A DNA stretch of 64,000 bases from Pseudomonadota bacterium (GCA_026388275.1 JAPLKB010000059.1:28155-92154), one strand, 5' to 3'. Shown: positions 1-64,000, numbered from the stretch's first letter. Numbers and translations are program-made. Notes: a model not told the origin generated them from the letters alone.

Positions 1-96
1 ATTAAATCAGGAGTCGATAATTATATTGTAAAGCCCTTTACACCTGAAAAACTCCAGGGAGCAATTGACAAGGCGAGGGCAAGAATTGGAAAATAA
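1..96 (+). CDS. 3' end of a CheY-like response-regulator receiver gene (partial, runs off the window start)
   Basis: Frame 1 reads IKSGVDNYIVKPFTPEKLQGAIDKARARIGK, then TAA at 94-96. The Y-x-VKPF segment is the conserved C-terminal part of receiver domains. It lies directly upstream of cheX. Confidence 0.6.
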   Translation: MKSGVDNYIVKPFTPEKLQGAIDKARARIGK

Positions 97-117
97 ACTG
101 AAACACTGGGGGATCAA

Positions 118-600
118 ATGGAAGTAAAATATATTAACCCTTTTATATTGGCCACACAGACAGTCTTTAAGACAATGCTCGGCATTACTGTAGATATTGG
201 TAAGCCTGTTTTAAAAACCATAAACAGCACATCCGGCGATGTTACAGGCATAATGGGGCTTGTGGGCGATAAGAAAGGTATGATTGCGATAAGTTTAAGA
301 AATAGCGGTGCTATGTTTGTTTTTAAAACACTCATAGGTGAAGAATGCAATACAATAAGTGCAGAAGTTGTCGATGCAATCGGCGAGCTGACAAATATAA
401 TATCAGGCCAGGCGAGAAAAGAATTTGAAAAGACCGGTATAAATTTAAAAGCTGCAATACCGATGGTTGTGGTAGGCAATGCTGTAGAAATGAATTTTAT
501 TACGAAAATCCCTATAATTTCACTTCCGTTTTATTTTAATATTAATAATGGAAATGGAGGAGGAAAAGAAGTTATGTTTGTGGATTTTTCTTTTGAGTAA
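118..600 (+). CDS. cheX: CheX-type chemotaxis phosphatase
   Basis: 160 aa. N-terminal INPFI..T..VF..M, a GDVTGIMGLVGDKKG block and a GELTNIISGQA block are typical of the CheC/CheX family. It sits next to a receiver gene. Confidence 0.7.
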   Translation: MEVKYINPFILATQTVFKTMLGITVDIGKPVLKTINSTSGDVTGIMGLVGDKKGMIAISLRNSGAMFVFKTLIGEECNTISAEVVDAIGELTNIISGQARKEFEKTGINLKAAIPMVVVGNAVEMNFITKIPIISLPFYFNINNGNGGGKEVMFVDFSFE

Positions 601-678
601 TAAATCGAATGTATAGTTAAATCATAATTTATATCCTTATCTTGATTGGCGCAAAGCTTGTCTGTTATATTGTAGAAG

Positions 679-2331
679 ATGACAATAGATCTGCAGCAAG
701 ATAAAAGCGAAACCAACCTTACTGATTGTAAATCTGACCAGTTAATTTCCGAATCTTTATACCGCACCGTCTTTGAAACTACCGGTACTGCAACTATAAT
801 AATTGAAGAAGACACAATAATATCAAATGTGAACAGGAAGTTTGAAAGTCTGTCCGGATATTCGAAGGAACAAGTAGAGGGTAAAAAAAGCTGGACAGAT
901 TTTATCGAAAAAAGTTGCCTTGAAAAAATGATAATGTACCATAAGACAAGGAGGGTTGATCCTGATAGTGCGCCCGGAAGTTATGAATGTCAATTTATTG
1001 ACAGAAACGGCGATGTAAGGGATGTGTATGTAACTGTTGCGATTATTCCGGGCACAAAAAAGAGTGTGGTGTCAATTCTTGATATTACTGAGTCCATAAA
1101 GGCCCGGCAGGCGCTGCAGGAAAGCGAAACCAAATTCAAATTATTATTTCAAAAGTCTGTTGACCCTATTTTGCTGCTTGATAGTAACAAGTTTACCGAC
1201 TGCAATGATGCTGCCTGCAAAATAATGCATTGTACTTCAAAGGAACAGTTGTTAGGGCTTTCTCCTACGCAAGTATCTCCCGAAATACAGCCTGATGGCC
1301 GGCTCACATCTGATAAGGGAAGAGAGGTTTTTGATACGGCAGAAAAGGAAGGAAGCAGTTTTTTTGAATGGGTGCACATTAATCGGGATAACGAACCCTT
1401 CTGGGCAGAAGTATCGCTGACAGCAGTCCCGATAAAAGGAAAAAAATATCTATATACAGTGTGGAGAGACATTACAAAGCGCAAACAGGCTGAGGCAGCA
1501 TTACAGGAATCTGAAGAGCGTTATAAAACTGCTATTGAAAACTCCAATGACGGTATCTTAATTGTAAAGGATGGGAGGTATGTTTCCGTCAACCGTAGAC
1601 TTGTAGAGATGCTCGGTTATGAAAGTGCCGGAGAAATTGAAGGAAAAGACATCGGGATGACAATTCATCCTGATTATGTCGATAAGGTTATGGGTATTTC
1701 TATAGAACAAAACAGTAAAGAACGTCTTGCCACTGCATATGAAATCAAGCATATCAAAAAAGACGGAACATTCATTGATACCGAAGCCTCGATAACAAAG
1801 ACAACATTAAAAGGAGAGGCGGTATTGCTTGTATACCTGAGGGATACTACCCATCGCAACCTTGCCAAAGAAGCGCTGAAAAAAAGAGAAAATGAACTGG
1901 AGATAAAATCTATTAATCTTGAAGAAGCCAACATTGCTTTAAAAGTATTGCTTAAGCACAGGGAGGAGGATAAAAAGGCCCTTAAAGATACAATCCTGGC
2001 TAATGTCCAGGAACTGGTGTTCCCGTATATTGAAAGGTTGAAAAATGGACACTTAAGCGACAACCAGATAGTGTATCTGGGCATACTTGAAACAAACTTG
2101 AGAGATATTATATCTCCGTTTTTACAGAAGATGACCTCAAACTATTCCACTTTTACGCCAACTGAAATCCAGGTTGCCGGTCTTATCAAGAACGGTAAAA
2201 CGAGCAAGGAAATTGCAGAGCTTATGAATATATCAACGGGTACAATTGATACCCACAGAAACAGCATCAGAAGCAAGCTTGATTTAAACAACAAAAAGAT
2301 AAATCTGCGAACCTATTTGCTGTCCCTATAA
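679..2331 (+). CDS. Multi-PAS sensor fused to a LuxR-type HTH transcriptional regulator
   Basis: 550 aa with repeated PAS/PAC-like blocks (..WRDITKRKQAEAALQESEERYK..). The C-terminal TPTEIQVAGLIKNGKTSKEIAELMNISTGTIDTHRNSIRSKL is a LuxR/GerE HTH. Confidence 0.8.
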   Translation: MTIDLQQDKSETNLTDCKSDQLISESLYRTVFETTGTATIIIEEDTIISNVNRKFESLSGYSKEQVEGKKSWTDFIEKSCLEKMIMYHKTRRVDPDSAPGSYECQFIDRNGDVRDVYVTVAIIPGTKKSVVSILDITESIKARQALQESETKFKLLFQKSVDPILLLDSNKFTDCNDAACKIMHCTSKEQLLGLSPTQVSPEIQPDGRLTSDKGREVFDTAEKEGSSFFEWVHINRDNEPFWAEVSLTAVPIKGKKYLYTVWRDITKRKQAEAALQESEERYKTAIENSNDGILIVKDGRYVSVNRRLVEMLGYESAGEIEGKDIGMTIHPDYVDKVMGISIEQNSKERLATAYEIKHIKKDGTFIDTEASITKTTLKGEAVLLVYLRDTTHRNLAKEALKKRENELEIKSINLEEANIALKVLLKHREEDKKALKDTILANVQELVFPYIERLKNGHLSDNQIVYLGILETNLRDIISPFLQKMTSNYSTFTPTEIQVAGLIKNGKTSKEIAELMNISTGTIDTHRNSIRSKLDLNNKKINLRTYLLSL

Positions 2332-3017
2332 AATATATAGACAATCTATATATAATGTATATAATAAATCAATAACATATTATTTAAGTTTTCCATTATA
2401 ATATCGAGAATAGTCAGTATGAACTACATGTTATATAAATGGCTATATAAAAAAGACATGGTATACAAAAATATAACTTTTTTTATGTATGCCCAGGAAC
2501 AAGTAAAGCAAATATTAAAAAAAGCTCACCAAGGCAAAACCCCCGCAGGGTTAACTTCAGAAAAATATTTTGTTGCATTTAAACAGTTAGCCCATGAAAG
2601 AGAACAGTTTACAACTCCCCCCCCAACACGTATGCTACTCTTCAGGGGGTTTTGCCTTTTCCCTCCCTTTTTTAAAAAGAATAATTATCTGTTTAAGTCG
2701 AAGTAAGCAATTTTTTTCTTGGCAGAAGCCCTTAGCGTTATCTAAAAGGTTAATAATTTGACAAGTAAGAAACTTGTTTTCAATAAGTATGAAGCCTTTA
2801 GATTTAATCCTGTTAACCAAATGATATAATGAATGATTCCAGAAAGCGGTTTTCAAGACTGTTAAACGATGGCGTTTTGATTCGAACCGGATTTTTAATA
2901 GTAACTTACTGTTATGGCAGGCATTTTGCATATAAATAAAAGTCCCCCTTACTGGCAAGCATTCATGCAAAGCAAGGTAGATCAAAACATATAAGGAAAT
3001 TTATTGAGCATTAAACG

Positions 3018-5114
3018 ATGAAAGAAGACCAAAGCAAGAAAATAAACCAGTCTGTAAGCCAGCAGATTATCGATATTATTGAATTTTTACCTGATGCAAC
3101 ATTTATTATTGACAAAGATAAAAAGGTTATAGCCTGGAACAATGCAATAGAGAAACTAACAGGTGTAAAAAAGGCTGATATTATCGGGAAGGGGGATTAT
3201 GCATATACAATCCCTTTTTATGGTGAACGCAGACCGGTACTGGCGGATATTATTCAAATGCATAACAAAGAGATCGAATCACATTATCAGTATGTTGAAA
3301 GAGAGAGGGATACGATATTTGCAGAAACATATATTCCTAAATTTGCTGCCCGGCAGGGTGTGTTTCTCTCGTTAAAGGCGTCACTTCTTTATGACAATAA
3401 TGGAAATGTGGTTGGTGCTATTGAGTCCATACTTGATATTACTGTCAGAAAACGTACCGAAGAGATGCTGCGGAAGGCCAATGATGAACTTGAGGAGCGT
3501 GTAAACAAGCGGACAGCGGATCTTAAGAAAATCAATGAAGAACTTATGCATGAGATTGAAGAGCGTAAAAAGGTAGAAAGAGAACTTATTGAATCAATGC
3601 AGCTTTTTAACGATATTATCAATTTTCTGCCTGATGCAACCATGGTTGTTGATCTTGATGGAAAAGTGATAGCCTGGAATCATGCCTTAGAGAAAATGTC
3701 GGGGGTCAGAGCAGAAGATATACTGGGTAAAGGAGACTATGAATATGCCATCCCGTTTTACGGCAAGAGAAGACCTGCGCTTTTGGACATATTCCTTTAT
3801 TCTGATAATGAGCTGGAGAAGCAATACAAAAAAGTTCAAAGAAAAAACGGGCTGCTTAAAGCCGAAGTATATGTGGAGAACTTAAATGGTCGCGAGGCAT
3901 ATTTCATTGCAACAGCATCGGCACTCCATGATTCTACCGGAAATATTATCGGAGCAATTGAAACAATACATGATATTACTAACAGGAAACGAACAGAAGA
4001 AGCTTTGAAAAGTGCTGAGGTAAAGTATGGAAATATCTTTGAGAATGCTGTAGAAGGTATTTTTCAGACAACCCTGAAGGGAAATTTTATTGATGTAAAC
4101 CCGGCATTTGCCCGGATTTTTGGCTACAGTTCGCCTCAAGTATTAATTGAAACGATTACAGACATCGGCAAACAGATGTATGTAAATCCCGAAGCACGTT
4201 TACAATTTATCGACATGATACTGCAGGAAGATAGAATGATTAATTATGAAGCGGAATGTTACCGGGCAGACGGAAGTACTATATGGATATCTCAGAGCGC
4301 ACGGGCAGTACGGAACGAAGAAGGAGCCCTCCTGTATTTAGAAGGGTTTCTTGAGGATATTACGGAAAAGAAAAAGGTGGAGGAAGAGTCTTACAGGATG
4401 AAAAAACTTGAATCTGTCGGTATTCTTGCAGGAGGTATTGCTCATGATTTCAACAATATGCTCGCGGCGATACTGGGCAATACATCCTTTGCGAAGATGT
4501 TGATAGACCCTGCGAGTAAGCCGTTTAGTTTGCTCGATAAGGCTGAAAAAGTACTAATAAATGCAAGTGAACTGATAAAAAAATTAATTACCTTTTCAAA
4601 AGGAGGCACCCCTTCACCACAGCCCATATCTGTTGGAAAGCTTGTCAGGAAGACGGCAATGCATGTCCTCAAGGATTTTCCATATATAAAATGCAGGTAC
4701 AATATGCATGAAGATATCCCCACCCTCATGCTTGATGAAGGACAGATAAAACAGGTAATTTCCAATATTATCGACAATGCCAGGGAATCTATGCCTGATG
4801 GAGGTTACGTTAACATATCTATAGACAATACTGCAATTACATCAAAAGACAATATCCCTCAGAGCGAAGGGAGATATGTTAAGATTTCTATAAAGGATCA
4901 TGGTACAGGTATTGCGGCAGATGATATTTCAAAGGTCTTTGACCCATATTTCAGCACTAAAGAGATGGGATCACAAAAAGGGATGGGTCTGGGATTAGCT
5001 GTTTGTTATTCTATTGTCAAAAATCATGGCGGGTTTATTACTGTTGAATCAGAAGTAGGAAAAGGCAGTATATTCGGTATATTTTTACCTTTACCAATGT
5101 CATATCCGGGATAA
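3018..5114 (+). CDS. PAS-domain sensor histidine kinase (three PAS modules, HisKA, HATPase)
   Basis: 698 aa. It has two near-duplicate N-terminal PAS modules (FLPDAT..IAWN.A.EK..GV....GKGDY.Y.IPFYG.RRP). H-box is GGIAHDFNNMLAAILG. ATPase boxes are DNARESM, DHGTGI and GMGLGLAV. Confidence 0.85.
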   Translation: MKEDQSKKINQSVSQQIIDIIEFLPDATFIIDKDKKVIAWNNAIEKLTGVKKADIIGKGDYAYTIPFYGERRPVLADIIQMHNKEIESHYQYVERERDTIFAETYIPKFAARQGVFLSLKASLLYDNNGNVVGAIESILDITVRKRTEEMLRKANDELEERVNKRTADLKKINEELMHEIEERKKVERELIESMQLFNDIINFLPDATMVVDLDGKVIAWNHALEKMSGVRAEDILGKGDYEYAIPFYGKRRPALLDIFLYSDNELEKQYKKVQRKNGLLKAEVYVENLNGREAYFIATASALHDSTGNIIGAIETIHDITNRKRTEEALKSAEVKYGNIFENAVEGIFQTTLKGNFIDVNPAFARIFGYSSPQVLIETITDIGKQMYVNPEARLQFIDMILQEDRMINYEAECYRADGSTIWISQSARAVRNEEGALLYLEGFLEDITEKKKVEEESYRMKKLESVGILAGGIAHDFNNMLAAILGNTSFAKMLIDPASKPFSLLDKAEKVLINASELIKKLITFSKGGTPSPQPISVGKLVRKTAMHVLKDFPYIKCRYNMHEDIPTLMLDEGQIKQVISNIIDNARESMPDGGYVNISIDNTAITSKDNIPQSEGRYVKISIKDHGTGIAADDISKVFDPYFSTKEMGSQKGMGLGLAVCYSIVKNHGGFITVESEVGKGSIFGIFLPLPMSYPG

Positions 5115-5215
5115 TATATTTTGTAATGCTCAAGAGACGACAAGGCTATTTACCAGATAAACAAGTGCCGGATATGTATCTTTAAAAAAACGATCAGGGA
5201 ATTAAGTGATTAATA

Positions 5216-6076
5216 CTACGTTTTTCTGTTTATATACTCATACTGTTTGTTTACAAAGGCGTTTGCTAAGACCTTCAGGTTTTTGACTCTGTTTGTCCAT
5301 CCATCTAAGTATTTTCCATATCTTTCCGGTTTTAATTGAGCCAGTCGTTTGTAACGGTCAAGTCTCAATCCTAAGTATTTGTCAATGTTCCCGCCGGATT
5401 GTCGAAGGATTTTCCTAGCCATTGACGGGCTGTTTACATAAGTGTCAAAATGTACAACGCTTAAAGGGTAAGGCAAAGACCCAGCGCCGGACTTATCCCA
5501 TATTTTTCTGTAAATTGTTTCAGCGTCAGCCATTGTCAGGCTCCTTATATTTCCTTTATAACCATATTCCCTTGCTGTTGATTCAACAATTCCGAATTTT
5601 GATGATTCTTTTCCTCCCCCATCTTCTTTCACAAGATTTGACCCTTCATGCTTAAAGACGGTTTTCAGACCTTCTTTGAACTTTGCATTATCATCAAGGT
5701 CGAGTGTTTTCAGGGGATCTAAAACAGATATTGGTCCGTTGGCTGCATCCTTTCTTAGGTTGATGTCTTTACTGTAAAGTTGTTTTAATGATGAAGTTAG
5801 GATTTGCTCGAAACTGATATTATTAATATAACTATAATTATTAAATGCCTTGTTTTCTCTGTTTCCGAACGTAATCATTTGTAAGGGGGGTAATCCCTGT
5901 ATAGTTTTTGGATCTGACATGCAATATTTATATGCATTTTCCATGCCTAATAATTGATTGGGTCTTTGGCGGGTAAACGGATGAAGTTTTTTAGGCCTGG
6001 ATGCCAATACCATGCTTTTGCTGCTCTTTGAAGAAGGTACTAAATGGCAAATCTGTAAAAATATGCTGTGTGTCAT
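5216..6076 (-). CDS. Glycoside hydrolase family 108-like (N-acetylmuramidase-like) protein; true start uncertain
   Basis: The C-terminal half reads VFKHEGSNLVKEDGGGKESSKFGIVESTAREYGYKGNIRSLTMADAETIYRKIW...VVHFDTYVNSP. This matches the GH108 pattern (HEGG...DPGG.T.YGI...A..IY...YW....FD.AVN.G). The N-terminal ~130 aa are unassigned. Confidence 0.55.
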   Translation of the reverse strand: MTHSIFLQICHLVPSSKSSKSMVLASRPKKLHPFTRQRPNQLLGMENAYKYCMSDPKTIQGLPPLQMITFGNRENKAFNNYSYINNISFEQILTSSLKQLYSKDINLRKDAANGPISVLDPLKTLDLDDNAKFKEGLKTVFKHEGSNLVKEDGGGKESSKFGIVESTAREYGYKGNIRSLTMADAETIYRKIWDKSGAGSLPYPLSVVHFDTYVNSPSMARKILRQSGGNIDKYLGLRLDRYKRLAQLKPERYGKYLDGWTNRVKNLKVLANAFVNKQYEYINRKT

Positions 6077-6237
6077 AAATTTAACATGGAATTTTCCATC
6101 AAATATATGGTGTATTATAATGTCTTTAATTATATATTGATTTTCCTTAAAATTTTGTTAGACTTACCTATTGTATTAATGGGGAGAAGCAAACAGTATT
6201 AGAGATTTATTGTAATACGCATAACAAAGGAGCAACA

Positions 6238-6534
6238 TTGCCAAAGATCCCGTTAAACAATCTTCAACCTGGAATGATGATTACAAGACAGGTTCTCAAT
6301 GAAAGCGGCATGGTTTTACTAAGCGAAAATACTGAGTTGACTGAGGCCACAATAGAGAAACTAAAAAAAATGAATGTTGAGGGTGTTTATGTAAAAGGTT
6401 TGTCAAAACCGGAAAGACCGAAGGAAGAGGTTTTGCTGGAATTATATAAAAGATTTGAAAAAGTGGAGCACGAACCATATATGGATGTGTTAAAAAAGGT
6501 GCTTAAAGAGCACATTGAAGGACTTTATGAATAA
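6238..6534 (+). CDS. Small hypothetical protein; resembles the stand-alone N-terminal module seen in front of HD-type c-di-GMP signalling proteins
   Basis: 98 aa with a TTG start preceded by AAGGAG. The LQPGMMITRQVLNESGMVLLSENTELTEATIEKLKKMNVEGVYV pattern is present. Its end overlaps the following HDOD gene. Confidence 0.45.
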   Translation: MPKIPLNNLQPGMMITRQVLNESGMVLLSENTELTEATIEKLKKMNVEGVYVKGLSKPERPKEEVLLELYKRFEKVEHEPYMDVLKKVLKEHIEGLYE

Positions 6535-7366
6535 ACTTGATACAAAGCTGATGCGCCATAAAGTTGAAAACATTGATACATTGCCGACAATTCCCGGAGC
6601 ATTGAAAAAAGTTTTAAAAGTACTTGAAAATCAAAAGGTTTCGCTAAACGAGATTGGTAATTTTATATCAAACGACCCTGTTCTTACCACAAAGGTTTTA
6701 AAGATGGTAAATTCTCCAATATATGGTTTTCCAGGTAGGATATCGTCAGTAAGTCAGGCAGTAATTCTCCTCGGGTTAAATGTTTTAAAGGGTTTGCTGC
6801 TCGGCGTTTCTGTTTTTGAACTCATGCAGAGGTCCATGGTTGGACTCTGGGAACACTCTTTGGGTTGTTCTATAGTTGCCAGACTAATAGCAAAAAAAAT
6901 AGGCTTGAAAGAACCGGAAGAGGTTTCCATCGCCGGTTTGCTCCATGATATCGGCAAGGTCGTTATGATCCTGCAATTCCAGGAACATTATGAGTATGCA
7001 ATGAAACAGGCTGAAGACAAGGATATTATTATTTCAGCGGCAGAAGAGGATGTTTTTGCAGTAACTCATGCTGATGTCGGGACGTGGATGACTCAGAAAT
7101 GGAGATTTCCAGGGAACCTGATTGAAGCGATTCGATACCACCACAAACCTCATTTGTCAAAAAGTGTACCTATTGAGACGGCTATTGTTTACATCTCCGA
7201 TATACTCATACGTGCAAGGGGTTTCGGTTTTGCTGGCGACAATATGGTTCCAATCATGAATCCTGCCATCTGGGAAAGCCTTAATATGACTGAATCTGAT
7301 CTAAAGGATATTTTTAAAGAAATGGATGATTCAATAGAAGATGCAGGTGTATTAGTTCTCGAATGA
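6515..7366 (+). CDS. HDOD domain protein
   Basis: 283 aa. LPTIPGALKKVLKVLEN...LNEIGNFISNDPVLTTKVLKMVNSPIYGFPGRISSVSQAVILLG, then WEHSLG...LLHDIGKVV. This is the classic HDOD layout. Confidence 0.8.
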   Translation: MKDFMNKLDTKLMRHKVENIDTLPTIPGALKKVLKVLENQKVSLNEIGNFISNDPVLTTKVLKMVNSPIYGFPGRISSVSQAVILLGLNVLKGLLLGVSVFELMQRSMVGLWEHSLGCSIVARLIAKKIGLKEPEEVSIAGLLHDIGKVVMILQFQEHYEYAMKQAEDKDIIISAAEEDVFAVTHADVGTWMTQKWRFPGNLIEAIRYHHKPHLSKSVPIETAIVYISDILIRARGFGFAGDNMVPIMNPAIWESLNMTESDLKDIFKEMDDSIEDAGVLVLE

Positions 7367-7370
7367 TTAT

Positions 7371-8300
7371 ATGAAGATGAAAACGATTGTTGTAATATCA
7401 GACGATGCGCTTCTTATAAATATTATTCTAAAAAGTCTGAATATTTCATATAATGTGATAGTTTTCAATGGGGTTGCCTCTGCGCTTGACTGTATTTATA
7501 ATTCCATACCTGATCTGGTTGTCGTTGAAATTGCTTTAAACGATACCACTACTATCGATATTTTAAGTAGTTTGAAGAGCGATCCCATGTTCAGCCAATT
7601 GCCTCTTCTTGTTACTTTACATGAAAATACGGTAATACCGGAATTGAACTCTTTTTTCGTTGATGACTATATAAAGATATCAGACATCGAAAAAGAGATA
7701 CTGCCGAGAGTTGAGCTCTGTATTGCAAGGTCCGAGAGGGTTGTGGAAATCAATCCCCTGACAAGGCTACCGGGAAATATTTCGATTAATAAGCAGATAC
7801 AAGACAGACTTGATGCAAATGAGATATTTGCCCTTGCATACCTGGATATTGATCATTTTAAGCCTTTCAACGATAAGTACGGGTTCAGCCGGGGGGATGA
7901 GGTTATAAAAATAGCAGGGCGGCTGATCCTGAATATTGTTAAAAATAAGCAGGCTCAATATAGTTTTATAGGACATATCGGTGGAGATGATTTTATATAT
8001 ATAATGAATATAGATGTTATCGAAGAAACATCTGCAGAGATTATTGATGCGTTCAATAGAATAATTCAGACATTTTATGATCCGGAAGATAGAGAAAAAG
8101 GTTATATCCAGTCAATAGACAGACAGGGCAATACTAAAATATTTTCTTTTATGACAGTTTCGATTGGTATAGCAAGTAATAAATATTGTAATTTTGTCCA
8201 TTATGGAGAGATTACAGAGGTTGCATCAAAAATGAAAGCACTGGCAAAGCGTTCGAAGGGCGGTAACTTTAAGATAGATAGGAGAACCGTATCCGCATAA
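7371..8300 (+). CDS. Degenerate receiver fused to a GGDEF-family domain (GGDDF variant)
   Basis: 309 aa. The N-terminal CheY-like fold has Glu where the phospho-Asp is expected (DLVVVEIALND). The C-terminus reads NPLTRLPGN...LDIDHFKPFNDKYGFSRGDEV...HIGGDDFIYI. Confidence 0.7.
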   Translation: MKMKTIVVISDDALLINIILKSLNISYNVIVFNGVASALDCIYNSIPDLVVVEIALNDTTTIDILSSLKSDPMFSQLPLLVTLHENTVIPELNSFFVDDYIKISDIEKEILPRVELCIARSERVVEINPLTRLPGNISINKQIQDRLDANEIFALAYLDIDHFKPFNDKYGFSRGDEVIKIAGRLILNIVKNKQAQYSFIGHIGGDDFIYIMNIDVIEETSAEIIDAFNRIIQTFYDPEDREKGYIQSIDRQGNTKIFSFMTVSIGIASNKYCNFVHYGEITEVASKMKALAKRSKGGNFKIDRRTVSA

Positions 8301-8322
8301 AGCGCAGGGCACTGAAGAAAAT

Positions 8323-8451
8323 CTAAAATGAAGGCGTCAAAGTGGAAAGAAGATATTTTACCAAATCATGTCTTTCTTTAAGATTCAGTGAAAAATAAAA
8401 CCTGCTTTCCATTAAACTCTTGACGATATCCTTAACTGTTTTTAAATCCAT
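8323..8451 (-). CDS. Candidate 42-aa small protein (below the ORF-track cutoff)
   Basis: The reverse strand reads AAGGAG-ctttaa-ATG, then MDLKTVKDIVKSLMESRFYFSLNLKERHDLVKYLLSTLTPSF, then TAG. It sits in an otherwise empty 350-bp gap. No family was recognised. Confidence 0.3.
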   Translation of the reverse strand: MDLKTVKDIVKSLMESRFYFSLNLKERHDLVKYLLSTLTPSF

Positions 8452-8652
8452 TTAAAGCTCCTTAATCTCTTTATCGGTTTTTTTAGAAAAAAATTAATAT
8501 ACAACATAGGCTCCCTGATTCTTGTTGTTATAACCTGTCAATATTGTTCTGTTAAGAAATCTGTATTTTATTTTCTGTAATAAAAAGGTATATACTATGT
8601 GAAATTGCCTTAATGCTTTAAATAATTAATTACATTAGAGTGCAGGAAATAA

Positions 8653-10086
8653 ATGGATAAAGGTAAAATCATTGTTGTGGAGGACGAAGCAAGTATCCTG
8701 CAAATGCTGACTGAGTTTTTACGAGACAGCGGTTATACGGTAGATCCTTTTTTGGAAAGCAAACAGGCGTTATCAGCTCTGAAGAACAATAATTACAATG
8801 TTTTAATTACCGATCTTTCGATGCCCAAGATAGACGGACTTCAGTTGATAAACTATATTCAGAAGGAATACCTTGATACTCTCGGTATTGTCATGACGGG
8901 TTATGGTAGTCTTGAGACAGCTATAAGTGCCATGAGGTTCGGTGCTTTTGACTATATACTGAAACCCTTTAACTTTGATGAGATTCTTGCAATCGTTAAT
9001 TCTGCAATATACTATTACAAACTATTGAAAAACGAGAACATCCCGAAAGGATTGACATTAAAGGCAAACCTCTTAAGACGATACTCTGAAAGTAAAATCA
9101 TACGGGAAAATACAATATTAAGGAATTGCCTTAAGGATAAATACAAGTTTGAAAACATTATTGGAATTAGCTTCGGCATACAGAAAGTGTTTGAGCTTAT
9201 TGAAAAAGTTGCTGATACAGGTGCAACCGTATTGGTTACCGGCGAGAGCGGTGTCGGTAAAGAGCTTGTAGCAAAAGCGATACACTATAATTCATCGAAA
9301 AAGGATAACCCTCTTGTTGTTGTAAATTGTGGTGCTATCCCGGAAACTTTGCTTGAAAGTGAGCTTTTCGGTTATGAGAAGGGCGCTTTTACCGGTGCAG
9401 TGAATACAAGGTACGGTAGGTTTGAGCTTGCTCACGGCGGCACCATCTTTCTTGACGAAATAGGCGATATGAGTTTTAATCTTCAGGTAAAACTTCTGCG
9501 CGTACTTCAAGAAAAAACATTTGAAAGAATCGGCGGATCAAAAACCATTAAGGTTGATTTACGGATTATTGCGGCTACCAATAGAAATCTGGAGGAACTT
9601 GTAAGGGAAGGCAAATTCAGGGAAGACCTGTATTATCGTTTGAGTGTTGTTCCTATACAAATACCACCCTTAAGGGAAAGAAGACAGGACATACCTCTTT
9701 TACTCAATTATTTCCTCGAAAAATCAAATACTATAAACGGTGCAGGCATTGAAGGTTTTTCAGAAGAAGTAATGGATGTTTTGATGAATTATGGATATCC
9801 CGGAAATGTACGGGAACTCCAAAATATCGTTGAAAGAATTGTGGTTTTAAAAAAGAAAGGCTGCATTGGCATAGAAGATTTGCCTGAAAAATTCTGGAGC
9901 ATAGAAGATGAACCCGGGCAGGTAGATATTCAGAAGGGGTATGATACGCTTGTATCAGAGTTCGAGAAAAATATAATTGCTAAGGCTCTCCAGGAAACAA
10001 ACGGGGTTAAAAGCAAAGCCGCCCAGATGCTCAACATGAATAGAACCACCCTTATTGAAAAAATGAAGCGTCTCAAGATGGAATAA
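8653..10086 (+). CDS. Sigma-54-dependent response regulator (REC, AAA+, Fis-type HTH), NtrC family
   Basis: 477 aa. Receiver with ITDLSMPKIDG. AAA+ region with GESGVGKE, GAFTGA, FLDEIG and RVIAATN-type blocks. C-terminal HTH is KSKAAQMLNMNRTTLIEKMKR. Confidence 0.85.
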   Translation: MDKGKIIVVEDEASILQMLTEFLRDSGYTVDPFLESKQALSALKNNNYNVLITDLSMPKIDGLQLINYIQKEYLDTLGIVMTGYGSLETAISAMRFGAFDYILKPFNFDEILAIVNSAIYYYKLLKNENIPKGLTLKANLLRRYSESKIIRENTILRNCLKDKYKFENIIGISFGIQKVFELIEKVADTGATVLVTGESGVGKELVAKAIHYNSSKKDNPLVVVNCGAIPETLLESELFGYEKGAFTGAVNTRYGRFELAHGGTIFLDEIGDMSFNLQVKLLRVLQEKTFERIGGSKTIKVDLRIIAATNRNLEELVREGKFREDLYYRLSVVPIQIPPLRERRQDIPLLLNYFLEKSNTINGAGIEGFSEEVMDVLMNYGYPGNVRELQNIVERIVVLKKKGCIGIEDLPEKFWSIEDEPGQVDIQKGYDTLVSEFEKNIIAKALQETNGVKSKAAQMLNMNRTTLIEKMKRLKME

Positions 10087-10236
10087 TTTTCCCATTCATG
10101 TCAAAATAATGACGAAGGGCAGTCAGTTGTAGCAACTCGTGTAATAAAATTAAATGTCATGAATTAACAAGGTTTTTTCTGTTTAAAATTTGTAATACAA
10201 TGCCTTTCTCCCATCATGCATTATCCGCTGATGTAT

Positions 10237-10252
10237 TGGTATATATCTTGCA
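10237..10252 (+). promoter_or_regulatory. Sigma-54-type promoter motif (TGGTAT-N5-TTGCA)
   Basis: TGGtatatatcTTGCa keeps the GG/GC spacing of the -24/-12 consensus TGGCAC-N5-TTGCW. It ends only ~13 nt before the ATG at 10265. Confidence 0.45.
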
Positions 10253-10264
10253 TTTAAATTAATC

Positions 10265-11359
10265 ATGCCTGCGTCGGAAACCAACTTGCTTCAAAATGCT
10301 TTTCAAGAATTTTCTAAAGCCTCTGATTCAATGATAAACTACTATAATATGCTTGAAAGCCATATAGGACTTTTAAAGCAGGAAGTGGAAGAGAAAAACA
10401 GGGAGTTGGAAAAGGCAAAGGAATATCTGCACAATATCCTCGATTCACTGCCTGTAGGGGTTGTCGTTATTGATAGAAAATCTGTATCTTTTTCAAACAG
10501 AAAAGCAGAAATGCTGGGCTCTGAAAAATTCTTATGTGGTTTAAATAATGGTGATCAAAAAGCTGGTGAAATAAAAAACGGCCAAGGTTATTACAGGTGG
10601 AAAAAAGAGGTATTAACAAACGGTTTTGTAGGAAAAGAGGTTATTGTATTTGAAGACGTAACTGAATTTGAAAAGATGAAAGAAAGGCTCGAAAGAGATG
10701 AAAGATTGATGGCTATGGGTGAAATGGCTGCAAGGATTGCCCATGAAATCAAAAACCCTTTAGGAAGTATGGAGCTTTTTCTTTCAATGCTTGCAAATGG
10801 AAAACTAAAAACAAAAGAAAAGAAAAAATATATAAATTATGTGCAGTTCGGAGTTAAAACTATTGACCGGATCATTAACAACATACTTTCCTATACGAGA
10901 CCTAAAACGCTTGTATTAAGACCTGAAAAAATCAGCGAAATTGTAAAAGATACCCTTGATTTTATGAGCGTTTCCATCATGAGCCGTAATATAGGAGTTC
11001 AATTTAATTCCACTTATGACGGCCCCTCGTATTTTGATCCCGATATGATGAAGCTTGTGATAATGAATTTTATCAGCAATGCTATCGAAGCTGTTACAAC
11101 ACAGGGTTTTATCAGGATAGAAATAAAAGAGGAAGAGAAATACGTTGTTGTTGCTATAAGTGATAACGGTATTGGTATGAGCGAAGAGGTAAGAAGAAAT
11201 ATTTTCAACCCTTTTTTTACTACAAAGGACAAAGGCGTCGGTCTGGGACTGTATATTGTCTATAATATTATAAAAGCCCATGGTGGTTATATTGAAGTGG
11301 AATCAACAGAGGGTTCAGGTGCATCTTTTTTTATTTATATTCCAAAGGATAAGACTTGA
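10265..11359 (+). CDS. Sensor histidine kinase (FlrB/FleS-like position)
   Basis: 364 aa. H-box is ARIAHEIKNPLGSM. ATPase boxes are NAIEA, DNGIGM and GVGLGL. Its end overlaps the next regulator by 4 nt. Confidence 0.8.
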   Translation: MPASETNLLQNAFQEFSKASDSMINYYNMLESHIGLLKQEVEEKNRELEKAKEYLHNILDSLPVGVVVIDRKSVSFSNRKAEMLGSEKFLCGLNNGDQKAGEIKNGQGYYRWKKEVLTNGFVGKEVIVFEDVTEFEKMKERLERDERLMAMGEMAARIAHEIKNPLGSMELFLSMLANGKLKTKEKKKYINYVQFGVKTIDRIINNILSYTRPKTLVLRPEKISEIVKDTLDFMSVSIMSRNIGVQFNSTYDGPSYFDPDMMKLVIMNFISNAIEAVTTQGFIRIEIKEEEKYVVVAISDNGIGMSEEVRRNIFNPFFTTKDKGVGLGLYIVYNIIKAHGGYIEVESTEGSGASFFIYIPKDKT

Positions 11360-12642
11360 AAACGAATGTACTTGTTGTAGATGATGATTATCATATGAGA
11401 CTTGCTCTTAAGGAATCCCTGTCAAAGGCGGGATATGCTGTTTCCTTTGCAGAAGATGGAATGAGGGCAATTGATGAAATTAAAAAACGTATTTTCGATA
11501 TTATCATAACAGATGTAAAAATGCCGCATATGAACGGAATTGACCTCCTGAAACATATCAGAGAAGATAATCCTCTGCTGCCTGTGATTCTTGTAACGGC
11601 ATACGGGACGATCCAGGATGCAGTTAGCGTGATAAAAGAAGGTGCTTTTGATTACATTCAAAAGCCTTTTAATGCTGAGACGCTTTACAGTGTGGTAAAA
11701 CGTGCGCTTGGTGTTAATGGCGGGAAGATTGTCTATTCTTCAAGAATAATGCGCGATGTATTTCTTAAAGCAGAAAGGGTGGCAAAATCAGACACTACTG
11801 TGTTTGTGCTTGGTGAAAGTGGAGTGGGAAAAGAACTGGTAGCAAGGTATATCCATGAAAACAGCGACAGGTCAAAAAATGCTTTTGTGGCTGTAAATTG
11901 TGCGGCATTGCCGGAAAATCTTCTTGAGAGTGAGCTTTTTGGTTACGAAAAGGGGGCTTTTACCGGCGCTATATCAAAAAAAATGGGTAAATTTGAGGTT
12001 GCGGACAAGGGGACGATATTGCTTGATGAAGTCACAGAAATGGATTTCAGACTTCAGGCAAAATTGTTAAGGGTTTTACAGGAGAGAGAAATAGAGATAG
12101 TCGGTTCAAAGTACCCAAAAAAGGTTGACGTGAAGGTTATTGCCACAACAAACAGAAACATAAATAAACTTGTTGAGGAAGGTAAATTCCGTGAAGATCT
12201 GTTTTACAGACTTAATGTATTTCCTATAATCGTACCGCCCCTTAGAGACAGAAAAGAGGACATCCCGGAACTTGTGGCGCATTTCTTGCGTAAGCATTCT
12301 AAAGGTACTGACATGCGAATTGATGAGGAAGCGATGACTTTTTTAATGGAGAACAGCTGGAAGGGCAATGTGAGAGAGCTGGAAAATAATATTGCCAGGG
12401 CATGCATCCTTTCGAATTATTCTGTTATTAAATTGACGAATTTGCAGGAAACGGCAATTGTGAAAAACATCTCTCAGGGTTCTGTAAAGGAAATGGAGAC
12501 GAATCTTATTCTTGAGGCTCTGAAATCTTATAAAGGTAACAGGACAAAAGCAGCTTCAATGCTTGGTATAACAGTGAGGACATTAAGAAATAAAATAAAA
12601 GAATACAGAGACTTGGGGATTAATATCCCTGATAAGGAGTAA
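11356..12642 (+). CDS. Sigma-54-dependent response regulator (FlrC/FleR-like position)
   Basis: 428 aa. REC domain (ITDVKMPHMNG), AAA+ (GESGVGKE, GAFTGA) and a C-terminal HTH (RTKAASMLGITVRTLRNKIK). It lies immediately upstream of flgB. Confidence 0.85.
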   Translation: MKTNVLVVDDDYHMRLALKESLSKAGYAVSFAEDGMRAIDEIKKRIFDIIITDVKMPHMNGIDLLKHIREDNPLLPVILVTAYGTIQDAVSVIKEGAFDYIQKPFNAETLYSVVKRALGVNGGKIVYSSRIMRDVFLKAERVAKSDTTVFVLGESGVGKELVARYIHENSDRSKNAFVAVNCAALPENLLESELFGYEKGAFTGAISKKMGKFEVADKGTILLDEVTEMDFRLQAKLLRVLQEREIEIVGSKYPKKVDVKVIATTNRNINKLVEEGKFREDLFYRLNVFPIIVPPLRDRKEDIPELVAHFLRKHSKGTDMRIDEEAMTFLMENSWKGNVRELENNIARACILSNYSVIKLTNLQETAIVKNISQGSVKEMETNLILEALKSYKGNRTKAASMLGITVRTLRNKIKEYRDLGINIPDKE

Positions 12643-12645
12643 ACT

Positions 12646-12984
12646 ATGGATGTCGTAAATCTTATTGAAAGAGCTCTTACAATCAGGTCTTATTATCACA
12701 AAGTCATTGCAGGGAACATAGCAAACGCCGATACTCCTAATTATAAGGAAAAAGATATTAATTTTTTTAACGAGATACAGAAGAAGACTCTTGGCCAGAA
12801 AGATATTGAAGTGAAAGAAAATGCAGGAGATGAAGGCGGCAACAGCATGGATGGCAATACGGTGAATTTTGAAAATCAAATGATAAAGATGACGGAAAAC
12901 AGCATGATGTACAATTCGCTTATTCAGCTTGTTACAAAAAAGTTTTCTATGATGAGATACATGATTAATGAGGGAAGAAGGTAA
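12646..12984 (+). CDS. flgB: Flagellar basal-body rod protein FlgB
   Basis: 112 aa. AGNIANADTPNYKEKDI is the rod-protein N-terminal signature. It is first in the flgBC-fliE order. Confidence 0.85.
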   Translation: MDVVNLIERALTIRSYYHKVIAGNIANADTPNYKEKDINFFNEIQKKTLGQKDIEVKENAGDEGGNSMDGNTVNFENQMIKMTENSMMYNSLIQLVTKKFSMMRYMINEGRR

Positions 12985-13108
12985 ATTGAAAACAAATTTT
13001 GAGTTACATGCGAGGCAATTAATGTATTCTACAGCGAATCTTGGTTTTATTTTTATTAATAATTTAGAACTCAAAACTCAAAACTGCTTTTGGGTAAGGG
13101 GGTAAAAC

Positions 13109-13540
13109 ATGGGTATCCTTGATATGTTAAAAGTCAGTGCATCGGGTTTGAAATCCCAGAGGATAAGGATGGAAGTAATTGCCTCAAATCTTGCCAATAT
13201 ACATACAACACGAACGGATGAAGGCGGTCCCTTTGTAAAGAAAGAAGTTGTCTTTGGGACAAGTGAGGTTTCTGAAACAAAAGAGTTTGGAAAAATACTT
13301 TCAGAAAGGATTGAAGGGGTGAAGGTTGACAAAATTGTTAAAAGCAACAAACCTTTTGAAAGGGTTTATGACCCTGGTCATCCTGATGCTGATAAGGAAG
13401 GGTATGTGACATTTCCCAACGTAAACCTTATGGAAGAAATGGCAGACATGATATCGGCTACGAGGGCATACGAAGCGAATGTAAATGTGATTAACACGAC
13501 AAAAGAGATGTTCATAAAAACGCTTGATATAGGTAAGTAG
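13109..13540 (+). CDS. flgC: Flagellar basal-body rod protein FlgC
   Basis: 143 aa. SASGLKSQRIRMEVIASNLANIHTTRT at the start and a C-terminal SATRAYEANVNVINTTKEM. Confidence 0.9.
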   Translation: MGILDMLKVSASGLKSQRIRMEVIASNLANIHTTRTDEGGPFVKKEVVFGTSEVSETKEFGKILSERIEGVKVDKIVKSNKPFERVYDPGHPDADKEGYVTFPNVNLMEEMADMISATRAYEANVNVINTTKEMFIKTLDIGK

Positions 13541-13549
13541 GAGGCATAA

Positions 13550-13837
13550 ATGAAGATTGAAACGTTAAACCTGCCCAGCTTTACCGGAAGCACCGGTGCT
13601 GCAAAAGTTACAGGGACAACATCATTCGTTGACGTTCTTAAAGATTCTATAAATAAAGTAGGTGAATTGGAAAAAGAAGCTGACAACGAAGTCCAAAAGC
13701 TTGCAACAATGCAAACTCAGGATATTCACAATACAATGATTGCAGTCGAAAAAGCTGACCTGTCCTTCCAGATGATGATGCAGATAAGGAATAAGATTAT
13801 CAGTGCATATGAAGAGATTATGAGAATGCAGGTGTAA
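13550..13837 (+). CDS. fliE: Flagellar hook-basal body protein FliE
   Basis: 95 aa. The C-terminal IHNTMIAVEKADLSFQMMMQIRNKIISAYEEIMRMQV is the FliE signature. Confidence 0.85.
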   Translation: MKIETLNLPSFTGSTGAAKVTGTTSFVDVLKDSINKVGELEKEADNEVQKLATMQTQDIHNTMIAVEKADLSFQMMMQIRNKIISAYEEIMRMQV

Positions 13838-13839
13838 TT

Positions 13840-15468
13840 ATGGCAGCGGCAGAATTGTTTCTAAACAATGCAAAAAATTATATAAAAACCACTCCGAAAA
13901 ACAAGCTCTATGCCTATGTATTTATTTTTGTAGCCGTAATCGGCGGCTCTATTCTTGGATTATCGTTAATTCAGAAAGAAAATTATCAGACCCTGTTCTC
14001 AGGTCTTTCAACCGAAGATGCATCGATGATCGTGACAAAATTAAAAGAGCAGAAAGTCACTTATAAACTGGGACTTGGCGGAACAAGCATATATGTGCCG
14101 AAAGATAAGGTATATGATGTGAGACTTTTGCTTGCTTCACAAAATGCGTTACCCGGAGGCAGCGGAGTTGGATTTGAACTCTTCGATAAGACAAATTACG
14201 GAATGACTGAATTTATGCAGAACATTAATTATAAAAGGGCAGTTCAGGGAGAGTTATCGAGGACGATAAATCAGATGCCCGAAGTGAAGGCATCGCGTGT
14301 ACACATTGCCATTCCGGAAAAGACGCTTTTTACCGACAGGGAAAAAGATGTTACTGCTTCCGTATTTTTAAAGCTTAAACCCGGAAAAATATTAACTAAA
14401 GATCAAACCATGGGTATTGTCCAACTTGTTGCAGGCAGTGTTGAGAATCTCAAACCTGAAAATGTAGCATTAATAGACTCTTCAGGAAAGATCCTTTATA
14501 AGGGCGGGGATGCAGGTTCACCTTTTGTTGCCAGTACACAGCAATATGAGCTGCAGAAAAACCTGGAAAGAAAAGTGGAAGAGTCCATACAATCGATGCT
14601 CGACAAATTTTTATCTACAAGCAAATCTATAGTGAGAGCAAGCGTGGAGCTTAACCTGAGAAAGGTGGAAAAAGTTGAAGAAGAGTATATGCCGGATAAA
14701 GCTGTTAGAACGGTAGAAAAGAAGAGCAGGGAAATAAATGCCGGCAAGTCATCAAAAGCAGGAGGTGTGCCGGGAGTTGCATCAAATATACAGAATTTGA
14801 CAAAAAAAGACATGGGCAGGGAAAAACAGGAATCGCCGGCAAGGGAAAGTGAATCAGAAAGAGAAGAGACACATACCACATATGAAGTTAGCAAAACTGT
14901 AAGTAAAATTATTGAACCTTTTGGTGATATTAAAAAGATGTCTCTTGCAATAGTGGTTGACGGCAAATATGAAAAAGTAAAAGGGCAAAAAGAAGAATTG
15001 AAATATGTCCCCAGGTCGCAGAAAGAATTGAATGATATAAAAAATCTTGTTGTTCGCGCAGTAGGTTACGATGAAGCAAGGGGAGATAAGATAGAGGTTG
15101 TGAGTGTGCCCTTTGAGACAGAAAACCTTGCTGATGAAAAAGGGCTTCTTGAAAAAGCCGAAAGAAAAGAATTGATGTATAATATTGGCCAGTATGTCTT
15201 TTATATTATCATCTTCGTATCGATACTCTTTTTTGTAATAAAGCCTGTTATCGGTTTATTAAAAAGCAAGGGCGGCAGATCAACACCTTTGAAGCAGGTC
15301 AAAGGTGTTAAAGATATGTATATAGGCAGTGGCGGAGGTGCAACAGCCGAAAACACGGAGGCGGCAGTAGCAGGTGCTGTTAAACCGCAGCCGGCCCTTG
15401 TCAGTGCAATGAAGGACAAGGAATTTGTCAAATCTATCATTAAGGAATGGGTCAAGGAAGGAACATAA
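13840..15468 (+). CDS. fliF: Flagellar MS-ring protein FliF
   Basis: 542 aa. N-terminal TM segment, YscJ/FliF-type block (LFSGLSTEDASMIVTKLKEQKVTYKL), second TM near the C-terminus, and conserved position. Confidence 0.9.
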   Translation: MAAAELFLNNAKNYIKTTPKNKLYAYVFIFVAVIGGSILGLSLIQKENYQTLFSGLSTEDASMIVTKLKEQKVTYKLGLGGTSIYVPKDKVYDVRLLLASQNALPGGSGVGFELFDKTNYGMTEFMQNINYKRAVQGELSRTINQMPEVKASRVHIAIPEKTLFTDREKDVTASVFLKLKPGKILTKDQTMGIVQLVAGSVENLKPENVALIDSSGKILYKGGDAGSPFVASTQQYELQKNLERKVEESIQSMLDKFLSTSKSIVRASVELNLRKVEKVEEEYMPDKAVRTVEKKSREINAGKSSKAGGVPGVASNIQNLTKKDMGREKQESPARESESEREETHTTYEVSKTVSKIIEPFGDIKKMSLAIVVDGKYEKVKGQKEELKYVPRSQKELNDIKNLVVRAVGYDEARGDKIEVVSVPFETENLADEKGLLEKAERKELMYNIGQYVFYIIIFVSILFFVIKPVIGLLKSKGGRSTPLKQVKGVKDMYIGSGGGATAENTEAAVAGAVKPQPALVSAMKDKEFVKSIIKEWVKEGT

Positions 15469-15470
15469 TT

Positions 15471-16466
15471 ATGAACCTTGCCGATATAAACGGATTAAGG
15501 AAGGCAGCAGTACTGCTTTTGACTATGGATGAAGAGCTTTCGAAAGAAGTAATCAAAGAGCTTGACGAAGTTGAAATTGCAGCTATCGGACAGGAAATAT
15601 CCAGATTAAAGTCTATTCCGGATGAGATTGTGAGACTGGTTCATGATGAATTTATAAAAAAACTTGATAAAAACGGCTCAGTAGTAGATGGTGAAAATAA
15701 ATTCAAATCTCTTGTAAAGCAAAGTCTTGGTGATGAAAAGGCAGAAATGTTTATTGAGTCAATGGAATCTAAAGGCGGAGTTCCCGGTGAATTTTTGAGA
15801 ACTTGTGATCCCAGAGCGCTTGCAAATACAATACGCGGGGAGCATCCTCAAACAGTTGCCCTTATCTTGTCTATATTAAATTCAAAGAAGGCATGTGAAG
15901 CTATAGCCGTACTACCCGAAACAATACAAAGCGAAGTTATGATGCGCATGGCGCATCTGGAGAGAGTAGACAAGCAGGTTCTGCTTGAAATTGAAAATGT
16001 TTTACGGGAGCAATTGGAATCCGTGGGTTTTGCAGAGGGGAAACAGCTAGGTGGAGTAGATGTAGTAGCAAACATTCTTAACCAAATGGACAAGACGCTT
16101 GAAGGCGATCTTTTGGGCAGGATTGAAGAATTGAACCCTGAGCTTGCCGATAAAATAAAACAATTGATGTTTACCTTTGAAGACCTTGTCCAGCTTGATG
16201 ACAAGAGCATTCAGGTTATTTTAAAAGAGATATCCTCAGAAGATCTGTCAATTGCCTTGAAGGGCGCGTCCGAAGGTATAAGAGGGAAAATATTTACAAA
16301 TATGTCTGAAAGGGCTGCTACTATGCTTAAGGAAGATATTGAATCAATGGGACCTGTAAGGTTATCGGATGTTGAGCAGGCACAGGTGAGGATTGCGATG
16401 ACTGCCAAAAAGCTTGACGGTGAAGGAAAGATAATAATATCAAGAGGAAATGAAAGGTTTGTTTGA
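15471..16466 (+). CDS. fliG: Flagellar motor switch protein FliG
   Basis: Preferred start is the ATG 2 nt after the fliF stop (MNLADINGLRKAAVLLLTMDEELSKEV). FliG blocks are EHPQTVALILS and a C-terminal MLKEDIESMGPVRLSDVEQAQ. Confidence 0.9.
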   Translation: MNLADINGLRKAAVLLLTMDEELSKEVIKELDEVEIAAIGQEISRLKSIPDEIVRLVHDEFIKKLDKNGSVVDGENKFKSLVKQSLGDEKAEMFIESMESKGGVPGEFLRTCDPRALANTIRGEHPQTVALILSILNSKKACEAIAVLPETIQSEVMMRMAHLERVDKQVLLEIENVLREQLESVGFAEGKQLGGVDVVANILNQMDKTLEGDLLGRIEELNPELADKIKQLMFTFEDLVQLDDKSIQVILKEISSEDLSIALKGASEGIRGKIFTNMSERAATMLKEDIESMGPVRLSDVEQAQVRIAMTAKKLDGEGKIIISRGNERFV

Positions 16467-16467
16467 G

Positions 16468-17100
16468 ATGGTTAAACCTTTTACCTTGAATAATTTTGTT
16501 GATAAATATGAATCTAAAGACGGCAGCCATGAGTTTGTATCTTTTTTTAATAATTCTAATAATCCTACATCCTTAGACATTGAATTACAACAGATGCAAG
16601 ATAATGCTGCAGATATTGAAAATGAGGCAAGAAAGGTCTTTGAAGATGCATATATTCAAGGGGAAAAATCAGGATATGAAATGGGTATGAAAAAGGTCGA
16701 ACCTCTTGTAAAGAGACTCAATGGAGATATCGCCGCGTTGACATTGCTTAAGGAAGAGCTTTTTAAAAAAGCTGAAAAACTTTCAGTTGAGCTGGCGCTG
16801 GTGTTTGCAGAGGGAATTGTTTTAAAAGAATGTCATGAAAACAGAGAGATAGTTCTGAATATGGCGAGAAAAGCCCTGGAAATTTGTGAAGAAAAGAGTG
16901 GAATAACCATCAGAATGAGAAGGGAAGATGTCCAGCATATATCTGAAGATCGAATATATCCTTTGAAAATTGTACCGGATGATACTTTAAAGGACCCGGG
17001 TTTTATTATTGAAACCAACTTTGGCGATATCGATGGAACTATTGCCACGCAGATAGAAGAGTTGAAAAAAGAGTTTTGTAATGGATATGCAGATAGATGA
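16468..17100 (+). CDS. fliH: Flagellar assembly protein FliH
   Basis: ~210 aa acidic protein between fliG and fliI with a coiled-coil middle. The start is either 16450 or the ATG at 16468, just after the fliG stop. Confidence 0.65.
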   Translation: MVKPFTLNNFVDKYESKDGSHEFVSFFNNSNNPTSLDIELQQMQDNAADIENEARKVFEDAYIQGEKSGYEMGMKKVEPLVKRLNGDIAALTLLKEELFKKAEKLSVELALVFAEGIVLKECHENREIVLNMARKALEICEEKSGITIRMRREDVQHISEDRIYPLKIVPDDTLKDPGFIIETNFGDIDGTIATQIEELKKEFCNGYADR

Positions 17101-18406
17101 GAAAGCACTTGCCGTTCGGGAAGTGCTCACAGATTTTTATCCTTATAAAGTATACGGTAAAGTAAACCAGGTTGTAGGGCTTGTAATTGAAGGAAAAGGC
17201 CCGATATCATCGGTTGGGGACGCCGCACTTATTTATCCGGTGGACGGAACCGTGCCGATTGACGCTGAGGTTGTTGGTTTTAAAGACGGGAAGACCCTGC
17301 TTATGCCTCTTGGCGACTTAAGAGGTGTGGGCATAGGTTCAAAGATACTTTCAAGAAAGCGGGCTGTGAACACATTTGCAGGTCAAGGGCTTCTCGGAAG
17401 GGTTATAGATGGCCTCGGGAATCCGATTGACGGCAAAGGCCCTATAAACTGTTCTGACGTGATTCCCGTATACAGGGAAACGGTAAATCCTATGAAGAAA
17501 AAAAGGATTACTGAACCGCTTGATCTCGGGATACGCAGTATGAACGGGCTTTTAACATGCGGAAAAGGACAGAGACTGGGTATATTTGCCGGTTCCGGTG
17601 TGGGTAAAAGCGTTCTTCTCGGTATGATAGCGAGGCATACAGAGGCGGATGTTAATGTGATAGGGCTTATAGGAGAGCGAGGCAGAGAGGTTAGGGAATT
17701 CATAGAAAGAGACCTCGGAGAAGGACTTGAACGCTCTGTTGTTATCGTTGCAACCTCGGATCAGCCTCCATTAATAAGAGTAAGAGGTGCTTTTTTAACG
17801 ATTGCTATTGCGGAATATTTCAGGGATAAAGATAACGATGTGCTTTTAATGATGGACTCCCTGACACGCTTTGGCATGGCGCAAAGGGAAGTCGGACTTG
17901 CCATTGGTGAACCCCCGACATCAAAAGGCTATACGCCGAGTGTTTTTTCTCTTCTGGCAAAACTTCTTGAAAGGTCAGGCAATGGTGAAGAAGAGGGTAC
18001 CATGACGGCAATATATACAGTCCTTGTTGAAGGGGATGACCTTGATGACCCGATTGCGGATTCGTCAAGATCAATTCTGGATGGCCATGTTGTTCTTTCA
18101 AGAAGGCTTGCGGATATGAATCACTATCCGCCTGTTGATGTTTTAAAGAGTATCAGCAGAACAATGAAAGATATTGTATCAAAGGAGCAGATAGAATATT
18201 CAAGCAAAATAGTAGAGATATTATCAGAGTATGAAAGAGCAGAGGATTTAATCAATATCGGAGCATACAATCCCGGAAGCAACAAAAGAATTGACTATGC
18301 AATATCTATGATAGAGAAAGCAAGGGCCTTTCTTGCCCAGACGGTGGATCAAAAAGTTACTCTGGAAGATGCATTTAACAGTATGAAGATATTGTTTTAT
18401 GTATAG
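17081..18406 (+). CDS. fliI: Flagellum-specific ATPase FliI
   Basis: 441 aa. Walker A is GSGVGKSVLLGMI, Walker B is VLLMMDSLTRFAMA-like (VLLMMDSLTRFGMAQRE). F1/T3SS ATPase fold signature is present. Confidence 0.95.
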   Translation: MDMQIDEKALAVREVLTDFYPYKVYGKVNQVVGLVIEGKGPISSVGDAALIYPVDGTVPIDAEVVGFKDGKTLLMPLGDLRGVGIGSKILSRKRAVNTFAGQGLLGRVIDGLGNPIDGKGPINCSDVIPVYRETVNPMKKKRITEPLDLGIRSMNGLLTCGKGQRLGIFAGSGVGKSVLLGMIARHTEADVNVIGLIGERGREVREFIERDLGEGLERSVVIVATSDQPPLIRVRGAFLTIAIAEYFRDKDNDVLLMMDSLTRFGMAQREVGLAIGEPPTSKGYTPSVFSLLAKLLERSGNGEEEGTMTAIYTVLVEGDDLDDPIADSSRSILDGHVVLSRRLADMNHYPPVDVLKSISRTMKDIVSKEQIEYSSKIVEILSEYERAEDLINIGAYNPGSNKRIDYAISMIEKARAFLAQTVDQKVTLEDAFNSMKILFYV

Positions 18407-18460
18407 AAGTTCACAATTAATTCCTACTCTGCGCGGCACCAGCCTGCGGCCAACTCCGGA

Positions 18461-18515
18461 TATTCACTATTCACTATGTCCCGCATTAAGCGGGATTAAA
18501 CCGCACACTATTCAC
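18461..18515 (+). repeat. Copy of a TATTCAC-rich element with a TCCCGC-N5-GCGGGA hairpin; shared with the accessory block (25431-25485)
   Basis: tattcactattcactatgtcccgcattaagcgggattaaaccgcacactattcac closely matches ctattcactatgtcccgcataaagcgggattaaaccgtgcactaacactattcac at 25431-25485. It occupies the fliI-fliJ intergenic gap. Confidence 0.8.
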
Positions 18516-18525
18516 CCTCTTTATC

Positions 18526-18948
18526 ATGCCTAAACTCAGGATTGAAAGAATCATAGAAATAAAAGAGAAAATGCTGGATGATAAGAAAAAGGAAATGGAA
18601 GCCGTTATTGCCGGGATAAATAAAATAACAAATGACATCAATGATACAGATAGTGATATTGAACTGAATTATAATAAAATAACCGGAACATTAATGAATG
18701 GCAATGATATCTATGTAATAAAGGAATATGTAATATTTCTTGAAAATAAAAAGCTTGAGATGATCAACAATAGAGAGAAGCTGAGAGCCGAGGAGAATGC
18801 TTTGAGGACGGAGCTTCTTGAGATGATAAAAGAAATAAAAATGCTTGAGACATTGAAATCAAAAGAATTAAAAATCATCAAAAAATCAGAAAACAGAAAA
18901 GAACAGAAAATGCTTGATGAACTGGCCTCAAGAGATGAGAGAAAATAG
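18526..18948 (+). CDS. fliJ: Flagellar export chaperone FliJ (by position and composition)
   Basis: 140-aa K/E-rich coiled-coil protein directly after fliI. No strong motif exists for this family. Confidence 0.55.
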   Translation: MPKLRIERIIEIKEKMLDDKKKEMEAVIAGINKITNDINDTDSDIELNYNKITGTLMNGNDIYVIKEYVIFLENKKLEMINNREKLRAEENALRTELLEMIKEIKMLETLKSKELKIIKKSENRKEQKMLDELASRDERK

Positions 18949-19045
18949 GAAATAATTTCCCTCCAGGGAATAATTTTCCACCAATATTCCCGGTAAAAAT
19001 ACACTCAAAACATACAACCCAATAAAATAATTAGAAAATTAGTTA

Positions 19046-19061
19046 TGGCACGAATATTGTT
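19046..19061 (+). promoter_or_regulatory. Sigma-54-type promoter motif (TGGCAC-N5-TTGT)
   Basis: atGGCACgaataTTGTt. The -24 element is perfect; the -12 element has GT instead of GC. It ends 7 nt before the first ATG of fliK. Confidence 0.45.
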
Positions 19062-19067
19062 ATATAA

Positions 19068-20612
19068 ATGGGTATGGAAAATCTACTTATTAATAATATG
19101 TTTACGGGATTCAACGGTTCGGTAAATATGAATCAGTCTGATGGACAAGCGGCTTCTCTGGAAGGAGACTCTAAAAATTTTATGAGTGTCCTTAATAACA
19201 TTATGAATGCCGGTTGTTTAAAAGAGGATGTAATGGGGATGGGAAACAGTATTGTTTCCCAACAGCCTTGCATACAGTATATATACCCGTTACTTCTGGG
19301 TTTATTACAGAATATCTCCAATACACAGACAGGAAAAGACGCAGGTATTGTCAGCGGCGATCCTTCGCAGCAACAATTGAATGGAGGAGGTGACGGCAGC
19401 GAAGCCGATGATAAAAATACTGTCGATATTGATGTTACCGGAATGGAGATGGCACAAGTTCAAGCCTTGCTGCTTCTTCTTAACAATATTTCTCAAACAC
19501 TAAGCAAAAAATATGGTGATCCCGATATTGCTGAAACTGTCGGAGAAAACCTCTCTGATGATAATTCAATATCTGCTGAAAACATAAACGAAAGCCTCAG
19601 GGAAGGAAAGGACGTAAAATTTTTGTTTGACGGATTGTCTAAAATCACATTAAAGGGCGAGACCGAAAAATCCGTGTCGCAGCAGTTACCGGAGAGCATT
19701 GCAGCTATGCCGGTTATAAATAATGTGTATTTTAACAAAGACCAAACCCTCAATAAGGATGCAAAAAGTGATGATTCTGATACTTCTTCATTAGAAGAAA
19801 GGATTTTTATAAACAATATATTGAGCAGAGAAAAAATATTATCAGCAAGCAATCAAAAAAAGCCGCTTATTGAAGTGAGCAGTGATGTGCAGGACAACAT
19901 CGAAGTTTTAGCGAGAAACATTGCCAATGCTTTAAATCAGGGAAAAAACAGCAGCAAAGAAGCATTTTTTGCGAAATACCAGAAGGCTGATTTGAATGCC
20001 GGGTATTCCGGAAGCAAAGATAACAGTACCCAGGCATTATTTGCTCAAGTGGAAAAAAAGTTCGATGAGTCAGCAATAACCCGGGAAAAGGATTTTACGG
20101 ATATACAGAGCAAGGATCTGAAATTAGTATCTAAAGATGATGATTATATGTCTTTTTCAAAACAGGACAATTTTGACAACGCACTTGTCAGGGAAGCGCA
20201 GAGCAATAAAATTGTGAAGGAAACCTTATTCTCATCCGTTATGACAGAAAAAATAGAGAAAATTGTTGAACAGTACTCAACCAAAAGCCAATCCATGGAT
20301 ATGATTGTCAGGTTAAAAATCAATGATAATGACACGTTATTGGTTGGGCTGAAAAACGATGGACAAAGGGTTATGGTCGATGTCAAGACAACAAACGGAA
20401 ACCTTATAAACATATTACAAACTCAGAAGAATGATATCATCCATAACCTGGAAGAAAAGAATATATATACAAATATTTTTGTTGATCCTGATGGCAACGG
20501 CAGTTTTGAGAGAAGAGAAGCGAGACAGGAAAATCAGAGGAATTCCAAAGAAAAGGCAAAACAGGATGATTTTATAGAATTCTTAGAAGCATCAGTACAA
20601 GGGGGTGCATAA
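19068..20612 (+). CDS. fliK: Flagellar hook-length control protein FliK
   Basis: 514 aa. It is low-complexity and acidic with an S/N/Q-rich body. The C-terminal Flg_hook-like block is MDMIVRLKINDNDTLLVGLKNDGQRVMVDVKTTNGNLINILQTQKNDIIHNLEE. It lies between fliJ and flgD. Confidence 0.7.
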   Translation: MGMENLLINNMFTGFNGSVNMNQSDGQAASLEGDSKNFMSVLNNIMNAGCLKEDVMGMGNSIVSQQPCIQYIYPLLLGLLQNISNTQTGKDAGIVSGDPSQQQLNGGGDGSEADDKNTVDIDVTGMEMAQVQALLLLLNNISQTLSKKYGDPDIAETVGENLSDDNSISAENINESLREGKDVKFLFDGLSKITLKGETEKSVSQQLPESIAAMPVINNVYFNKDQTLNKDAKSDDSDTSSLEERIFINNILSREKILSASNQKKPLIEVSSDVQDNIEVLARNIANALNQGKNSSKEAFFAKYQKADLNAGYSGSKDNSTQALFAQVEKKFDESAITREKDFTDIQSKDLKLVSKDDDYMSFSKQDNFDNALVREAQSNKIVKETLFSSVMTEKIEKIVEQYSTKSQSMDMIVRLKINDNDTLLVGLKNDGQRVMVDVKTTNGNLINILQTQKNDIIHNLEEKNIYTNIFVDPDGNGSFERREARQENQRNSKEKAKQDDFIEFLEASVQGGA

Positions 20613-21238
20613 TGGCAGTAGTACAGGCAGTGAGTGGTGCAACAACAGCATCAACAACAGGATCAGCGACAACATCAAAAGCGACTACAATCGACAAAAA
20701 TGCTTTCCTGAATCTTCTTGTTTCACAGATGAAATACCAGGATCCCTTAGACCCCATGAAAGCAGATCAATTTATGAGCCAGCTTGCGCAGATTACTTCG
20801 GTAGAACAGTTGCAGAACATAGCAAGTTCGCTTGATACGATGAAAACAACAATGGAAAAAGGCAGTGCGACCCAGTGGATTTCGACAATAGGTAAAAAAA
20901 TAAACGTAAACAGCAATGTGCTTGCAAAGGGAGATCAGGTTTATTTAACTCCATCCGGTGATTTCGATAAGGTAGTTTTGACATTAAAAAGCGCAACTGA
21001 TGGTTCCTTAAAAGAGGTGAGCATCAATAAGGGAGAAGCTCTTGTGTACACTTATGATGGTAATGATACTGTGACCATGTCATCCATGGCATACAAAAAC
21101 AATAAATCTATAGGCTGCACACCGAGTGTATATAAAATTGTAAAAGCACTGGATGTGTCGACAAGCGGAACGCCTCTTCTTGTTGTAAACAGCGGAGAAA
21201 GTTATTCGGTAAGTACAGTTAAGCAAATTAAAGAATAG
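20612..21238 (+). CDS. flgD: Flagellar hook capping/assembly protein FlgD
   Basis: 208 aa. IDKNAFLNLLVSQMKYQDPLDPMKADQFMSQLAQITSVEQL is the FlgD signature. Confidence 0.9.
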   Translation: MAVVQAVSGATTASTTGSATTSKATTIDKNAFLNLLVSQMKYQDPLDPMKADQFMSQLAQITSVEQLQNIASSLDTMKTTMEKGSATQWISTIGKKINVNSNVLAKGDQVYLTPSGDFDKVVLTLKSATDGSLKEVSINKGEALVYTYDGNDTVTMSSMAYKNNKSIGCTPSVYKIVKALDVSTSGTPLLVVNSGESYSVSTVKQIKE

Positions 21239-21249
21239 GAGGTATTAAC

Positions 21250-22845
21250 ATGCTGAGTTCATTCTTTTCAGGTATCAGCGGTCTGATGTCCAACACACAA
21301 TCTATTAATGTCGTCGGCAACAATATTGCAAATGTGAATACTGTCGGCTATAAAAGCGCCAGGGCCACGTTTGAGGATGTGTTGTACCAGTCTATCAATG
21401 GCGCTTCGGGTACAAGCCAGGTTGGTAGGGGCACCGCGTTGAGCTCGGTCGATACGTTGTTTGCCCAGGGATCATTTGAAACTACAAGTGAGGCTACAGA
21501 CCTGGCCATAGGCGGGCAGGGTTTCTTTTTAGTCAACTCAGCCGATGATTCTTCGACATATTACACAAGGGCAGGCCAGTTCAGATTTGACAAGGAAGGT
21601 GATATGACCAACCCGGCAGGATATATTCTGCAAGGGAGGGAAATAGACAGGACAACAAACGCACCGAGCGGCGTGGATAAGGACATAGTAATTTCACCTG
21701 AACCAAGCAAGCCAAGGGCAACCGAATTGATCGGCATGGCTTTAAACCTCCAGTCTGATGCAGACTGGAAAGGCACCATAAGTGCTCTTGGCGGAGCAGG
21801 CACGTCTATTTCAACCATTTCCGGGAGTGAAGGTACATACCCGAGGGTTGGTGATTATACTGCAACTATGAGTACAGTAGGCTTAAACAGAGTATTGACA
21901 ATTGTTGTAGCAGACAAAGACCCTGAAGGGGGATTAACAGGAACTACGGAAACATATTCAGACACTGTAGCGGCTGGCTTACCCTACACGGATTTTGGAG
22001 GTTCGGGACTGGATTTTACAACGGCAGCAGCATTGGGAGCTGATGGTACTGCCCAGACTTTTAGTATATCCGGATTTCAATATGATTATTTGAGTGCTTC
22101 ACAGAACCCGACTTCAACATCCAACTATTCCTCATCCATTACGGCATATGATTCGCTTGGTCAGGGTCATGTTGTGAATGTATATTTCAGAAAGGCATAT
22201 GAAACAACTACGGACCAAAGCGTATGGGAATGGGCGGCTGTTCTGGATTCAGCTGATTCGGTAACAGGTGTGGATACATTGGCGGATTGGGGTACGCTGA
22301 CCTTTAACAACAACGGTACACTAATTGCCGGAGGGGATCCTGTGACGGTTTCCTTTAATTTCTCTCAGGGGGCTGTTCAAGCTCAAGACATAGAACTGGT
22401 CTTTGGTTCAGATTCCGGCGGCGGTACATCAACTCAGTATCCTATTGCGTCTACGACAAATTTTCAGACACAGGACGGTTATCCTCCCGGTGTATTGACA
22501 AATGTAACAGTAAGCGCAGAAGGGATAATTTCAGGCCATTACTCTAATGGGCAGATACTTGACCTTTACCAGATTACGCTTGCTAACTTTAACAATACGC
22601 AGGCATTGAGGAGAGAAGGCGGCAATTTGTTTTCGGAAACTCTTGATTCAGGTCCGGCATATACAAGTGCTGCTGGCAGTGGAGGCCTCGGCAAGATAAA
22701 TCCTAACTCCCTTGAACAGTCGAATGTAGATCTTGCGACGGAGTTCGTAAAGATGATAGTAGCTCAAAGAGGGTTCCAGGCAAACTCACGGGTAATTACA
22801 ACAACTGATGAAGTGCTCCAGGAGCTTATGAACCTGAAGAGATAA
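21250..22845 (+). CDS. flgE: Flagellar hook protein FlgE
   Basis: 531 aa. N-terminal GISGLMSNTQSINVVGNNIANVNTVGYK, and C-terminal SNVDLATEFVKMIVAQRGFQANSRVITTTDEVLQELMNL. Confidence 0.9.
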   Translation: MLSSFFSGISGLMSNTQSINVVGNNIANVNTVGYKSARATFEDVLYQSINGASGTSQVGRGTALSSVDTLFAQGSFETTSEATDLAIGGQGFFLVNSADDSSTYYTRAGQFRFDKEGDMTNPAGYILQGREIDRTTNAPSGVDKDIVISPEPSKPRATELIGMALNLQSDADWKGTISALGGAGTSISTISGSEGTYPRVGDYTATMSTVGLNRVLTIVVADKDPEGGLTGTTETYSDTVAAGLPYTDFGGSGLDFTTAAALGADGTAQTFSISGFQYDYLSASQNPTSTSNYSSSITAYDSLGQGHVVNVYFRKAYETTTDQSVWEWAAVLDSADSVTGVDTLADWGTLTFNNNGTLIAGGDPVTVSFNFSQGAVQAQDIELVFGSDSGGGTSTQYPIASTTNFQTQDGYPPGVLTNVTVSAEGIISGHYSNGQILDLYQITLANFNNTQALRREGGNLFSETLDSGPAYTSAAGSGGLGKINPNSLEQSNVDLATEFVKMIVAQRGFQANSRVITTTDEVLQELMNLKR

Positions 22846-22872
22846 GGTGCAGGTATCTATTATGTCGGATTT

Positions 22873-22930
22873 CAGAAAGTTTTGGAATGGTTTCAAAAAG
22901 TTCTGGAATAGTTACAGAAAGTTTTGCAAT
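22873..22930 (+). repeat. Three 16-bp direct repeats with an exact 21-bp period (CAGAAAGTTTTGGAAT / CAAAAAGTTCTGGAAT / CAGAAAGTTTTGCAAT)
   Basis: Units start at 22873, 22894 and 22915. A degenerate fourth (CGAAAAGTTTGGGAAC) lies at 23023-23038. All lie between the flgE stop and the terminator hairpin. Confidence 0.75.
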
Positions 22931-22941
22931 AGTATTAGTGA

Positions 22942-22977
22942 TAAATGGCCTTCTTCAAAACCGAAGAAGGCCATTTT
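22942..22977 (+). terminator. Rho-independent terminator after flgE
   Basis: A perfect 14-bp stem aaatggccttcttc / gaagaaggccattt with loop aaaacc, running into a T tract (cattttc). Confidence 0.75.
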
Positions 22978-23226
22978 CAGAATCTGTATCATCTTCTTGT
23001 AGACTTTTAGAGAAGTGGATTCCCGAAAAGTTTGGGAACAGGGTAGCCATCAGGCAGGGAGGCCGGCGGTTATTCTTTTTTTATCATTAAAAAATAATAA
23101 GAAATTGAGAATAAATCCGGTGCTTTTACGCTCAGTGACCTTGACCACTCCGATTGAGGAAATCGTTTAACTGGTAAATATAATCGGCAATACAATCGGC
23201 AGAAAGTATCATATTTATTCTTTTAG

Positions 23227-23255
23227 TTGACATAAATATCCTTTGCTGATATATA
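23227..23255 (+). promoter_or_regulatory. Sigma-70-type promoter for the fic gene
   Basis: TTGACA at 23227-23232, a 17-nt spacer ending in TGa, and TATATA at 23250-23255. It lies about 40 nt upstream of the ATG at 23294. Confidence 0.55.
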
Positions 23256-23293
23256 TCTATGTAGTATATTACTTCGGCATCAGGATAGGCAAT

Positions 23294-24511
23294 ATGTACG
23301 ACAGAATATCCCAAATGGAACCTTTGCTCCCATCCGGAGATACTGGTCTCGAAGATATGGCCCGGGAAATCATCGCACGGTCCGCAGCTTTGGGAGGCCA
23401 ACTGCATCCTTTGAGTCAGAGGCCGATAGCTGAATTGCTGCGGCTCGTTAACAGCTATTACTCTAATCTTATCGAGGGACACAGCACTCATCCTGTTGAC
23501 ATCGAGCGGGCAATGCGGAACGATTATGCTGGTGATCCTGTCAAACGGGACCTGCAAATTGAAAGTCTTGCCCATATCGATTGTCAGCGCAAAATCGAGG
23601 CGCTTCTTCAGGACAAACCTGAACTTAACGTGGCGGGTACGGATTTTCTCTGCATGATACATAGAATTTTTTATAACCGGCTTCCCGAGGAATTGTGCCT
23701 GATGAAAGACGAAGAAAATGGCGAGGTGCTGAAAGTAGCCGGTGGGGAGCTGCGGCAGCGGGAGATTCAGGTTGCCCGGCATGTCGGCCCCCTGGCCCAA
23801 TCTTTGCCGGAGTTTCTGGAACGTTTTGCCGGTTTTTATAAAAGCGGAACCTGCCACGGTATTATGCCCATAATAGCTGCTGCTGCCTCTCATCACCGCC
23901 TTATGTGGATTCACCCCTTCCTCGATGGCAATGGCCGGGTGGCAAGGCTTTACACGGACGCATGTTTCCGGAGACTCCCTCTTCCAGGATACGGTTTGTG
24001 GAATGTGAGCCGGGGACTTGCGCGACGCCGCGATGACTATATGGCGGCGCTGACCTGGGCGGACGCATCGCGACGTAACGATTACGACGGCAGAGGAAAT
24101 CTGTCCAATGAGGGACTGGTGAAGTTTTGCAGATTCTTCTTTGATATTTGTCTGGATCAGATCGATTATATGAATAATATACTGAAGTTGGACGGACTAC
24201 TCGAAAGGATAAAAGGGTATGTACAGTTGCGGGGAGCTAAGGTTGCTCCAGCACCAAAGCCTGGGAATCCTATGCTTAAGACGGAGGCTGCGTACATGCT
24301 GCAGGAAGCCCTTCTGCGAGGCGAGGCAACCAGGGGGGACATGATCCGGGTCTCTGGTATGGCGGAACGGACAGGGAGGATGCTGCTGGGACAGTTGCTG
24401 AATGAAGGGTTACTGGTTTCCGATACACCGAAGGGGTTGGTGAGGATAGCCTTCCCGACCTTTGTGGCAGGGTATCTATTCCCGGACCTCTATCCGGCGC
24501 AGGCTGCATGA
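23294..24511 (+). CDS. fic: Fic family protein (AMPylase-type) with an N-terminal inhibitory-helix motif
   Basis: Active-site motif is HPFLDGNGRVARL (HxFx[D/E]GNGRxxR). The N-terminal YYSNLIEGHST carries the S-x-x-x-E-G auto-inhibition motif. Preferred start is MYDRISQ at 23294, behind AGGATAGG; the ORF-track start at 23243 lies in the promoter. Confidence 0.85.
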   Translation: MYDRISQMEPLLPSGDTGLEDMAREIIARSAALGGQLHPLSQRPIAELLRLVNSYYSNLIEGHSTHPVDIERAMRNDYAGDPVKRDLQIESLAHIDCQRKIEALLQDKPELNVAGTDFLCMIHRIFYNRLPEELCLMKDEENGEVLKVAGGELRQREIQVARHVGPLAQSLPEFLERFAGFYKSGTCHGIMPIIAAAASHHRLMWIHPFLDGNGRVARLYTDACFRRLPLPGYGLWNVSRGLARRRDDYMAALTWADASRRNDYDGRGNLSNEGLVKFCRFFFDICLDQIDYMNNILKLDGLLERIKGYVQLRGAKVAPAPKPGNPMLKTEAAYMLQEALLRGEATRGDMIRVSGMAERTGRMLLGQLLNEGLLVSDTPKGLVRIAFPTFVAGYLFPDLYPAQAA

Positions 24512-24512
24512 T

Positions 24513-24722
24513 ATTTTTGGTTTAATATCAAAAAATGGGGCCGAAAAAGAATTTCTTCGATTGCCACAAGCTGAACAGGACAAGATTCGAAACAAGATAC
24601 TCTCCCTGGAAAATAACCCGAAGCCAGTCGGTTCTAAAAAACTTAGAGAAACAAATTATTTCAGAATCAGATCAGGAGACTATAAAGTAATATATAGCGT
24701 TGATGACACTACCTTTCTTGTT
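24513..24722 (+). pseudogene. RelE/ParE-family toxin remnant lacking a start codon and the C-terminal third
   Basis: ISKNGAEKEFLRLPQAEQDKIRNKILSLENNPKPVGSKKLRETNYFRIRSGDYKVIYSVDDTTFLV follows the RelE/ParE pattern (..SKKAEK.L.KLP...Q.RI...I..L..NP.P.GSKKL.G....YRIR.GDYR.IY.ID...). There is no ATG/GTG/TTG at the 5' end. The expected ..L.IGHR.DVY tail is replaced by sequence antisense to hicA. Confidence 0.55.
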
Positions 24723-24943
24723 TATAGCATTCTATTGAATTCATCAATACCAAGACCTGCGGATCTTATGATTGCCCTAAGCGTTCCTCTGTCAAGTTCC
24801 TTATGGTCAGGTACAACTATCTGCCCAAAAGGATTATCTCTTCTTAAGACAATATGACTTCCCTCTTGTCTCTTAAAATAGAATCCGGCCTTGTTTAGTG
24901 CTTTGACGCATTCACGTCCGGAGATTCTTGGCAGATTACTCAT
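24722..24943 (-). CDS. hicA: HicA mRNA-interferase toxin
   Basis: 73 aa. ISGRECVKALNKAGFYFKRQEGSHIVLRR........VPDHKELDRGTLRAIIRSAGL is the HicA/YcfA signature. It overlaps hicB by 4 nt. Confidence 0.9.
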   Translation of the reverse strand: MSNLPRISGRECVKALNKAGFYFKRQEGSHIVLRRDNPFGQIVVPDHKELDRGTLRAIIRSAGLGIDEFNRML

Positions 24944-25146
24944 ACCGCAACAAGTAAGGCATCAAATCTATCTTCGGGAACGGCAAAATTATCTTCTTTA
25001 AGCGCAGATATATAGCCTTGAATTGCCTCTTTGGCATTTTCTATGGCTTCTTCTTTTGTCTTGCCCTGACTTATACAACCTGGTAAGCTTGGACATTCAG
25101 CAACCCACCAGCCATCCTCTCCAGGATAAACAACAACCTGTCTCAT
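24940..25146 (-). CDS. hicB: HicB antitoxin (UPF0150 type)
   Basis: MRQVVVYPGEDGWWVAECPSLPGCISQGKTKEEAIENAKEAIQGYISAL is the HicB N-terminal domain. The start was chosen at the second Met of the track ORF. Confidence 0.85.
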   Translation of the reverse strand: MRQVVVYPGEDGWWVAECPSLPGCISQGKTKEEAIENAKEAIQGYISALKEDNFAVPEDRFDALLVAV

Positions 25147-25321
25147 ATAGCATACCTCCATTCGCTTCTCTATTCTTTTATTATCTCACAATGTATCTGA
25201 TATTCCAAGAAAATCGATTTAACATTTAAATAAAACCTCATTTGGATGAACTTTTAGGCTAAAAGATTTTAATTTGATGACGAGACGAAAAGAACAGAAT
25301 TACCCGTTGAAGCAGAAAACT

Positions 25322-25632
25322 ATTTGCAATCCCTTGGAAAAAAGAGGAAAATAAATTATTCAACTACAATGTTACGGTTCATAAGGTTGCATTTAGTGCC
25401 ATTTTGCATTGAGGTTTTAAATGTTCTTAACTATTCACTATGTCCCGCATAAAGCGGGATTAAACCGTGCACTAACACTATTCACTGTATTTTCGCTCAG
25501 CACGGGGGTTTTATGGGGTTTGGCTATTCACTATCCACTAACGACTATTCACTGTATTTTAAATTCGGCACGGCATTTCAAACTGGTTGCCGGTGAGGCA
25601 TTGGAGTTTTGAAGGATGTCCCGATTTTCCGT
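25322..25632 (+). repeat. Direct repeat copy 1 (~310 bp) upstream of the RhuM-Doc gene
   Basis: It begins atttgcaatcccttggaaaaaagaggaaaataaattattca. It contains gaggttttaaatgttcttaactattcact, gggggttttatggggtttggctattcactatccactaacgactattcactgtattt and attcggca...ttgaaggat. It is colinear with 26879-27148. Confidence 0.85.
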
Positions 25633-25715
25633 CATACAATGTTGTTTAATAGATAGATTATGAGAACACGTCAAGATTATAGCCATAAAAACTACAGAGG
25701 CAGAAAGTCTAACTG

Positions 25716-26714
25716 ATGACGGACAAATCCAGGGGCGAAATCCTCTTTTATAAAACAGAAGACGGCAGTGCAAAACTGGAAGTCCGGCTTGAACAGGAGA
25801 CGATCTGGCTGGATGCCCATCAAATGGGTGTACTCTTTGAAAGGGATCGTTCCGTTATTGTTAAGCATATTCGCAATATCTACAAGAATGAGGAGTTGTC
25901 GCCCGATTCAACCTGTGCAAAAAATGCACAGGTTGCGGCTGACAATAAAACCCGCATAATGGACCTTTATAACCTGGACATGATTATTTCAGTGGGTTAT
26001 AGAGTCAATTCAAGACGGGGTACCCAATTCCGCATCTGGGCAACTCAGGTTCTCAAGGACCATATTATCAAAGGCTATACAATCAATGAAAAACGCCTGA
26101 AAGAACAAAACGAGCGCCTCCGGGAACTTCAGCAAACCATTGACCTTCTTGGCCGTATTGTGGAAGAACGACAATTGGCCGGACAGGAAGCAGAGGGCCT
26201 TCTCAAAGTGGTAAGCGATTATTCTCTGGCTCTAAGACTCCTTGACGATTATGATTACAGCAGACTTGCCATAGGCGATACCACAGAACAGACATGTTTT
26301 ATAATCACCTATGAAGCGGCACGAAAAGCCGTGGATAGGCTTGCAACAACATCGGGCATTAATGGCAGCCACCTCTTTGGTCGTGAAAAAGACGAATCCT
26401 TCCAAAGTTCTATCGGTGCCATCTATCAAACCTTTGAAGGTAAAGAAGTATATCCCAGTATTGAAGAAAAGGCCGCCCATCTACTATATTTTGTGGTTAA
26501 AAATCATTCTTTTGTCGATGGGAATAAACGGATCGCGGCGTCTCTCTTTCTATGGTTTCTTGATGCCAACGGTATTCTCTACCGACAGGATGGCAGCAAA
26601 AGGATAGGCGATAATGCTCTTGTAGCCCTTACGCTTATGATTGCCGAAAGCAGGCCTGAAGAGAAAGATGTGATGATAAGGGTAATTGTAAACCTTATCA
26701 ATAAGAATAATTGA
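25716..26714 (+). CDS. RhuM-family N-terminal domain fused to a Doc-type Fic domain
   Basis: 332 aa. N-terminus reads ILFYKTEDGSAKLEVRLEQETIWLDAHQMGVLFERDRSVIVKHIRNIY...ISVGYRVNSRRGTQFRIWATQVL (RhuM pattern). The C-terminal HSFVDGNKRIAASLFLWFL is the Doc variant motif HxFxDGNKR. Confidence 0.85.
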   Translation: MTDKSRGEILFYKTEDGSAKLEVRLEQETIWLDAHQMGVLFERDRSVIVKHIRNIYKNEELSPDSTCAKNAQVAADNKTRIMDLYNLDMIISVGYRVNSRRGTQFRIWATQVLKDHIIKGYTINEKRLKEQNERLRELQQTIDLLGRIVEERQLAGQEAEGLLKVVSDYSLALRLLDDYDYSRLAIGDTTEQTCFIITYEAARKAVDRLATTSGINGSHLFGREKDESFQSSIGAIYQTFEGKEVYPSIEEKAAHLLYFVVKNHSFVDGNKRIAASLFLWFLDANGILYRQDGSKRIGDNALVALTLMIAESRPEEKDVMIRVIVNLINKNN

Positions 26715-26878
26715 ATGAGATCGAGTGGGAAAAAGTGAGCCAAGTGAAGACAGATAGGAGTTTATATGATATTGTTAGGCATTCGAATTAACAAGATGCC
26801 CCCTAAAAAGATTAAATTGAAAAAGGCTCAATAAAAAAAGCTTGTGGAAACGTGGTAATAAGTAATATAGGCTCATAT

Positions 26879-27148
26879 CATTTGCAATCCCTTGAAAAAA
26901 ATAGGAAAATAAATTATTCAAATCAAAGTTTCAGAGCATATGGGGCCATTTGGCAGCGAGGTTTTAAATGTTCTTAACTATTTACTGTTAACTAACGACT
27001 ATTCACTGTTTTTTCACTCGGCGCGGGGGTTTTATGGGGTTTGGCTATTCACTATCCACTAACGACTATTCACTGTATTTCGGATTCGGCAAAGTATTTC
27101 CAATCACTGGCGGGGAGTTATCGGTTGAAGAATACTCCCATTGTCCAG
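26879..27148 (+). repeat. Direct repeat copy 2 (~270 bp) immediately upstream of dcm
   Basis: It begins atttgcaatcccttgaaaaaaataggaaaataaattattca and shares the same internal blocks as 25322-25632. It lacks the TCCCGC hairpin segment present in copy 1. Confidence 0.85.
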
Positions 27149-27179
27149 ATTTATGGCAAACACTTTGGTATAAGACTAT

Positions 27180-28709
27180 ATGAGCATACCAGTTATTGAC
27201 TTATTTGCCGGTCCGGGAGGCCTCGGCGAGGGATTTTCTTCATTAAGGGATCAGAATGGTAATCCTGTATTCAAGATACATCTCTCTATAGAGAAGGATC
27301 ATTTTGCCCATAAAACACTGGAACTGAGAAGCTTCTTCAGGCAGTTTCCGGACGGAAAAGTACCGGAGGATTATTATCGGTATATCCGCAGGGAAGGCAT
27401 AACAAAAGAGGAATTGTTTAGTCGGAATGAACGTGAGGCCAAAGCCGCGCAAAAAGAAGCATGGCGGTTTGAACTCGCCAAGGAACATGCCTTAGAGATA
27501 GACGAACGGATTAAGGAAGCTTTGGATGGAGAGCAATTATGGGTTCTCATCGGTGGCCCGCCCTGTCAGGCATATTCTATAGTGGGTCGTTCCCGGATGC
27601 GCGGGTCAGACCCATCCAAGTACGAAAATGATCCTCGACACTATCTTTATAAGGAGTATCTCAGGACTCTCACGACACATCGCCCTCCCGTATTCGTGAT
27701 GGAGAATGTAAAAGGGATTCTTTCATCGCGGGTTAATGGCGAGGCTATATTTGAGAAGATACTTCATGACCTGTCTTTAGCCGGACACAATGACAGCCAG
27801 AAAGGGTATCGGTTATATACTCTGAACCCGTATGCACAGAAGGCTCAACCGGGTGATTTTGTAATTCATGCAGAAAAACATAATATCCCGCAAAGGCGGC
27901 ATCGTGTAATTGTTGTCGGGGTTAGAAGTGATCTTGATGTCAAACCGGAACCACTCTACGAAAGACAGACCACCGTAACCGTTGGGGATGCTATTTTAGA
28001 TTTGCCGAGGATCCGTAGTGGCATATCAAAAGAACTCGACAGTTTTGCCGTATGGTCTGGGATATTGGAAGAATTTTCAAAGAACACAGGCAGACTTGAA
28101 CCCATGCCAGAAGATGTGCGGAAAGAAATTGAGATGGGCTGTATCAGCCGGGATCATTTGACTTTAGGGGGAGAGTTTATTCCGATAGAATTAGGCGGGC
28201 ACCCATCGGTCTGGCTCAAGGAATATGCTTGGTGGTTCATGGATGAACGTCTAAAAGGGTATTCTAATCATTCAGCAAGATCTCATATCCGTCAGGATTT
28301 GTTCAGATATTTGTATGCATCCTGCTATGCCAAAGCCAGAAAAACTTTTCCTCGTATAGCTGACTTTCCGTACTACTTGAGACCGGCACATCACAATGTG
28401 GAAGATGCAGCAGCTGGGAAACTTTTTACCGACAGGTTCAGGGTTCAACTGGAAGACAAGCCTTCTACTACGGTTGTATCGCATATAAGCAAGGACGGCC
28501 ATTACTTCATCCATCCAGATACCACGCAATGCAGAAGCCTGACGGTACGAGAGGCAGCGAGGCTGCAAACCTTTCCTGATAATTATTTTTTTGAAGGCAA
28601 CAGAACATCACAATATACGCAGGTTGGAAATGCTGTTCCACCACTACTTGCGAGACAAATAGGTCAGAGTATGGCAGAGCTTCTTGGAATGCTATACAAC
28701 TCGACATAA
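27180..28709 (+). CDS. dcm: DNA (cytosine-5) methyltransferase
   Basis: 509 aa with the full C5-MTase motif set: I DLFAGPGGLGEGF, IV GGPPCQAYS, VI VMENVKGIL, VIII QRRHRVIVVG, IX TVREAARLQTFPDNYFF, X GNAVPPLLA. Confidence 0.95.
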   Translation: MSIPVIDLFAGPGGLGEGFSSLRDQNGNPVFKIHLSIEKDHFAHKTLELRSFFRQFPDGKVPEDYYRYIRREGITKEELFSRNEREAKAAQKEAWRFELAKEHALEIDERIKEALDGEQLWVLIGGPPCQAYSIVGRSRMRGSDPSKYENDPRHYLYKEYLRTLTTHRPPVFVMENVKGILSSRVNGEAIFEKILHDLSLAGHNDSQKGYRLYTLNPYAQKAQPGDFVIHAEKHNIPQRRHRVIVVGVRSDLDVKPEPLYERQTTVTVGDAILDLPRIRSGISKELDSFAVWSGILEEFSKNTGRLEPMPEDVRKEIEMGCISRDHLTLGGEFIPIELGGHPSVWLKEYAWWFMDERLKGYSNHSARSHIRQDLFRYLYASCYAKARKTFPRIADFPYYLRPAHHNVEDAAAGKLFTDRFRVQLEDKPSTTVVSHISKDGHYFIHPDTTQCRSLTVREAARLQTFPDNYFFEGNRTSQYTQVGNAVPPLLARQIGQSMAELLGMLYNST

Positions 28710-28728
28710 CACCGAGGGGGATGGTAAC

Positions 28729-30207
28729 ATGTCCGAATTAGTGATCGCACCATATGCTCCGGCACTAATAGAATCTCTAAGGTCTGCCGGTTATTCGCTT
28801 GAATCAGCCATTGCTGATGTTATGGACAACAGCATATCCGCAGGTGCAAAGCAAATTCATGTGCGATATTCACCACATGATGATCCATATATTTTAATTT
28901 TTGACGATGGCATTGGTATGACACCAAGCGAACTCACTGAAGCTATGAGGCATGGAAACCGTGATCCTGGAGAAGTGAGAGCCGTAAATGATCTTGGTCG
29001 GTTTGGTCTAGGCTTGAAGACTGCTTCTCTTTCACAATGTCGGAAACTCACCGTTATCAGCCTGAAAGGAGGCCAACTGTCAGCACGATGTTGGGACATT
29101 GATCTTATCGCGGCACGCGATGACTGGGTCCTATATGTGCCCGAGGGTGATGAAATTGAACAGTTGCCATTTGTAAAAAGTCTAAAAGCACAAGGTCATG
29201 GTACAATTGTGCTATGGCAGAAGCTTGACCGGGTGGCAGTCGGTGAACGTAATATACAGGATGCACTTTCAGGGAAAATGGATATAGCACGACTACATCT
29301 TGCCTTGGTATTCCACAAATACCTTTCTGGCGAAACAAACCAAAACAAGATTGAGATTCGCATGAATGAGAATTATGTATCTGCATTTGATCCGTTTTTT
29401 TCCAAGCATTCTGCTACGCAAGTTCTTCAAGAAGAACTGATAATGGTTGAAAATCATAATGTTTTAATAAAAGCTTACATTTTGCCTCATATAAGTAAGC
29501 TTTCACCTGATGAATTACGCACTGCTGGCGGAGAGGAAGGTCTTCGACACAATCAAGGGTTCTACGTATATCGCAATCATCGCTTGATTACATGGGGAAC
29601 ATGGTTTCGATTAACGAAACGGGCGGAGCTTTCAAAGCTGGCCCGTGTAAGCGTAAACATCCCGAATGCCCTCGATCATTTGTGGACCCTCGACATAAAA
29701 AAATCAACAGCTTATCCGCCGGAGGAAGTAAGACGAAATCTCAGCCGGATAATTAATAAAATTGTTGGAACAAGTCATAGAGTATACACCTATCGAGGCC
29801 GCATAACCAAGACTGACAACCTAATCCATTCCTGGAACCGCTTCGAAGGCAGAGATGGTATCAGTTACGTTATAAACAGGGAACATCCCATTATGAAAGC
29901 GTTCAGAGCCGGACTGGATGTAGACAACAGAAAAATGCTTGATCTCTTTTTGGATACAATCGAAAGTACTTTTCCGGCAGATGCCTTATATGCAGATATG
30001 GCGTCTGATCGCCCGAGGAAATTTACGGAAATAGGTTTAAAAGAAAGACTAACAGAATTAGCACTTTTTCTTCTTGAAACTGCAGAAGCCGTTGAGGGAG
30101 GTAAAACAAGTCTCTTGGAAGGCCTTGCTTTCATAGACCCTTTTTGTCAATATCCTATAATCACAGAATCCATTTTAAAGGAGCTGTCAAATGCCTACCG
30201 AGAATGA
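28729..30207 (+). CDS. GHKL-superfamily (HATPase_c_3 / MORC-like) ATPase
   Basis: Bergerat-fold boxes are ADVMDNSISAGA (N box), FDDGIGMT (G1) and GRFGLGLKTAS (G2). Preferred start is MSELVIAP at 28729, behind GAGGGGGA and 19 nt after the dcm stop. Confidence 0.85.
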   Translation: MSELVIAPYAPALIESLRSAGYSLESAIADVMDNSISAGAKQIHVRYSPHDDPYILIFDDGIGMTPSELTEAMRHGNRDPGEVRAVNDLGRFGLGLKTASLSQCRKLTVISLKGGQLSARCWDIDLIAARDDWVLYVPEGDEIEQLPFVKSLKAQGHGTIVLWQKLDRVAVGERNIQDALSGKMDIARLHLALVFHKYLSGETNQNKIEIRMNENYVSAFDPFFSKHSATQVLQEELIMVENHNVLIKAYILPHISKLSPDELRTAGGEEGLRHNQGFYVYRNHRLITWGTWFRLTKRAELSKLARVSVNIPNALDHLWTLDIKKSTAYPPEEVRRNLSRIINKIVGTSHRVYTYRGRITKTDNLIHSWNRFEGRDGISYVINREHPIMKAFRAGLDVDNRKMLDLFLDTIESTFPADALYADMASDRPRKFTEIGLKERLTELALFLLETAEAVEGGKTSLLEGLAFIDPFCQYPIITESILKELSNAYRE

Positions 30208-32872
30208 ACAGATGATTGAAAATCTGGTGGTAACCACTATTCGGCCGAATCAATTGCCTACAGAAGAAGATATTCTGAAACTTGTCCAGGGATTTCGGCT
30301 TATGTTTCCTATCTCAGAAGAGGAAGCCAGTACAGTTCTTCGAAAACTTCATACACGACTAAGCATCAACATGGATACTGGTACTGCTATTGTTGAAGAT
30401 CACCAGCCGTGGCTATTTGCACGAAAACCAGAAATTGATCCTTATTACTGGAATCGCTACGAAAAATATCTCATTCAGAGTGTGTGGTCGCCAAGAGTTG
30501 TCAACGCTCTAGATAGAGTCACCGACGAAATACTCGACCTAATGGGCAATCCTATCAAAACAGAATCGTGGTTGCGTAGAGGGTTGGTAGTGGGAGATGT
30601 ACAGTCGGGAAAAACTGCAAACTATACCGCTCTATGCTGCAAAGCAGCAGACGCTGGCTACCGGCTTATTATACTTCTGACGGGTACACTGGAAAATCTT
30701 CGCCGTCAGACACAGGAACGTTTGGATGCAGGTTTCGTAGGACTTGACAGTTCCGGTCTCCTTTCGCAGCAGCGAACAACAAGAGAAGTTGGGGTTGGCA
30801 TACTCAACCGGATCAGGATGGCAGGGGTTTTTACATCTACAAAATATGACTTCAAAAGCGAACTGATGAATCAACTGGGGTTTAAACTGAGTGCTTTTGC
30901 AGAGCCCGTTCTGGTAGTGGTCAAGAAAAACAAAAGAATTCTGGAGAATCTAGAAAATTGGCTTCGTTCATATAATGTTGGTAGTTCAGGAAGAATTGAT
31001 ACACCTATGTTGCTTATTGACGATGAAGCCGATAATGCTTCGATAAATACCAGCCCAAACTCAGATGATCCGACAGCTATCAACGAAAGAATCCGAGCAC
31101 TCTTGCACCTTTTTACGAGGTCAACTTATATCGGCTTTACGGCAACTCCTTTTGCGAATATTTTCATCGACCCTGATTCCGAGAACGATATGGTAGGCGA
31201 TGATCTGTTCCCGAAGCATTTCATCTATGCGTTAGAGGCACCGACGAACTACATTGGTACTCAGTCAATTTTTGGAGAAGAAACACATCTCGACTGCCTC
31301 AGAGAAATAGATGATTCGGACATAATATTTCCATTAAGGCACAGAATCACTTTGATAGTTGAATCACTTCCTGGGAGCCTGATGGAAGCCGTACGCAGCT
31401 TCATCGTTTCTAACGCAATACGCGACCTTAGAGGTGAGGATGGAACTCATCGGTCAATGCTGGTGAATGTAAGCCGATTCACCGGAATACAGGAGCAGGT
31501 GGCACGTTTGTTGGACTATGAATTGCGGGAGATTAACCGAGAAATAAGGAATTACAGCCAACTTGATATCAAAGAAGCGTGTAGATCAGAAGTAATTGCA
31601 GCAATCAGGAACACTTGGGAGAAAGAATTTTCGGATGCCGGATTTGCATGGCTCGATGTTCAACATTCCCTGCTCCAAGCTGCGCTCCCGATCGAGGTAA
31701 GGTCAGTAAACCAGCGTTCAGGAGCGAAGAGCCTTGATTATTCTACATACCGTGAGAAAGGCTTACGAGTTGTAGCCGTCGGAGGAAACAGTCTTTCAAG
31801 GGGGTTGACGCTTGAAGGTCTTTCCATCAGCTATTTTTTGCGGAACTCTCAGATGTACGATACTCTGCTGCAAATGGGTCGTTGGTTCGGTTATCGGGAT
31901 GGATACGCTGATCTTTGTAGAATATGGCTACCGGTGGAAGCCATTCACTGGTACCGATATATAGCACTTGCAACTGAGGAACTGCGCAGCGAAATTTATA
32001 GGATGCAGTCATTAAGTCTTACGCCCAAGGACTTTGGGCTTAAAGTGCGAGCCCACCCAGATTCACTCATTGTTACGGCTCGAAACAAAATGCGCTCTGC
32101 CAGAACAATTGAACGTGTGATTTCTATAAGTGGGCAAAGAATCGAGACACCAAGGCTGTATCAGTCCATTGACATGATCCGGGCGAATGCTACTGCTGCG
32201 GAAAGCCTGTTTACTAAACTGAGAATGGATGGGATTCTCCTCGATAAGTCGCCTTATGGAAACAACATTTGGAGGGCTGTGAACAAGGAACTGATCTGTC
32301 GGTTTCTTAGGCGGTTTGAGAGCCACCCCCTAAATCTTACCTTTCAGAAGGATGACCTTGCGCAGTTTTTGGAAAACACTGATGAAGCGAAGCTTCAGAT
32401 GTGGGACATCGTACTGCCTAACGGTGGCGAAACGGAAGAGATATTCGCTGGAATTGTTTATCATCCTCAGAAACGTAGGATTGAAACCAGAAACGACTCC
32501 AAGATGATTCTTGTGTCAGGCACAAAGGCACGGGTTGGTTCCCGAGGAATCGACAGAGAGGGTATTCCTCAGGATGTAGTGGTTCGTATAGAGGAGGAAT
32601 ACCGGCAGAAGAATCAGAGTGTCCCTGACAAGGCCTTCACGCCAGTGAGATCAAGACCTCTCCTGCTCGTCCACATTGTAAAGCCGGTTCAATATGACAG
32701 AGATTACAATACAGGGGGTAACCCTCTCATTGCGTTAGGCTTGAGTTTTCCGGAGTTCAATGACAGCACTGATGCCCGCAAAGTGCGATACCGAATCAAC
32801 TTAGTGGAATGGAGAAACATGTTTCAGACAGAACTTGATGACGACGTGGAGATGGCTGATGACAACATTTGA
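30191..32872 (+). CDS. Z1-domain protein: P-loop / SF2-helicase-like NTPase
   Basis: 893 aa. Walker A is GDVQSGKT, DEAD-like Walker B is LLIDDEADNAS, and the late helicase-like blocks are LSRGLTLEGLSISYF and LQMGRWFGYRDGYADLCRIW (QxxGRxxR-like). Its start overlaps the GHKL gene end by 17 nt. Confidence 0.8.
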   Translation: MPTENEQMIENLVVTTIRPNQLPTEEDILKLVQGFRLMFPISEEEASTVLRKLHTRLSINMDTGTAIVEDHQPWLFARKPEIDPYYWNRYEKYLIQSVWSPRVVNALDRVTDEILDLMGNPIKTESWLRRGLVVGDVQSGKTANYTALCCKAADAGYRLIILLTGTLENLRRQTQERLDAGFVGLDSSGLLSQQRTTREVGVGILNRIRMAGVFTSTKYDFKSELMNQLGFKLSAFAEPVLVVVKKNKRILENLENWLRSYNVGSSGRIDTPMLLIDDEADNASINTSPNSDDPTAINERIRALLHLFTRSTYIGFTATPFANIFIDPDSENDMVGDDLFPKHFIYALEAPTNYIGTQSIFGEETHLDCLREIDDSDIIFPLRHRITLIVESLPGSLMEAVRSFIVSNAIRDLRGEDGTHRSMLVNVSRFTGIQEQVARLLDYELREINREIRNYSQLDIKEACRSEVIAAIRNTWEKEFSDAGFAWLDVQHSLLQAALPIEVRSVNQRSGAKSLDYSTYREKGLRVVAVGGNSLSRGLTLEGLSISYFLRNSQMYDTLLQMGRWFGYRDGYADLCRIWLPVEAIHWYRYIALATEELRSEIYRMQSLSLTPKDFGLKVRAHPDSLIVTARNKMRSARTIERVISISGQRIETPRLYQSIDMIRANATAAESLFTKLRMDGILLDKSPYGNNIWRAVNKELICRFLRRFESHPLNLTFQKDDLAQFLENTDEAKLQMWDIVLPNGGETEEIFAGIVYHPQKRRIETRNDSKMILVSGTKARVGSRGIDREGIPQDVVVRIEEEYRQKNQSVPDKAFTPVRSRPLLLVHIVKPVQYDRDYNTGGNPLIALGLSFPEFNDSTDARKVRYRINLVEWRNMFQTELDDDVEMADDNI

Positions 32873-33800
32873 GTCACGCTGGGGAAGTTTCGGACCGGGA
32901 AGAGGTTTTCAGCGAGTCGATGAGGACCATCCTCTGGACTTCTATATCGGTGTTGATATTTCGGACCACCGTGTTCTGCTTCTTGTTATGGAAAGTGAGC
33001 TACATGTTCCCATGCAAAGCCAAGCAATTCAAGTTATTTGTAGCCGGAGACAGGACGGCAGATGGGCTCTCATGTTTTCTCTCTTGCGGCCCGATCTGGG
33101 AGTGATCTTTTCGCATCTATGCGAGGATATTGTGGAATCAAGTCGAAAAATATCAGATAAATCGAAAGCTGGTGAGCTTATCTTGAGCCGTTTTGTCCGG
33201 TGGCAACGACTCCTTAGAAGCGGTAGCACGGGTTTACTTGACGAATCAGTGCAGAAGGGACTTCTTGGAGAGTTATTGTTTCTTCGGCAGTTAGCATTGC
33301 CGGTCTATGGTACTATTTCTGCCCTCGAAGGCTGGGTTGGACCCTTGAATGCTGAACAGGATTTTCGATACGTAGACAGGATTTTCGAGATCAAGACAAT
33401 CGGACCGGATGCGCTCACCGTGAGAATCTCTTCCGCTGAACAATTGGATGATACCGACCGACCGATTCAACTGGTTCTGGTAGTGTTAAACCAAACTGAT
33501 CGGACTGATGCCGATGCGTTTTGTCTTTCAAGCATTGTTGCTGAACTACGGCAGGAACTGCTGTTCGATCCAGCAGCGTCAGCTCTCTTTGGTGATCGGC
33601 TTTTGTCAATCGGATACTTTGATAGAGACGAGTATAGCACACTATTTTTCAGATTCGACCGTTTTCGGTACTTTGCGATCCGTGAGGGGTTTCCAAGGAT
33701 AGTACGGTCGCGGCTACCGTTAGCAGTTAGCAGCGTGAGATATGAACTATATATTCAGGCTTGTCTGCCTTATGAGATCGTGGGCACTAGGGAGGAATAA
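32859..33800 (+). CDS. PD-(D/E)XK-motif nuclease-like protein
   Basis: ~313 aa. GLLGELLFLRQLA, then EQDFRYVDRIFEIKT, gives an E ... D ... E-x-K arrangement. The start (32859 or 32835) overlaps the Z1 gene end. The stop lies 1 nt before the AIPR start. Confidence 0.65.
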   Translation: MTTFESRWGSFGPGRGFQRVDEDHPLDFYIGVDISDHRVLLLVMESELHVPMQSQAIQVICSRRQDGRWALMFSLLRPDLGVIFSHLCEDIVESSRKISDKSKAGELILSRFVRWQRLLRSGSTGLLDESVQKGLLGELLFLRQLALPVYGTISALEGWVGPLNAEQDFRYVDRIFEIKTIGPDALTVRISSAEQLDDTDRPIQLVLVVLNQTDRTDADAFCLSSIVAELRQELLFDPAASALFGDRLLSIGYFDRDEYSTLFFRFDRFRYFAIREGFPRIVRSRLPLAVSSVRYELYIQACLPYEIVGTREE

Positions 33801-33801
33801 T

Positions 33802-35886
33802 ATGGAGCTTGAAGATTACCGCAAAGATTTCCTTGAATCTGTCAAGTCACGCGCGGCTGCCGACGGAGACCTGACTCAAGCGGCGTTCGTGACGGTTGTG
33901 TCTGAGAGACTCATAGAGGCAGAGGAATTACAGGATTTTGAACCCTGTTATTATCCAGGAAGCGGGATTCGAGATCGCAGGTTGAAGCTTCGCGTAGATG
34001 GGTATTCTTACGATGATACCGATGGTTCTTACAACCTTATTATTGCTGACTATCGGGGTAATGATGATATTGAGACGCTAACGCAGACCGATGCGACCAC
34101 TCAGTTTACAAGACTTCGATCATTTCTTTTGGAGGCGGTTTCCGGTATGCTGCATCCGGTACTGGAAAACAGTTCTCCGGCACATGCTCTTGCCGTCAAA
34201 CTCTATGGACATCCTGATCTTATCACGCGTTTTCGCCTCTTCCTCGTAACCGACGCAGTTCTCAGTGCTCGTGTCAAAGATTGGCGCGAGGAATCTCTTA
34301 ACGACAAACCTATCGAGTTCCATATATGGGACATTGCACGTTTCCACAGGGTTTCCGAATCCATGACAGGAAGGGATGAGCTTACCGTAGATTTTCGGGA
34401 GTTCGCGGATGATGGTGTTCCCTGTCTGGAAGCGAGCCAGACTGACGGAGAGTATAAGGCCTACCTATGCGTTATGCCGGGAAGTATTCTTGCCGACCTC
34501 TACGACAGATTCGGTAGCCGGCTACTTGAAAATAACGTTCGTTCATTTCTGGGGATACGTGGAACAAAGAGCGTGAACAGCGGTATCCGTAACACTATAC
34601 TGAAGCAACCTACTATGTTTTTTGCATATAACAATGGTATCGCGGCAACTGCCAGCGAAGCAGAAGTTGTTTATTCCGGGAACAGTCTGTATCTGGCGCA
34701 GGCAAAGGACCTTCAAATCGTGAACGGCGGACAGACAACTGCGTCACTGACCAATACAAGGCGCAAAGACAAAGCTGCACTTGATGGTATATTCATACAA
34801 ATGAAGCTCTCTGTTATCGAGCCCAATCGAGCAGAGGAGGTAATTCCGCTCATCTCCCGTTTTGCAAACAGTCAGAACAAGGTGAGTGATGCAGATTTCT
34901 TCTCTAATCACCCATTCCACATAAGAATAGAGACGCATTCGAGGCGTATATGGGCACCGGCCGTGGATGGCGCTCAGCATGAGACGCACTGGTTTTATGA
35001 GCGGGCCAGAGGCCAATTTCTTAACGAACAGGCCAAACTGTCGCCATCTGAAAAACGCCGGTTCCTACAACAAAATCCACGTTCCCAATTGCTTACAAAA
35101 ACGGATCTTGCCAAGTATGAGAATACTTGGAGAGGCATGCCGCATATTGTCAGTCTCGGGGCGCAAAAAAACTTCAAATATTTCGCTGAGTGGATTGATG
35201 AAAAATGGAAAGCTTCAGATGTTGATTTCAGCGAAGAATATTTCAAAAATATTGTTGCCAAGGCTATTCTGTGGCAGTACACGGAACGAATGATCTCCGG
35301 GCAGACATGGTATCAGGGCGGATACCGGGCAAATATTGTTGCCTACACTATTGCCAAGCTTTCAAACAGTATTGAGGTCGAGGGCAAGGGGCAGGCCCTT
35401 GATTTGCGAGCCATCTGGACAAAGCAGCAGCTATCGGATGCAATCCTGAAGCAACTTCAGTTGATCGCCGAGGCCATGTCAAAAGTGATTGTAGATCCTG
35501 ATAGACCTGTGGAAAATGTTACAGAATGGTGCAAGAACAAGCTTTGTTTTGAAAGAGCGGAGAAGTTACAAATACCGCTGTTGCCTGGATTCTATAAGGA
35601 ATTGGTCGACAAAGATGAACTGAGGGTTGCAGCAAAAGATGGAAAGTCCCTGCAGAAGACCGACAAAGGGATCTCTGCTCAAATGGAGGTTCTGGAATTA
35701 GGTGCCGTGTACTGGTTGCAAGTAAAGGACTGGAGCGAAAGCAACAAACTGTTGACTCCAGAGGAAACAAAACTGGTGGCCCTTGCTTCAAGGATACCAG
35801 CAAATATTCCCAACTACTACCAGAGCCAAAGACTTCTTGAAATACGGCAAAAAATCGAGATGGAAGGATTTATGGCATCGTCGTAA
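33802..35886 (+). CDS. AIPR (abortive-infection phage-resistance) family protein
   Basis: ~694 aa. NNVRSFLGIRGTKSVNSGIRNTI, FFAYNNGIAATAS and LQIVNGGQTTASL are the blocks I associate with the AIPR family. Start is MELEDYRK, behind GGAGGA. Confidence 0.75.
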   Translation: MELEDYRKDFLESVKSRAAADGDLTQAAFVTVVSERLIEAEELQDFEPCYYPGSGIRDRRLKLRVDGYSYDDTDGSYNLIIADYRGNDDIETLTQTDATTQFTRLRSFLLEAVSGMLHPVLENSSPAHALAVKLYGHPDLITRFRLFLVTDAVLSARVKDWREESLNDKPIEFHIWDIARFHRVSESMTGRDELTVDFREFADDGVPCLEASQTDGEYKAYLCVMPGSILADLYDRFGSRLLENNVRSFLGIRGTKSVNSGIRNTILKQPTMFFAYNNGIAATASEAEVVYSGNSLYLAQAKDLQIVNGGQTTASLTNTRRKDKAALDGIFIQMKLSVIEPNRAEEVIPLISRFANSQNKVSDADFFSNHPFHIRIETHSRRIWAPAVDGAQHETHWFYERARGQFLNEQAKLSPSEKRRFLQQNPRSQLLTKTDLAKYENTWRGMPHIVSLGAQKNFKYFAEWIDEKWKASDVDFSEEYFKNIVAKAILWQYTERMISGQTWYQGGYRANIVAYTIAKLSNSIEVEGKGQALDLRAIWTKQQLSDAILKQLQLIAEAMSKVIVDPDRPVENVTEWCKNKLCFERAEKLQIPLLPGFYKELVDKDELRVAAKDGKSLQKTDKGISAQMEVLELGAVYWLQVKDWSESNKLLTPEETKLVALASRIPANIPNYYQSQRLLEIRQKIEMEGFMASS

Positions 35887-35901
35887 TTAAACATAATGTT
35901 T

Positions 35902-36393
35902 CTATGGTTTTCTATCCCCATACTTAGATCGTGTTTCTGCTACCATGAGCATATCTTCATTATTTGCTGTTTGTAACAAAGGATGCAATATACTTTCCTG
36001 AAGTTTTAAGGCAAGGTTTTCAAGTGATTTTTCCGTCTCACACTCCCAAACTATGATGACGTTCCATCCAAGAAGCTCAAGGTCTGACTGTTTTTGTCTA
36101 TCTCGCACAATATTTCCGAAAAATTTCTTCTCCCAGAATTCAGTATTGGTCTTGGGTGTCGTGGCATTTTTACAGCCGGAGTGACGGTGCCAGAAACAAC
36201 CATGTACAAAAATTACTGTCTTATATTTCGGAAGCATGATATCGGGCTTCCCCGGCAGGTCCTTGCAATGTAATCTGTAACGATACCCCATTAAATGAAG
36301 TAAAGATCTGACAACTTTCTCCGGCTTGGTGTCTCCGGATTTTATCCGGCTCATATTCCAACTTCTTTTTTCACGTGTCAGACTGTCAACCAT
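35902..36393 (-). CDS. vsr: Very-short-patch repair endonuclease Vsr
   Basis: DTKPEKVVRSLLHLMGYRYRLH, PGKPDIMLPKYKTVIFVHGCFWHRHSGC and LLGWNVIIVWECE are present. It converges on the AIPR gene with a 15-nt gap. Start is taken at MVDSLTREKRSWNMSRI. Confidence 0.9.
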   Translation of the reverse strand: MVDSLTREKRSWNMSRIKSGDTKPEKVVRSLLHLMGYRYRLHCKDLPGKPDIMLPKYKTVIFVHGCFWHRHSGCKNATTPKTNTEFWEKKFFGNIVRDRQKQSDLELLGWNVIIVWECETEKSLENLALKLQESILHPLLQTANNEDMLMVAETRSKYGDRKP

Positions 36394-36585
36394 ATGCTTT
36401 CCCTGAAGGCAAAATATAGCATAAGTTTTTTTGGAGAACAAAGAGTATTGTACATCGAGTTCGCACACCGGCGGGGGAATTGTGTTCTATCGATTCGCAG
36501 ATGGCGCGCCTGCGCTTGAAGTCAATCTGAAGAGGGATGTGAGTTGGGAGAAGTGGCAACTACCAAAGAATCCTCGGTAGTTCAG

Positions 36586-36705
36586 GATGAAGGCGGACGA
36601 AAAATCCGACAATTCCAACATCCCAAAAGCCCCTTCGGGAGATTGGTTGACACTGTGTCAACCAATCAGCTAATCCGCCGTAAAACTAATACAGACGATG
36701 CTTTG
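36586..36705 (+). repeat. Hairpin repeat unit A1 (perfect 10-bp stem ttggttgaca/tgtcaaccaa at 36643-36665)
   Basis: gatgaaggcggacgaaaaatccgacaa..cccaaaagccccttcgggagaTTGGTTGACActgTGTCAACCAAtcagctaatccgccgtaaaactaatacagacgatgctttg. It is near-identical to 39623-39742 and related to 38821-38921. Confidence 0.85.
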
Positions 36706-36821
36706 TGGATAGGAAGGAACAAACAGGGAATTATGAAAACAAGGCCCCAAAGCGAAGCGCAATTCAATTGTATATTTCGAACAAATAAGAGGGAAGAGTA
36801 TGTAAAAATCTTATACTTTCT

Positions 36822-36890
36822 GTGTCCACCAAAACCCTCCTCAGACAATTTGCTGTAACAGTTACAGCAAATCCTCAAATCGCCGCAAAG
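36822..36890 (+). repeat. Hairpin repeat unit B (12-bp palindrome atttgctgtaac/gttacagcaaat at 36848-36872)
   Basis: It has the same flank grammar (cc-rich left flank; right flank tcc.caaatcgccgcaaa) as the other units, but a different, still perfectly complementary, stem sequence. Confidence 0.7.
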
Positions 36891-36939
36891 CTTAGATAGA
36901 AGCCATTTAGCACATGGCTGTCCCGCAAACTCGACTTTG

Positions 36940-37212
36940 TTCTTTTTCCTCTCGCCCACTCCCTGCGGTCGTTCGAGCACGCAGAGATCGCAGAGTTGAA
37001 ATAACTTTTGCCGGAATTGAGAGAATGATCCATTCCGGCAAAATTGCATACCCTGCGGGTGAATTAATATATTTATCTTTCTCTGTGCACTCTGCGAGAG
37101 ATATCTTTTTGATCTTTACATCCCGCCTCCCGAAGACCCATTCAAGCAATTTGCCGACACTGTGTCGGCAAATCCATAAATCGCCGCAAAACCAATACAG
37201 ACAGTGCTTTAC
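36940..37212 (+). repeat. Long repeat L1, ending in hairpin unit C1 (atttgccgaca-ctg-tgtcggcaaat at 37149-37173)
   Basis: ttcctctcgcccactccctgcggtcgttcgagcacgcagagatcgcagagttgaaataa ... tctttctctgtgcac ... catcccgcctcccgaagacccattcaagca-hairpin-ccataaatcgccgcaaaaccaatacagac. It is colinear with 38486-38700, except for an extra ~60 bp (37010-37070) that itself contains the ttgccggaat/attccggcaa hairpin. Confidence 0.85.
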
Positions 37213-37266
37213 TGGATATGGCAGAAAAAACACTGGTTTAATGCAGCTAATGAACAAAAATATATA

Positions 37267-37295
37267 TTGAGCTTTTCATTATGGTAAAATAATAT
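37267..37295 (+). promoter_or_regulatory. Sigma-70-type promoter inside the repeat tail, facing the zeta-like cassette
   Basis: TTGAGC (37267-37272), a 17-nt spacer, TAATAT (37290-37295). The homologous tail at 39798-39827 reads TTAAAC-18-CAATAT in front of the orphan antitoxin. Confidence 0.5.
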
Positions 37296-37345
37296 GGATG
37301 TGAGGGGCCAGTTTATTAACACGAGATGTCCTTCACCATTTCAAT

Positions 37346-37483
37346 ATGTTTAGTAATACAGAAGGGTTAGCCCTTTACAAAGAATATTTTAACAGCCAAC
37401 TTGCTAAAATGGCTGAATACTTACGAGAAAAAATAATGTGGCACGGGTTATCTAAAATAAGAAGTAGGGAAACTGAAAGGTGA
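37346..37483 (+). CDS. Candidate 45-aa ORF whose stop overlaps the GTG start of the zeta-like gene
   Basis: MFSNTEGLALYKEYFNSQLAKMAEYLREKIMWHGLSKIRSRETER. Its TGA (37481-37483) overlaps the GTG at 37480 (GTGA). It has no clear Shine-Dalgarno sequence and is below the ORF-track cutoff. Confidence 0.3.
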   Translation: MFSNTEGLALYKEYFNSQLAKMAEYLREKIMWHGLSKIRSRETER

Positions 37484-38073
37484 CATTATCAATGGACAAG
37501 CCAAAACTCTATATTATTGCCGGACCGAACGGTTCCGGAAAAACAACCTTCGTTCAACGCTTCCTCCCCTATTATGCGGACTGTACCAATTTTGTAAACG
37601 CAGACTTAATAGCATCAGGTCTGTCTCCGTTTTTACCTGAAATTGCCGCCATTAAGGCAGGCAAGCTTATGATAGATGAGATAGATATATTCAGAAGGCG
37701 CCGGGCAGATTTTGCCTTTGAGACAACATTGTCGGGCAAAACATATGTGAAATTACTGAAGGAAATGAAGATGGACGGATATGAGGTTCATATTTTCTTT
37801 TTGTGGCTGCGCAATATTGACCTTGCATTAAAAAGAGTAGCTGAACGGGTAGCCATGGGAGGACACAATGTTCCTGTTGGGACTGTGCGCCGTAGGTTTG
37901 ACAGAGGCCTCCATAACCTGTTTAATTTATATTGTCATTTTGCTGACTCATGGGTTATTTTTGATAATTCAGAATTATTGCCCTGTGTGGTTGCAAAAGA
38001 AACGGCTGGAGTACTGACAGTGATTGATGGTAAACTATTTGAAGAAATAAGGGCAAAGGTGGAGACGCCATGA
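37480..38073 (+). CDS. Zeta-toxin-like P-loop kinase / AAA-family ATPase
   Basis: 197 aa. Walker A is YIIAGPNGSGKTTF. The following FVNADLIA ... FAFETTLSG ... FFLWL...AL.RVAERVAMGGHNVP pattern is typical of zeta/COG4185-type proteins. An alternative ATG start is at 37492. Confidence 0.75.
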   Translation: MTLSMDKPKLYIIAGPNGSGKTTFVQRFLPYYADCTNFVNADLIASGLSPFLPEIAAIKAGKLMIDEIDIFRRRRADFAFETTLSGKTYVKLLKEMKMDGYEVHIFFLWLRNIDLALKRVAERVAMGGHNVPVGTVRRRFDRGLHNLFNLYCHFADSWVIFDNSELLPCVVAKETAGVLTVIDGKLFEEIRAKVETP

Positions 38074-38267
38074 AGGGACAAGCAGTAAATAAAAAATTGT
38101 TGAAAGACATGCCTCTTGATATTAGAGCGGAAATGGCCCTGAAAGAGGCTGTGGCTGATGCCATTGCCGAGCACAAGAAACAGGGGCACCCCATTGCCGT
38201 GTGGCGCGACGGCAAAACGATTTTGATTCCTCCCGAAGAGATTGATTTATCGAAGACGAATGGCTAA
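38070..38267 (+). CDS. Small partner protein of the zeta-like gene (putative antitoxin-type)
   Basis: 65 aa, with an ATGA overlap onto the upstream gene. LKEAVADAIAEHKKQGHPIAVWRDGKTILIPPEEI resembles small proteins I recall beside zeta-like kinases. No search was done. Confidence 0.5.
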   Translation: MKGQAVNKKLLKDMPLDIRAEMALKEAVADAIAEHKKQGHPIAVWRDGKTILIPPEEIDLSKTNG

Positions 38268-38485
38268 AACAAAGATTATCAGAAAAGACAAAGAACCCGT
38301 GTGGTTGTCCTGGATAAAGATAGACTCAATGATGTTTGTCAATCCGTCAAGTTGAGTTCACATACCTGGAGTGCCATAAGATCATCTTGCGATATAATCC
38401 AATTTCCACCACAATTGTTGGGTATAGAAAGATAGTGTGGTGGAAAACATAAAAAAAGAATAGATAAATGATACAGACAATCAAT

Positions 38486-38700
38486 TCTTCTTTCTCTCGC
38501 CCACTCCCTGCGGTTGTTCGAGCACGCAGAGATCGCAGAGTTGAAATAATATTTTTGTCTTTCTCTGTGCACTCAGCGGACTCTGCGGGAGATATGCTTT
38601 TGATCTTTAATTCCCGCCTCCCAAAGACCCATTCAAGCAATTTGCCGACACTGTGTCGGCAAATCCATAAATCGCCGTAAAACCAAGACAGATAATGTTC
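38486..38700 (+). repeat. Long repeat L2, ending in hairpin unit C2 (38640-38664)
   Basis: ttctttctctcgcccactccctgcggttgttcgagcacgcagagatcgcagagttgaaataa ... ttcccgcctcccaaagacccattcaagca-ATTTGCCGACActgTGTCGGCAAAT-ccataaatcgccgtaaaaccaagacag. It is the same order and orientation as L1. Confidence 0.85.
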
Positions 38701-38820
38701 TGCGAATAAGAAGGAACAAAAAGGAAATTATAAAAACGAGGCACCAAAGCGAAGCATAAGTCAATTGTATATTCCGAACAAAAAAACGAGAAAGGAGTGT
38801 AAAAGTTTTCGGAATCTGTC

Positions 38821-38921
38821 ACATCCCGCCATCCCAAAAACCCCATCGGGAGATTCGTTGACACTGTGTCAACCAAGCAGCTAATCCGCTGTAAAACCAA
38901 TACAGAAGCCATTCAGCACAT
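38821..38921 (+). repeat. Hairpin repeat unit A2 (stem 38854-38876 with one mismatch)
   Basis: acatcccgccatcccaaaaaccccatcgggagaTTCGTTGACActgTGTCAACCAAgcagctaatccgctgtaaaaccaatacagaagccattcagcaca. The tail agaagccatt.agcaca also follows unit B at 36897-36915. Confidence 0.8.
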
Positions 38922-38953
38922 ATCATTCTAAATTATAGGACAGATTATCTTTT

Positions 38954-39235
38954 TCATTTTTTTCCGTATAACTCGTCGTGGCTTCCCACATCGAGGAATA
39001 TAATTTCCTTTTCTGTTATCATAAGCGTCAGGGTAATACGATATTTGTATGTAAGGCTGGCAGCCCAGAGACCTTCGAGCTTCCCGGTAAGAGGATGCAA
39101 TTGAAGAGCCGGTTGAAAGGGGTCTTCTGACAGGTCTGTGACAAGTTTTGTAAAGCGCCCTTTGAGATCCGGGTGCTTTTTAAAGAACTTCCCTGCCTGT
39201 CGAAGAAACTGATCTGTTGCCTGAATAACATACAT
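38954..39235 (-). CDS. RelE/ParE-superfamily toxin
   Basis: 93 aa. FKKHPDLKGRFTKLVTDLSEDPF...LHPLTGKLEGLWAASLTYKYRITL....IIFLDVGSHDELY fits the RelE/YafQ-type pattern. Confidence 0.8.
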   Translation of the reverse strand: MYVIQATDQFLRQAGKFFKKHPDLKGRFTKLVTDLSEDPFQPALQLHPLTGKLEGLWAASLTYKYRITLTLMITEKEIIFLDVGSHDELYGKK

Positions 39236-39237
39236 GG

Positions 39238-39504
39238 TCAGTCTTCCTTTTCAATTGCTTTGAGCAGATCTTCAGCGTCTTTGAATGTTTGTATGCGTTT
39301 GGCCTTCACGTCCTGTAGTGAAGCGCGGACCCGTGCGACATATGCGGAACTCTGCTCTTCAACGAGTTCGCTATAGAGCTTTTCCGAAAGAATTACATAT
39401 TGAGGCTTATTGTTCTTAATAACATATACCGGGCCTTCTTCGATCTTTTCGTCCACCGCTTTCATGCCCCGTCTCTTTATCTCCTGTGCTGCAACAGTAT
39501 TCAT
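39238..39504 (-). CDS. Phd/YefM-family antitoxin
   Basis: MNTVAAQEIKRRGMKAVDEKIEEGPVYVIKNNKPQYVILSEKLYSELVE. The start sits behind CAGGAGG and the stop lies 2 nt before the toxin start. Confidence 0.8.
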   Translation of the reverse strand: MNTVAAQEIKRRGMKAVDEKIEEGPVYVIKNNKPQYVILSEKLYSELVEEQSSAYVARVRASLQDVKAKRIQTFKDAEDLLKAIEKED

Positions 39505-39622
39505 GACGATACCTCCTGAAGTACTTAATATGGTGCTTAAATTATAGTATATATCAGTCCTGTTTGCAACCAACTTTTCACGATGTGAGGATGTGAGGGG
39601 TCAGGCAATGACTCAGAACAAA

Positions 39623-39742
39623 GATGAAGGCGGACGAAAAATCAGACAATCCCGCCGCTCCAAAAGCCCCTTCGGGAGATTGGTTGACACTGTGTCAACC
39701 AATCAGCTAATCCGCTGTAGAACCAATACAGACAATGCTTTG
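39623..39742 (+). repeat. Hairpin repeat unit A3 (stem 39680-39702)
   Basis: It is near-identical to A1 along its full length. It is followed (39743-39825) by the same tail that follows L1 (ctgg.tatg.cagaaaa.acactggttt.atgcagctaatgaacaaaa). Confidence 0.85.
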
Positions 39743-39855
39743 CTGGCTATGACAGAAAATACACTGGTTTGATGCAGCTAATGAACAAAATTATGCATTA
39801 AACTTTCTTATTATGATAAAACAATATGCAGCCAGGCAGGAGCAATGGAGGTACA

Positions 39856-40065
39856 GTGATAACAAAACAAAAGCAAAAAGAGGTTATAAGCGTTAAACAG
39901 TTTGTGACGGACAAAAAAGGACAGAAGGTAGCGGCTATTGTGGATATAAAAGAGCTTGACAGAGTTAAGACCATGCTTGAAGACCTTTATGATTTAAAAA
40001 CTATTGAAGACAGGATTGCAGAACCCTCAGAAGACTACGAAAATTACAGCTCCTTGAGATTGTGA
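39856..40065 (+). CDS. Orphan antitoxin-like protein (no adjacent toxin)
   Basis: VITKQKQKEVISVKQFVTDKKGQKVAAIVDIKELDRVKTMLEDLYDLKTIEDRIAEPSEDYENY is the usual shape of RelE/ParE-partner antitoxins. A GTG start sits behind GGAGG. The next gene is dus, not a toxin. Confidence 0.55.
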   Translation: MITKQKQKEVISVKQFVTDKKGQKVAAIVDIKELDRVKTMLEDLYDLKTIEDRIAEPSEDYENYSSLRL

Positions 40066-40075
40066 GAAATGGCTT

Positions 40076-41086
40076 TTGACTATGACTATGCAGCAAATTG
40101 AAATTCAGAATCTTCGGATTAATCCGCCCTTGTTTCTGGCCCCGATGGCAGGCCTTACACACAGCGCATTCCGGCAGATTTTATCCGGCTTTGGCGGAGT
40201 CGGACTCTTATCAACGGAGATGCTCTCGGCAAAAAGACTGCCCACGGAAAACCCCGGGATTTCTCCCTGTCTTATCAGGACTGCTCTGGAAAAACCGCTT
40301 TCCTATCAACTCCTGATTTCCACGGACAGAGATATTCCACCGGCTATAGATGCGCTTCACAGGTTTCAGGCGGATGCTATTGATCTGAACATGGGATGTC
40401 CGGCCCGCTCTGTCGGAAATTATGGTGCGGGCTTTGCACTTATGGAACATCCGGATAATGCCCGTCGTATCCTGGCCGAAGCAAGGAAAAGGACGCTCCT
40501 GCCCCTTACCGCAAAAATCAGACTCGGTGATGAACTCGATGATAAGAAATTGAAGTCATTCTGTACTATTCTCGAAGATGGAGGCATAGATATGCTCTCG
40601 GTTCATGCCCGGTTTAAGAAGGAGTCTTTTGCCAGAAGACCGCGATGGGAGTTGATTGCCAGAATAAAGGAATGGCTCAGAATTCCTGTTGTTGCTAACG
40701 GCGGAATCTTCTCTGTCCAGGATGCTCGTGATTGCCTGCGAGTCTCCAACGCCGACGGTCTGATGATTGGCCGCGGAGCGGTGATCAAGCCGTGGCTTTT
40801 TGCTGAGATTGCCCGTGACCTTTACGGGTGCAGCATCGCGAAACCGGCAGTATCTCTTCCTGTGATTTACAGCAGCTATCTGGACCTTGTCAATGAGCTT
40901 TTCCGACCGGAAAGACGGCTGGGCAGGCTTAAGGAATTTACTTATTATTTTGCTAAAAATTATAAATTCGGGCATCAGTTAAGTTCCTGTATTCAGAACA
41001 GTAAAAGTATGGATGAAGCCTGTGAAAGGGCCGGCATTTTCTTTGAGCAGGACGCGGGACATCCTTCAGTACTTCAATATACTTAA
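40076..41086 (+). CDS. dus: tRNA-dihydrouridine synthase
   Basis: 336 aa with FLAPMAGLTHSAFRQ, AIDLNMGCPARSV and HARFK (TIM-barrel Dus motifs). The start is ambiguous among TTG 40076 and ATG 40082/40088. Confidence 0.8.
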   Translation: MTMTMQQIEIQNLRINPPLFLAPMAGLTHSAFRQILSGFGGVGLLSTEMLSAKRLPTENPGISPCLIRTALEKPLSYQLLISTDRDIPPAIDALHRFQADAIDLNMGCPARSVGNYGAGFALMEHPDNARRILAEARKRTLLPLTAKIRLGDELDDKKLKSFCTILEDGGIDMLSVHARFKKESFARRPRWELIARIKEWLRIPVVANGGIFSVQDARDCLRVSNADGLMIGRGAVIKPWLFAEIARDLYGCSIAKPAVSLPVIYSSYLDLVNELFRPERRLGRLKEFTYYFAKNYKFGHQLSSCIQNSKSMDEACERAGIFFEQDAGHPSVLQYT

Positions 41087-41309
41087 TAAACCGGAAGTGG
41101 TAGCCACTGATAAAGTACAGATTGATATCCAACCTTCTGAAATGGTTGAATATTTGATAGAGAAAATGGTATGACAGGATTATGATAACAGAACTTAAAG
41201 GGTTAAGGGGACGAGTTATGTCAGGCCGTGTTTTCCAGCATGAAGGAATGCTGGTTGTTTTAACAGCGGGATAAGCAGAATAGACCTACATTCAAAGATA
41301 AGGAGGGTA

Positions 41310-42185
41310 ATGATGGAAAAAATCAGAAAAATCCGGAAAGTGATGGAGAGTAAGCCTGCTGTTGAGGGGGCGGGAGTTCATCTGAGACGGGCCTTTGGCT
41401 CAAGCGAAGTTCCAGATTTTGATCCATTTCTTATGCTTGACGATTTTCGTTCGGATGACCCGCGTCATTACCTGAAAGGTTTCCCCTGGCATCCGCATCG
41501 CGGAATCGAAACAATTACATATGTTCTTTACGGTAGTGTCGAGCATGGTGACAGCATGGGAAATACAGGTGTAATTGCCGGCGGTGATGTTCAGTGGATG
41601 ACCGCAGGCAGCGGTATTATCCATCAGGAGATGCCTAAAGGAGATAAGTCGGGACGGATGGGCGGTTTCCAGCTATGGGCAAACCTTCCGGCATCCCACA
41701 AAATGATGGAGCCCCGTTACCGCGGGCTGACAAATGATGAGATACCTGAAATTTCCACTGAGAATGAAGTTAAAATACGGATTATTTGCGGTGAAGCCGG
41801 GGGCACAAAGGGGCCTGTTACCGATATAGTTACTGATCCTGAATATCTGGATGTGACTATCCCGAGCCATTCAACTTTTACGCGGCAAACCAGGGCGGGC
41901 CACACAGTCCTTGCCTATGTCATTGAAGGAGAAGGTTATTTCGACACGAAAAGAGAAATCGCAACAGGCAACAACAACCTCGTTGTCTTCGATGACGGCG
42001 ATCAGGTAGATATATCCACTAAGGCGCAAAAGGTACGATTTCTGCTTATCTCAGGGAAACCGATAGGCGAGCCGGTTGCCTGGTACGGACCGATAGTGAT
42101 GAACACCCAGGAGGAATTACAGACTGCCTTTGACGAGTATCGCGCCGGTACGTTCATCAAGCACGGTTTCCGCCACTCCAAATAA
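41310..42185 (+). CDS. Pirin family protein
   Basis: 291 aa. FPWHPHRGIETITYVLYGSVEHGDSMGN is the pirin cupin metal-site motif. Confidence 0.9.
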   Translation: MMEKIRKIRKVMESKPAVEGAGVHLRRAFGSSEVPDFDPFLMLDDFRSDDPRHYLKGFPWHPHRGIETITYVLYGSVEHGDSMGNTGVIAGGDVQWMTAGSGIIHQEMPKGDKSGRMGGFQLWANLPASHKMMEPRYRGLTNDEIPEISTENEVKIRIICGEAGGTKGPVTDIVTDPEYLDVTIPSHSTFTRQTRAGHTVLAYVIEGEGYFDTKREIATGNNNLVVFDDGDQVDISTKAQKVRFLLISGKPIGEPVAWYGPIVMNTQEELQTAFDEYRAGTFIKHGFRHSK

Positions 42186-42193
42186 CCCTTCAG

Positions 42194-42223
42194 GGAATTT
42201 TCCGAAACATTTTCGGAAAATCC
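42194..42223. terminator. Strong hairpin between the convergent pirin and EF-hand genes (possible bidirectional terminator; no clear T tract)
   Basis: ggaattttccgaaa-cat-tttcggaaaatcc forms an 11-bp perfect core stem plus extra pairs. Confidence 0.4.
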
Positions 42224-42478
42224 ATGAACAGCCGTAAAGCCAATATGGACAATGGTTTGTGAGCGGGACAGAAATATAAATAAAAATTATCCGATGACCC
42301 TCAAATTTAATTCATACTTATCTTTCTCACAGATTAACAATGAAAGATCACAAAGTTTATGCAGGGGCTGCGGATTCACCTCATCAGATACACTGCCGGA
42401 TTCTTTTTTTATAGGGAGAAAGATCTGCCCTTCTTTGGGCAGTCATTGAATTTCTTTCTCCCCATGTCTTCTTTATGG

Positions 42479-43141
42479 CTACACTATGCCCAATATACCG
42501 CCAGTTGCTCCTGCCGCTGAAGACTTTGCAGCATATTTCAAGATTTGCATAAAGGCTGACCCTGCCAATGAAATAATAGAGCTTGAATTGTCGGTGCTTC
42601 CGCTCGTACAATTCGTAGCGTCGGGAGGCAATGGAGGCAGACCATTCGGGCCGCCGGGGTCTTTCGCAATAAACTCCGATTGACTGATTGAACCATCTTT
42701 ATTTGTATCGAGTTTGGAGTAAAGTTCATCAGCCTGAGTCACTGTCATATTGGAAGGTCTGCTAATTTCAAACTCTGTCTTGCTCAGAGTGCCATCTCCG
42801 TTAATATCTATTTTTTTGAATATCTCTTCTCCTGACAGACGACCTGTAGAGCCGGTGCTATTCGCGCCTGCGGCGCCGGCAATCGACTCATTCAGTGCAT
42901 TCAAAAGGCTGACAAAAGACGATGTGCTGTCACTGTCAGAGCCCATAATAGGGTTTGCAGATGATGAACGACTTAGTGCCGAAGACAGCTCGCTCTTGCT
43001 TATAGAACCATCCCCATTGGTGTCAAACAAACTGAAAACGTTGTTTGTGGATGCACTTCTACTCGTGCCGGTGCTCTTTGATGCCTGCAGCAATTGCCAT
43101 AGATAATCGGAACTCGATGCTCCGCTTACGGCGTTAATCAA
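42479..43141 (-). CDS. EF-hand calcium-binding protein (three canonical loops)
   Basis: 220 aa. Loops are DTNGDGSISKSE, DINGDGTLSKTE and DTNKDGSISQSE (DxNxDGxIxxxE), separated by S/T/A/G-rich linkers. Confidence 0.8.
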   Translation of the reverse strand: MINAVSGASSSDYLWQLLQASKSTGTSRSASTNNVFSLFDTNGDGSISKSELSSALSRSSSANPIMGSDSDSTSSFVSLLNALNESIAGAAGANSTGSTGRLSGEEIFKKIDINGDGTLSKTEFEISRPSNMTVTQADELYSKLDTNKDGSISQSEFIAKDPGGPNGLPPLPPDATNCTSGSTDNSSSIISLAGSAFMQILKYAAKSSAAGATGGILGIV

Positions 43142-43610
43142 ATTAGCCTCCTTGTTTATGTGAGGTTGTTCCTCGCTCCCTCCTTATGAGCGATAGAATA
43201 ACTTATATTATATAAAGCAATGTATATGCCATGGACCAGCATAGTCAATATCTTTAATGATATCAGCAGTTAACGTATTTCAGAGCGGGTATGATGGGCA
43301 GCAGAAATGAGGAAAAAATTTCTCAAAGCGGAAAAATGTTCCGTCAGGCAGACCGAAAATAAGTCTACTCTTTAGCGTGTAACATGCCGGGAATTGTGTA
43401 GAGACTATTTTAAAAAGAAGCAACGATATGCGCCCCATAAAAATAACAAAAATTAGCAAATTAGGGTCAGGTTTTTGAAATATAAGTTTTATTTTGCTAT
43501 ATTCTCTATATGGTATGTCCTCTGCGTTTAGAAATCCTGGCGCTCTATACAGAAAAATACCGGGAATTTAGATGCCATATCCGAACAGACACAAGAAAGG
43601 AGGATTTACA

Positions 43611-44285
43611 ATGGGAAGACAATCATTGAGAATCATTTGCTGTGTGGCAGGAGTTCTTTTTTGTGTTTCGAGCCTTGTATTGGCGCAGGACATCAAACCG
43701 ATTTTTCTGCCCCAACCCAGAATAGAGGGGGGCAAGCCACTAATGCTGGCATTAAAGGACAGATGTTCAACAAAGGCATATAGTACACAACCAATTCCCA
43801 TGGAGATGCTTTCGGATCTCTTGTGGGCAGCCTATGGTATCAATCGTACGAATTTAGAAAAGCGCACAGCGCCTTCGGCAGGCAATAGCCATAACATTGA
43901 TGTTTATGTCTTGATGTCACAAGGCGCGTACCTTTACAATGCAAAGGCTCACAGTCTGGTTCCTGTCCTGGCAGAGGATCTGCGACACTTATCGCCAGGG
44001 CCGCAGCAATATGCTAAAGAGGCACCGCTCCATTTGCTCTACGTGGCAGACTATGCCAGGATGAAAGGGTTCCCCGATCGTCAAAAGCAGATCTTTTTTT
44101 CTGCCTGCAACACGGGGCCAATTTACCAGAATGTTTATTTATACTGCGCCTCTGCGGGATTGGGATCAGTTGTCCGGGCAAGCATGGATGCTCCTGCTTT
44201 ACATAAAAAGCTGAAATTAAGAGACGATCAGGAAATAATGCTCAACCAGCTTGTTGGTTATCCAAAGAATGCCGGGCTGAAGTAA
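43611..44285 (+). CDS. Nitroreductase-family protein with an N-terminal signal-like segment
   Basis: Start is MGRQSLRIICCVAGVLFCVSSLVLAQD, behind AAAGGAGG. RCSTKAYSTQPIPMEMLSDLLWAAYGINR and PSAGNSHNIDVYVL fit the nitroreductase fold pattern. Confidence 0.6.
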   Translation: MGRQSLRIICCVAGVLFCVSSLVLAQDIKPIFLPQPRIEGGKPLMLALKDRCSTKAYSTQPIPMEMLSDLLWAAYGINRTNLEKRTAPSAGNSHNIDVYVLMSQGAYLYNAKAHSLVPVLAEDLRHLSPGPQQYAKEAPLHLLYVADYARMKGFPDRQKQIFFSACNTGPIYQNVYLYCASAGLGSVVRASMDAPALHKKLKLRDDQEIMLNQLVGYPKNAGLK

Positions 44286-44304
44286 AATTTTGTGAGCAGG
44301 TAAA

Positions 44305-44430
44305 ATGGACAATACCATAACCGCAACAATCCTTGAAAGTATGAGTGACGGTGTGCTTGTTATAGGCTTCAATGGCCGCATTGTTTTTTGCTGCAATCGT
44401 TGCATTATTACCAGGGGAATTTTGGCGTAA
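44305..44430 (+). pseudogene. 41-codon fragment resembling the first strand/helix of a PAS sensor domain
   Basis: MDNTITATILESMSDGVLVIGFNGRIVFCCNRCIITRGILA, then TAA. ILESMSDGVLVI..NGRIV is the usual PAS N-cap/beta1-beta2, but the reading frame ends after 41 aa. Confidence 0.35.
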
Positions 44431-44625
44431 AAATGGAGAAAAGGCAGCTTTTTGTATATGTCAAATAGATGACATGTATGTATTTCTTTCCAACGTTAAA
44501 ACTGTTTCGAATGATCCAGGAATTGTCAAAACATGCTGCAACGCACATTAAAATCAATAGCTATATAGCTGTAACATTCCGTTATTGTTTATAACTCATA
44601 ACTGGTCATTTGCCGCTGTTCCCTT

Positions 44626-44641
44626 TGGCATGTATATTGCT
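44626..44641 (+). promoter_or_regulatory. Sigma-54-type promoter for the fliL operon (TGGCAT-N5-TTGCT)
   Basis: tTGGCATgtataTTGCtt has exact consensus spacing. The predicted start site is ~15 nt upstream of the AAGGAGGG-ATG of fliL at 44668. Confidence 0.65.
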
Positions 44642-44667
44642 TTTGCAGAATGTTAAAGGAGGGATCT

Positions 44668-45186
44668 ATGGAAGAAGAAGAAATGCAAAAAGAAGAAGAA
44701 CCTGTTGAGGAGCCGCAAGAGAAAAAAAAAGGGAAATTCAGGATAATTCTATTGATTGCTTTTCTGGCATTGAGTGTTTGTGCAGCCGGAGCATATTTCT
44801 TTTTTGGAGATAAGATAATGCAGAAGTATTTTGATAAGCAAGAAGGAATGGCTGAGCATAAAACACAAAAAAAGGAAAAATTAGTTGGTCCCATTTTGTC
44901 TTTTGAACCCTTTCTTTTTAATATATCGGGCAGCAGTTCAAGATTTGCAAAAGTCTCCATAGGAATCGAACTAAAAGACGCCAAAGTTCTTGAAGAGGCA
45001 AAAAAGATGGTGCCCATAGCAAGAGACAAGGTGCTTTCAGTCTTGAGCACAAAAGGACCTGAGATGCTTATGGATGTTAAAAATAGAAATACTATTAAAC
45101 AGGAATTATATACTGCCATGAAAGTCATGTTTAAAGATCCGGATGACTTAACGGCAATATATATCACTGATATTATCATCCAGTGA
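44668..45186 (+). CDS. fliL: Flagellar basal-body-associated protein FliL
   Basis: Acidic N-terminus, one TM segment (ILLIAFLALSVCAAGAYFFF), then FEPFLFNISGSSSRFAKVSIGIELKD...IYITDIIIQ (FliL pattern). The start was chosen behind AAGGAGGG. Confidence 0.8.
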   Translation: MEEEEMQKEEEPVEEPQEKKKGKFRIILLIAFLALSVCAAGAYFFFGDKIMQKYFDKQEGMAEHKTQKKEKLVGPILSFEPFLFNISGSSSRFAKVSIGIELKDAKVLEEAKKMVPIARDKVLSVLSTKGPEMLMDVKNRNTIKQELYTAMKVMFKDPDDLTAIYITDIIIQ

Positions 45187-45195
45187 GGGGAGCAA

Positions 45196-46188
45196 ATGGA
45201 ACAGATACTGTCGCAGGAAGAAATAGATGCCTTGATGAGTGGATTGTCGGAAGGAGACATAGAACTTCCGATTGAAACTGAAGCTGCAGCTGCAGTTGAA
45301 ACTGAGCAAAAAATTGAAGCCAAACCATTTGATTTCCATCAGTATTCAAAAGGCAAAAAAGAAAATTTGCCTGCATTGCAATTTATATACGACAGATTTG
45401 CTAAATCTTTAAGGTCAGCGTTGTCCCTTTTCATCGAGAAGGATGTCGAACTTGAGCAGAGTCCTATCCAGTATATTGAATACAGAGAGTTCATTAAAAC
45501 ATTACCGCTCCCTACAAACATGAACATTATTGTTACAGAAAATCTGAAAGGTTTTTTTATAGTAATTTTTGATGCAAAGCTGATTTTTTCAGTGCTTGAA
45601 ACTATATTCGGAAATTCTAACGTATCAACTACAAGGGTAGAAGGAAGGGAATTTACGAAGATTGAGATTGGCGTTATAAAGAAAATAGTAGGCATTGTTT
45701 CTGTTGAAATGGAAAAAGCATGGACTCCTGTTTATGAGATAAAATGCAAATATTCCAGATCAGAAATGAACCCTAACTATATTACCATGGTGTCACCGGA
45801 GGAAACAGTAAGCCTTTGTGAATTTTCAGTAGAGGTCGGAGATATCACAAGCTGGATCAAGATATGCATTCCTTACGGTATTCTTGAAACCATTAAAGGC
45901 TATCTGATCTCGACTCCTTCCCGTGAAGATATGGATATGAGGGAAAAATGGCTCAAAAAATTAAGGGCAAAGATTTCGGATGTGCCACTTGAGATTAAAG
46001 CTATCCTTGGAAAGAAGAAAATGAATCTCGAAGATTTCTTAAAGGTTACTGAAGACAACATAATAATGGTGGACAAATGTGTAGATGACCCGGTCGATGT
46101 TCTGATAAACGATAAAGTAAAATTTAAAGGTAAATTGGGTATTTCAAAGGGAAGTAAGGCAGTTATGGTAGAAGGAGCAGTAAATTGA
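45196..46188 (+). CDS. fliM: Flagellar motor switch protein FliM
   Basis: 330 aa. The N-terminal LSQEEIDALM is the CheY-P binding peptide. A SpoA-like C-terminus is present. Confidence 0.9.
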   Translation: MEQILSQEEIDALMSGLSEGDIELPIETEAAAAVETEQKIEAKPFDFHQYSKGKKENLPALQFIYDRFAKSLRSALSLFIEKDVELEQSPIQYIEYREFIKTLPLPTNMNIIVTENLKGFFIVIFDAKLIFSVLETIFGNSNVSTTRVEGREFTKIEIGVIKKIVGIVSVEMEKAWTPVYEIKCKYSRSEMNPNYITMVSPEETVSLCEFSVEVGDITSWIKICIPYGILETIKGYLISTPSREDMDMREKWLKKLRAKISDVPLEIKAILGKKKMNLEDFLKVTEDNIIMVDKCVDDPVDVLINDKVKFKGKLGISKGSKAVMVEGAVN

Positions 46189-46288
46189 AAGAACAAAAGA
46201 ACTATAGACAGAAAATAGATTTAAGCACGAATGCTGTCAGTCTTAAGACAGTATATTTTTTGATACCTGAAATAAGATGGGAGGCAAG

Positions 46289-46597
46289 ATGGAAGAAATC
46301 TTAATAGAAAATCAGACAGGCAATGCGAAGAAATTTGAGTTGAACATGGATAGCCTTCTGGATGTACCGGTTGAAATCTCTGTTGAAATAGGAAGAACGA
46401 AGATGGCTATCGGGGAACTTCTTTCGCTTTCAAAAGGATCCATTATCGAATTAAATAAGGTTGCAGGTGAATCTGTGGATATTTATGTTAACGGGAAGCT
46501 TCTCGGCAAGGGTGAGATTGTTGTCGTGAACGAACGTTTAGGTGTGAGGATTATGGATATTGTTACACCTAAAGAAAGGGTTCAAAAGCTTGCATGA
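46289..46597 (+). CDS. fliN: Flagellar motor switch protein FliN
   Basis: LLDVPVEISVEIGRTKMAIGELLSLSKGSIIELNKVAGESVDIYVNGKLLGKGEIVVVNERLGVRI (SpoA domain). The start sits behind GGGAGG. Confidence 0.9.
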   Translation: MEEILIENQTGNAKKFELNMDSLLDVPVEISVEIGRTKMAIGELLSLSKGSIIELNKVAGESVDIYVNGKLLGKGEIVVVNERLGVRIMDIVTPKERVQKLA

Positions 46598-46869
46598 TGG
46601 ATGCCTATCTTAACGTTATCAAAGTTGTTTTTGTTCTTCTGGGGATTATCTCCGGCATGGCGCTGCTGTATAGATATGCAGGAAAATTTAAGCTCAATCT
46701 GAAGCCTGGTAAATCTGAGTATAATCTCAAAAAGCAGGATTCAATCTACCTGGGATACAAAAAGTATGTTTCAGTAGTAGAAGTTAATGAGCATGTTTTG
46801 GTTATCGGTGTTGGAGATAAAGACCTGACCCTTCTTGCAAAATGGAAAAAGGCGGATAAAAGCGCATGA
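46594..46869 (+). CDS. fliO: Flagellar biosynthesis protein FliO
   Basis: 91 aa with a single TM segment, then YVSVVEVNEHVLVIGVGDKDLTLLAKW. It lies between fliN and fliP. Confidence 0.65.
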   Translation: MMDAYLNVIKVVFVLLGIISGMALLYRYAGKFKLNLKPGKSEYNLKKQDSIYLGYKKYVSVVEVNEHVLVIGVGDKDLTLLAKWKKADKSA

Positions 46870-47621
46870 AAATTTTATTGATCGGCATTATTATTATTTC
46901 CCTGTTTCTCGTACCTGTTCTTGCTCATGCAAAGACAAATGCTCAAAACAAAACCCAGGAAAAAGGCAACCTGCTTGGCATGTTTGTTACAAGTGAGGGT
47001 AACAAGAATCTTATCAGTATTGTAATCGTTCTTACAGTATTAGCCTTTGCCCCGGCAATTCTTTTACTGATGAGTTCTTTTACAAGAATTATTATTGTTT
47101 TGTCTCTTCTAAGGCAGGCAATCGGAATACCGCAACTTCCTCCCAATCAGATCATTATAGGACTTTCACTGTTTTTAACTTTTTTTATTATGGCGCCGAC
47201 TTACGAAAAAGTCCATACGAACGCACTATCTCCATATATGAATAATCAAATAGGTTTTGAAGAATTTCTTACGAGTGCATCAAAAGAGATGAGTATTTTT
47301 ATGTTTAAATATACAAAAGAGAAAGATTTAGCGCTCTTTATGGGTGTTGCAGGATTAAACAAGCCAAAAACCCAGGGAGAAATCCCTATACGGGTACTTG
47401 TTCCGGCATTTGCGATAAGCGAACTGAAAAGGGCTTTTCAGATAGGGTTCCTTCTGTATATTCCATTTCTTGTTATTGATATGGTGGTGGCAAGCGTTCT
47501 TTTAGCTGCCGGAATGATGATGCTGCCGCCGATATTTATTTCCCTGCCCTTCAAGCTCATGCTTTTTGTGCTTGTAGACGGGTGGAATTTACTCGTGGGT
47601 TCATTGATTAAAAGTTTTTGA
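46866..47621 (+). CDS. fliP: Flagellar export apparatus protein FliP
   Basis: 251 aa. LLLMSSFTRIIIVLSLLRQAIG and FLLYIPFLVIDMVVASVLLAAGMMMLPP are present. Confidence 0.95.
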   Translation: MKILLIGIIIISLFLVPVLAHAKTNAQNKTQEKGNLLGMFVTSEGNKNLISIVIVLTVLAFAPAILLLMSSFTRIIIVLSLLRQAIGIPQLPPNQIIIGLSLFLTFFIMAPTYEKVHTNALSPYMNNQIGFEEFLTSASKEMSIFMFKYTKEKDLALFMGVAGLNKPKTQGEIPIRVLVPAFAISELKRAFQIGFLLYIPFLVIDMVVASVLLAAGMMMLPPIFISLPFKLMLFVLVDGWNLLVGSLIKSF

Positions 47622-47636
47622 CAGGAGGAAAAAAAT

Positions 47637-47906
47637 ATGGGCCAGGATGTTATAGTTCAAATCTTCAGAGATGTTCTTAAAACAACGCTTATAGTAATGG
47701 CGCCGGCATTACTTGCTTCAATTGTTGTCGGTCTTCTGATCAGTATTTTTCAGGCAGCGACACAAATACATGAAATGACGCTCGTTTTTGTTCCTAAAAT
47801 ACTTGTTATAGCGGCATGCCTGATGGTCCTGTTCCCATGGATGATAAATGTCCTGACAACATATACCATCACTCTTTTTTCAAACATACCGGTTTACGTT
47901 AAATGA
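47637..47906 (+). CDS. fliQ: Flagellar export apparatus protein FliQ
   Basis: 89 aa with two TM segments. GLLISIFQAATQIHEMTLVFVPKI is present. Confidence 0.9.
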   Translation: MGQDVIVQIFRDVLKTTLIVMAPALLASIVVGLLISIFQAATQIHEMTLVFVPKILVIAACLMVLFPWMINVLTTYTITLFSNIPVYVK

Positions 47907-48676
47907 TGCCTGTTGATTTTAATATAAGCAGTCAAAAGTTCATTCTGATATTTTTCAGGGTAGCCTCTATTCTGTGGCTTATACCGTTGTTTTCTACAAG
48001 ATCTGTATCTATTTCGTTTAAAGCAGTATTGTCTTTATCAATATCCTTTTTACTCTATGACCTTGTGAGCGTAAATAACACTTTTGGCAGCGATCCATAT
48101 TATATGTTATTGCTGGTTCTTAAAGAAATATTTGTCGGGCTGACAATCAGTCTTTTTGTTAGAATTCTCTTCTCAATAGTGTATGCATCTGGAGAGGTCT
48201 CGGCTCTTCAGACAGGATTCGGTTTTGCCCGTTTTATGGATCCTGTCAGTATGACGCAGGTGTCAGTATTGGAGCAATTTCTTAATATACTTACAGTCAT
48301 TATTTTTTTTGCTATTGATGCTCACCACATTGTTATTAAAGGTATATTCCTCAGTTTTAAGGAACTTCCTCCCGGTTCAATTGTACTTAATAATTCTCTG
48401 CTGCATCATATCAACAATCTTATTGGCAAGATATTTTCAATAGGGTTAAGGATAGGCGCGCCATTAATTGTAACACTTTTTATTGTTGATCTGGCCCTTG
48501 GCTTACTTTCAAGGATGATTCCTCAGATAAATATATTTGTCGAAGCCATGCCCATGAAGATATTGATAACATTTACTATACTTTCTTTTTCATTGGGTAT
48601 TATGACTACCTCTATAGCCAACATTTTCAGGGCTATGGACATGGATATTTTAAAAATAATGAGACTGATGGTGTAA
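47903..48676 (+). CDS. fliR: Flagellar export apparatus protein FliR
   Basis: 257-aa polytopic membrane protein between fliQ and flhB. Confidence 0.85.
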   Translation: MMPVDFNISSQKFILIFFRVASILWLIPLFSTRSVSISFKAVLSLSISFLLYDLVSVNNTFGSDPYYMLLLVLKEIFVGLTISLFVRILFSIVYASGEVSALQTGFGFARFMDPVSMTQVSVLEQFLNILTVIIFFAIDAHHIVIKGIFLSFKELPPGSIVLNNSLLHHINNLIGKIFSIGLRIGAPLIVTLFIVDLALGLLSRMIPQINIFVEAMPMKILITFTILSFSLGIMTTSIANIFRAMDMDILKIMRLMV

Positions 48677-48679
48677 TGT

Positions 48680-49744
48680 ATGGCCGATTCCTTTCAGGAA
48701 AAGACAGAACAGCCGACTGAAAAGCGTCTTGAAGATGCGAGAAAGAAGGGACAGGTTGCCCAGTCAAAGGAGTTGTTTTCATGTTTTACTGTTCTGTTCA
48801 CTGCTATCTTTTTGTACTATTCGGTGTCTCACGGCTTTAACGAGATGTACAAAGTGTATATGAATTATGTGACTAATATCAATCTCGACGTAAATGTATC
48901 TACTATTTACGAGATATTATCTTTCAGTATGTTTAAATGGCTGTGGCTTGTCCTGCCGATATTCGCACTGCTTTGTGCAATTGCTTTATTGGGGAGTGTT
49001 TTACAATCCGGTTTTATGTGGAACTCTGAGTCGATTAAGTTTGATTTTGAAAAACTCGACCCTGCTGCCGGAATAAAAAAATTGTTTTCGAAAAGATCTG
49101 CTGTTGAGATTCTGAAATCTCTTTTAAAGATCATTGTGCTTGTATATATTTCGTACTCAATAATTACTAAGGAATTACCGGATTTGATCTCTCTTCCTTT
49201 CAAAGACATAGAAACGATAATAGAATACCTTGGGAAAACGTCTTTCCGCTTAGCCTTAAAGGTTAGCATAATTCTGTCGTTTATCGCCGGACTTGATTTC
49301 CTGTTTCAAAAGTGGCAGCACAATAAAGAGCTGATGATGACGCAACAGGAGGTGAAGGAGGAGTATAAGGACAGAGAGGGTAATCCTCTTATTAAATCGA
49401 GGATCAGGAGCCTCCAAAGGGAAATGTCCAGGAGGAGAATGATTGAGGATGTAAAAAACGCCGATGTAATTGTTACAAACCCGACAACTTTTGCAGTAGC
49501 GCTTAAGTATAATCCGAAAGAGATGCCTGCACCGAAAGTAGTGGCAAAAGGTGCAGGATTTATTGCACAAAGAATTAAAGAAGTAGCCTTGCAGCATAGT
49601 GTTCCATTGAGAGAAAACAAGCCGCTTGCCCAGGCTCTGTTCTATTCCGTTAAGGTTGGCAGCAGTATACCGGAAAAATTTTATTTGATTGTAGCTGAGT
49701 TGCTTGCCCAGGTATATAAAAAGAAAAACAGGATATTACTATGA
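48680..49744 (+). CDS. flhB: Flagellar export switch protein FlhB
   Basis: 354 aa. N-terminal QEKTEQPTEKRLEDARKKGQVAQSKEL. The autocleavage region reads VIVTNPTTFAVALKY, i.e. NPTT instead of the usual NPTH. Confidence 0.95.
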   Translation: MADSFQEKTEQPTEKRLEDARKKGQVAQSKELFSCFTVLFTAIFLYYSVSHGFNEMYKVYMNYVTNINLDVNVSTIYEILSFSMFKWLWLVLPIFALLCAIALLGSVLQSGFMWNSESIKFDFEKLDPAAGIKKLFSKRSAVEILKSLLKIIVLVYISYSIITKELPDLISLPFKDIETIIEYLGKTSFRLALKVSIILSFIAGLDFLFQKWQHNKELMMTQQEVKEEYKDREGNPLIKSRIRSLQREMSRRRMIEDVKNADVIVTNPTTFAVALKYNPKEMPAPKVVAKGAGFIAQRIKEVALQHSVPLRENKPLAQALFYSVKVGSSIPEKFYLIVAELLAQVYKKKNRILL

Positions 49745-51804
49745 TGAAGAGTAATTTCATCAGACAGGTACAAGAGAAAAGCGATGTAGTAATTGCGGTA
49801 AGCATTGTTTTCGTTATCCTTATCATGATTATTCCGTTGAACAGCTTTTTCATAGATATATTTTTAACGTTAAGCATATCATTATCTTTGCTTATCCTTT
49901 TTATAGGCATGTATCTGCATAGACCACTCGATTTTTCCGTTTTCCCCTCTATTTTACTAATAACAACTCTTTTTAGACTTTCTTTGAATATAGCATCTAC
50001 AAGATTAATCCTTGTCCATGGCGACGAGGGCTCGCATGCGGCAGGTCGTGTTATTCAAGCGTTCGGTACGTTTATTGTCGGCGGAAATTACATTGTCGGT
50101 GCAGTTGTCTTCCTTATACTTGTAATTATTAACTTTGTCGTTATAACAAAAGGTGCGGGAAGGGTTGCCGAAGTAGCTGCAAGATTCACCCTTGATGCGA
50201 TGCCGGGCAAACAGATGAGCATAGATGCCGATCTGAATGCCGGTCTCATGAATGACATAGAAGCAAGGCAAAGAAGGGAAAGGGTTGAACTTGAAGCCGA
50301 TTTTTATGGAGCAATGGATGGTGCAAGTAAATTTGTAAGAGGCGATGCGATTGCCGGTATTATTATAATTTTTGTAAACATAATAGGCGGATTGATAATT
50401 GGAGTTGCTCAAAAAGGTATGTCTTTTGACGATGCACTATCGGTTTATACCATAATGACTATTGGTGATGGTCTGGTAAGCCAGATACCGGCGCTTTTGA
50501 CTTCAACTGCTGCCGGTATTATTGTTACAAGGGCTGCCAGCGATTCTAACCTTGGAAGGGACGTTGTCGACCAGATGTTAACCCAGCCGAAGGCAATGAC
50601 CCTTGCATCCATTGTAATATTTTCTCTTGGCATGGTACCGGGAATTCCCATGATGCCCTTTTTAATTCTTTCTTCTTGTACTTTCGGTATGGGCTACATG
50701 ATGAAAAAGCAGAAACAGGAAGATGAAGAAGTTATTCCTGAACAGGAGCCAGCAGAAGAGGAAAAAATGGAGATTATCCAGCCTCTTGAAATTCTTGAAT
50801 TAGAGATAGGTTATGGACTCATACCTATAGTAGATGCCGAACAGGGCGGAGAACTTCTTGGCAAGATAAGAGCAATGAGAAAACAAATAGCTTTCGAGCT
50901 CGGTATAATGGTTCCGCCGATGAAGCTCAGGGATAATCTTCAGTTAAAGGCAAGTGAATACCTTATCCTTTTAAAAGGCATCGAAGTAGGCAGGGGTGAA
51001 TTGCTTCTCGGGCATGTTCTGGCTATGGGGCCCGAGGAGAAACATAATATTGTTGATGGAATAACTACAAAAGAACCTGTATTTAATCTTGATGCAATAT
51101 GGGTTAAGGAAAAAGACAGAGAAAAATGTGTTGCCGAGGGTTTTACGGTTGTAGACCATCCAACAGTCATTGCAACACATTTAACAGAAATAGTACGAAA
51201 TAATGCTCACGACCTTATGACAAGACAAGAGACGCAAAAGCTTGTAGAAACCATATCATCCACACACCAGAAAGTTGTAGAGGAACTATCGCAGACCCAG
51301 ATCAACATAGGTATTATTCAAAAAGTTTTGCAGAATCTTCTCAGAGAACAGGTGTCAATAAGAGACCTCGTAACGATACTTGAAGCCATTGCTGACGCAT
51401 CTTCCAGTGTGAGGGACCCGGACCTGATAACAGAATATGTCAGACAACGTATGTCCAGGAACATTTTAAAGCCATATCTTTCAGAAGGAATATTGAATAT
51501 CCTGATTTTCGAGAAGTCACTTGAAGAAAAAATTATTAATAGTGTGCAGCCATCTGATCAGGGAGGACTATTTGCTTTTGACCTTGCATTCAGTCAAAGA
51601 TTAATTGAAAAAATAGGAGATGAGGCGAAAAAGGCGATGCTCAAGAATATACAGCCTATTTTGCTTGTCCATCCTGTTGCAAGGGGGAAATTAAGAAGAT
51701 TCCTTGAAAGGTATATCCACGGTATTGCAGTAATTTCACATAATGAAATTCCACCGCAGATAAGAATACAAACAAGCGGGGTTATAAAGCTTAATGAAAG
51801 TTAA
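49741..51804 (+). CDS. flhA: Flagellar export gate protein FlhA
   Basis: 687 aa. LNIASTRLIL, FIVGGNYIVGAVVFLILVIINFVVITKGAGRVAEVAARFTLDAMPGKQMSIDADL. Confidence 0.95.
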   Translation: MMKSNFIRQVQEKSDVVIAVSIVFVILIMIIPLNSFFIDIFLTLSISLSLLILFIGMYLHRPLDFSVFPSILLITTLFRLSLNIASTRLILVHGDEGSHAAGRVIQAFGTFIVGGNYIVGAVVFLILVIINFVVITKGAGRVAEVAARFTLDAMPGKQMSIDADLNAGLMNDIEARQRRERVELEADFYGAMDGASKFVRGDAIAGIIIIFVNIIGGLIIGVAQKGMSFDDALSVYTIMTIGDGLVSQIPALLTSTAAGIIVTRAASDSNLGRDVVDQMLTQPKAMTLASIVIFSLGMVPGIPMMPFLILSSCTFGMGYMMKKQKQEDEEVIPEQEPAEEEKMEIIQPLEILELEIGYGLIPIVDAEQGGELLGKIRAMRKQIAFELGIMVPPMKLRDNLQLKASEYLILLKGIEVGRGELLLGHVLAMGPEEKHNIVDGITTKEPVFNLDAIWVKEKDREKCVAEGFTVVDHPTVIATHLTEIVRNNAHDLMTRQETQKLVETISSTHQKVVEELSQTQINIGIIQKVLQNLLREQVSIRDLVTILEAIADASSSVRDPDLITEYVRQRMSRNILKPYLSEGILNILIFEKSLEEKIINSVQPSDQGGLFAFDLAFSQRLIEKIGDEAKKAMLKNIQPILLVHPVARGKLRRFLERYIHGIAVISHNEIPPQIRIQTSGVIKLNES

Positions 51805-52852
51805 AACGTATGTTTTTGAAGATATAAAAGATGGAATAGAGCGGATTAAAGAAGAATATGGTGCAGACACCATAATTCTGGATATTAAAAATACCAGTCA
51901 AAACGCAAGAAAAAGTTGTGAAATATCGATTGGATTGAATGATGATTCTGAAATCCAGACAGATACGACAGAAGTCGTCAGGAAAAAGACTGAAGAAATA
52001 TGGAGTTATACCACAAAATTTATAAGTGAGAAGATTATTGATTTAGAACTGGAAATAGTAAGGGACAGAGTAAAACAATACCCTTTACCTCTAAAAGTTT
52101 TTTTTGAAAAGATGAGGAAAAATGGATTTGATATCCATCTTGCTGTTTCAATGATTTCTGAAATTTACGGTGAGATAGGTATGCTTGCAAATGATATTGC
52201 AAAGGCTAATTACTTTTTTAGGGGTGCGCTTGCAAGAAGAATAAAAATACACGACATTGTCAATTCAAATGAACATATTTTAATGCTGGGACCCACGGGT
52301 GCAGGAAAAACACAAACGGCAAAAAAATTTTCAAAATTGCTTTCAAGCATGGGAAGAGATATCGCTGTATTGGCATATGACCCTGCGAGAAAAGGGTTTT
52401 TGGATGAACATGCATTTTTTTCAGAAACTAACGGTATACCGTTTTCTTTTGCAGCAAGCGAAGAAGATCTTTTTTCAAAAATTACAAAAGACAGGACAAG
52501 AAAAATTATTGATATTTCAGGACATGTTGATTTGCAGAAAAGGATTGCAGCAAGATTAAAAGATATAGGAAAGATAATTCTTTTACCGGCAGGTGCGAGG
52601 GATGAAAAAATAAGGAACTACTGCAATGGATTTAATGATTCGAATATTGCTGGACTTATTTTTACAAAAATTGATGAGGAAGAGACGCTCGGACATATCT
52701 GCCACAATCTCATTCTTCTGGAACGGCCGATCTGCTGCTTCACAACGGGCATGGATGTTGGTGATATTTTAGTGCCGAATTATGAAACGTTTTATAAAAT
52801 ACTACTAGAGGGAAATATATGGAAAACAGGCGAAAGAAGATTATTGCAGTAA
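51794..52852 (+). CDS. flhF: Flagellar SRP-type GTPase FlhF
   Basis: 352 aa. G1 is LGPTGAGKTQT, and later TKIDEEETLG (G4-like). It lies after flhA. Confidence 0.8.
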   Translation: MKVKTYVFEDIKDGIERIKEEYGADTIILDIKNTSQNARKSCEISIGLNDDSEIQTDTTEVVRKKTEEIWSYTTKFISEKIIDLELEIVRDRVKQYPLPLKVFFEKMRKNGFDIHLAVSMISEIYGEIGMLANDIAKANYFFRGALARRIKIHDIVNSNEHILMLGPTGAGKTQTAKKFSKLLSSMGRDIAVLAYDPARKGFLDEHAFFSETNGIPFSFAASEEDLFSKITKDRTRKIIDISGHVDLQKRIAARLKDIGKIILLPAGARDEKIRNYCNGFNDSNIAGLIFTKIDEEETLGHICHNLILLERPICCFTTGMDVGDILVPNYETFYKILLEGNIWKTGERRLLQ

Positions 52853-53562
52853 CTAGCGGAAAAGGCGGAGTCGGCAAATCATCTATAGTTTCAAATATGG
52901 CTTATATACTTGGGTCAAACAGTGAATCGACGTACATTCTTGACGCTGACCTTTCGCTTGGGAATATAGATATCATGTTTGGTGTAGTTCCTAAATTTAA
53001 TATAAAAGATTTGATCGAAGGGAAAAAAACTATCGGAGAAATTGTAGTTGAAGGTCCGGGCGGTGTCAGGTTTATCCCCGGTACATCCGGTGTTAGTGAG
53101 TTTTCCAGTCTTACTGCAGAAGAAAAAAATATATTATTTTCCTCTTTCCGGGAATTACCCGAATATGATTTCCTGATCGTTGACACCTCTGCCGGTATAT
53201 CTTCCAATGTTATCTATTTTAATTCAATCAGCGACGATATTTTTATTGTGGTTACACCTGATCCGGCGAGCATTACCGATTCATATGCTGTAATTAAAGT
53301 TTTATATAAAAAAACAGGCAGAAAAGATTTTAACATTATAGTAAATATGGCAAAAGACGAGAAGGAAGGCCTTGAGATATACAAAAAACTTCTCTCTGTG
53401 ACAGATAAATTTTTAGATGTTTACCTTGATTTTACCGGCTATATCCCAATGGACAAAAATATCAATATGGCTACAAGAAAACAGAAATTATGGGTTAAAT
53501 ATTTCCCTGATACGCAGGCAACAAAAGCTCTTTTAAAAATCTGCAATAGGTTGGTATCCTGA
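52819..53562 (+). CDS. flhG: MinD/ParA-type ATPase FlhG (FleN/YlxH)
   Basis: 247 aa with the deviant Walker A VTSGKGGVGKSS. It lies between flhF and fliA. Confidence 0.85.
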   Translation: MENRRKKIIAVTSGKGGVGKSSIVSNMAYILGSNSESTYILDADLSLGNIDIMFGVVPKFNIKDLIEGKKTIGEIVVEGPGGVRFIPGTSGVSEFSSLTAEEKNILFSSFRELPEYDFLIVDTSAGISSNVIYFNSISDDIFIVVTPDPASITDSYAVIKVLYKKTGRKDFNIIVNMAKDEKEGLEIYKKLLSVTDKFLDVYLDFTGYIPMDKNINMATRKQKLWVKYFPDTQATKALLKICNRLVS

Positions 53563-53563
53563 T

Positions 53564-54301
53564 ATGTGGAAAAGGGCATATGCTCAAAACATAGAAGATG
53601 AAAGGGAAAGAATTGTTGAAGAATTCATTCCTATTATTAAACATCTTGCTTACAAGGTTTCCAAAGGTTTTGAAGAAAAAAATATGATAGAAGACCTTAT
53701 ATCTGCCGGTATCGTAGGGCTGCTTGAAGCAATAGATAAGTATGATACAAAAAGGGGAGCAAAATTAAATACATTTGCTTATCTCAGGATAAGAGGTGCG
53801 ATGATAGACGAACTCCGATCAAGAGACTGGTTCCCGAGAAGTGCAAGGTCTAAGGCAAAAAAGATAGAAGAAGTCATAAGGAAGCTTGAAAACAGGCTTG
53901 GTAGATATCCCAAGGAAGAAGAAATAGCTGAGGAAATGCATATAGATTTTGAAGATTATTTGTCATTGATGAAAGACTATAAAAATCTTTCTATTCTAAG
54001 TATAGAAGATTTGCATGAATCAATCGGAGAAGACAGAGAAAAAATCATCAGTTATGTAACGGATGAAAGCGATGACCCGGAAAAATATGCAGAGTTTCAC
54101 GAATTGGAAGAGATGCTTGCAAAAGAGATAGAAAGGCTTCCCGAAAAACAAAAGATTGTTCTCAGCCTTTATTATCATGAAGATATGAATATGAAAGAAA
54201 TTGCCAGGACACTATCAATTACCGAAGCAAGGGTTTGCCAGATTCATTCACAGGCCATAATTTCATTAAGATCAATCTTGAAAAAACGGATTCACAACTA
54301 A
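53564..54301 (+). CDS. fliA: Flagellar sigma factor sigma-28 (FliA)
   Basis: 245 aa. Region 2 is FAYLRIRGAMIDELR. Region 4 is MNMKEIARTLSITEARVCQIHSQAI. Confidence 0.9.
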   Translation: MWKRAYAQNIEDERERIVEEFIPIIKHLAYKVSKGFEEKNMIEDLISAGIVGLLEAIDKYDTKRGAKLNTFAYLRIRGAMIDELRSRDWFPRSARSKAKKIEEVIRKLENRLGRYPKEEEIAEEMHIDFEDYLSLMKDYKNLSILSIEDLHESIGEDREKIISYVTDESDDPEKYAEFHELEEMLAKEIERLPEKQKIVLSLYYHEDMNMKEIARTLSITEARVCQIHSQAIISLRSILKKRIHN

Positions 54302-54325
54302 AGTTTGATCTGTGTTGTTCGATAA
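54299..54325 (+). promoter_or_regulatory. Sigma-28-type promoter (TAAAGTTT-N11-TTCGATAA) starting on the fliA stop codon
   Basis: The consensus I recall is TAAAGTTT-N11-GCCGATAA. Here -35 matches 8/8 and the CGATAA core of the -10 is intact. It lies 26 nt upstream of the HDOD/cheB operon ATG. Confidence 0.65.
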
Positions 54326-54350
54326 CTAACAAAAGAGAAATGGTTTTTAT

Positions 54351-55238
54351 ATGGATAACGATTATATCCTCAATAAGTTAAGAAGAATTGAATTGTTGCC
54401 AACTTTTCCAAATATTGTAAGGGAGGTTTTGGGCATCATTGAAGATCCTATGAGTTCTGCTTCCGATCTTGCAAGACATCTGGACCCATCTATGGTGGGA
54501 GAGATATTAAGGATAGCAAACAGCGCTTATTTTGGTACGAGAAATTTCAGAAATATTGCTACGATAGAACATGCAATAGCGGTAATAGGCTATAAACAGC
54601 TTTCGCATATTATCCTTCAGATGCCCTTTATCTCTATGATAGGTGGAGATGATAAGGGATTTGACAGGAACAAATTTATCAGACATTCCATAATCTGCGG
54701 TGCAATAACTGACGGAATAAGCTCGGTAACTTTTCTTGGAAACCCGAATGAGGCTTATATAAGCGGCGTAATGCATGATATAGGAGTAATTATATTATAC
54801 CGATATTTTAAAGAACAATGGGATAGCATATTGACTTTAATCTCCGATAAAAAGCTGTCCAGACTTGAAGCGGAAAAAGAAGTGTTATCAGTTAATCATG
54901 GATATGTCGGTGCAAAGCTTTTGGAAATGTGGAATATACCTAAGCCGATAACAGACAGTGTTATGTTTCATCATAATCCCGAAGAGTCAGAAGAAAACAT
55001 GGAAAATGTAGCGGTTACTTTTCTTGGAAACATTTTTTCGAAAAAAATTGATTTTAAAAATGATCTGATCAGTTTTGCTGATTTTATGGCAATCCATAGA
55101 GATTTTATCGAACAAATTACCAGGTTCAGACAGAACATTTCTTCAAATTATGAGATTAGAATTTTCAGGAAAATCTATGATGCGTTGAAAAATGTGAATA
55201 ATTACATAGAAGAGGTAGTTGGGAAAGACAATGATTAA
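54351..55238 (+). CDS. HDOD domain protein (first gene of the che operon)
   Basis: 295 aa. LPTFPNIVREVLGIIEDPMSSASDLARHLDPSMVGEILRIANSAYFG and GVMHDIGVIIL. Confidence 0.8.
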   Translation: MDNDYILNKLRRIELLPTFPNIVREVLGIIEDPMSSASDLARHLDPSMVGEILRIANSAYFGTRNFRNIATIEHAIAVIGYKQLSHIILQMPFISMIGGDDKGFDRNKFIRHSIICGAITDGISSVTFLGNPNEAYISGVMHDIGVIILYRYFKEQWDSILTLISDKKLSRLEAEKEVLSVNHGYVGAKLLEMWNIPKPITDSVMFHHNPEESEENMENVAVTFLGNIFSKKIDFKNDLISFADFMAIHRDFIEQITRFRQNISSNYEIRIFRKIYDALKNVNNYIEEVVGKDND

Positions 55239-56292
55239 AGTTCTTGTAGTGGACGATTCGGTTTTCATGAGAAATGCAATATCGAGGATGCTCGAGAAAG
55301 ATGATGATATTCATGTAGTAGGTACTGCAAGGAATGGTCAGGAAGCCATTGAAAAAGTTGATGCTTTAAGGCCAGATGTGGTAACGCTTGACATTGAGAT
55401 GCCTGTAATGAACGGCATTGAGGCCCTTAAGCATATTATTGCCAAACATGGGCTGCCTGTTATTATGTTTAGTGCACTCACAAAAGAAGGCGCTGAAATC
55501 ACAATGGAAGCCTTACAAATAGGGGCTTCTGACTTTATTACAAAGGATTTTTCAAATGTTTCGCTCAATATTTCCACAAGAGAGAACGAACTGATTAATA
55601 AAGTAAAGAGCGTTGCTAAAAATAGAGTTATGATTTTGATTAAAAAGCTCGACCAGATGCGAAAGCCTGTTGCTATGCATGCTGATAATATCGATCATAA
55701 TACCAGCCACAGTGCCAATAATCATGGTAAATGTAAGATACTTGCCATAGGTGCATCTACTGGTGGACCGCCTGCACTTCAGCATATTCTTACATGTTTT
55801 CCCAAAGATTTTCCTGTACCGATAATTATTGCTCAGCACATGCCTAAATTGTTTACTCAGTCTTTTGCTCAGAGGCTGGACAAGGCTTCTCAGATAATGG
55901 TGAAGGAAGCAGAAAATGGAGAAATGTTAAAGCCCGGTATTGCACTGATTGCACCTGGCGATACACATATGGGTATTAAAAGAAAAGGGAATGATGTGGT
56001 TGTCGAGCTTATAAACGATATTAAATATACATTCCGACCCTCTGTTGACCTTCTTATGAGTTCCACTGCTAATGTGTACGGGTCTCATTCCCTTGCCATT
56101 ATTTTAACAGGTATGGGAAATGACGGGCTGGTCGGAATAAAGGAAATAAAGTCAAAAAACGGTTACGTTATTGTCCAGGATGAAGATACATGTGTTGTTT
56201 ATGGAATGCCCAGGGCTGTTGTAAATGCAAATATGGCTGATGCGGTATTGCCGATTAATAAGATACCGGAAGAAATTATTAAAGTTCTGTGA
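55231..56292 (+). CDS. cheB: Chemotaxis methylesterase/response regulator CheB
   Basis: MIKVLVVDDS receiver (TLDIEMPVMNG), followed by the esterase domain with GASTGGPPAL, HMPKLFT and GMGNDG. Confidence 0.95.
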   Translation: MIKVLVVDDSVFMRNAISRMLEKDDDIHVVGTARNGQEAIEKVDALRPDVVTLDIEMPVMNGIEALKHIIAKHGLPVIMFSALTKEGAEITMEALQIGASDFITKDFSNVSLNISTRENELINKVKSVAKNRVMILIKKLDQMRKPVAMHADNIDHNTSHSANNHGKCKILAIGASTGGPPALQHILTCFPKDFPVPIIIAQHMPKLFTQSFAQRLDKASQIMVKEAENGEMLKPGIALIAPGDTHMGIKRKGNDVVVELINDIKYTFRPSVDLLMSSTANVYGSHSLAIILTGMGNDGLVGIKEIKSKNGYVIVQDEDTCVVYGMPRAVVNANMADAVLPINKIPEEIIKVL

Positions 56293-56299
56293 GGGGGAA

Positions 56300-58132
56300 A
56301 TGGTTGAAGCTAAAGTTAAAAGGGTAAGCGAAAAAAAATTATCAAAACTGCTCGATTTATTGAAAGATGGCGATAGTTTTGAGAGAGAGAAGGCAATGGA
56401 GAGCCTGCTTGCTTTTCCAAACAAAAATGTAGTTGAGCGAGTAGCTCTTTTGTTGCAAAGAAGTGAAACCAACGTACGCATGGTTGTTTTGGAGATATTG
56501 AAAAAAATCGGGTATTGTAGTCTTGGAACAATCACCGGTCTGCTTGATGATGAAAATGAGGATATAAGGGTATATGCATGTGAAATACTGGGCGATATGA
56601 ATGATAAACGTGCCATCCCTTATTTGATTAAAAAACTTTCCGGTGATAACGAAAACGTAAGGAACGCTGCTTGCATTGCCCTGGGAGAGATTAATGACGA
56701 AGAAGCTGTTGATGCGCTTCTGGGTGCGCTAAAAGACAGCGAATGGATAAAATTTTCAGCTATAAACAGTCTTGGGAAAATAGGAAGTGAACGAGCCATT
56801 AAACCTCTTCTTGGTGTGTTTGAAAATGACGAAGAAGAGGTGTCTCTTGTTGCTTGTGAGGTCCTTGTGGATATTGGAGGCGAAGAGATACTGGATAAAA
56901 TTCTTGGTATTCTGAAGAAATGGAATAAAAAGAAAAGAGGCGAATATATAAAAATTATCCTTGAAAAGGAAAATGAGTATATCTTTCAAACTTTAAAAGA
57001 AAAAATAGGTGATGAATTATTTGAGCATCTTTTGAGCGTTATCGAATCTGAGGATATAAAGTCGCTTAATAATTTAAAATTATTAGCAAATTTTAAAAAT
57101 ACCATTACTTGTGAGACAATTCTTAAGTCTTTTAAAGGCATAGATCCCAATGAAGAGGACTATTATGAAAGGCTGTTGCTTTTTGCATCGTTGAAAGAGA
57201 TATGGGAAGACAATGTTGAAGGGTTTATGAATAAGGATGAGGATTATTTACTGCCCTTAATAAAGGCCAGCGGAATGGAGAATGTAAAGATTGCTGAAAA
57301 TGTAATGTTTAGTAAATATCTTGAATCATCTATAGATGTAAAAAGAGAGATTGTTAAAAATATTCCTGCAATTATCAGCGGTAAGGGGCTTTCGATAATA
57401 AAGGAAGCCACTAAAGATACTGACGGCCATATAATAGGCGATGCTATGACGGTTATCAGCGGCATGATGTTGACAGAAATGAAAGATGAAATAATTAATG
57501 TAGTAAAAAAAGGATTTTTTGACGTGAGAGTAAAAGCTTTGAGGGCATTGAAAAGAATTGATCTGGATAATGCAATTGAGATTATAAAACAATTTGTAGA
57601 CAATGGCTCAAGTGAAGACAAGAAGTTATACCTGTCAATTGCATCTATGCTGAACAGCGAACAAAACTTCCCTTTTCTTGAACAACTTTTGCATGATCTG
57701 GATGAGAACATAAAAAAGATGACTGTAAGCGTAATGGGTAATTTTTTGGATGATGAAAGATATATGGTTCTTCTTACGGGACTTTTAATGGGTGAAAATA
57801 TTCCACATGAAGTTTTGAAGATTATAAAAGACAGGAAATTGAATCTCTTTCAGGATAGACTGGTAGACATTTTTATAAACAACAACAATGGCTTATGGAC
57901 GAGATATTATGCCTTATTGGCACTCGGTGCTTTTGAAATCCCGTCTTTATTCAATGTGTTTCTGCAGGGTCTTAACGATAAAGAAAACCTGATAAAGATC
58001 GGGAGTTTGAAAGCTCTTTCCGATCTTAACGATGAAAGGGCGCTTCCTTATATAAAACCTTTTACGCAAAGTCAGGATGAAGATATAAGGTCTACCGCAG
58101 AATATGCGGTGGAAAGGTTTGAAACCTTTTAA
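56300..58132 (+). CDS. HEAT-repeat protein embedded in the che operon
   Basis: ~610 aa of PBS-lyase-type HEAT repeats (D.NE.VR..A...LG.I.DE.A...L). The start sits behind GAGGGGGA, 7 nt after the cheB stop. Confidence 0.75.
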   Translation: MVEAKVKRVSEKKLSKLLDLLKDGDSFEREKAMESLLAFPNKNVVERVALLLQRSETNVRMVVLEILKKIGYCSLGTITGLLDDENEDIRVYACEILGDMNDKRAIPYLIKKLSGDNENVRNAACIALGEINDEEAVDALLGALKDSEWIKFSAINSLGKIGSERAIKPLLGVFENDEEEVSLVACEVLVDIGGEEILDKILGILKKWNKKKRGEYIKIILEKENEYIFQTLKEKIGDELFEHLLSVIESEDIKSLNNLKLLANFKNTITCETILKSFKGIDPNEEDYYERLLLFASLKEIWEDNVEGFMNKDEDYLLPLIKASGMENVKIAENVMFSKYLESSIDVKREIVKNIPAIISGKGLSIIKEATKDTDGHIIGDAMTVISGMMLTEMKDEIINVVKKGFFDVRVKALRALKRIDLDNAIEIIKQFVDNGSSEDKKLYLSIASMLNSEQNFPFLEQLLHDLDENIKKMTVSVMGNFLDDERYMVLLTGLLMGENIPHEVLKIIKDRKLNLFQDRLVDIFINNNNGLWTRYYALLALGAFEIPSLFNVFLQGLNDKENLIKIGSLKALSDLNDERALPYIKPFTQSQDEDIRSTAEYAVERFETF

Positions 58133-58147
58133 AAGGAAAGGTGCATA

Positions 58148-58972
58148 ATGACGAGAGAAGAGTTTTTACAACTGAGAGATTACATATATGAAAAAACGGG
58201 CATCTTTTTTGCGGAAAATAAAACATATCTCTTGGAAAGTAGACTTACAAACAGATTGAGCGAGCTTGGATTTGGCGCGTTTGAAGATTACTACTATTTT
58301 TTAAAGTATGGAGGAGAAAAAGCAAGCAATGAGATGAGCAATCTCTATGATGTAGTTACTACAAATGAGACAAGTTTTTTCAGAAATCCTCCTCAATTGG
58401 ATGCTTTCAAAGTCATAATACAGAAGAACTATTTAAACGGAACCCCGATAAATTCGCCCTTAAAAATATGGAGTGCGGCATGTTCAACAGGAGAGGAACC
58501 GTATACACTTGCAATAATGTTAATGGAACTGATAGAAGCTACAAAGAAGAACATTCCCTTTATGATATACGCAACGGATATAAGCGTTAAGGTGCTGGAA
58601 GCGGCTAAAAAAGCTGTTTTTGGACCATACAGTGTGAGAAATATGAACGATTCTATAAGGAAAAAGTATTTTATTGAAGAAAAAGGTTCGCACATATTGA
58701 AGGATAGCGTGAAAAAGAATGTAAGATTCGACTATATGAATCTGGTTGATGCAGATTCATATAGAAAGTACAGATATATGGATGTAATTTTTTGTCGTAA
58801 TGTCCTTATTTACTTTGACGAGAAGGTAAAGAAAAAGGTTATTGATTCTATGTATGAGTCGTTGAAACCAGGTGGATTTTTAACCATAGGCCATGCCGAA
58901 TCACTCCACAACCTGTCGAGGGCGTTTAAACCTTTAATGTTCCCTGGCTCAATTGCTTATCAGAGAGGATAG
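58148..58972 (+). CDS. cheR: Chemotaxis methyltransferase CheR
   Basis: 274 aa. TTNETSFFRNPPQ, IWSAACSTGEEPYTLAIML and IFCRNVLIYFD. Confidence 0.95.
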   Translation: MTREEFLQLRDYIYEKTGIFFAENKTYLLESRLTNRLSELGFGAFEDYYYFLKYGGEKASNEMSNLYDVVTTNETSFFRNPPQLDAFKVIIQKNYLNGTPINSPLKIWSAACSTGEEPYTLAIMLMELIEATKKNIPFMIYATDISVKVLEAAKKAVFGPYSVRNMNDSIRKKYFIEEKGSHILKDSVKKNVRFDYMNLVDADSYRKYRYMDVIFCRNVLIYFDEKVKKKVIDSMYESLKPGGFLTIGHAESLHNLSRAFKPLMFPGSIAYQRG

Positions 58973-58975
58973 ATT

Positions 58976-59347
58976 ATGAAAAAAATATTAATTGTTGATG
59001 ATTCGCCAACCATCAGAAAGTTGATTAATTTTATTTTGAGGAAAAAGAATTATTTGATTACGGAGGCGGAGGACGGTATGGATGCTATGGAAAAGCTGAT
59101 TGATGCAAAAGTGGATTTAGTTATAGCAGATCTGAATATGCCCAATATGGATGGTATAGAACTGGCTAAAAGCCTGCGGAATAACTATTACCATCTTGAT
59201 ACGCCCATAATAATGCTTACCACTACCAAAGATGAAAATTTAAGGAAAGGTGCTTTTGAGGCAGGGGTTAATTTATTTCTTAATAAGCCCATACAGCCAA
59301 ATATTTTACTATACAAAGTAAAAAGTCTTTTAGAAGGGGGAGAATAA
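58976..59347 (+). CDS. cheY: Chemotaxis response regulator CheY
   Basis: 123 aa. ILIVDDSPTIRK, VIADLNMPNMDG and NKPIQP. Confidence 0.85.
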   Translation: MKKILIVDDSPTIRKLINFILRKKNYLITEAEDGMDAMEKLIDAKVDLVIADLNMPNMDGIELAKSLRNNYYHLDTPIIMLTTTKDENLRKGAFEAGVNLFLNKPIQPNILLYKVKSLLEGGE

Positions 59348-61128
59348 TGGCAGACCAATCTTTAGAAAATGATGAAATGCGTGAAATTATAAACGATTTT
59401 ATTGTAGAGTCAAGTGAATTGATAGAAAACGTGATTCAGGATATTGTTACAATTGAAGAAAACCATGATGATGAAGTTGTGAATGGCATTTTCAGGGCTG
59501 TACATACTATTAAAGGAACTTCAAGCTTTTTAGGCTTTGCAGCGCTTGCCGGCCTTGCTCATAAGGGTGAAGATCTGCTTGGCATGGTAAGAAAGGGAGA
59601 AATTAAAATCAACAAAGAAATAGCGGATGTGCTGCTTGAAGCTTTAGACTTGATGAAGTCTATGATAGAAAACATAAAGTATAAGGGTGTTGATGAAGGA
59701 GATGTATCATCGATCATAACAGAATTGGAACGTCTAAGTAAGGTAGAGAAGAAAATGCTCGGTGAAATTCTTGTTGAGGAAAATGTTCTCACAAAAAACG
59801 AGCTCGAAGTAGTTCTTGAAAAACAAAAGGTTGATCAGAGCAAGAAGCTTGGTGAAATCGTCGTTGAGGAAAAGCTTATTACTGAAGGTCAATTGAACAG
59901 TATTTTAACAAAACAGAAGACACAGCATAGAGATGACCAGACAGTCAGAATAGATGTTAAGAAACTGGATGAATTAATGAATCTGGTCGGAGAACTTGTC
60001 CTTGGGAAAAACAGGCTTATAATGGTGAAGAGTCTCGCAAAGAGAGGTTCAGAAAGTAATAATGTAATGGATAATCTCGAGGAAGTGTCTAATTACATAG
60101 AAGTTATTACAAACGACTTGCAGCTTTCCATTATGAAGGCAAGACTGGTTCCTATGAGTAAAGTATTCAATAAAGTTCCCAGAATGGTAAGAGACCTGTG
60201 CAGTGAATTCAAAAAGGATATTGGGTTGAAAATAAGTGGTGAAGAAACGGAGCTTGACAGGTCATTAATAGAATCATTGCACGATCCTTTGATACACATA
60301 ATCAGAAACTCTGTTGATCATGGTGTTGAAACGCCTGAAGAACGCAGACATGCCGGTAAGGAAGAAAAGGGACAGCTTTCGATAAGTGCATATAATGAAG
60401 GAAATCATGTAATTATTGAGATTTTTGATGATGGTAAAGGAATAAACATACAGGCCGTAAAGGAAAAGGTAAAAGAAAAAGGACTCATGGGTGAGTCTGA
60501 GTTAAATAATCTTACCGACAAAGAGGTTATGAATCTTGTCTTTATCCCAGGTCTCAGTACTGCAAAAAAATTAAGCAGCGTCTCAGGCAGAGGCGTTGGT
60601 ATGGATGTTGTGAAAACAAATATTGAGAAAATGAATGGTCAGGTATATATAGACTCAGAGCAGGGCAAATGGACAAGACTGATAATTAAACTACCGCTTA
60701 CCCTTGCGATAATGAGAGCTTTGATTGTAAAAATTGCAGAAGAATTTTACGCTATCCCCTTAAGCAACGTAATTGAGCTTGTCAAGTTAAAAGAAGGGTT
60801 GACAAAATCGGTCGATAAGAATGAGGTATTAATGCTCAGGGATATTATTGTCCCCATTCTGGATATGTCAAAGGTATTTTTATCGGAGAATAATAATGGA
60901 CATGGCGGTTATCTTGTAATCTGCAGGATCGGCGATAGAACCATAGGTGTTAAAGTCCAGTCTGTTATTGGACAAGAAGAAGTGGTCATTAAACCTCTCG
61001 GGGAATTTATGGGAAATATAAACGGTGTTGGCGGGGCAACCATAAGAGGCGACGGCAAGGTTATATTGATTCTGGACATACCTGCAATGATAAACAACAG
61101 TGGTTTGCAGGGCATGCTTAGAAAGTGA
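59347..61128 (+). CDS. cheA: Chemotaxis histidine kinase CheA
   Basis: 593 aa. Hpt site is FRAVHTIKGTSSFLG. Kinase core has HIIRNSVDHG, DDGKGI and GRGVGMDVV. A C-terminal CheW-like domain is present. Confidence 0.95.
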   Translation: MADQSLENDEMREIINDFIVESSELIENVIQDIVTIEENHDDEVVNGIFRAVHTIKGTSSFLGFAALAGLAHKGEDLLGMVRKGEIKINKEIADVLLEALDLMKSMIENIKYKGVDEGDVSSIITELERLSKVEKKMLGEILVEENVLTKNELEVVLEKQKVDQSKKLGEIVVEEKLITEGQLNSILTKQKTQHRDDQTVRIDVKKLDELMNLVGELVLGKNRLIMVKSLAKRGSESNNVMDNLEEVSNYIEVITNDLQLSIMKARLVPMSKVFNKVPRMVRDLCSEFKKDIGLKISGEETELDRSLIESLHDPLIHIIRNSVDHGVETPEERRHAGKEEKGQLSISAYNEGNHVIIEIFDDGKGINIQAVKEKVKEKGLMGESELNNLTDKEVMNLVFIPGLSTAKKLSSVSGRGVGMDVVKTNIEKMNGQVYIDSEQGKWTRLIIKLPLTLAIMRALIVKIAEEFYAIPLSNVIELVKLKEGLTKSVDKNEVLMLRDIIVPILDMSKVFLSENNNGHGGYLVICRIGDRTIGVKVQSVIGQEEVVIKPLGEFMGNINGVGGATIRGDGKVILILDIPAMINNSGLQGMLRK

Positions 61129-61226
61129 ACATAAAACGTTTGGATTAAGAGTATTTTTTATATTTATGACTGAGTTTCTTTGTTATTATAGTTAGCGTGT
61201 CCCCCGGTTTTGACGGAGGTTATAAC

Positions 61227-62447
61227 TTATTCCTTATTATCTATATGTTCAAATTCCATGATGGCTTTTGTCTCAGCTGCCAGTAAATCTTTGATGTCGA
61301 TCTTGTGTTGACTGAGGATATCCTGAATTTCGTTTAATTCCTCTTTTTCGAATTTTTCTGTAATGTACAATAATTCTCCCAAAAAACCCTCTCTTGTTAC
61401 CAGTGCGTTGTAGATTTCTTTCGACAGATTAAGATCAGATATTATATCGTTTAATGGTATTCCCAGCAGGGCATCAGTGAGAGATAGTATACCTGCTATA
61501 AAGGCGCTGTCTCCTTTGGTCCTGCTTTTTGTCAGGCTGTTTGCCATAGACTCCATCATAAGCCCGCGTATCGTAGCCCTTTCAAGAAGTGGATTTGATT
61601 TTAAATCCTCTGATTCTTTGGCGAACAACATAAGAGCAACCCATTTTTGCAAATTGTGGTACCCGAGCATCATAATTGCCTGCCGAATAGAATCTATTTT
61701 TTGTGTGAGGTAAAAACCGGCAGAGTTGATGAACTTTAACAATTTGATATCTAATTGAGGATTCTTCTTAAACTGCCGTTCAATAATATTAATTTCTTCT
61801 TCTTTTGATAAACTGTTGAATAATTCAAATAAAACAAGTTGTGAAGAAGATATTGTCTTACCTGTCACGATAGTTGGTTTTGAAAAAAAGTATCCTTGAA
61901 AAAATTCAAAACCAAGATCATAACAATACTTGAAGTCTTCTTTCGTCTCTACCTTTTCAGCCAATAGTTTGACAGGATGCTTTTTTAAAAGTTTGACAAT
62001 ATCCTCTAAATCTTTTTTGTTGTACATCAGTATGTCAAGCTTTATATATTGTGCAATATTTAAGAGTGGTAAATAAGAATCATTATAAATAAAATCATCC
62101 AGTGCAAAACAGTACCCTATTTCTTTTAAATTACCGCACAGTGCTATTAAATCTGTATTTATATCAACATGTTCTAGAATCTCTAAGACAGTATTATCTT
62201 TAGGTAACAATTCGGTAAAACCGCCTGAGAGCATTTCATAATTTACATTTATAAAACCCTTTTTTTCACCCACCAGATTTTTGAACCCGATATTATTCAA
62301 GGCGTTCACCATTACCGATGCGGTTGCCATTGAATTATCCGTAACATTTGCAGTCAAGCTTGATGCATTTCTGAAGAGGAGCTCATATCCGAAAGTGGAC
62401 TCTCTTTTGTTTAATATCGTTTGCCTGCCTATAAAGACCTGTTCCAT
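61227..62447 (-). CDS. EAL-domain plus HDOD-domain protein
   Basis: 406 aa. The N-terminal FGYELLFR... EAL-type fold is followed by an HDOD-like half (LKFINSAGF...IRQAIMMLG). Confidence 0.7.
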   Translation of the reverse strand: MEQVFIGRQTILNKRESTFGYELLFRNASSLTANVTDNSMATASVMVNALNNIGFKNLVGEKKGFINVNYEMLSGGFTELLPKDNTVLEILEHVDINTDLIALCGNLKEIGYCFALDDFIYNDSYLPLLNIAQYIKLDILMYNKKDLEDIVKLLKKHPVKLLAEKVETKEDFKYCYDLGFEFFQGYFFSKPTIVTGKTISSSQLVLFELFNSLSKEEEINIIERQFKKNPQLDIKLLKFINSAGFYLTQKIDSIRQAIMMLGYHNLQKWVALMLFAKESEDLKSNPLLERATIRGLMMESMANSLTKSRTKGDSAFIAGILSLTDALLGIPLNDIISDLNLSKEIYNALVTREGFLGELLYITEKFEKEELNEIQDILSQHKIDIKDLLAAETKAIMEFEHIDNKE

Positions 62448-62601
62448 ACTATATTTGAGTTCCTTTTAAAAAAAATATTTTAAATTATAACAGAAATTTT
62501 CCATGTTGAATATATTAATAAGCAGATATTGCATACAATTTTTATCGGGAGATTATAGAAGAACTTTAACAGAATATGAATAACAAAATATGGAAAAATT
62601 C

Positions 62602-62628
62602 TTAAGTTTTGAAAGAATACTCCGATTA
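62602..62628 (+). promoter_or_regulatory. Sigma-28-type promoter upstream of cheW (TTAAGTTT-N11-TCCGATTA)
   Basis: It matches 7/8 and 6/8 to TAAAGTTT-N11-GCCGATAA with correct spacing. It lies ~25 nt upstream of the AGGAGG-ATG of cheW. Confidence 0.55.
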
Positions 62629-62653
62629 TATTAAGAAAAGGAGGTGGCATCAT

Positions 62654-63121
62654 ATGAACGAAGACAGAATATTGCAGCTTGTGACTTTTAAATTGGAAAA
62701 TGAGGAGTTTGGGGTTGATATTTTAAAAGTGCAGGAAATAAACAAAATGATGAGTATTACCAAAATACCGAATGCACCTTTTTTTATAGAGGGTGTAATT
62801 AATCTGCGCGGGAAAATAATTCCTATTGTTGATCTAAGAAAGAAGCTGGGTTTTGAAAGCAAGCCCTACGATAAGGCGACAAGAATTATAGTAGTTGAGT
62901 TGGATGGACTTGTGCTCGGGTTTGTTGTAGATTCCGTATCCGAGGTTTTGAGAATTCCAAGTAACACAATAGAGCCGGCACCGTCAATAATCGGAGGTAT
63001 TGAATCAGACTACATTGAAGGTGTAGGCAAACTTGACGATAGGCTATTAATTCTGCTTGAACTTAAAAAGATTTTTGTAGGTGCTGAGAGAGCGGAGATT
63101 GAAATGGCAAGTTTCAATTAA
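62654..63121 (+). CDS. cheW: Chemotaxis coupling protein CheW
   Basis: LQLVTFKLENEEFGVDILKVQEI....ITKIPNAPFFIEGVINLRGKIIPIVDLRKKLG. The start sits behind AGGAGG. Confidence 0.9.
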   Translation: MNEDRILQLVTFKLENEEFGVDILKVQEINKMMSITKIPNAPFFIEGVINLRGKIIPIVDLRKKLGFESKPYDKATRIIVVELDGLVLGFVVDSVSEVLRIPSNTIEPAPSIIGGIESDYIEGVGKLDDRLLILLELKKIFVGAERAEIEMASFN

Positions 63122-63139
63122 AACAGATAATTGCAAACT

Positions 63140-63155
63140 TGGCACGATTATTGCT
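63140..63155 (+). promoter_or_regulatory. Consensus sigma-54 promoter (TGGCAC-N5-TTGCT)
   Basis: cTTGGCACgattaTTGCTa is a perfect match to the -24/-12 consensus. It ends 15 nt before the ATG at 63170. Confidence 0.7.
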
Positions 63156-63169
63156 AAAGTTGGTTATTT

Positions 63170-63403
63170 ATGGGCGAGACATTTGATACTAATCTGATTT
63201 CCCAGATTCATGGATTGGATAAAAAATTTTCTATTTCCAAAGAACAACCACGCTTAACAAGAAAAATCACCGATGAAGGTAAGCATAGAAGCAGGCATTA
63301 TAATGAAAAAAAGATTATGAAAAATACAGATAGTTATAATGATAGTGATAACTTCTCAGTAGTAGAAGAAGACAATCGTGCGTGCATAGATATTACTGTA
63401 TGA
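63170..63403 (+). CDS. Hypothetical 77-aa hydrophilic protein (coding status uncertain)
   Basis: There is an ORF only. It has no Shine-Dalgarno sequence, no recognised family, and K/D/N-rich composition. It would be nearly leaderless from the sigma-54 promoter. Confidence 0.3.
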   Translation: MGETFDTNLISQIHGLDKKFSISKEQPRLTRKITDEGKHRSRHYNEKKIMKNTDSYNDSDNFSVVEEDNRACIDITV

Positions 63404-63495
63404 AAAATTTGCCTATACAGGGAAAAAATTTCCTATTTAAGATATTTTAATTAGCTGTTGGCCGTCAATTTTTAGGTACGTATGTCATCATAGTA

Positions 63496-63655
63496 TATTA
63501 CCGGGGCGCCTCGTTGGTACCCGGTAACTCCCTACGCCAGTAAGGCCACAACAAGCAAGCCGGTGCGTAGATCCCTTCTTGTTCTATGTACAAGCTATGA
63601 AGATCTCCTGCCAGGACTCAATCTTGCCCTTATACAGCAGTAAAATTGTACTGCA
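63496..63655 (+). other. GC-richer, hairpin-dense untranslated segment upstream of the rod gene (candidate structured leader or ncRNA)
   Basis: ttaccggg-N14-cccggtaa (8-bp stem), ctacgc...gcgtag, agatc..cttgt-tctatgt-acaag..gatct, gcagta-aaattg-tactgc. No ORF, and no known riboswitch core was recognised. Confidence 0.35.
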
Positions 63656-63756
63656 CTACTCTCTTACAAACCCTATTTATTGGATATATTGCTGCAAGCT
63701 TAACCACAGAATATGCGGTGGCATAGTGTTTGCATTAAAACAATTATGAGGCAATT

Positions 63757-64000
63757 ATGATAAAAGGAATATTCAGTACGCTTTCAGGCAAGTTTTTAAC
63801 TGAGAGAAGAATGGACATAATTTCAAATAATATCGCCAATGCCTCGACGCCTGGTTATAAAATGATGCGGCCTGTGTTTAATGTTGAAAAAAGTGACAGT
63901 AATTCGGTTACAAACAACCAACAACAAGATACATATACTAATTTTGCTGACTCATATATCCATTTTTCAAACGCTCCTCTGGTTGAAAGCGGAAATAAAC
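63757..64000 (+). CDS. Flagellar basal-body rod protein FlgF/FlgG family (partial, runs off the window end)
   Basis: MIKGIFSTLSGKFLTERRMDIISNNIANASTPGYKMMRPVFNV... The open frame continues to the window end. It carries the rod-protein N-terminal signature. Confidence 0.8.
   Translation, partial: MIKGIFSTLSGKFLTERRMDIISNNIANASTPGYKMMRPVFNVEKSDSNSVTNNQQQDTYTNFADSYIHFSNAPLVESGNK

Follow-up and report, generated by a model that had tools for sequence, protein, structure and literature searches.

The window, a 64,000-nt stretch of DNA from a Pseudomonadota bacterium, carries six intact genes between positions 27180 and 36393, which encode a C5 methyltransferase, a MORC-type GHKL ATPase, a DEAD-Z1 motor, a DUF4420 nuclease, an AIPR protein and a convergent Vsr:

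27180..28709, + strand: Dcm, C5 cytosine DNA methyltransferase (509 aa)
28729..30207, + strand: MORC-type GHKL ATPase, MzaB-like (492 aa)
30191..32872, + strand: DEAD-Z1 superfamily-2 helicase-like motor, MzaC-like (893 aa)
32859..33800, + strand: DUF4420 PD-(D/E)XK nuclease, MzaD-like (313 aa)
33802..35886, + strand: AIPR protein, MzaE-like (694 aa)
35902..36393, - strand: Vsr very-short-patch repair endonuclease (163 aa), convergent with the operon

The junctions were read from the sequence. The dcm stop (28709) is followed by a 19-nt gap and by the GHKL start codon ATG 28729, which is preceded by the ribosome-binding site GAGGGGGA. The Z1 gene begins at ATG 30191, behind AAGGAG, and overlaps the end of the GHKL gene (stop 30207) by 17 nt. 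DUF4420 overlaps the Z1 gene by 14 nt when started at ATG 32859 and by 38 nt in its longest reading frame, from TTG 32835. Its stop (33800) lies 1 nt before the AIPR gene, which begins at ATG 33802 and is preceded by GGGAGGA; vsr ends (stop 35902) 15 nt beyond the AIPR stop (35886). The public gene calls on the identical contig list the same six products with 509, 492, 893, 313, 694 and 163 aa. Together they bear out the six-gene cluster, its junctions and the operon-like packing described in an earlier sequence-only reading of this DNA. That reading was also right about the vsr gene and its convergence but not about its extent, as the start is most likely ATG 36393 (163 aa) rather than GTG 36468. 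GC content is 0.43–0.48 in the cassette and 0.35–0.38 in the flanking flagellar genes, and the island around it holds SoFic-like and PDC-S23 defence candidates as well as toxin-antitoxin genes. No terminal inverted repeats bracketing only the six-gene unit were found.

Pfam searches returned exactly the families that had been predicted, namely DNA_methylase (7e-46), HATPase_c_3 (4e-32), Z1 (8e-79), DUF4420 (5e-63), AIPR_N (4e-41) with AIPR (2e-97), and Vsr (1e-31). All motifs that had been named in Dcm, GHKL, Z1, DUF4420 and AIPR were present.

Each of the four effector genes is homologous over its full length to its counterpart among MzaB, MzaC, MzaD and MzaE (29–36% identity), and the set is collinear, in the same B-C-D-E order with overlapping junctions. 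The GHKL ATPase shares 34.7% identity with E. coli MzaB over 484 aligned positions (PADLOC MzaB, 9e-83), the Z1 motor 36.0% with MzaC over 903 aligned positions (PADLOC MzaC, 2e-141; Helicase_II, 4e-40), the DUF4420 protein 28.7% with MzaD (PADLOC MzaD, 4.5e-23) and the AIPR protein 30.5% with MzaE over residues 1–584 (PADLOC MzaE, 8e-81; AbiU, 7e-23). In NCBIfam, the same four proteins score 341, 556, 118 and 363 bits against equivalog cutoffs of 850, 1500, 420 and 1050. Because all four scores fall far under these cutoffs, the proteins are homologues of the Mza components, not equivalogs. The PADLOC and NCBIfam matches uphold the proposal that the cluster is a defence system.

The GHKL ATPase carries the motifs DNSISAG, DDGIGM and GRFGLGLKT. 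The MORC-specific S5-domain motif GhXhhpXXRhl occurs as GFYVYRNHRLI at residue 277, and is found in all 72 GHKL proteins compared (window plus 71 loci) and likewise in E. coli MzaB. A weak sequence match in the PDB was obtained with human MORC4 (7k7t; 1.4e-4). In the Z1 motor the motifs GDVQSGKT, DDEAD and DTLLQMGRWFGYR are intact; Walker A (GDVQSGKT), DDEAD and DTLLQMGRWFG are invariant among 22 Z1 homologues. The last of these, D557-TLLQMGRWFG-567, conforms to the pattern DThhQXuRhFG and includes the QxxR motif VI (Q561-M-G-R564). The N-terminal (1–125) and C-terminal (630–893) regions have no family assignment, and the latter showed no sequence similarity to solved structures, including the deposited C-terminal domain of H.CglI (6F1S). 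A weak tblastn match connects the Z1 motor with an unannotated Neisseria gonorrhoeae sequence.

DUF4420 is the later name of the E-D-ExK restriction-endonuclease-fold protein of the 'type 3' operon discussed below. It is the fastest-evolving core protein (29% mean identity), and its residues E138, D168 and E177-x-K179 are invariant among 65 homologues. D168 and P279 align with D187 and P297 of MzaD, the catalytic residues mutated in a 2022 preprint (bioRxiv 10.1101/2022.06.16.496414). In the AIPR protein, AIPR_N and the AIPR core are followed by a further ~100 C-terminal aa for which E. coli MzaE has no counterpart. Its QIVNGGQTT block is conserved at 93–100% per position among 59 sequences. 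The AlphaFold2 model (pLDDT 85) gave no match against the PDB by Foldseek. The AIPR protein of the window lacks Rx4-6H, the HEPN RNase motif suggested for AIPR proteins, and neither Pfam (E up to 10) nor Foldseek gave a significant HEPN or ParB-like match. No sequence-reading or methylation-reading domain was identified in any core protein.

The methyltransferase contains FAGPGG, PPCQ, ENV, QRRHR, LQTFP and GNAVP and is of a 'long' class, with a measured spacing of about 118 aa from motif I to PCQ. Both it and Vsr exceed their curated TIGRFAM cutoffs (TIGR00675, 137.5 bits, cutoff 100.65; TIGR00632, 143.9 bits, cutoff 97.85); the top PADLOC model for Dcm is DrmMII, the DISARM-type C5 methyltransferase (2e-96). 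In a Prevotella intermedia operon with AIPR and Z1 genes the methyltransferase makes G(m5C)WGC, as determined by bisulfite sequencing (PMC5608340); this linked enzyme is listed as 'orphan' in REBASE-style annotation.

A census gave 80 related loci from many phyla, 73 of them with a complete core. The order GHKL>Z1>DUF4420>AIPR is essentially invariant and the junctions overlap. Linkage to a C5-MTase is near-obligate: 71 of the 73 complete cores have one no more than 9 kb away (median gap 45 nt), and the two cores that lack it sit at or near contig ends. Vsr is found within 9 kb of 54/73, usually adjoining dcm. Recurrence of the gene set in 71/73 complete loci from unrelated phyla places the cluster far beyond chance. 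The same six genes, identically laid out, recur in a relative whose Z1 protein is 78% identical; there they lie within an unrelated region that resembles a conjugative element, so the six genes travel as one unit. The inclusion of dcm and vsr in that unit, as the sequence-only reading had it, is thus supported. Their bracketing of the effector genes is real, but this layout is just one permutation among many: in most related loci, unlike the sub-clade of the window, dcm and vsr are adjacent, and the Dcm module differs from locus to locus in place and orientation. Throughout the Z1 tree, two Dcm classes, with motif I–PCQ spacings of about 65 and about 117 aa, occur on either side of the core and in both orientations, and Dcm co-evolves with the core proteins less tightly (Spearman rho 0.50) than these do among themselves (0.71–0.79). 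The mixture of classes and sides and the looser co-evolution are awkward for a classical cognate restriction-modification pair.

MzaABCDE (NCBIfam NF041932-35; PADLOC MzaB-E) has the same four collinear overlapping genes in identical order and with identical domain content. It differs in having a sigma-70-like MzaA upstream of MzaB; the window cassette has the C5-MTase and Vsr instead, and MzaA had no match within it. The only MzaA match in the window (53687–54271) overlaps a 245-aa ORF (53564–54301), in all probability for the flagellar sigma factor FliA, and the 80 related loci gave a single one, to a 123-aa ORF in locus L015 (1.9e-12). Since MzaA is missing from Dcm-linked loci, Dcm seems to be an alternative to MzaA. 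E. coli MzaC stands at an equal distance (33–40% identity) from all sampled Dcm-linked Z1 proteins and hence represents a sister branch.

MzaABCDE is cited in Miller 2022 as a named system validated experimentally by Gao et al. 2020 (PMC9523054). The E. coli system protects 10^3–10^4-fold against T4 with either unmodified cytosine or hydroxymethylcytosine (hmC), growth is not arrested whatever the multiplicity of infection, and purified MzaD cleaves DNA in vitro (bioRxiv 10.1101/2022.06.16.496414). The view that genes of this kind had seen neither phage challenge nor biochemistry is not supported, given the T4 defence and MzaD cleavage reported for homologues and the operon descriptions of 2008 and 2022. 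We found neither a solved structure nor a mechanistic study in the Mza-family literature, and no experiments on Dcm-linked members or on this locus. The sequence-only reading had held that a match to a mechanistically characterised named system would tell against its finding. Mza is indeed named and validated, but it is only partly characterised and matched below the equivalog thresholds; by that rule the finding is partly refuted, and the accompanying interpretation is partly supported.

The cluster is thus a member of a widespread and already catalogued anti-phage family, relatives of MzaABCDE, with its own cytosine methylase and repair nuclease. Its most likely function is that of an ATP-dependent restriction machine which spares host DNA marked by 5mC. 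Dcm would place the 5-methylcytosine mark on host DNA. On unmarked DNA, the MORC-type GHKL ATPase may form an ATP-gated dimeric clamp or act as a matchmaker, and the two ATPases together may deliver or activate the DUF4420 PD-(D/E)XK nuclease, so that foreign DNA would be cut. AIPR would be the fourth obligatory part of the core, serving as sensor/regulator or as a second effector, and Vsr would have a housekeeping role in repairing the T:G mismatches arising by deamination of 5mC made by the cassette. Phage defence, nuclease activity and the lack of growth arrest are expected here by analogy with the E. coli Mza papers, and translocation by the DEAD-Z1 motor by analogy with those on CglI; that methylation protects, in what order the steps follow and what each ATPase does are inferred. 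Taken as a whole, the reading of a horizontally acquired six-gene anti-phage and anti-plasmid Mza-family cassette, in which the MzaA of the enterobacterial prototype has been replaced by C5-MTase and Vsr and which works by these steps, has in our estimate a probability of about 0.6. Its horizontal acquisition, probable as a part of this whole, is suggested by the GC contrast and by the occurrence of the six-gene unit in another genomic context.

The case for a methylation gate is weakened by the validated E. coli and Salmonella MzaABCDE systems, which encode no methyltransferase, so that the core can defend without a dedicated one. Conceivably, though this is unlikely, the core is independent of methylation and detects infection in another way, as has to be the case for E. 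coli MzaABCDE, and Dcm-Vsr is a co-mobilised orphan module serving as epigenetic regulator, selfish passenger or anti-restriction cover, not as self-marker. The varying placement and orientation of the Dcm module, its two interchangeable classes and the 'orphan' annotation of the P. intermedia enzyme fit such an arrangement, and so does the preprint on E. coli Mza, which has no MTase: it gives defence and makes no mention of toxicity. It is harder to reconcile with the retention of a C5-MTase within 9 kb of 71/73 complete cores, the exceptions lying at or near contig ends, with the 19-nt gap and ribosome-binding site placed in the window for coupled expression of dcm and GHKL, and with the joint movement of the entire unit between genomic contexts. 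The match of the AIPR core to PADLOC AbiU, and the frequent linkage of the AbiU1/AIPR family of Abi proteins to restriction-modification systems (PMC3506569), would suit a two-layered immunity in which AIPR acts as an AbiU-like abortive-infection toxin if restriction fails. We regard this as more doubtful still, as E. coli MzaABCDE causes no growth arrest and AIPR lacks both Rx4-6H and significant HEPN or ParB-like matches.

Two further accounts appear very improbable. Restriction settings of various kinds contain DEAD-Z1 and GHKL modules (PMC2292703), and the core might be a modification-dependent, Type IV-like nuclease directed against modified phage DNA, with Dcm and Vsr as unrelated neighbours. 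A transferred unit with an intact C5-MTase that attacked 5mC DNA would, however, kill its host, and E. coli Mza acts at least as strongly on T4 containing unmodified cytosine as on modified T4 (bioRxiv 10.1101/2022.06.16.496414). A role outside defence, as a DNA-repair module or as a mobile-element module, could draw on the repair themes of MutL, Vsr and helicase and on the listing of DUF4420 as 'putative transposase' in a 2012 survey table (PMC3424549). This is hardly compatible with the reported validation of the homologous system in phage defence, with the position of the locus among defence candidates and toxin-antitoxin genes, or with the lack of terminal inverted repeats around this unit alone.

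Several other systems resemble the preferred restriction cassette in part. Class 2 DISARM is likewise a multi-gene, ATPase-containing defence built around a C5-MTase, and Dcm has DrmMII as its top model, but the window has no homologues of DrmA, DrmB, DrmC or DrmE and the effectors are unrelated. In the GHKL-nuclease Shedu (VcSduA/paraMORC3) a GHKL ATPase controls a PD-(D/E)XK nuclease and defence needs both activities (PMC12137116); there, the two are fused in one polypeptide with a DUF4263 nuclease, without motor, AIPR or methylase. CglI/NgoAVII (R2H2) shares the association with an MTase and the DEAD-Z1 helicase-like ATPase with its unusual QxxR motif VI (PMC5861437). Its R subunit, with PLD nuclease and B3-like DNA-binding domains, is absent among the six genes, where the nuclease is DUF4420 PD-(D/E)XK instead, and the window system has two additional obligatory subunits, MORC GHKL and AIPR. 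With the classical dcm-vsr pair of the E. coli type the locus has in common a C5-MTase whose deamination damage is repaired by Vsr; in its sub-clade the four effector genes lie between the two, which do not overlap.

An exact match in gene content is offered by the MORC/paraMORC restriction-modification operon 'type 3', which Iyer, Abhiman & Aravind derived from comparative genomics in 2008 (PMC2292703) and which Miller, Stern & Burstein described again in 2022 as a Dcm/Vsr-linked, putative 'type II' version (PMC9523054). It comprises a MORC GHKL protein, a superfamily-2 helicase with DThhQXuRhFG in its C-terminal domain (Z1), a novel E-D-ExK protein of the REase fold, a cytosine methylase, Vsr and AIPR. 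Both accounts are computational throughout, and neither puts forward a tested mechanism (PMC2292703, PMC9523054). The locus has the MORC S5 motif, DThhQXuRhFG, E-D-ExK and the linked cytosine methylase, AIPR and Vsr; nothing substantive differs, and it adds another member to a known family.

The cassette occupies positions 27180-36393 of the window and consists of dcm, GHKL, Z1, DUF4420 and AIPR on the forward strand and vsr on the reverse strand. All six open reading frames lie where the sequence-only reading had placed them, and the sole correction to its coordinates is the start of vsr, which is most likely 36393 and not 36468. For an identical 9.6-kb contig, public annotation lists products of 509, 492, 893, 313, 694 and 163 aa; the proteins have been deposited as MCX5807222-4 from a metagenome-assembled genome, where the annotation is generic only. 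The junctions between the genes are as follows.

Junctions within the cassette
dcm/GHKL, forward strand: dcm ends at 28709 and the GHKL ATG is at 28729, with a 19-nt spacer containing GAGGGGGA
GHKL/Z1, forward strand: Z1 ATG at 30191, preceded by AAGGAG, 17 nt ahead of the GHKL stop
Z1/DUF4420, forward strand: DUF4420 ATG at 32859, 14 nt ahead of the Z1 stop
DUF4420/AIPR, forward strand: AIPR ATG at 33802, preceded by GGGAGGA, 1 nt past the DUF4420 stop
AIPR/vsr, convergent (AIPR forward, vsr reverse): stop codons 15 nt apart

Scans for promoters and terminators returned counts at chance level. No small C-protein-like ORF was found upstream of dcm, the Rfam search of the window gave 0 matches and the tRNA scan found none.

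The gene identities proposed earlier were right: direct reading of the sequence recovered every motif that had been listed, and Pfam returned exactly the predicted families with strong scores. Catalytic signatures are intact across the whole cassette. Judged by its S5 motif, GHKL is a true MORC protein, the Z1 motor shows the DEAD-Z1 hallmarks, and the nuclease tetrad of DUF4420 is invariant.

Operons of this type were described by Iyer, Abhiman and Aravind in 2008 (PMC2292703). They comprise a GHKL protein of the MORC or paraMORC kind, a superfamily-2 helicase with DThhQXuRhFG in its C-terminal domain and a novel restriction-endonuclease-fold protein with E-D-ExK; genes for a cytosine methylase, Vsr and AIPR are often present as well. 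The operon was found again by Miller, Stern and Burstein (2022; PMC9523054) as a putative defence system with a core of Z1, PD-(D/E)XK and C5-MTase, which in their ‘type II’ is extended by AIPR and a MORC protein; their system was left uncalled by PADLOC and DefenseFinder, and a passage of the same paper points out the likeness to the ‘validated mzaABCDE system’ of Gao et al. (2020). With the present cassette, the PADLOC models identified GHKL as MzaB (9e-83), Z1 as MzaC (2e-141), DUF4420 as MzaD (4.5e-23) and AIPR as MzaE (8e-81). The NCBIfam ‘MZA anti-phage system’ models also matched all four effector proteins, each far under its equivalog cutoff (bits/cutoff: MzaB 341/850, MzaC 556/1500, MzaD 118/420, MzaE 363/1050). 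The sequence-only reading was thus broadly correct on what the genes do, and wrong in holding the system to be uncharacterised and unnamed, as it is a relative of the named Mza system. The locus adds one further member to a family catalogued in 2008 and 2022.

This family is very common. The DUF4420 profile matched 8,520 cluster representatives at 50% identity among 1.84 billion proteins, the Z1 and AIPR protein searches each yielded at least 8,000 candidates, and 185,579 species-representative genomes scanned with two peptides gave at least 600 stretches, with a Z1 relative confirmed in 592 among the matches listed. The census sample was formed by the 80 best loci (37-63% Z1 identity), whose gene content was analysed by iterated profile searches; they come from Pseudomonadota, Bacillota, Chloroflexota, Acidobacteriota, Nitrospirota, Planctomycetota, Saccharibacteria and others. 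The core was complete in 73 of these 80, and its order was GHKL>Z1>DUF4420>AIPR in every one of the 73. A C5-MTase lay within 9 kb of the core in 71 of the complete loci, the two remaining cores being at or near contig ends, and Vsr was also present in 54. Core junctions mostly overlap, and Dcm is separated from the core by a median of 45 nt. Dcm is placed upstream or downstream of the core in both orientations; the Dcm>core>Vsr< layout of the window is rare among the census loci and conserved in its close relatives. Divergence of the core proteins followed that of Z1 with Spearman rho of 0.71-0.79, against 0.50 for Dcm, which indicates close co-evolution within the core and a looser tie to Dcm; DUF4420 is the most divergent core protein (mean identity 29%). 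Two Dcm classes, distinguished by a spacing from motif I to PCQ of ~65 or ~117 aa, are interchangeable across the Z1 tree.

One of these close relatives is locus L084 (78% Z1 identity), where the same six genes are found in an unrelated, conjugative-element-like region; the six therefore travel together as a single cassette. In L084 an IS3-family transposase, a LexA-like/S24 peptidase protein and a CBASS-like SMODS and SLATT pair adjoin the cassette at 17978-20065, and a TraG/TrwB-type coupling protein is encoded upstream. These neighbours indicate that the L084 cassette rides a mobile element beside other defence genes.

In the window, the cassette is situated inside an island of ~22 kb (~22900-45100) which breaks a flagellar and chemotaxis gene region. 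It lies between flgE (21250-22845) and fliM (45196-46188); further flagellar genes are fliF, fliI and flgD on the flgE side, and fliP, fliR and flhB on the fliM side. GC content is 0.43-0.48 in the cassette, 0.41-0.48 in the island and ~0.36 in the flanks. At the left edge, directly after flgE, a 21-nt unit (TTTCAGAAAGTTTTGGAATGG-like) is repeated three times in tandem (22870-22933). The island also holds dus, pirin, an EF-hand protein and a nitroreductase, and the following features.

Further features of the island
23243-24511: Fic-domain protein just upstream of the cassette, candidate defence gene (PADLOC SoFic, 1.8e-23)
24462-24857: ParE-like ORF of toxin-antitoxin type, overlapping the Fic gene
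25716-26714: RhuM-plus-Fic fusion just upstream of the cassette, candidate defence gene (PADLOC candidate PDC-S23, 2.3e-139)
37480-38073: zeta-toxin-like P-loop protein
38954-39573: Phd/YefM-like antitoxin adjoining an unassigned 93-aa ORF, a weak match (23.6 bits, under the Pfam cutoff of 29.8 bits)
25322-25582, 26880-27103: repeated intergenic elements, first set
36586-37275, 38485-38916, 39623-39806, 42190-42249: repeated intergenic elements, second set, with perfect palindromes

The two sets of repeats (69-95% identity) flank each gene cassette, in the order RhuM-Fic, dcm to vsr, the zeta-like gene, the Phd-like toxin-antitoxin pair and Dus-Pirin. Perfect palindromes of 25-27 nt, such as TTGGTTGACACTGTGTCAACCAATC and ATTTGCCGACACTGTGTCGGCAAAT, occur in the second set. 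The repeats could be REP-like, MITE-like or cassette-boundary elements. Integron attC sites were also considered and set aside: no integrase was annotated among the window ORFs examined, and the aligned repeats contain no canonical core sites.

Searches for folds and for a domain capable of reading DNA sequence or methylation gave little. AlphaFold2 models of AIPR (pLDDT 85, pTM 0.51) and DUF4420 (pLDDT 91, pTM 0.79) were confident, yet Foldseek matched neither to any PDB entry at E <= 0.001. A PDB sequence search returned nothing for Z1, AIPR or DUF4420, and MORC4 only (1.4e-4) for GHKL. A likeness of AIPR to the ParB N-terminal domain was dismissed as meaningless (best Foldseek match E = 5.5), and the similarity between the N-terminal domain of DUF4420 and type III secretion chaperones was weak and not significant. 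HEPN or ParB-like domains have been claimed for AIPR in the literature; the HEPN motif Rx4-6H is absent from the cassette protein and no HMM supported either domain. Pfam searches at E <= 10 on nine sub-regions (Z1 N- and C-terminal, DUF4420 N-terminus, GHKL C-terminus, AIPR thirds, Dcm insertion and Dcm target-recognition domain) added nothing new, and no reader domain was found in any core protein. DNA-reading regions were also sought by partial correlation of the divergence of the Dcm target-recognition domain with that of each core protein, taken in windows of 40 residues. This gave a signal scattered over conserved segments of the Z1 motor, which is probably phylogenetic.

A mechanism can be proposed from these data in which Dcm would place 5mC on host DNA, while on DNA without this mark ATP consumption by the MORC clamp and DEAD-Z1 translocase would drive loading or activation of the DUF4420 nuclease. 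AIPR would be an obligatory subunit, and Vsr would limit the mutagenic cost of 5mC. Elements of this scheme have precedents. The DEAD-Z1 motor of CglI translocates on double-stranded DNA with ATP and activates its partner nuclease (PMC5861437), and bisulfite sequencing in Prevotella intermedia assigned G(m5C)WGC to an MTase whose operon also contains AIPR and Z1 genes (PMC5608340). Methylation gating is supported by the near-obligate linkage to Dcm and by the movement of the cassette as a unit. On the other hand, E. coli mzaABCDE is MTase-less yet functional: it protects 10^3-10^4-fold against T4 with unmodified cytosine or hydroxymethylcytosine and ~10-fold against wild-type (glucosyl-hmC) T4, and growth arrest was not seen (preprint, 10.1101/2022.06.16.496414). 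Together with the free exchange of Dcm classes, this argues that the core is not tied to any single cognate methylase.

Dcm linkage and Dcm exchange could be reconciled if the 5mC mark is what is read, and not a shared recognition sequence. The Dcm-linked Mza clade would then be a distinct class of ATP-dependent restriction system, in which a scanning MORC-clamp/DEAD-Z1 motor accepts DNA carrying 5mC in any Dcm context as self, and nuclease and methylase need no common cognate site. We regard this as a long shot, with a probability of roughly 0.2. It would explain why two Dcm classes swap freely around a rigid four-gene core, and why no reader domain was found in the core proteins. As a corollary of such 5mC licensing, the MTase-less enterobacterial MzaABCDE might lean on the host chromosomal Dcm. 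If true, licensing by 5mC would be the first mechanistic link of prokaryotic MORC ATPases with DNA methylation, a connection proposed in 2008 as the source of eukaryotic MORC function.

The value of the locus lies in its use as experimental material and not in novelty. Neither the literature nor the PDB yielded a mechanistic study or a structure for Mza or its Dcm-linked form, and phage testing of the Dcm-linked form is apparently absent from the literature. The locus has some experimental value and is a reasonable candidate for cloning, the unit being compact (9.3 kb) with all motifs intact. The family also brings together a bacterial MORC ATPase and a cytosine methylase, a pairing thought to foreshadow eukaryotic MORC biology.

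For comparison with the E. coli system, the canonical mzaABCDE reference was taken from the DNA in a preprint supplement and then located in annotated genomes. Of 5,426 complete E. coli genomes, 56 carry it; in the plasmid collection no canonical Mza was found, only Z1 homologues. In strain 214-4 an IS421 insertion splits mzaB, and in E. coli AR_0085 (locus L082, 16844-18392) a ‘restriction endonuclease’ gene and another PD-(D/E)XK nuclease gene lie past mzaA. Alignment with the cassette proteins gave the values below.

Cassette proteins aligned with E. coli Mza proteins by BLASTP
GHKL and MzaB: 34.7% identity, alignment 484
Z1 and MzaC: 36.0% identity, alignment 903
DUF4420 and MzaD: 28.7% identity, alignment 254
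AIPR and MzaE: 30.5% identity, alignment 600

Purified MzaD cleaves DNA, and its mutants D187A and P297A are impaired (10.1101/2022.06.16.496414); D187 and P297 align with D168 and P279 of the cassette DUF4420. The two systems differ outside the core, as MzaA (683 aa, sigma-70 family) has no counterpart in the cassette, whereas E. coli mza has no counterpart of the cassette's Dcm or Vsr. With 33-40% identity, E. coli MzaC is equidistant from all sampled Dcm-linked Z1 proteins, and it therefore represents a sister branch to them.

What the first reader, a model, noticed from the sequence alone, without database searches (positions are those of the whole stretch)
36469..39830. Same-orientation hairpin repeats with compensatory stem changes punctuate a toxin-antitoxin cassette array
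Seen in sequence:
- Six ~70-120-bp units sit at 36586, 36822, 37118, 38605, 38821 and 39623, all on the + strand.
- They share flank grammar: a C-rich left flank (atcccgcc.ccc.aaa.cc), then the hairpin, then tcc.taaatcgccg.aaaaccaatacaga.
- Their central perfect palindromes differ by paired substitutions: TTGGTTGACA/TGTCAACCAA, ATTTGCCGACA/TGTCGGCAAAT and ATTTGCTGTAAC/GTTACAGCAAAT. Complementarity is preserved while the sequence changes, which argues for selection on a DNA or RNA hairpin rather than on a coding frame.
- The units are embedded in larger mosaic repeats (36940-37212 versus 38486-38700, with a 60-bp indel; tails at 37213-37300 versus 39743-39825 carry promoter-like -35/-10 boxes).
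- They sit exactly at the junctions between the vsr end of the defence operon, the zeta-like cassette, the RelE-Phd cassette and the orphan antitoxin.

Inference: this looks like a cassette array with reusable junction modules. Candidates are a recombination-site array analogous to integron attC clusters lacking an integrase, a REP/RAYT-type element family, or a family of structured small RNAs or leaders. I cannot decide between these from the sequence.
Basis: partly seen in the sequence, partly recalled or inferred. Interest (0 to 1): 0.7.

Follow-up and report, generated by a model that had tools for sequence, protein, structure and literature searches.

The report
Orphan palindrome repeats from ParB-like genes
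The hairpin repeats are real, but they are decayed, non-coding copies of one short block of a ParB/Spo0J-type gene family whose intact members all carry a perfect but highly variable palindrome inside the codons for their DNA-binding helix, so they are most likely orphan copies of that family's own binding site.

Summary
There are seven co-oriented units of about 115 nt, not six; the seventh (42164-42278) overlaps the pirin stop codon. Their 11-bp stems differ only by paired Watson-Crick changes.

The units are not attC sites, REPs or any Rfam RNA. A covariance model built from the seven window units alone hits one spot inside intact ~315-aa ParB/Spo0J-family genes in related metagenome loci. 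That spot encodes the start of the helix-turn-helix.

Every intact gene with DNA in hand has a perfect, different palindrome there. In 114 of 120 family proteins, the residues around an invariant Thr fit a stem of at least 9 bp, against 4% in controls.

The window copies have lost coding capacity (stop codons, a frameshift) but keep perfect palindromes. They lie at rearrangement junctions in a toxin-antitoxin/defence island that splits a flagellar gene cluster.

Twenty intact paralogues have NCBI accessions in the same block as the window's proteins. Some have the same core peptides as unit types A, B and E.

Best reading: orphan parS-like sites for resident ParB-like proteins. The origin is well supported (about 0.9); the function is inferred (about 0.4). 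Main rival: functionless relics kept palindromic by template-switch correction.

The parts
36609..36724 (+). Unit U1 (type A). Palindrome at 36641-36667. A 23-nt left extension (36586-36608) is shared only with U6.
   Evidence: Model R2 scores 115.7 bits. Inverted repeat I1. Alignments A1 and A5.
36815..36929 (+). Unit U2 (type C). Palindrome at 36848-36872 (ATTTGCTGTAA-CAG-TTACAGCAAAT). Its right flank breaks off after ...ATAGA into 'tail-b' (AGCCATTTAGCACAT), which is shared with U5.
   Evidence: R2 scores 85.9 bits..
37116..37231 (+). Unit U3 (type B). Palindrome at 37149-37173. In the ParB frame it reads YIPPPEDPFKQFADTVSANP*IAAKPIQTVL, with a TAA stop where the genes have Lys.
   Evidence: R2 scores 120.5 bits. 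tblastn with the L107 ParB-like protein gives E = 0.022. Translation.
38607..38721 (+). Unit U4 (type B, 93% identical to U3). Palindrome at 38640-38664.
   Evidence: R2 scores 122.1 bits..
38820..38935 (+). Unit U5 (degenerate type A). Palindrome at 38852-38876 with two mismatched pairs. Ends in tail-b.
   Evidence: R2 scores 96.2 bits. Stem check.
39646..39762 (+). Unit U6 (type A, 91% identical to U1). Palindrome at 39678-39704. Followed by 'tail-a', shared with U3.
   Evidence: R2 scores 111 bits..
42164..42278 (+). Unit U7 (type E), not in the original finding. Palindrome at 42197-42221 (ATTTTCCGAAA-CAT-TTTCGGAAAAT). Its left end at 42167 replaces the last three codons of pirin: the native ...IKHGKK* becomes ...IKHGFRHSK*.
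   Evidence: R1 scores 63.9 bits and R2 103 bits. Sequence. Homology of pirin to L091 stops at 42166.
36940..37115 (+). Module Y, which precedes the B-type units. The second copy is at 38485-38606. The copies differ by a 63-nt indel that holds a hairpin (37006-37043) and by a 9-nt indel. No relatives were found outside the window.
36725..36814 (+). Spacer X, between U1 and U2. The second copy is at 38722-38819, between U4 and U5; identity is 79%. It is non-coding: an ATG ORF in one copy is broken in the other.
   Evidence: Repeat D2; sequence read.
37232..37300 (+). Tail-a, downstream of U3. The second copy is at 39763-39825, downstream of U6; identity is 84%. It lies upstream of the zeta-like gene and of the RelB-like gene. 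Its promoter character is not supported by the consensus scan.
37480..38267 (+). Zeta-toxin-like P-loop protein (197 aa) plus an overlapping 65-aa ORF.
   Evidence: Pfam Zeta_toxin, E = 3.1e-09. Logan contigs carrying this gene end inside the U3 and U4 palindromes.
38952..39573 (-). RelE/YafQ-like toxin (38954-39235) and Phd antitoxin, with a promoter at 39569-39541. The 618-bp block 38952-39569 recurs in three unrelated contexts elsewhere.
39826..42185 (+). RelB/Phd-like 79-aa ORF, Dus (40076-41086) and pirin (41310-42185). This stretch lies between U6 and U7.
   Evidence: Only the dus ORF is shared with 80 related loci.
22900..44600 (.). Higher-GC island (0.42-0.48, against 0.36-0.38 outside) that holds all seven units. 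Gene order: Fic, ParE, RhuM-Fic, Dcm-HATPase-Z1-DUF4420-AIPR, Vsr, the TA array, Dus, pirin, an EF-hand protein, a nitroreductase. It is inserted between flgE and fliL.

Best explanation
Shown:
- Each unit is a decayed, non-coding copy of one block of about 110 nt from a ParB/Spo0J-family gene. The block encodes the start of the helix-turn-helix (HTH).
- In intact genes of this family (about 315 aa, with ParB_N and HTH_ParB domains and GERR and ENLQRED motifs) the block contains a perfect palindrome of 10-12 bp per arm around a 3-nt centre.
- The palindrome differs from gene to gene and is kept by paired changes. These fall at synonymous sites where possible. Otherwise the amino acids on either side of an invariant Thr change together.
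- The 'compensatory stem changes' in the window are therefore the hallmark of this gene block.
- The window copies share stop codons and odd residues (F/L...N, ANP, AAKP). This suggests a single loss of coding followed by spread as a short repeat. They still keep perfect palindromes.

Inferred:
- The palindrome is the cognate parS-like loading or operator site of each ParB-like paralogue.
- The window units are orphan copies of such sites. ParB-like proteins encoded elsewhere in the same genome would bind them in trans and load there as CTP-dependent clamps.
- The clamps would spread or slide over the adjacent TA and defence cassettes, silencing, insulating or organising them, as KorB does at its OB sites, SopB at sopC and BisD on ICEclc.
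- Because they are repeated and co-oriented, the units also act as substrates for recombination. That would explain why they sit at mosaic junctions.
For: Origin:
- Model R3, built from the seven window units only, hits one place in three different intact ParB-like genes: L107 (40.6 bits, E = 5.6e-07), L118 (36.3 bits) and L111 (35.0 bits). It also hits a gene fragment in L028 (44.8 bits).
- The hits are collinear with the reading frame.
- B-type units are 58-64% identical to the genes (the related L091 unit up to 66%), the same range as gene versus gene (60-73%).
- Pfam and NCBIfam identify the genes as ParB_N + HTH_ParB / parB_part.
- The block aligns to HTH helix 1 of Thermus Spo0J (PDB 1vz0).

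Family-wide palindrome:
- The DNA of L107, L111, L118 and L028 shows four different palindromes, three perfect and one (L111) with a single outer mismatch.
- 114 of 120 proteins are compatible with a stem of at least 9 bp, against 4.1% in controls. There are 68 distinct cores, and the two most variable columns of the protein flank the invariant Thr.

Maintenance without coding:
- The units carry TAA or TGA stops and a +1 frameshift.
- Unit types are 57-80% identical to each other, yet 5 of 7 stems are perfect, there are no G-U pairs, and 25 cells have changes on both sides.

Resident readers:
- All 20 NCBI family members looked up have accessions MCX5804924-MCX5817887, bracketing the window's MCX5807215-232.
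- P0339 and P0315 have the core VDTVST (type A), P0318 has ADTVSA (type B) and P0346 has SETFSE (type E).

Site-reader coupling:
- The residue at -1 of the palindrome covaries most strongly with its partner (0.97), then with positions 172 and 171 at the start of the recognition helix.

Context:
- Intact genes always lie in TA or restriction-modification islands.
Against: - No binding data exist, and the palindromes (about 25 bp, with an odd centre) do not resemble canonical 16-bp parS.
- Five different palindromes in one 5.7-kb array would need several different readers.
- No intact ParB-like gene lies in the 64-kb window.
- Assigning the paralogues to the same genome rests only on accession proximity.
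- About 40 nt of flank on each side is conserved, which a 25-bp binding site does not require.
- No second copy of a gene's own palindrome was found within 10 kb of L107 or L111.
- The covariation with the recognition helix could reflect phylogeny or block-wise inheritance, since neighbours on both sides score high.
- Perfect palindromes can be kept by a mutational bias, template switching, without any selection (PMC8794818).
Confidence: 0.45

Rival explanations
1. The units are functionless debris. In a genome with dozens of ParB-like paralogues in TA islands, one pseudogene fragment was duplicated along with neighbouring DNA by illegitimate and homologous recombination. The palindromes stay perfect, and appear to change in a compensatory way, only because replication template switching between the two arms (quasipalindrome correction) copies any new mutation onto the other arm.
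For: - The units carry stops and frameshifts, and differences between U1 and U6 are mostly non-synonymous in the open frame (sequence).
- U1/U5/U6 and U3/U4 are plain local duplicates within larger duplicated modules.
- Units lie at breakpoints. The pirin 3' end is truncated at 42167. The L091 unit abuts the first 50 nt of a truncated acetyl-CoA hydrolase gene at a TGCT microhomology. The L028 fragment lies next to an IS fragment.
- Template switching is documented to create and maintain perfect stems (PMC8794818, found).
- The L091 unit shows an uncompensated A.C intermediate.
Against: - Unit types that are only 57-80% identical keep 11 of 11 pairs. The outer pair changed I...I to F...N, which is only possible after coding was lost, so maintenance went on for a long time.
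- The same block of about 110 nt, and nothing else of the gene, is retained in every copy and in a second lineage (L091).
- In intact genes the palindrome persists across a family with 425 hits at E <= 1e-20 (55-100% identity among the 120 listed), despite the cost in amino-acid changes. That points to selection at least in the genes.
Confidence: 0.3
2. The units are recombination sites for a dedicated recombinase. Cassettes are inserted, excised and shuffled between units, as in an integron-like or tandem-island array, and the ParB-like gene block serves as the attachment site.
For: - All seven units have the same orientation, and flanks and tails recombine in a mosaic pattern: A+x, A+a, A+b, B+a, B+x, C+b.
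- The unit has discrete ends. The left end is near ATYCCGCC (U7 begins at 42167). The right end falls after ACAG(A) in U2, U5 and the L091 unit.
- A related strain has Fic instead of the zeta cassette upstream of RelE-Phd.
- L091 carries a pirin 3' end next to the RelE end. That junction is what a circle excised between U5 and U7 would contain.
Against: - No integrase, transposase or HUH enzyme was found among the island's ORFs of 110 aa or more.
- Adjacent units have different palindromes and share no identical core.
- attC features are absent.
- The RelE-Phd and zeta cassettes occur elsewhere without units, and their shared boundaries (38952-39569 and 37841-38315) do not coincide with unit ends.
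- The L091 junction looks microhomology-mediated.
Confidence: 0.1
3. The units act as RNA: a 3'-UTR or processing hairpin, or a small RNA whose stem is kept by selection on RNA folding.
For: - Folding z-scores range from -1.3 to -4.1.
- The solitary copies U7, L091 and L028 all lie downstream of, and in the same orientation as, a gene in a convergent intergenic region.
- The left flank is C-rich and unstructured.
Against: - No Rfam family matches.
- Only one helix is conserved.
- There are 0 G-U pairs and 0 one-sided changes in 132 stem cells.
- The stem is not followed by a U-tract.
- U1 and U6 lie upstream of genes or divergent from them.
- The element is explained by descent from a coding block.
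Confidence: 0.07
4. The units are silent donor cassettes. The array would be a store of partial copies of the hypervariable 'site plus reader' block, used for segmental gene conversion into expressed ParB-like paralogues, by analogy with pilS or vls cassettes.
For: - The unit spans exactly the hypervariable block of the protein (residues about 144-178), which is bounded in the genes by near-invariant sequence (ENLQREDLNP..., ISLLKLVPKIQ).
- Many paralogues appear to share one genome.
- High mutual information among neighbouring variable columns is consistent with block exchange.
Against: - Six of seven units carry in-frame stops or a frameshift, and residues (N, P, AAKP) never seen in the 120 intact proteins.
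- The conserved gene sequences that would guide conversion are absent from the units.
Confidence: 0.05

Closest known systems
Centromere and operator sites of ParB-family proteins: chromosomal parS (including the parS inside B. subtilis spo0J), F-plasmid sopC (12 direct 43-bp repeats, each with a short inverted repeat), RK2 KorB OB sites, ICEclc BisD
   Same: - A palindromic site is tied to a ParB-family HTH protein, and a copy of the site lies inside the protein's own gene.
- Several co-oriented site-bearing repeats are clustered on a mobile or accessory region, next to promoters of accessory genes.
- The intact proteins keep the GERR and ENLQRED motifs of CTP-dependent clamps (sequence; own knowledge of the motifs; BisD paper PMC12409273 listed).
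   Different: - The palindrome is about 25 bp with an odd centre, not 16 bp.
- It lies in the HTH-coding codons, whereas in spo0J the parS lies in the linker (own knowledge).
- It is hypervariable among paralogues and imposes amino-acid covariation.
- The window copies carry about 40 nt of decayed gene sequence on each side, and five different palindromes sit in one array.
- No ParA partner was seen next to the intact genes.
- Binding is untested.
Integron attC arrays without an integrase (CALIN)
   Same: Co-oriented structured repeats punctuate an array rich in TA cassettes. One repeat overlaps the 3' end of an ORF (U7 and pirin).
   Different: - There are no R''/R' boxes, and the whole unit does not fold: only a short perfect central hairpin forms.
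- There are no extrahelical bases.
- The unit is homologous to a coding block of a ParB-like gene.
- Cassette boundaries do not coincide with unit ends.
REP/BIME, REPIN and Neisseria NIME/dRS3-type intergenic mosaic repeats
   Same: Short palindrome-bearing repeats combine with other short modules (X, Y, tails) into mosaics in intergenic DNA.
   Different: - There is no GTAG head and no inverted pairing of copies.
- All seven copies cluster in 5.7 kb of a 64-kb window.
- No RAYT gene is present.
- The origin from a protein-coding block is demonstrable.
Quasipalindrome template-switch mutagenesis (Ripley model; PMC8794818)
   Same: It gives paired, apparently compensatory changes that keep stems perfect without G-U intermediates.
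   Different: It is a mutational mechanism, not an element. It does not explain why the palindrome exists in every member of a large gene family, or why only this block survives in the orphan copies.

Membership tests
Integron attC site / CALIN | Conserved outer boxes: R'' (RYYYAAC) at the 5' end and R' (GTTRRRY) at the 3' end | tested here: not met
   Reading all seven units shows no such boxes at the unit ends. The left end is ATYCCGCC... and the right end is ...AAYACAGA.
Integron attC site / CALIN | The whole site folds as a long imperfect hairpin (R''/R' and L''/L' stems) with extrahelical bases | tested here: not met
   Only the central perfect stem of 11-12 bp is common to all folds. The flanks are not complementary and no bulged bases are conserved.
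Integron attC site / CALIN | Score with the attC covariance model (IntegronFinder); integron integrase in the genome | not testable with these tools
   The attC model is not in Rfam or otherwise available here. No tyrosine recombinase was found among the Pfam-scanned window ORFs, but the rest of the genome cannot be read.
REP / RAYT (REPIN) | Imperfect palindrome of 20-40 nt with a conserved 5' GT[AG]G, often in inverted pairs | tested here: not met
   There is no GTAG head. All copies are direct, none are in inverted pairs, and the conserved unit is about 115 nt.
REP / RAYT (REPIN) | Many copies scattered through extragenic space genome-wide, with a RAYT gene | tested here: inconclusive
   Within 64 kb all seven copies lie in 5.7 kb, and the rest of the window has none even with filters off. 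No Y1 transposase is in the window. The rest of the genome cannot be read: the GTDB and JGI scans found no true copy.
Any curated RNA family (Rfam 15) | Match to a family covariance model | tested here: not met
   There are 0 matches at gathering score in the window, and only chance-level hits at E up to 10 in 36300-40100.
Fragment (pseudogene block) of a ParB/Spo0J-family gene | Significant, collinear nucleotide homology to the same position of intact family genes | tested here: met
   The window-only model R3 hits L107, L118, L111 and L028 at E = 5.6e-07 to 9.7e-06, always at the HTH-coding block. Identity is 58-66% for B-type and L091 units, equal to gene versus gene.
Fragment (pseudogene block) of a ParB/Spo0J-family gene | Loss of coding capacity | tested here: met
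   U3, U4 and U7 have in-frame TAA or TGA stops. A-type units have a +1 shift after the palindrome, which puts the shared TAA in frame. No other part of the gene is detectable.
ParB/Spo0J family (the intact relatives) | ParB_N and HTH_ParB domains above the curated cut-offs | tested here: met
   ParB_N scores 54.8 bits (cut-off 26.3), HTH_ParB 30.4 (22.6) and TIGR00180 parB_part 80.3 (58.45). PDB Spo0J, Noc and ParB match at E = 3e-17 to 1e-11.
parS-like site of a ParB-family protein | Palindromic DNA site | tested here: met
   Five of seven window units are perfect palindromes of 23-27 bp.
parS-like site of a ParB-family protein | Cognate ParB-family protein encoded in the same genome | tested here: inconclusive
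   None lies in the window. Twenty family members have accessions bracketing the window's. Three of them have the core peptides of unit type A or B (P0339, P0315, P0318), and a fourth (P0346) has that of type E. Their DNA and their assignment to this genome could not be checked.
parS-like site of a ParB-family protein | Specific binding and CTP-dependent clamp loading at the site | not testable with these tools
   This needs EMSA or BLI, ChIP-seq and CTP-hydrolysis or cross-linking assays.

The most novel reading that the evidence does not exclude
In this ParB-like family the binding site and the part of the protein that reads it are the same piece of DNA. A perfect palindrome sits in the codons for the HTH. 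This would generate dozens of mutually orthogonal ParB-like clamps in one genome, each tied to a TA or defence island. The window array would be a set of orphan sites through which resident paralogues control or organise the cassettes.
Probability: 0.25. Interest if true: 0.85.

Novelty: new variant of a known kind. Interest (0 to 1): 0.68.

Why it matters
- It turns an unexplained 'hairpin repeat' into a traceable object: a short non-coding repeat family that was born from a protein-coding block.
- It exposes an uncharacterised, strongly expanded ParB-like family. At least 425 members were found, and 20 lie in one accession block. The HTH-coding segment of each carries a hypervariable perfect palindrome that dictates amino-acid covariation.
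- If the palindrome is the cognate site, this is a compact way to evolve many orthogonal DNA-clamp/site pairs. It would also link ParB-type CTP switches to toxin-antitoxin and defence islands.
- If the palindrome is not the cognate site, this is a clean natural case of template-switch maintenance of palindromes, both inside and outside coding DNA.
- Either outcome can be tested with a handful of purified proteins and oligonucleotides.

Tried and rejected
Searches and tests that led nowhere:
- Rfam at gathering score and at E up to 10, and ARAGORN: nothing.
- The right-flank pattern in GTDB genomes gave one chance hit with no hairpin. JGI metagenomes and IMG/VR gave none. A left-flank pattern in IMG/VR gave none.
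- blastn of 36560-37320 against plasmids and phages: no match.

Readings rejected:
- Units as coding sequence. The 118-aa and 70-aa ORFs over Y+U3 and Y+U4 are not in the protein collection, and differences between U1 and U6 are mostly non-synonymous, so this was rejected.
- X as a small ORF. It is broken in the second copy.
- attC, REP, dif/Xer and oriT-like readings. These were checked by eye against their defining motifs and dropped.
- Units as ends of the TA cassettes. The RelE-Phd and zeta homology boundaries do not reach the units, and relatives of these cassettes elsewhere have no units.
- Dus synteny. In 80 related loci only the dus ORF is shared.

Other negatives:
- A ParB family HMM on translated window fragments detects only about 30 codons, at U3.
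- Modules X, Y, tail-a and the A-type left extension have no relatives in any fetched locus.
- ParB-like relatives are absent from IMG/VR and only distant (37% or less) on plasmids.
- No extra copies of a gene's own palindrome lie within 10 kb.
- One look-up (P0281) found no contig.
- One script call returned no answer.

Full report
**1. The observation**

The six reported units are real, all on the + strand, and are the only copies that blastn finds in the 64-kb window. The conserved right-flank pattern occurs six times, against 0.00 expected.

The three palindromes are as described. U5 has two mismatched pairs. The larger mosaic modules are also real:
- Y: 36940-37115 and 38485-38606, differing by a 63-nt and a 9-nt indel.
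- X: 36725-36814 and 38722-38819, 79% identical.
- Tail-a: about 37202-37300 and 39733-39825, 84% identical.

A covariance model of the units found a seventh copy outside the reported range, at 42164-42278 (+). It has a fifth palindrome, ATTTTCCGAAA-CAT-TTTCGGAAAAT. The promoter-like character of tail-a is not borne out by the consensus scan.

**2. Context**

The window comes from a 152,825-nt contig of an NCBI MAG labelled 'Proteobacteria bacterium' (FlgE is MCX5807215, Dus is MCX5807232).

All units lie in an island of about 21.7 kb with higher GC (about 22.9-44.6 kb) that splits a flagellar gene cluster. FliF, FliG, FliH, FliI, FlgD and FlgE lie on one side, and FliL, FliM, FliP, FliR, FlhB, FlhA and FlhF on the other.

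The island carries Fic, ParE, RhuM-Fic, a Dcm-HATPase-Z1-DUF4420-AIPR operon, Vsr, the TA array, Dus, pirin, an EF-hand protein and a nitroreductase. No integrase or transposase was found among its ORFs of 110 aa or more.

**3. What the units are not**

- Rfam gives nothing.
- The flanks do not pair with each other. Only the central stem is common to the folds.
- There are no attC boxes and no REP head.
- The pattern is absent from GTDB representative genomes (one chance hit), from JGI metagenomes, from IMG/VR, and from plasmid and phage collections.
- Logan contigs that carry the exact zeta or Dus proteins end inside the palindromes. The local repeats themselves explain this.

**4. The turn: the units match a ParB-like gene**

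A profile of the six units found a related copy next to a dus homologue in L027/L028. The covariance models then found one in L091.

They also found one inside an intact 318-aa gene in L107/L108/L109 (62 bits). That gene is a ParB/Spo0J-family protein, with ParB_N and HTH_ParB domains, matching TIGR00180, and with PDB Spo0J, Noc and ParB as best structural relatives.

The hit covers residues about 144-185. The palindrome AAATTGCGGAAA-CTG-TTTCCGCAATTT encodes E-I-A-E-T-V-S-A-I-S. This peptide aligns to the start of HTH helix 1, just before the G-K-S turn and the recognition helix.

Other copies fit the same picture:
- The L028 copy is a 5'-truncated fragment of such a gene, next to an IS remnant.
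- Two further intact paralogues carry different palindromes at the same codons: L111 has TTCTCCGACA-CAG-TGTCGGAGA and L118 has AATTGCAGCAA-CAA-TTGCTGCAATT.

To exclude circularity I rebuilt the model from the seven window units alone. It still finds all three genes and the fragment at E = 6.7e-08 to 9.7e-06. The reverse-strand (palindrome-only) hits score about 20 bits less.

Over 84 core columns the B-type units are 58-64% identical to the genes (the related L091 unit up to 66%), the same as the genes are to each other.

**5. The palindrome is a family-wide, hypervariable feature**

The protein search returned 425 relatives at E <= 1e-20. In an alignment of the best 120, the residues on either side of an invariant Thr change together exactly as a DNA palindrome in that frame requires: E with S, D with S, V with T, L with R, P with G, F with N or K, C with H or Q, A with A, and S with E in the next shell.

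Quantitatively:
- 114 of 120 sequences admit a stem of at least 9 bp beyond a 3-nt loop, against 4.1% when right halves are swapped between sequences.
- There are 68 distinct 8-residue cores.
- The two most variable columns of the whole protein (3.5 and 3.2 bits) flank the invariant Thr.

Between L107 and L028 the stem differences fall on third codon positions and are compensated. On 12 nucleotide sequences the stem is 97% paired. Seven of 11 pairs, and 25 cells, have changes on both sides, none are one-sided, and 0 of 500 shuffles reach the observed score.

**6. State of the window copies**

In the gene's frame the units read as follows:
- U3 reads ...PPEDPFKQFADTVSANP*IAAKPIQTVL.
- U7 has TAA and TGA stops.
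- A-type units have a +1 shift after the palindrome.

Types A, B, C and E and the L091 copy share features never seen in the 120 intact proteins: F or L at -3 paired with N at +3, ANP, and AAKP. This points to a single loss of coding, followed by spread as a short element in at least two lineages. (L028 and L091 come from related organisms.)

Nothing else of the gene is detectable around the units. Unit types that are only 57-80% identical still have perfect stems. The I...I to F...N change of an outer pair is one that a functional protein would not tolerate. So the palindrome has been maintained after coding was lost, either by selection or by a mutational bias.

**7. Junction behaviour**

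- The left end of U7 (42167) replaces the last three codons of pirin. Homology to a pirin fragment in L091 stops at 42166.
- The right end of the L091 unit (...CAGGACAG) abuts the first 50 nt of a truncated acetyl-CoA hydrolase gene.
- U2 and U5 break off at the same position.
- The RelE-Phd block shared with three other contexts is 38952-39569, and the zeta homology is 37841-38315. Neither reaches a unit, and those relatives have no units.

The units therefore mark rearrangement junctions, but they are not the ends of the cassettes.

**8. Are readers present?**

No intact ParB-like gene lies in the window. However, all 20 NCBI family members I looked up have accessions MCX5804924 to MCX5817887, which bracket the window's proteins. 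Five are within about 1,000 accession numbers.

Among these 20:
- P0339 and P0315 have the core VDTVST, matching type A.
- P0318 has ADTVSA, matching type B.
- P0346 has SETFSE, matching type E.

That these proteins come from the same genome is inferred from accession proximity only.

Intact genes seen in context always sit among TA and restriction-modification genes, and no ParA is nearby. The -1 residue covaries most strongly with its palindromic partner (0.97), then with positions 172 and 171 at the start of the recognition helix. Phylogeny and block-wise inheritance confound this result.

**9. Interpretation**

Shown: the units descend from the HTH-coding, palindrome-bearing block of a ParB-like gene family, and the compensatory pattern is that family's hallmark.

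Inferred (about 0.4): the palindrome is each paralogue's own parS-like site, and the window units are orphan sites bound in trans. ParB-like CTP clamps would load there and act on the adjacent cassettes, by analogy with KorB at OB sites, SopB at sopC and BisD (own knowledge; PMC12409273 listed).

Main rival (about 0.3): the units are relics whose palindromes are kept by template switching (PMC8794818). Recombination-site, RNA and donor-cassette readings are less likely, for the reasons listed under the rival explanations.

**10. Verdict**

I found no description of such a ParB-like family in four literature searches. Novelty: a new variant of a known kind. Interest: 0.68.

Noticed in passing
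window 22900-44600: An island of about 21.7 kb with higher GC (0.42-0.48, against 0.36-0.38) is inserted between flgE (21250-22845) and fliL (44650-45186). It splits an otherwise contiguous flagellar gene cluster. No integrase and no flanking direct repeats were found.
   Followed up: partly
window 25322-25582 and 26880-27103: A second pair of repeated junction modules of about 260 nt, 86-95% identical in blocks. They lie upstream of the RhuM-Fic gene (25716) and the Dcm gene (27180), and contain several copies of the motif CTATTCACT(G/A)T. They may be a shared promoter or operator region.
   Followed up: partly
window 22870-22933: Three tandem 21-nt repeats (TTTCAGAAAGTTTTGGAATGG-like) lie immediately after the flgE stop, at the left edge of the island. 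They are followed by a hairpin at 22944-22975.
   Followed up: no
L111 9660-10010; L107 16470-16820 (-); further copies at L111 7727-8067 (-) and L107 20334-20520 (-): A conserved element of about 340 nt lies upstream of the ParB-like genes. It is 83% identical between paralogues whose proteins are 56% identical. It has several hairpins with compensatory changes and also occurs upstream of unrelated genes. It has no Rfam match and is absent from the window. It could be a structured RNA or a mobile promoter module.
   Followed up: partly
NCBI accessions MCX5804924-MCX5817887 (P0255-P0351): At least 20 distinct ParB-like paralogues, each with a different palindrome-encoded core, fall in one accession block that also holds the window's proteins. 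This suggests a very large expansion of the family in this genome or in sister MAGs.
   Followed up: partly
L091 10337-10428 (-), next to RelE at 10001-10282: A 92-nt pirin 3' end (85% identical to window 42075-42166) is fused to a PEP-mutase-like 5' fragment and lies 55 nt from the RelE stop. Pirin and RelE-Phd are therefore neighbours in two lineages, and the window's pirin end was rewritten by U7.
   Followed up: partly
window 40076-41086, compared with L011-L090: The dus ORF is up to 90% identical at the nucleotide level to dus in other metagenome contigs, but homology stops at the ORF ends and no neighbouring gene is shared. The dus in the window therefore looks like island cargo, not a native housekeeping locus.
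   Followed up: yes
JGI 3300075153, 7169-nt contig (no DNA available): This is a strain variant with Fic (359 aa) ending 64 nt from RelE, followed by Phd, the 79-aa ORF and Dus. The zeta cassette and units U1-U4 appear to be absent or replaced.
   Followed up: no
window 37006-37043: A perfect 15-bp hairpin (TTTTGCCGGAAT...ATTCCGGCAAAA) makes up most of the 63-nt indel that distinguishes the two Y modules. It looks like a small insertion or deletion of a terminator-like element.
   Followed up: no
L107 7626-7685 and 7762-7821 (-): Two tandem nhaA-I riboswitch matches (43.5 bits, gathering score 37) lie in a related locus. They are unrelated to the finding.
   Followed up: no
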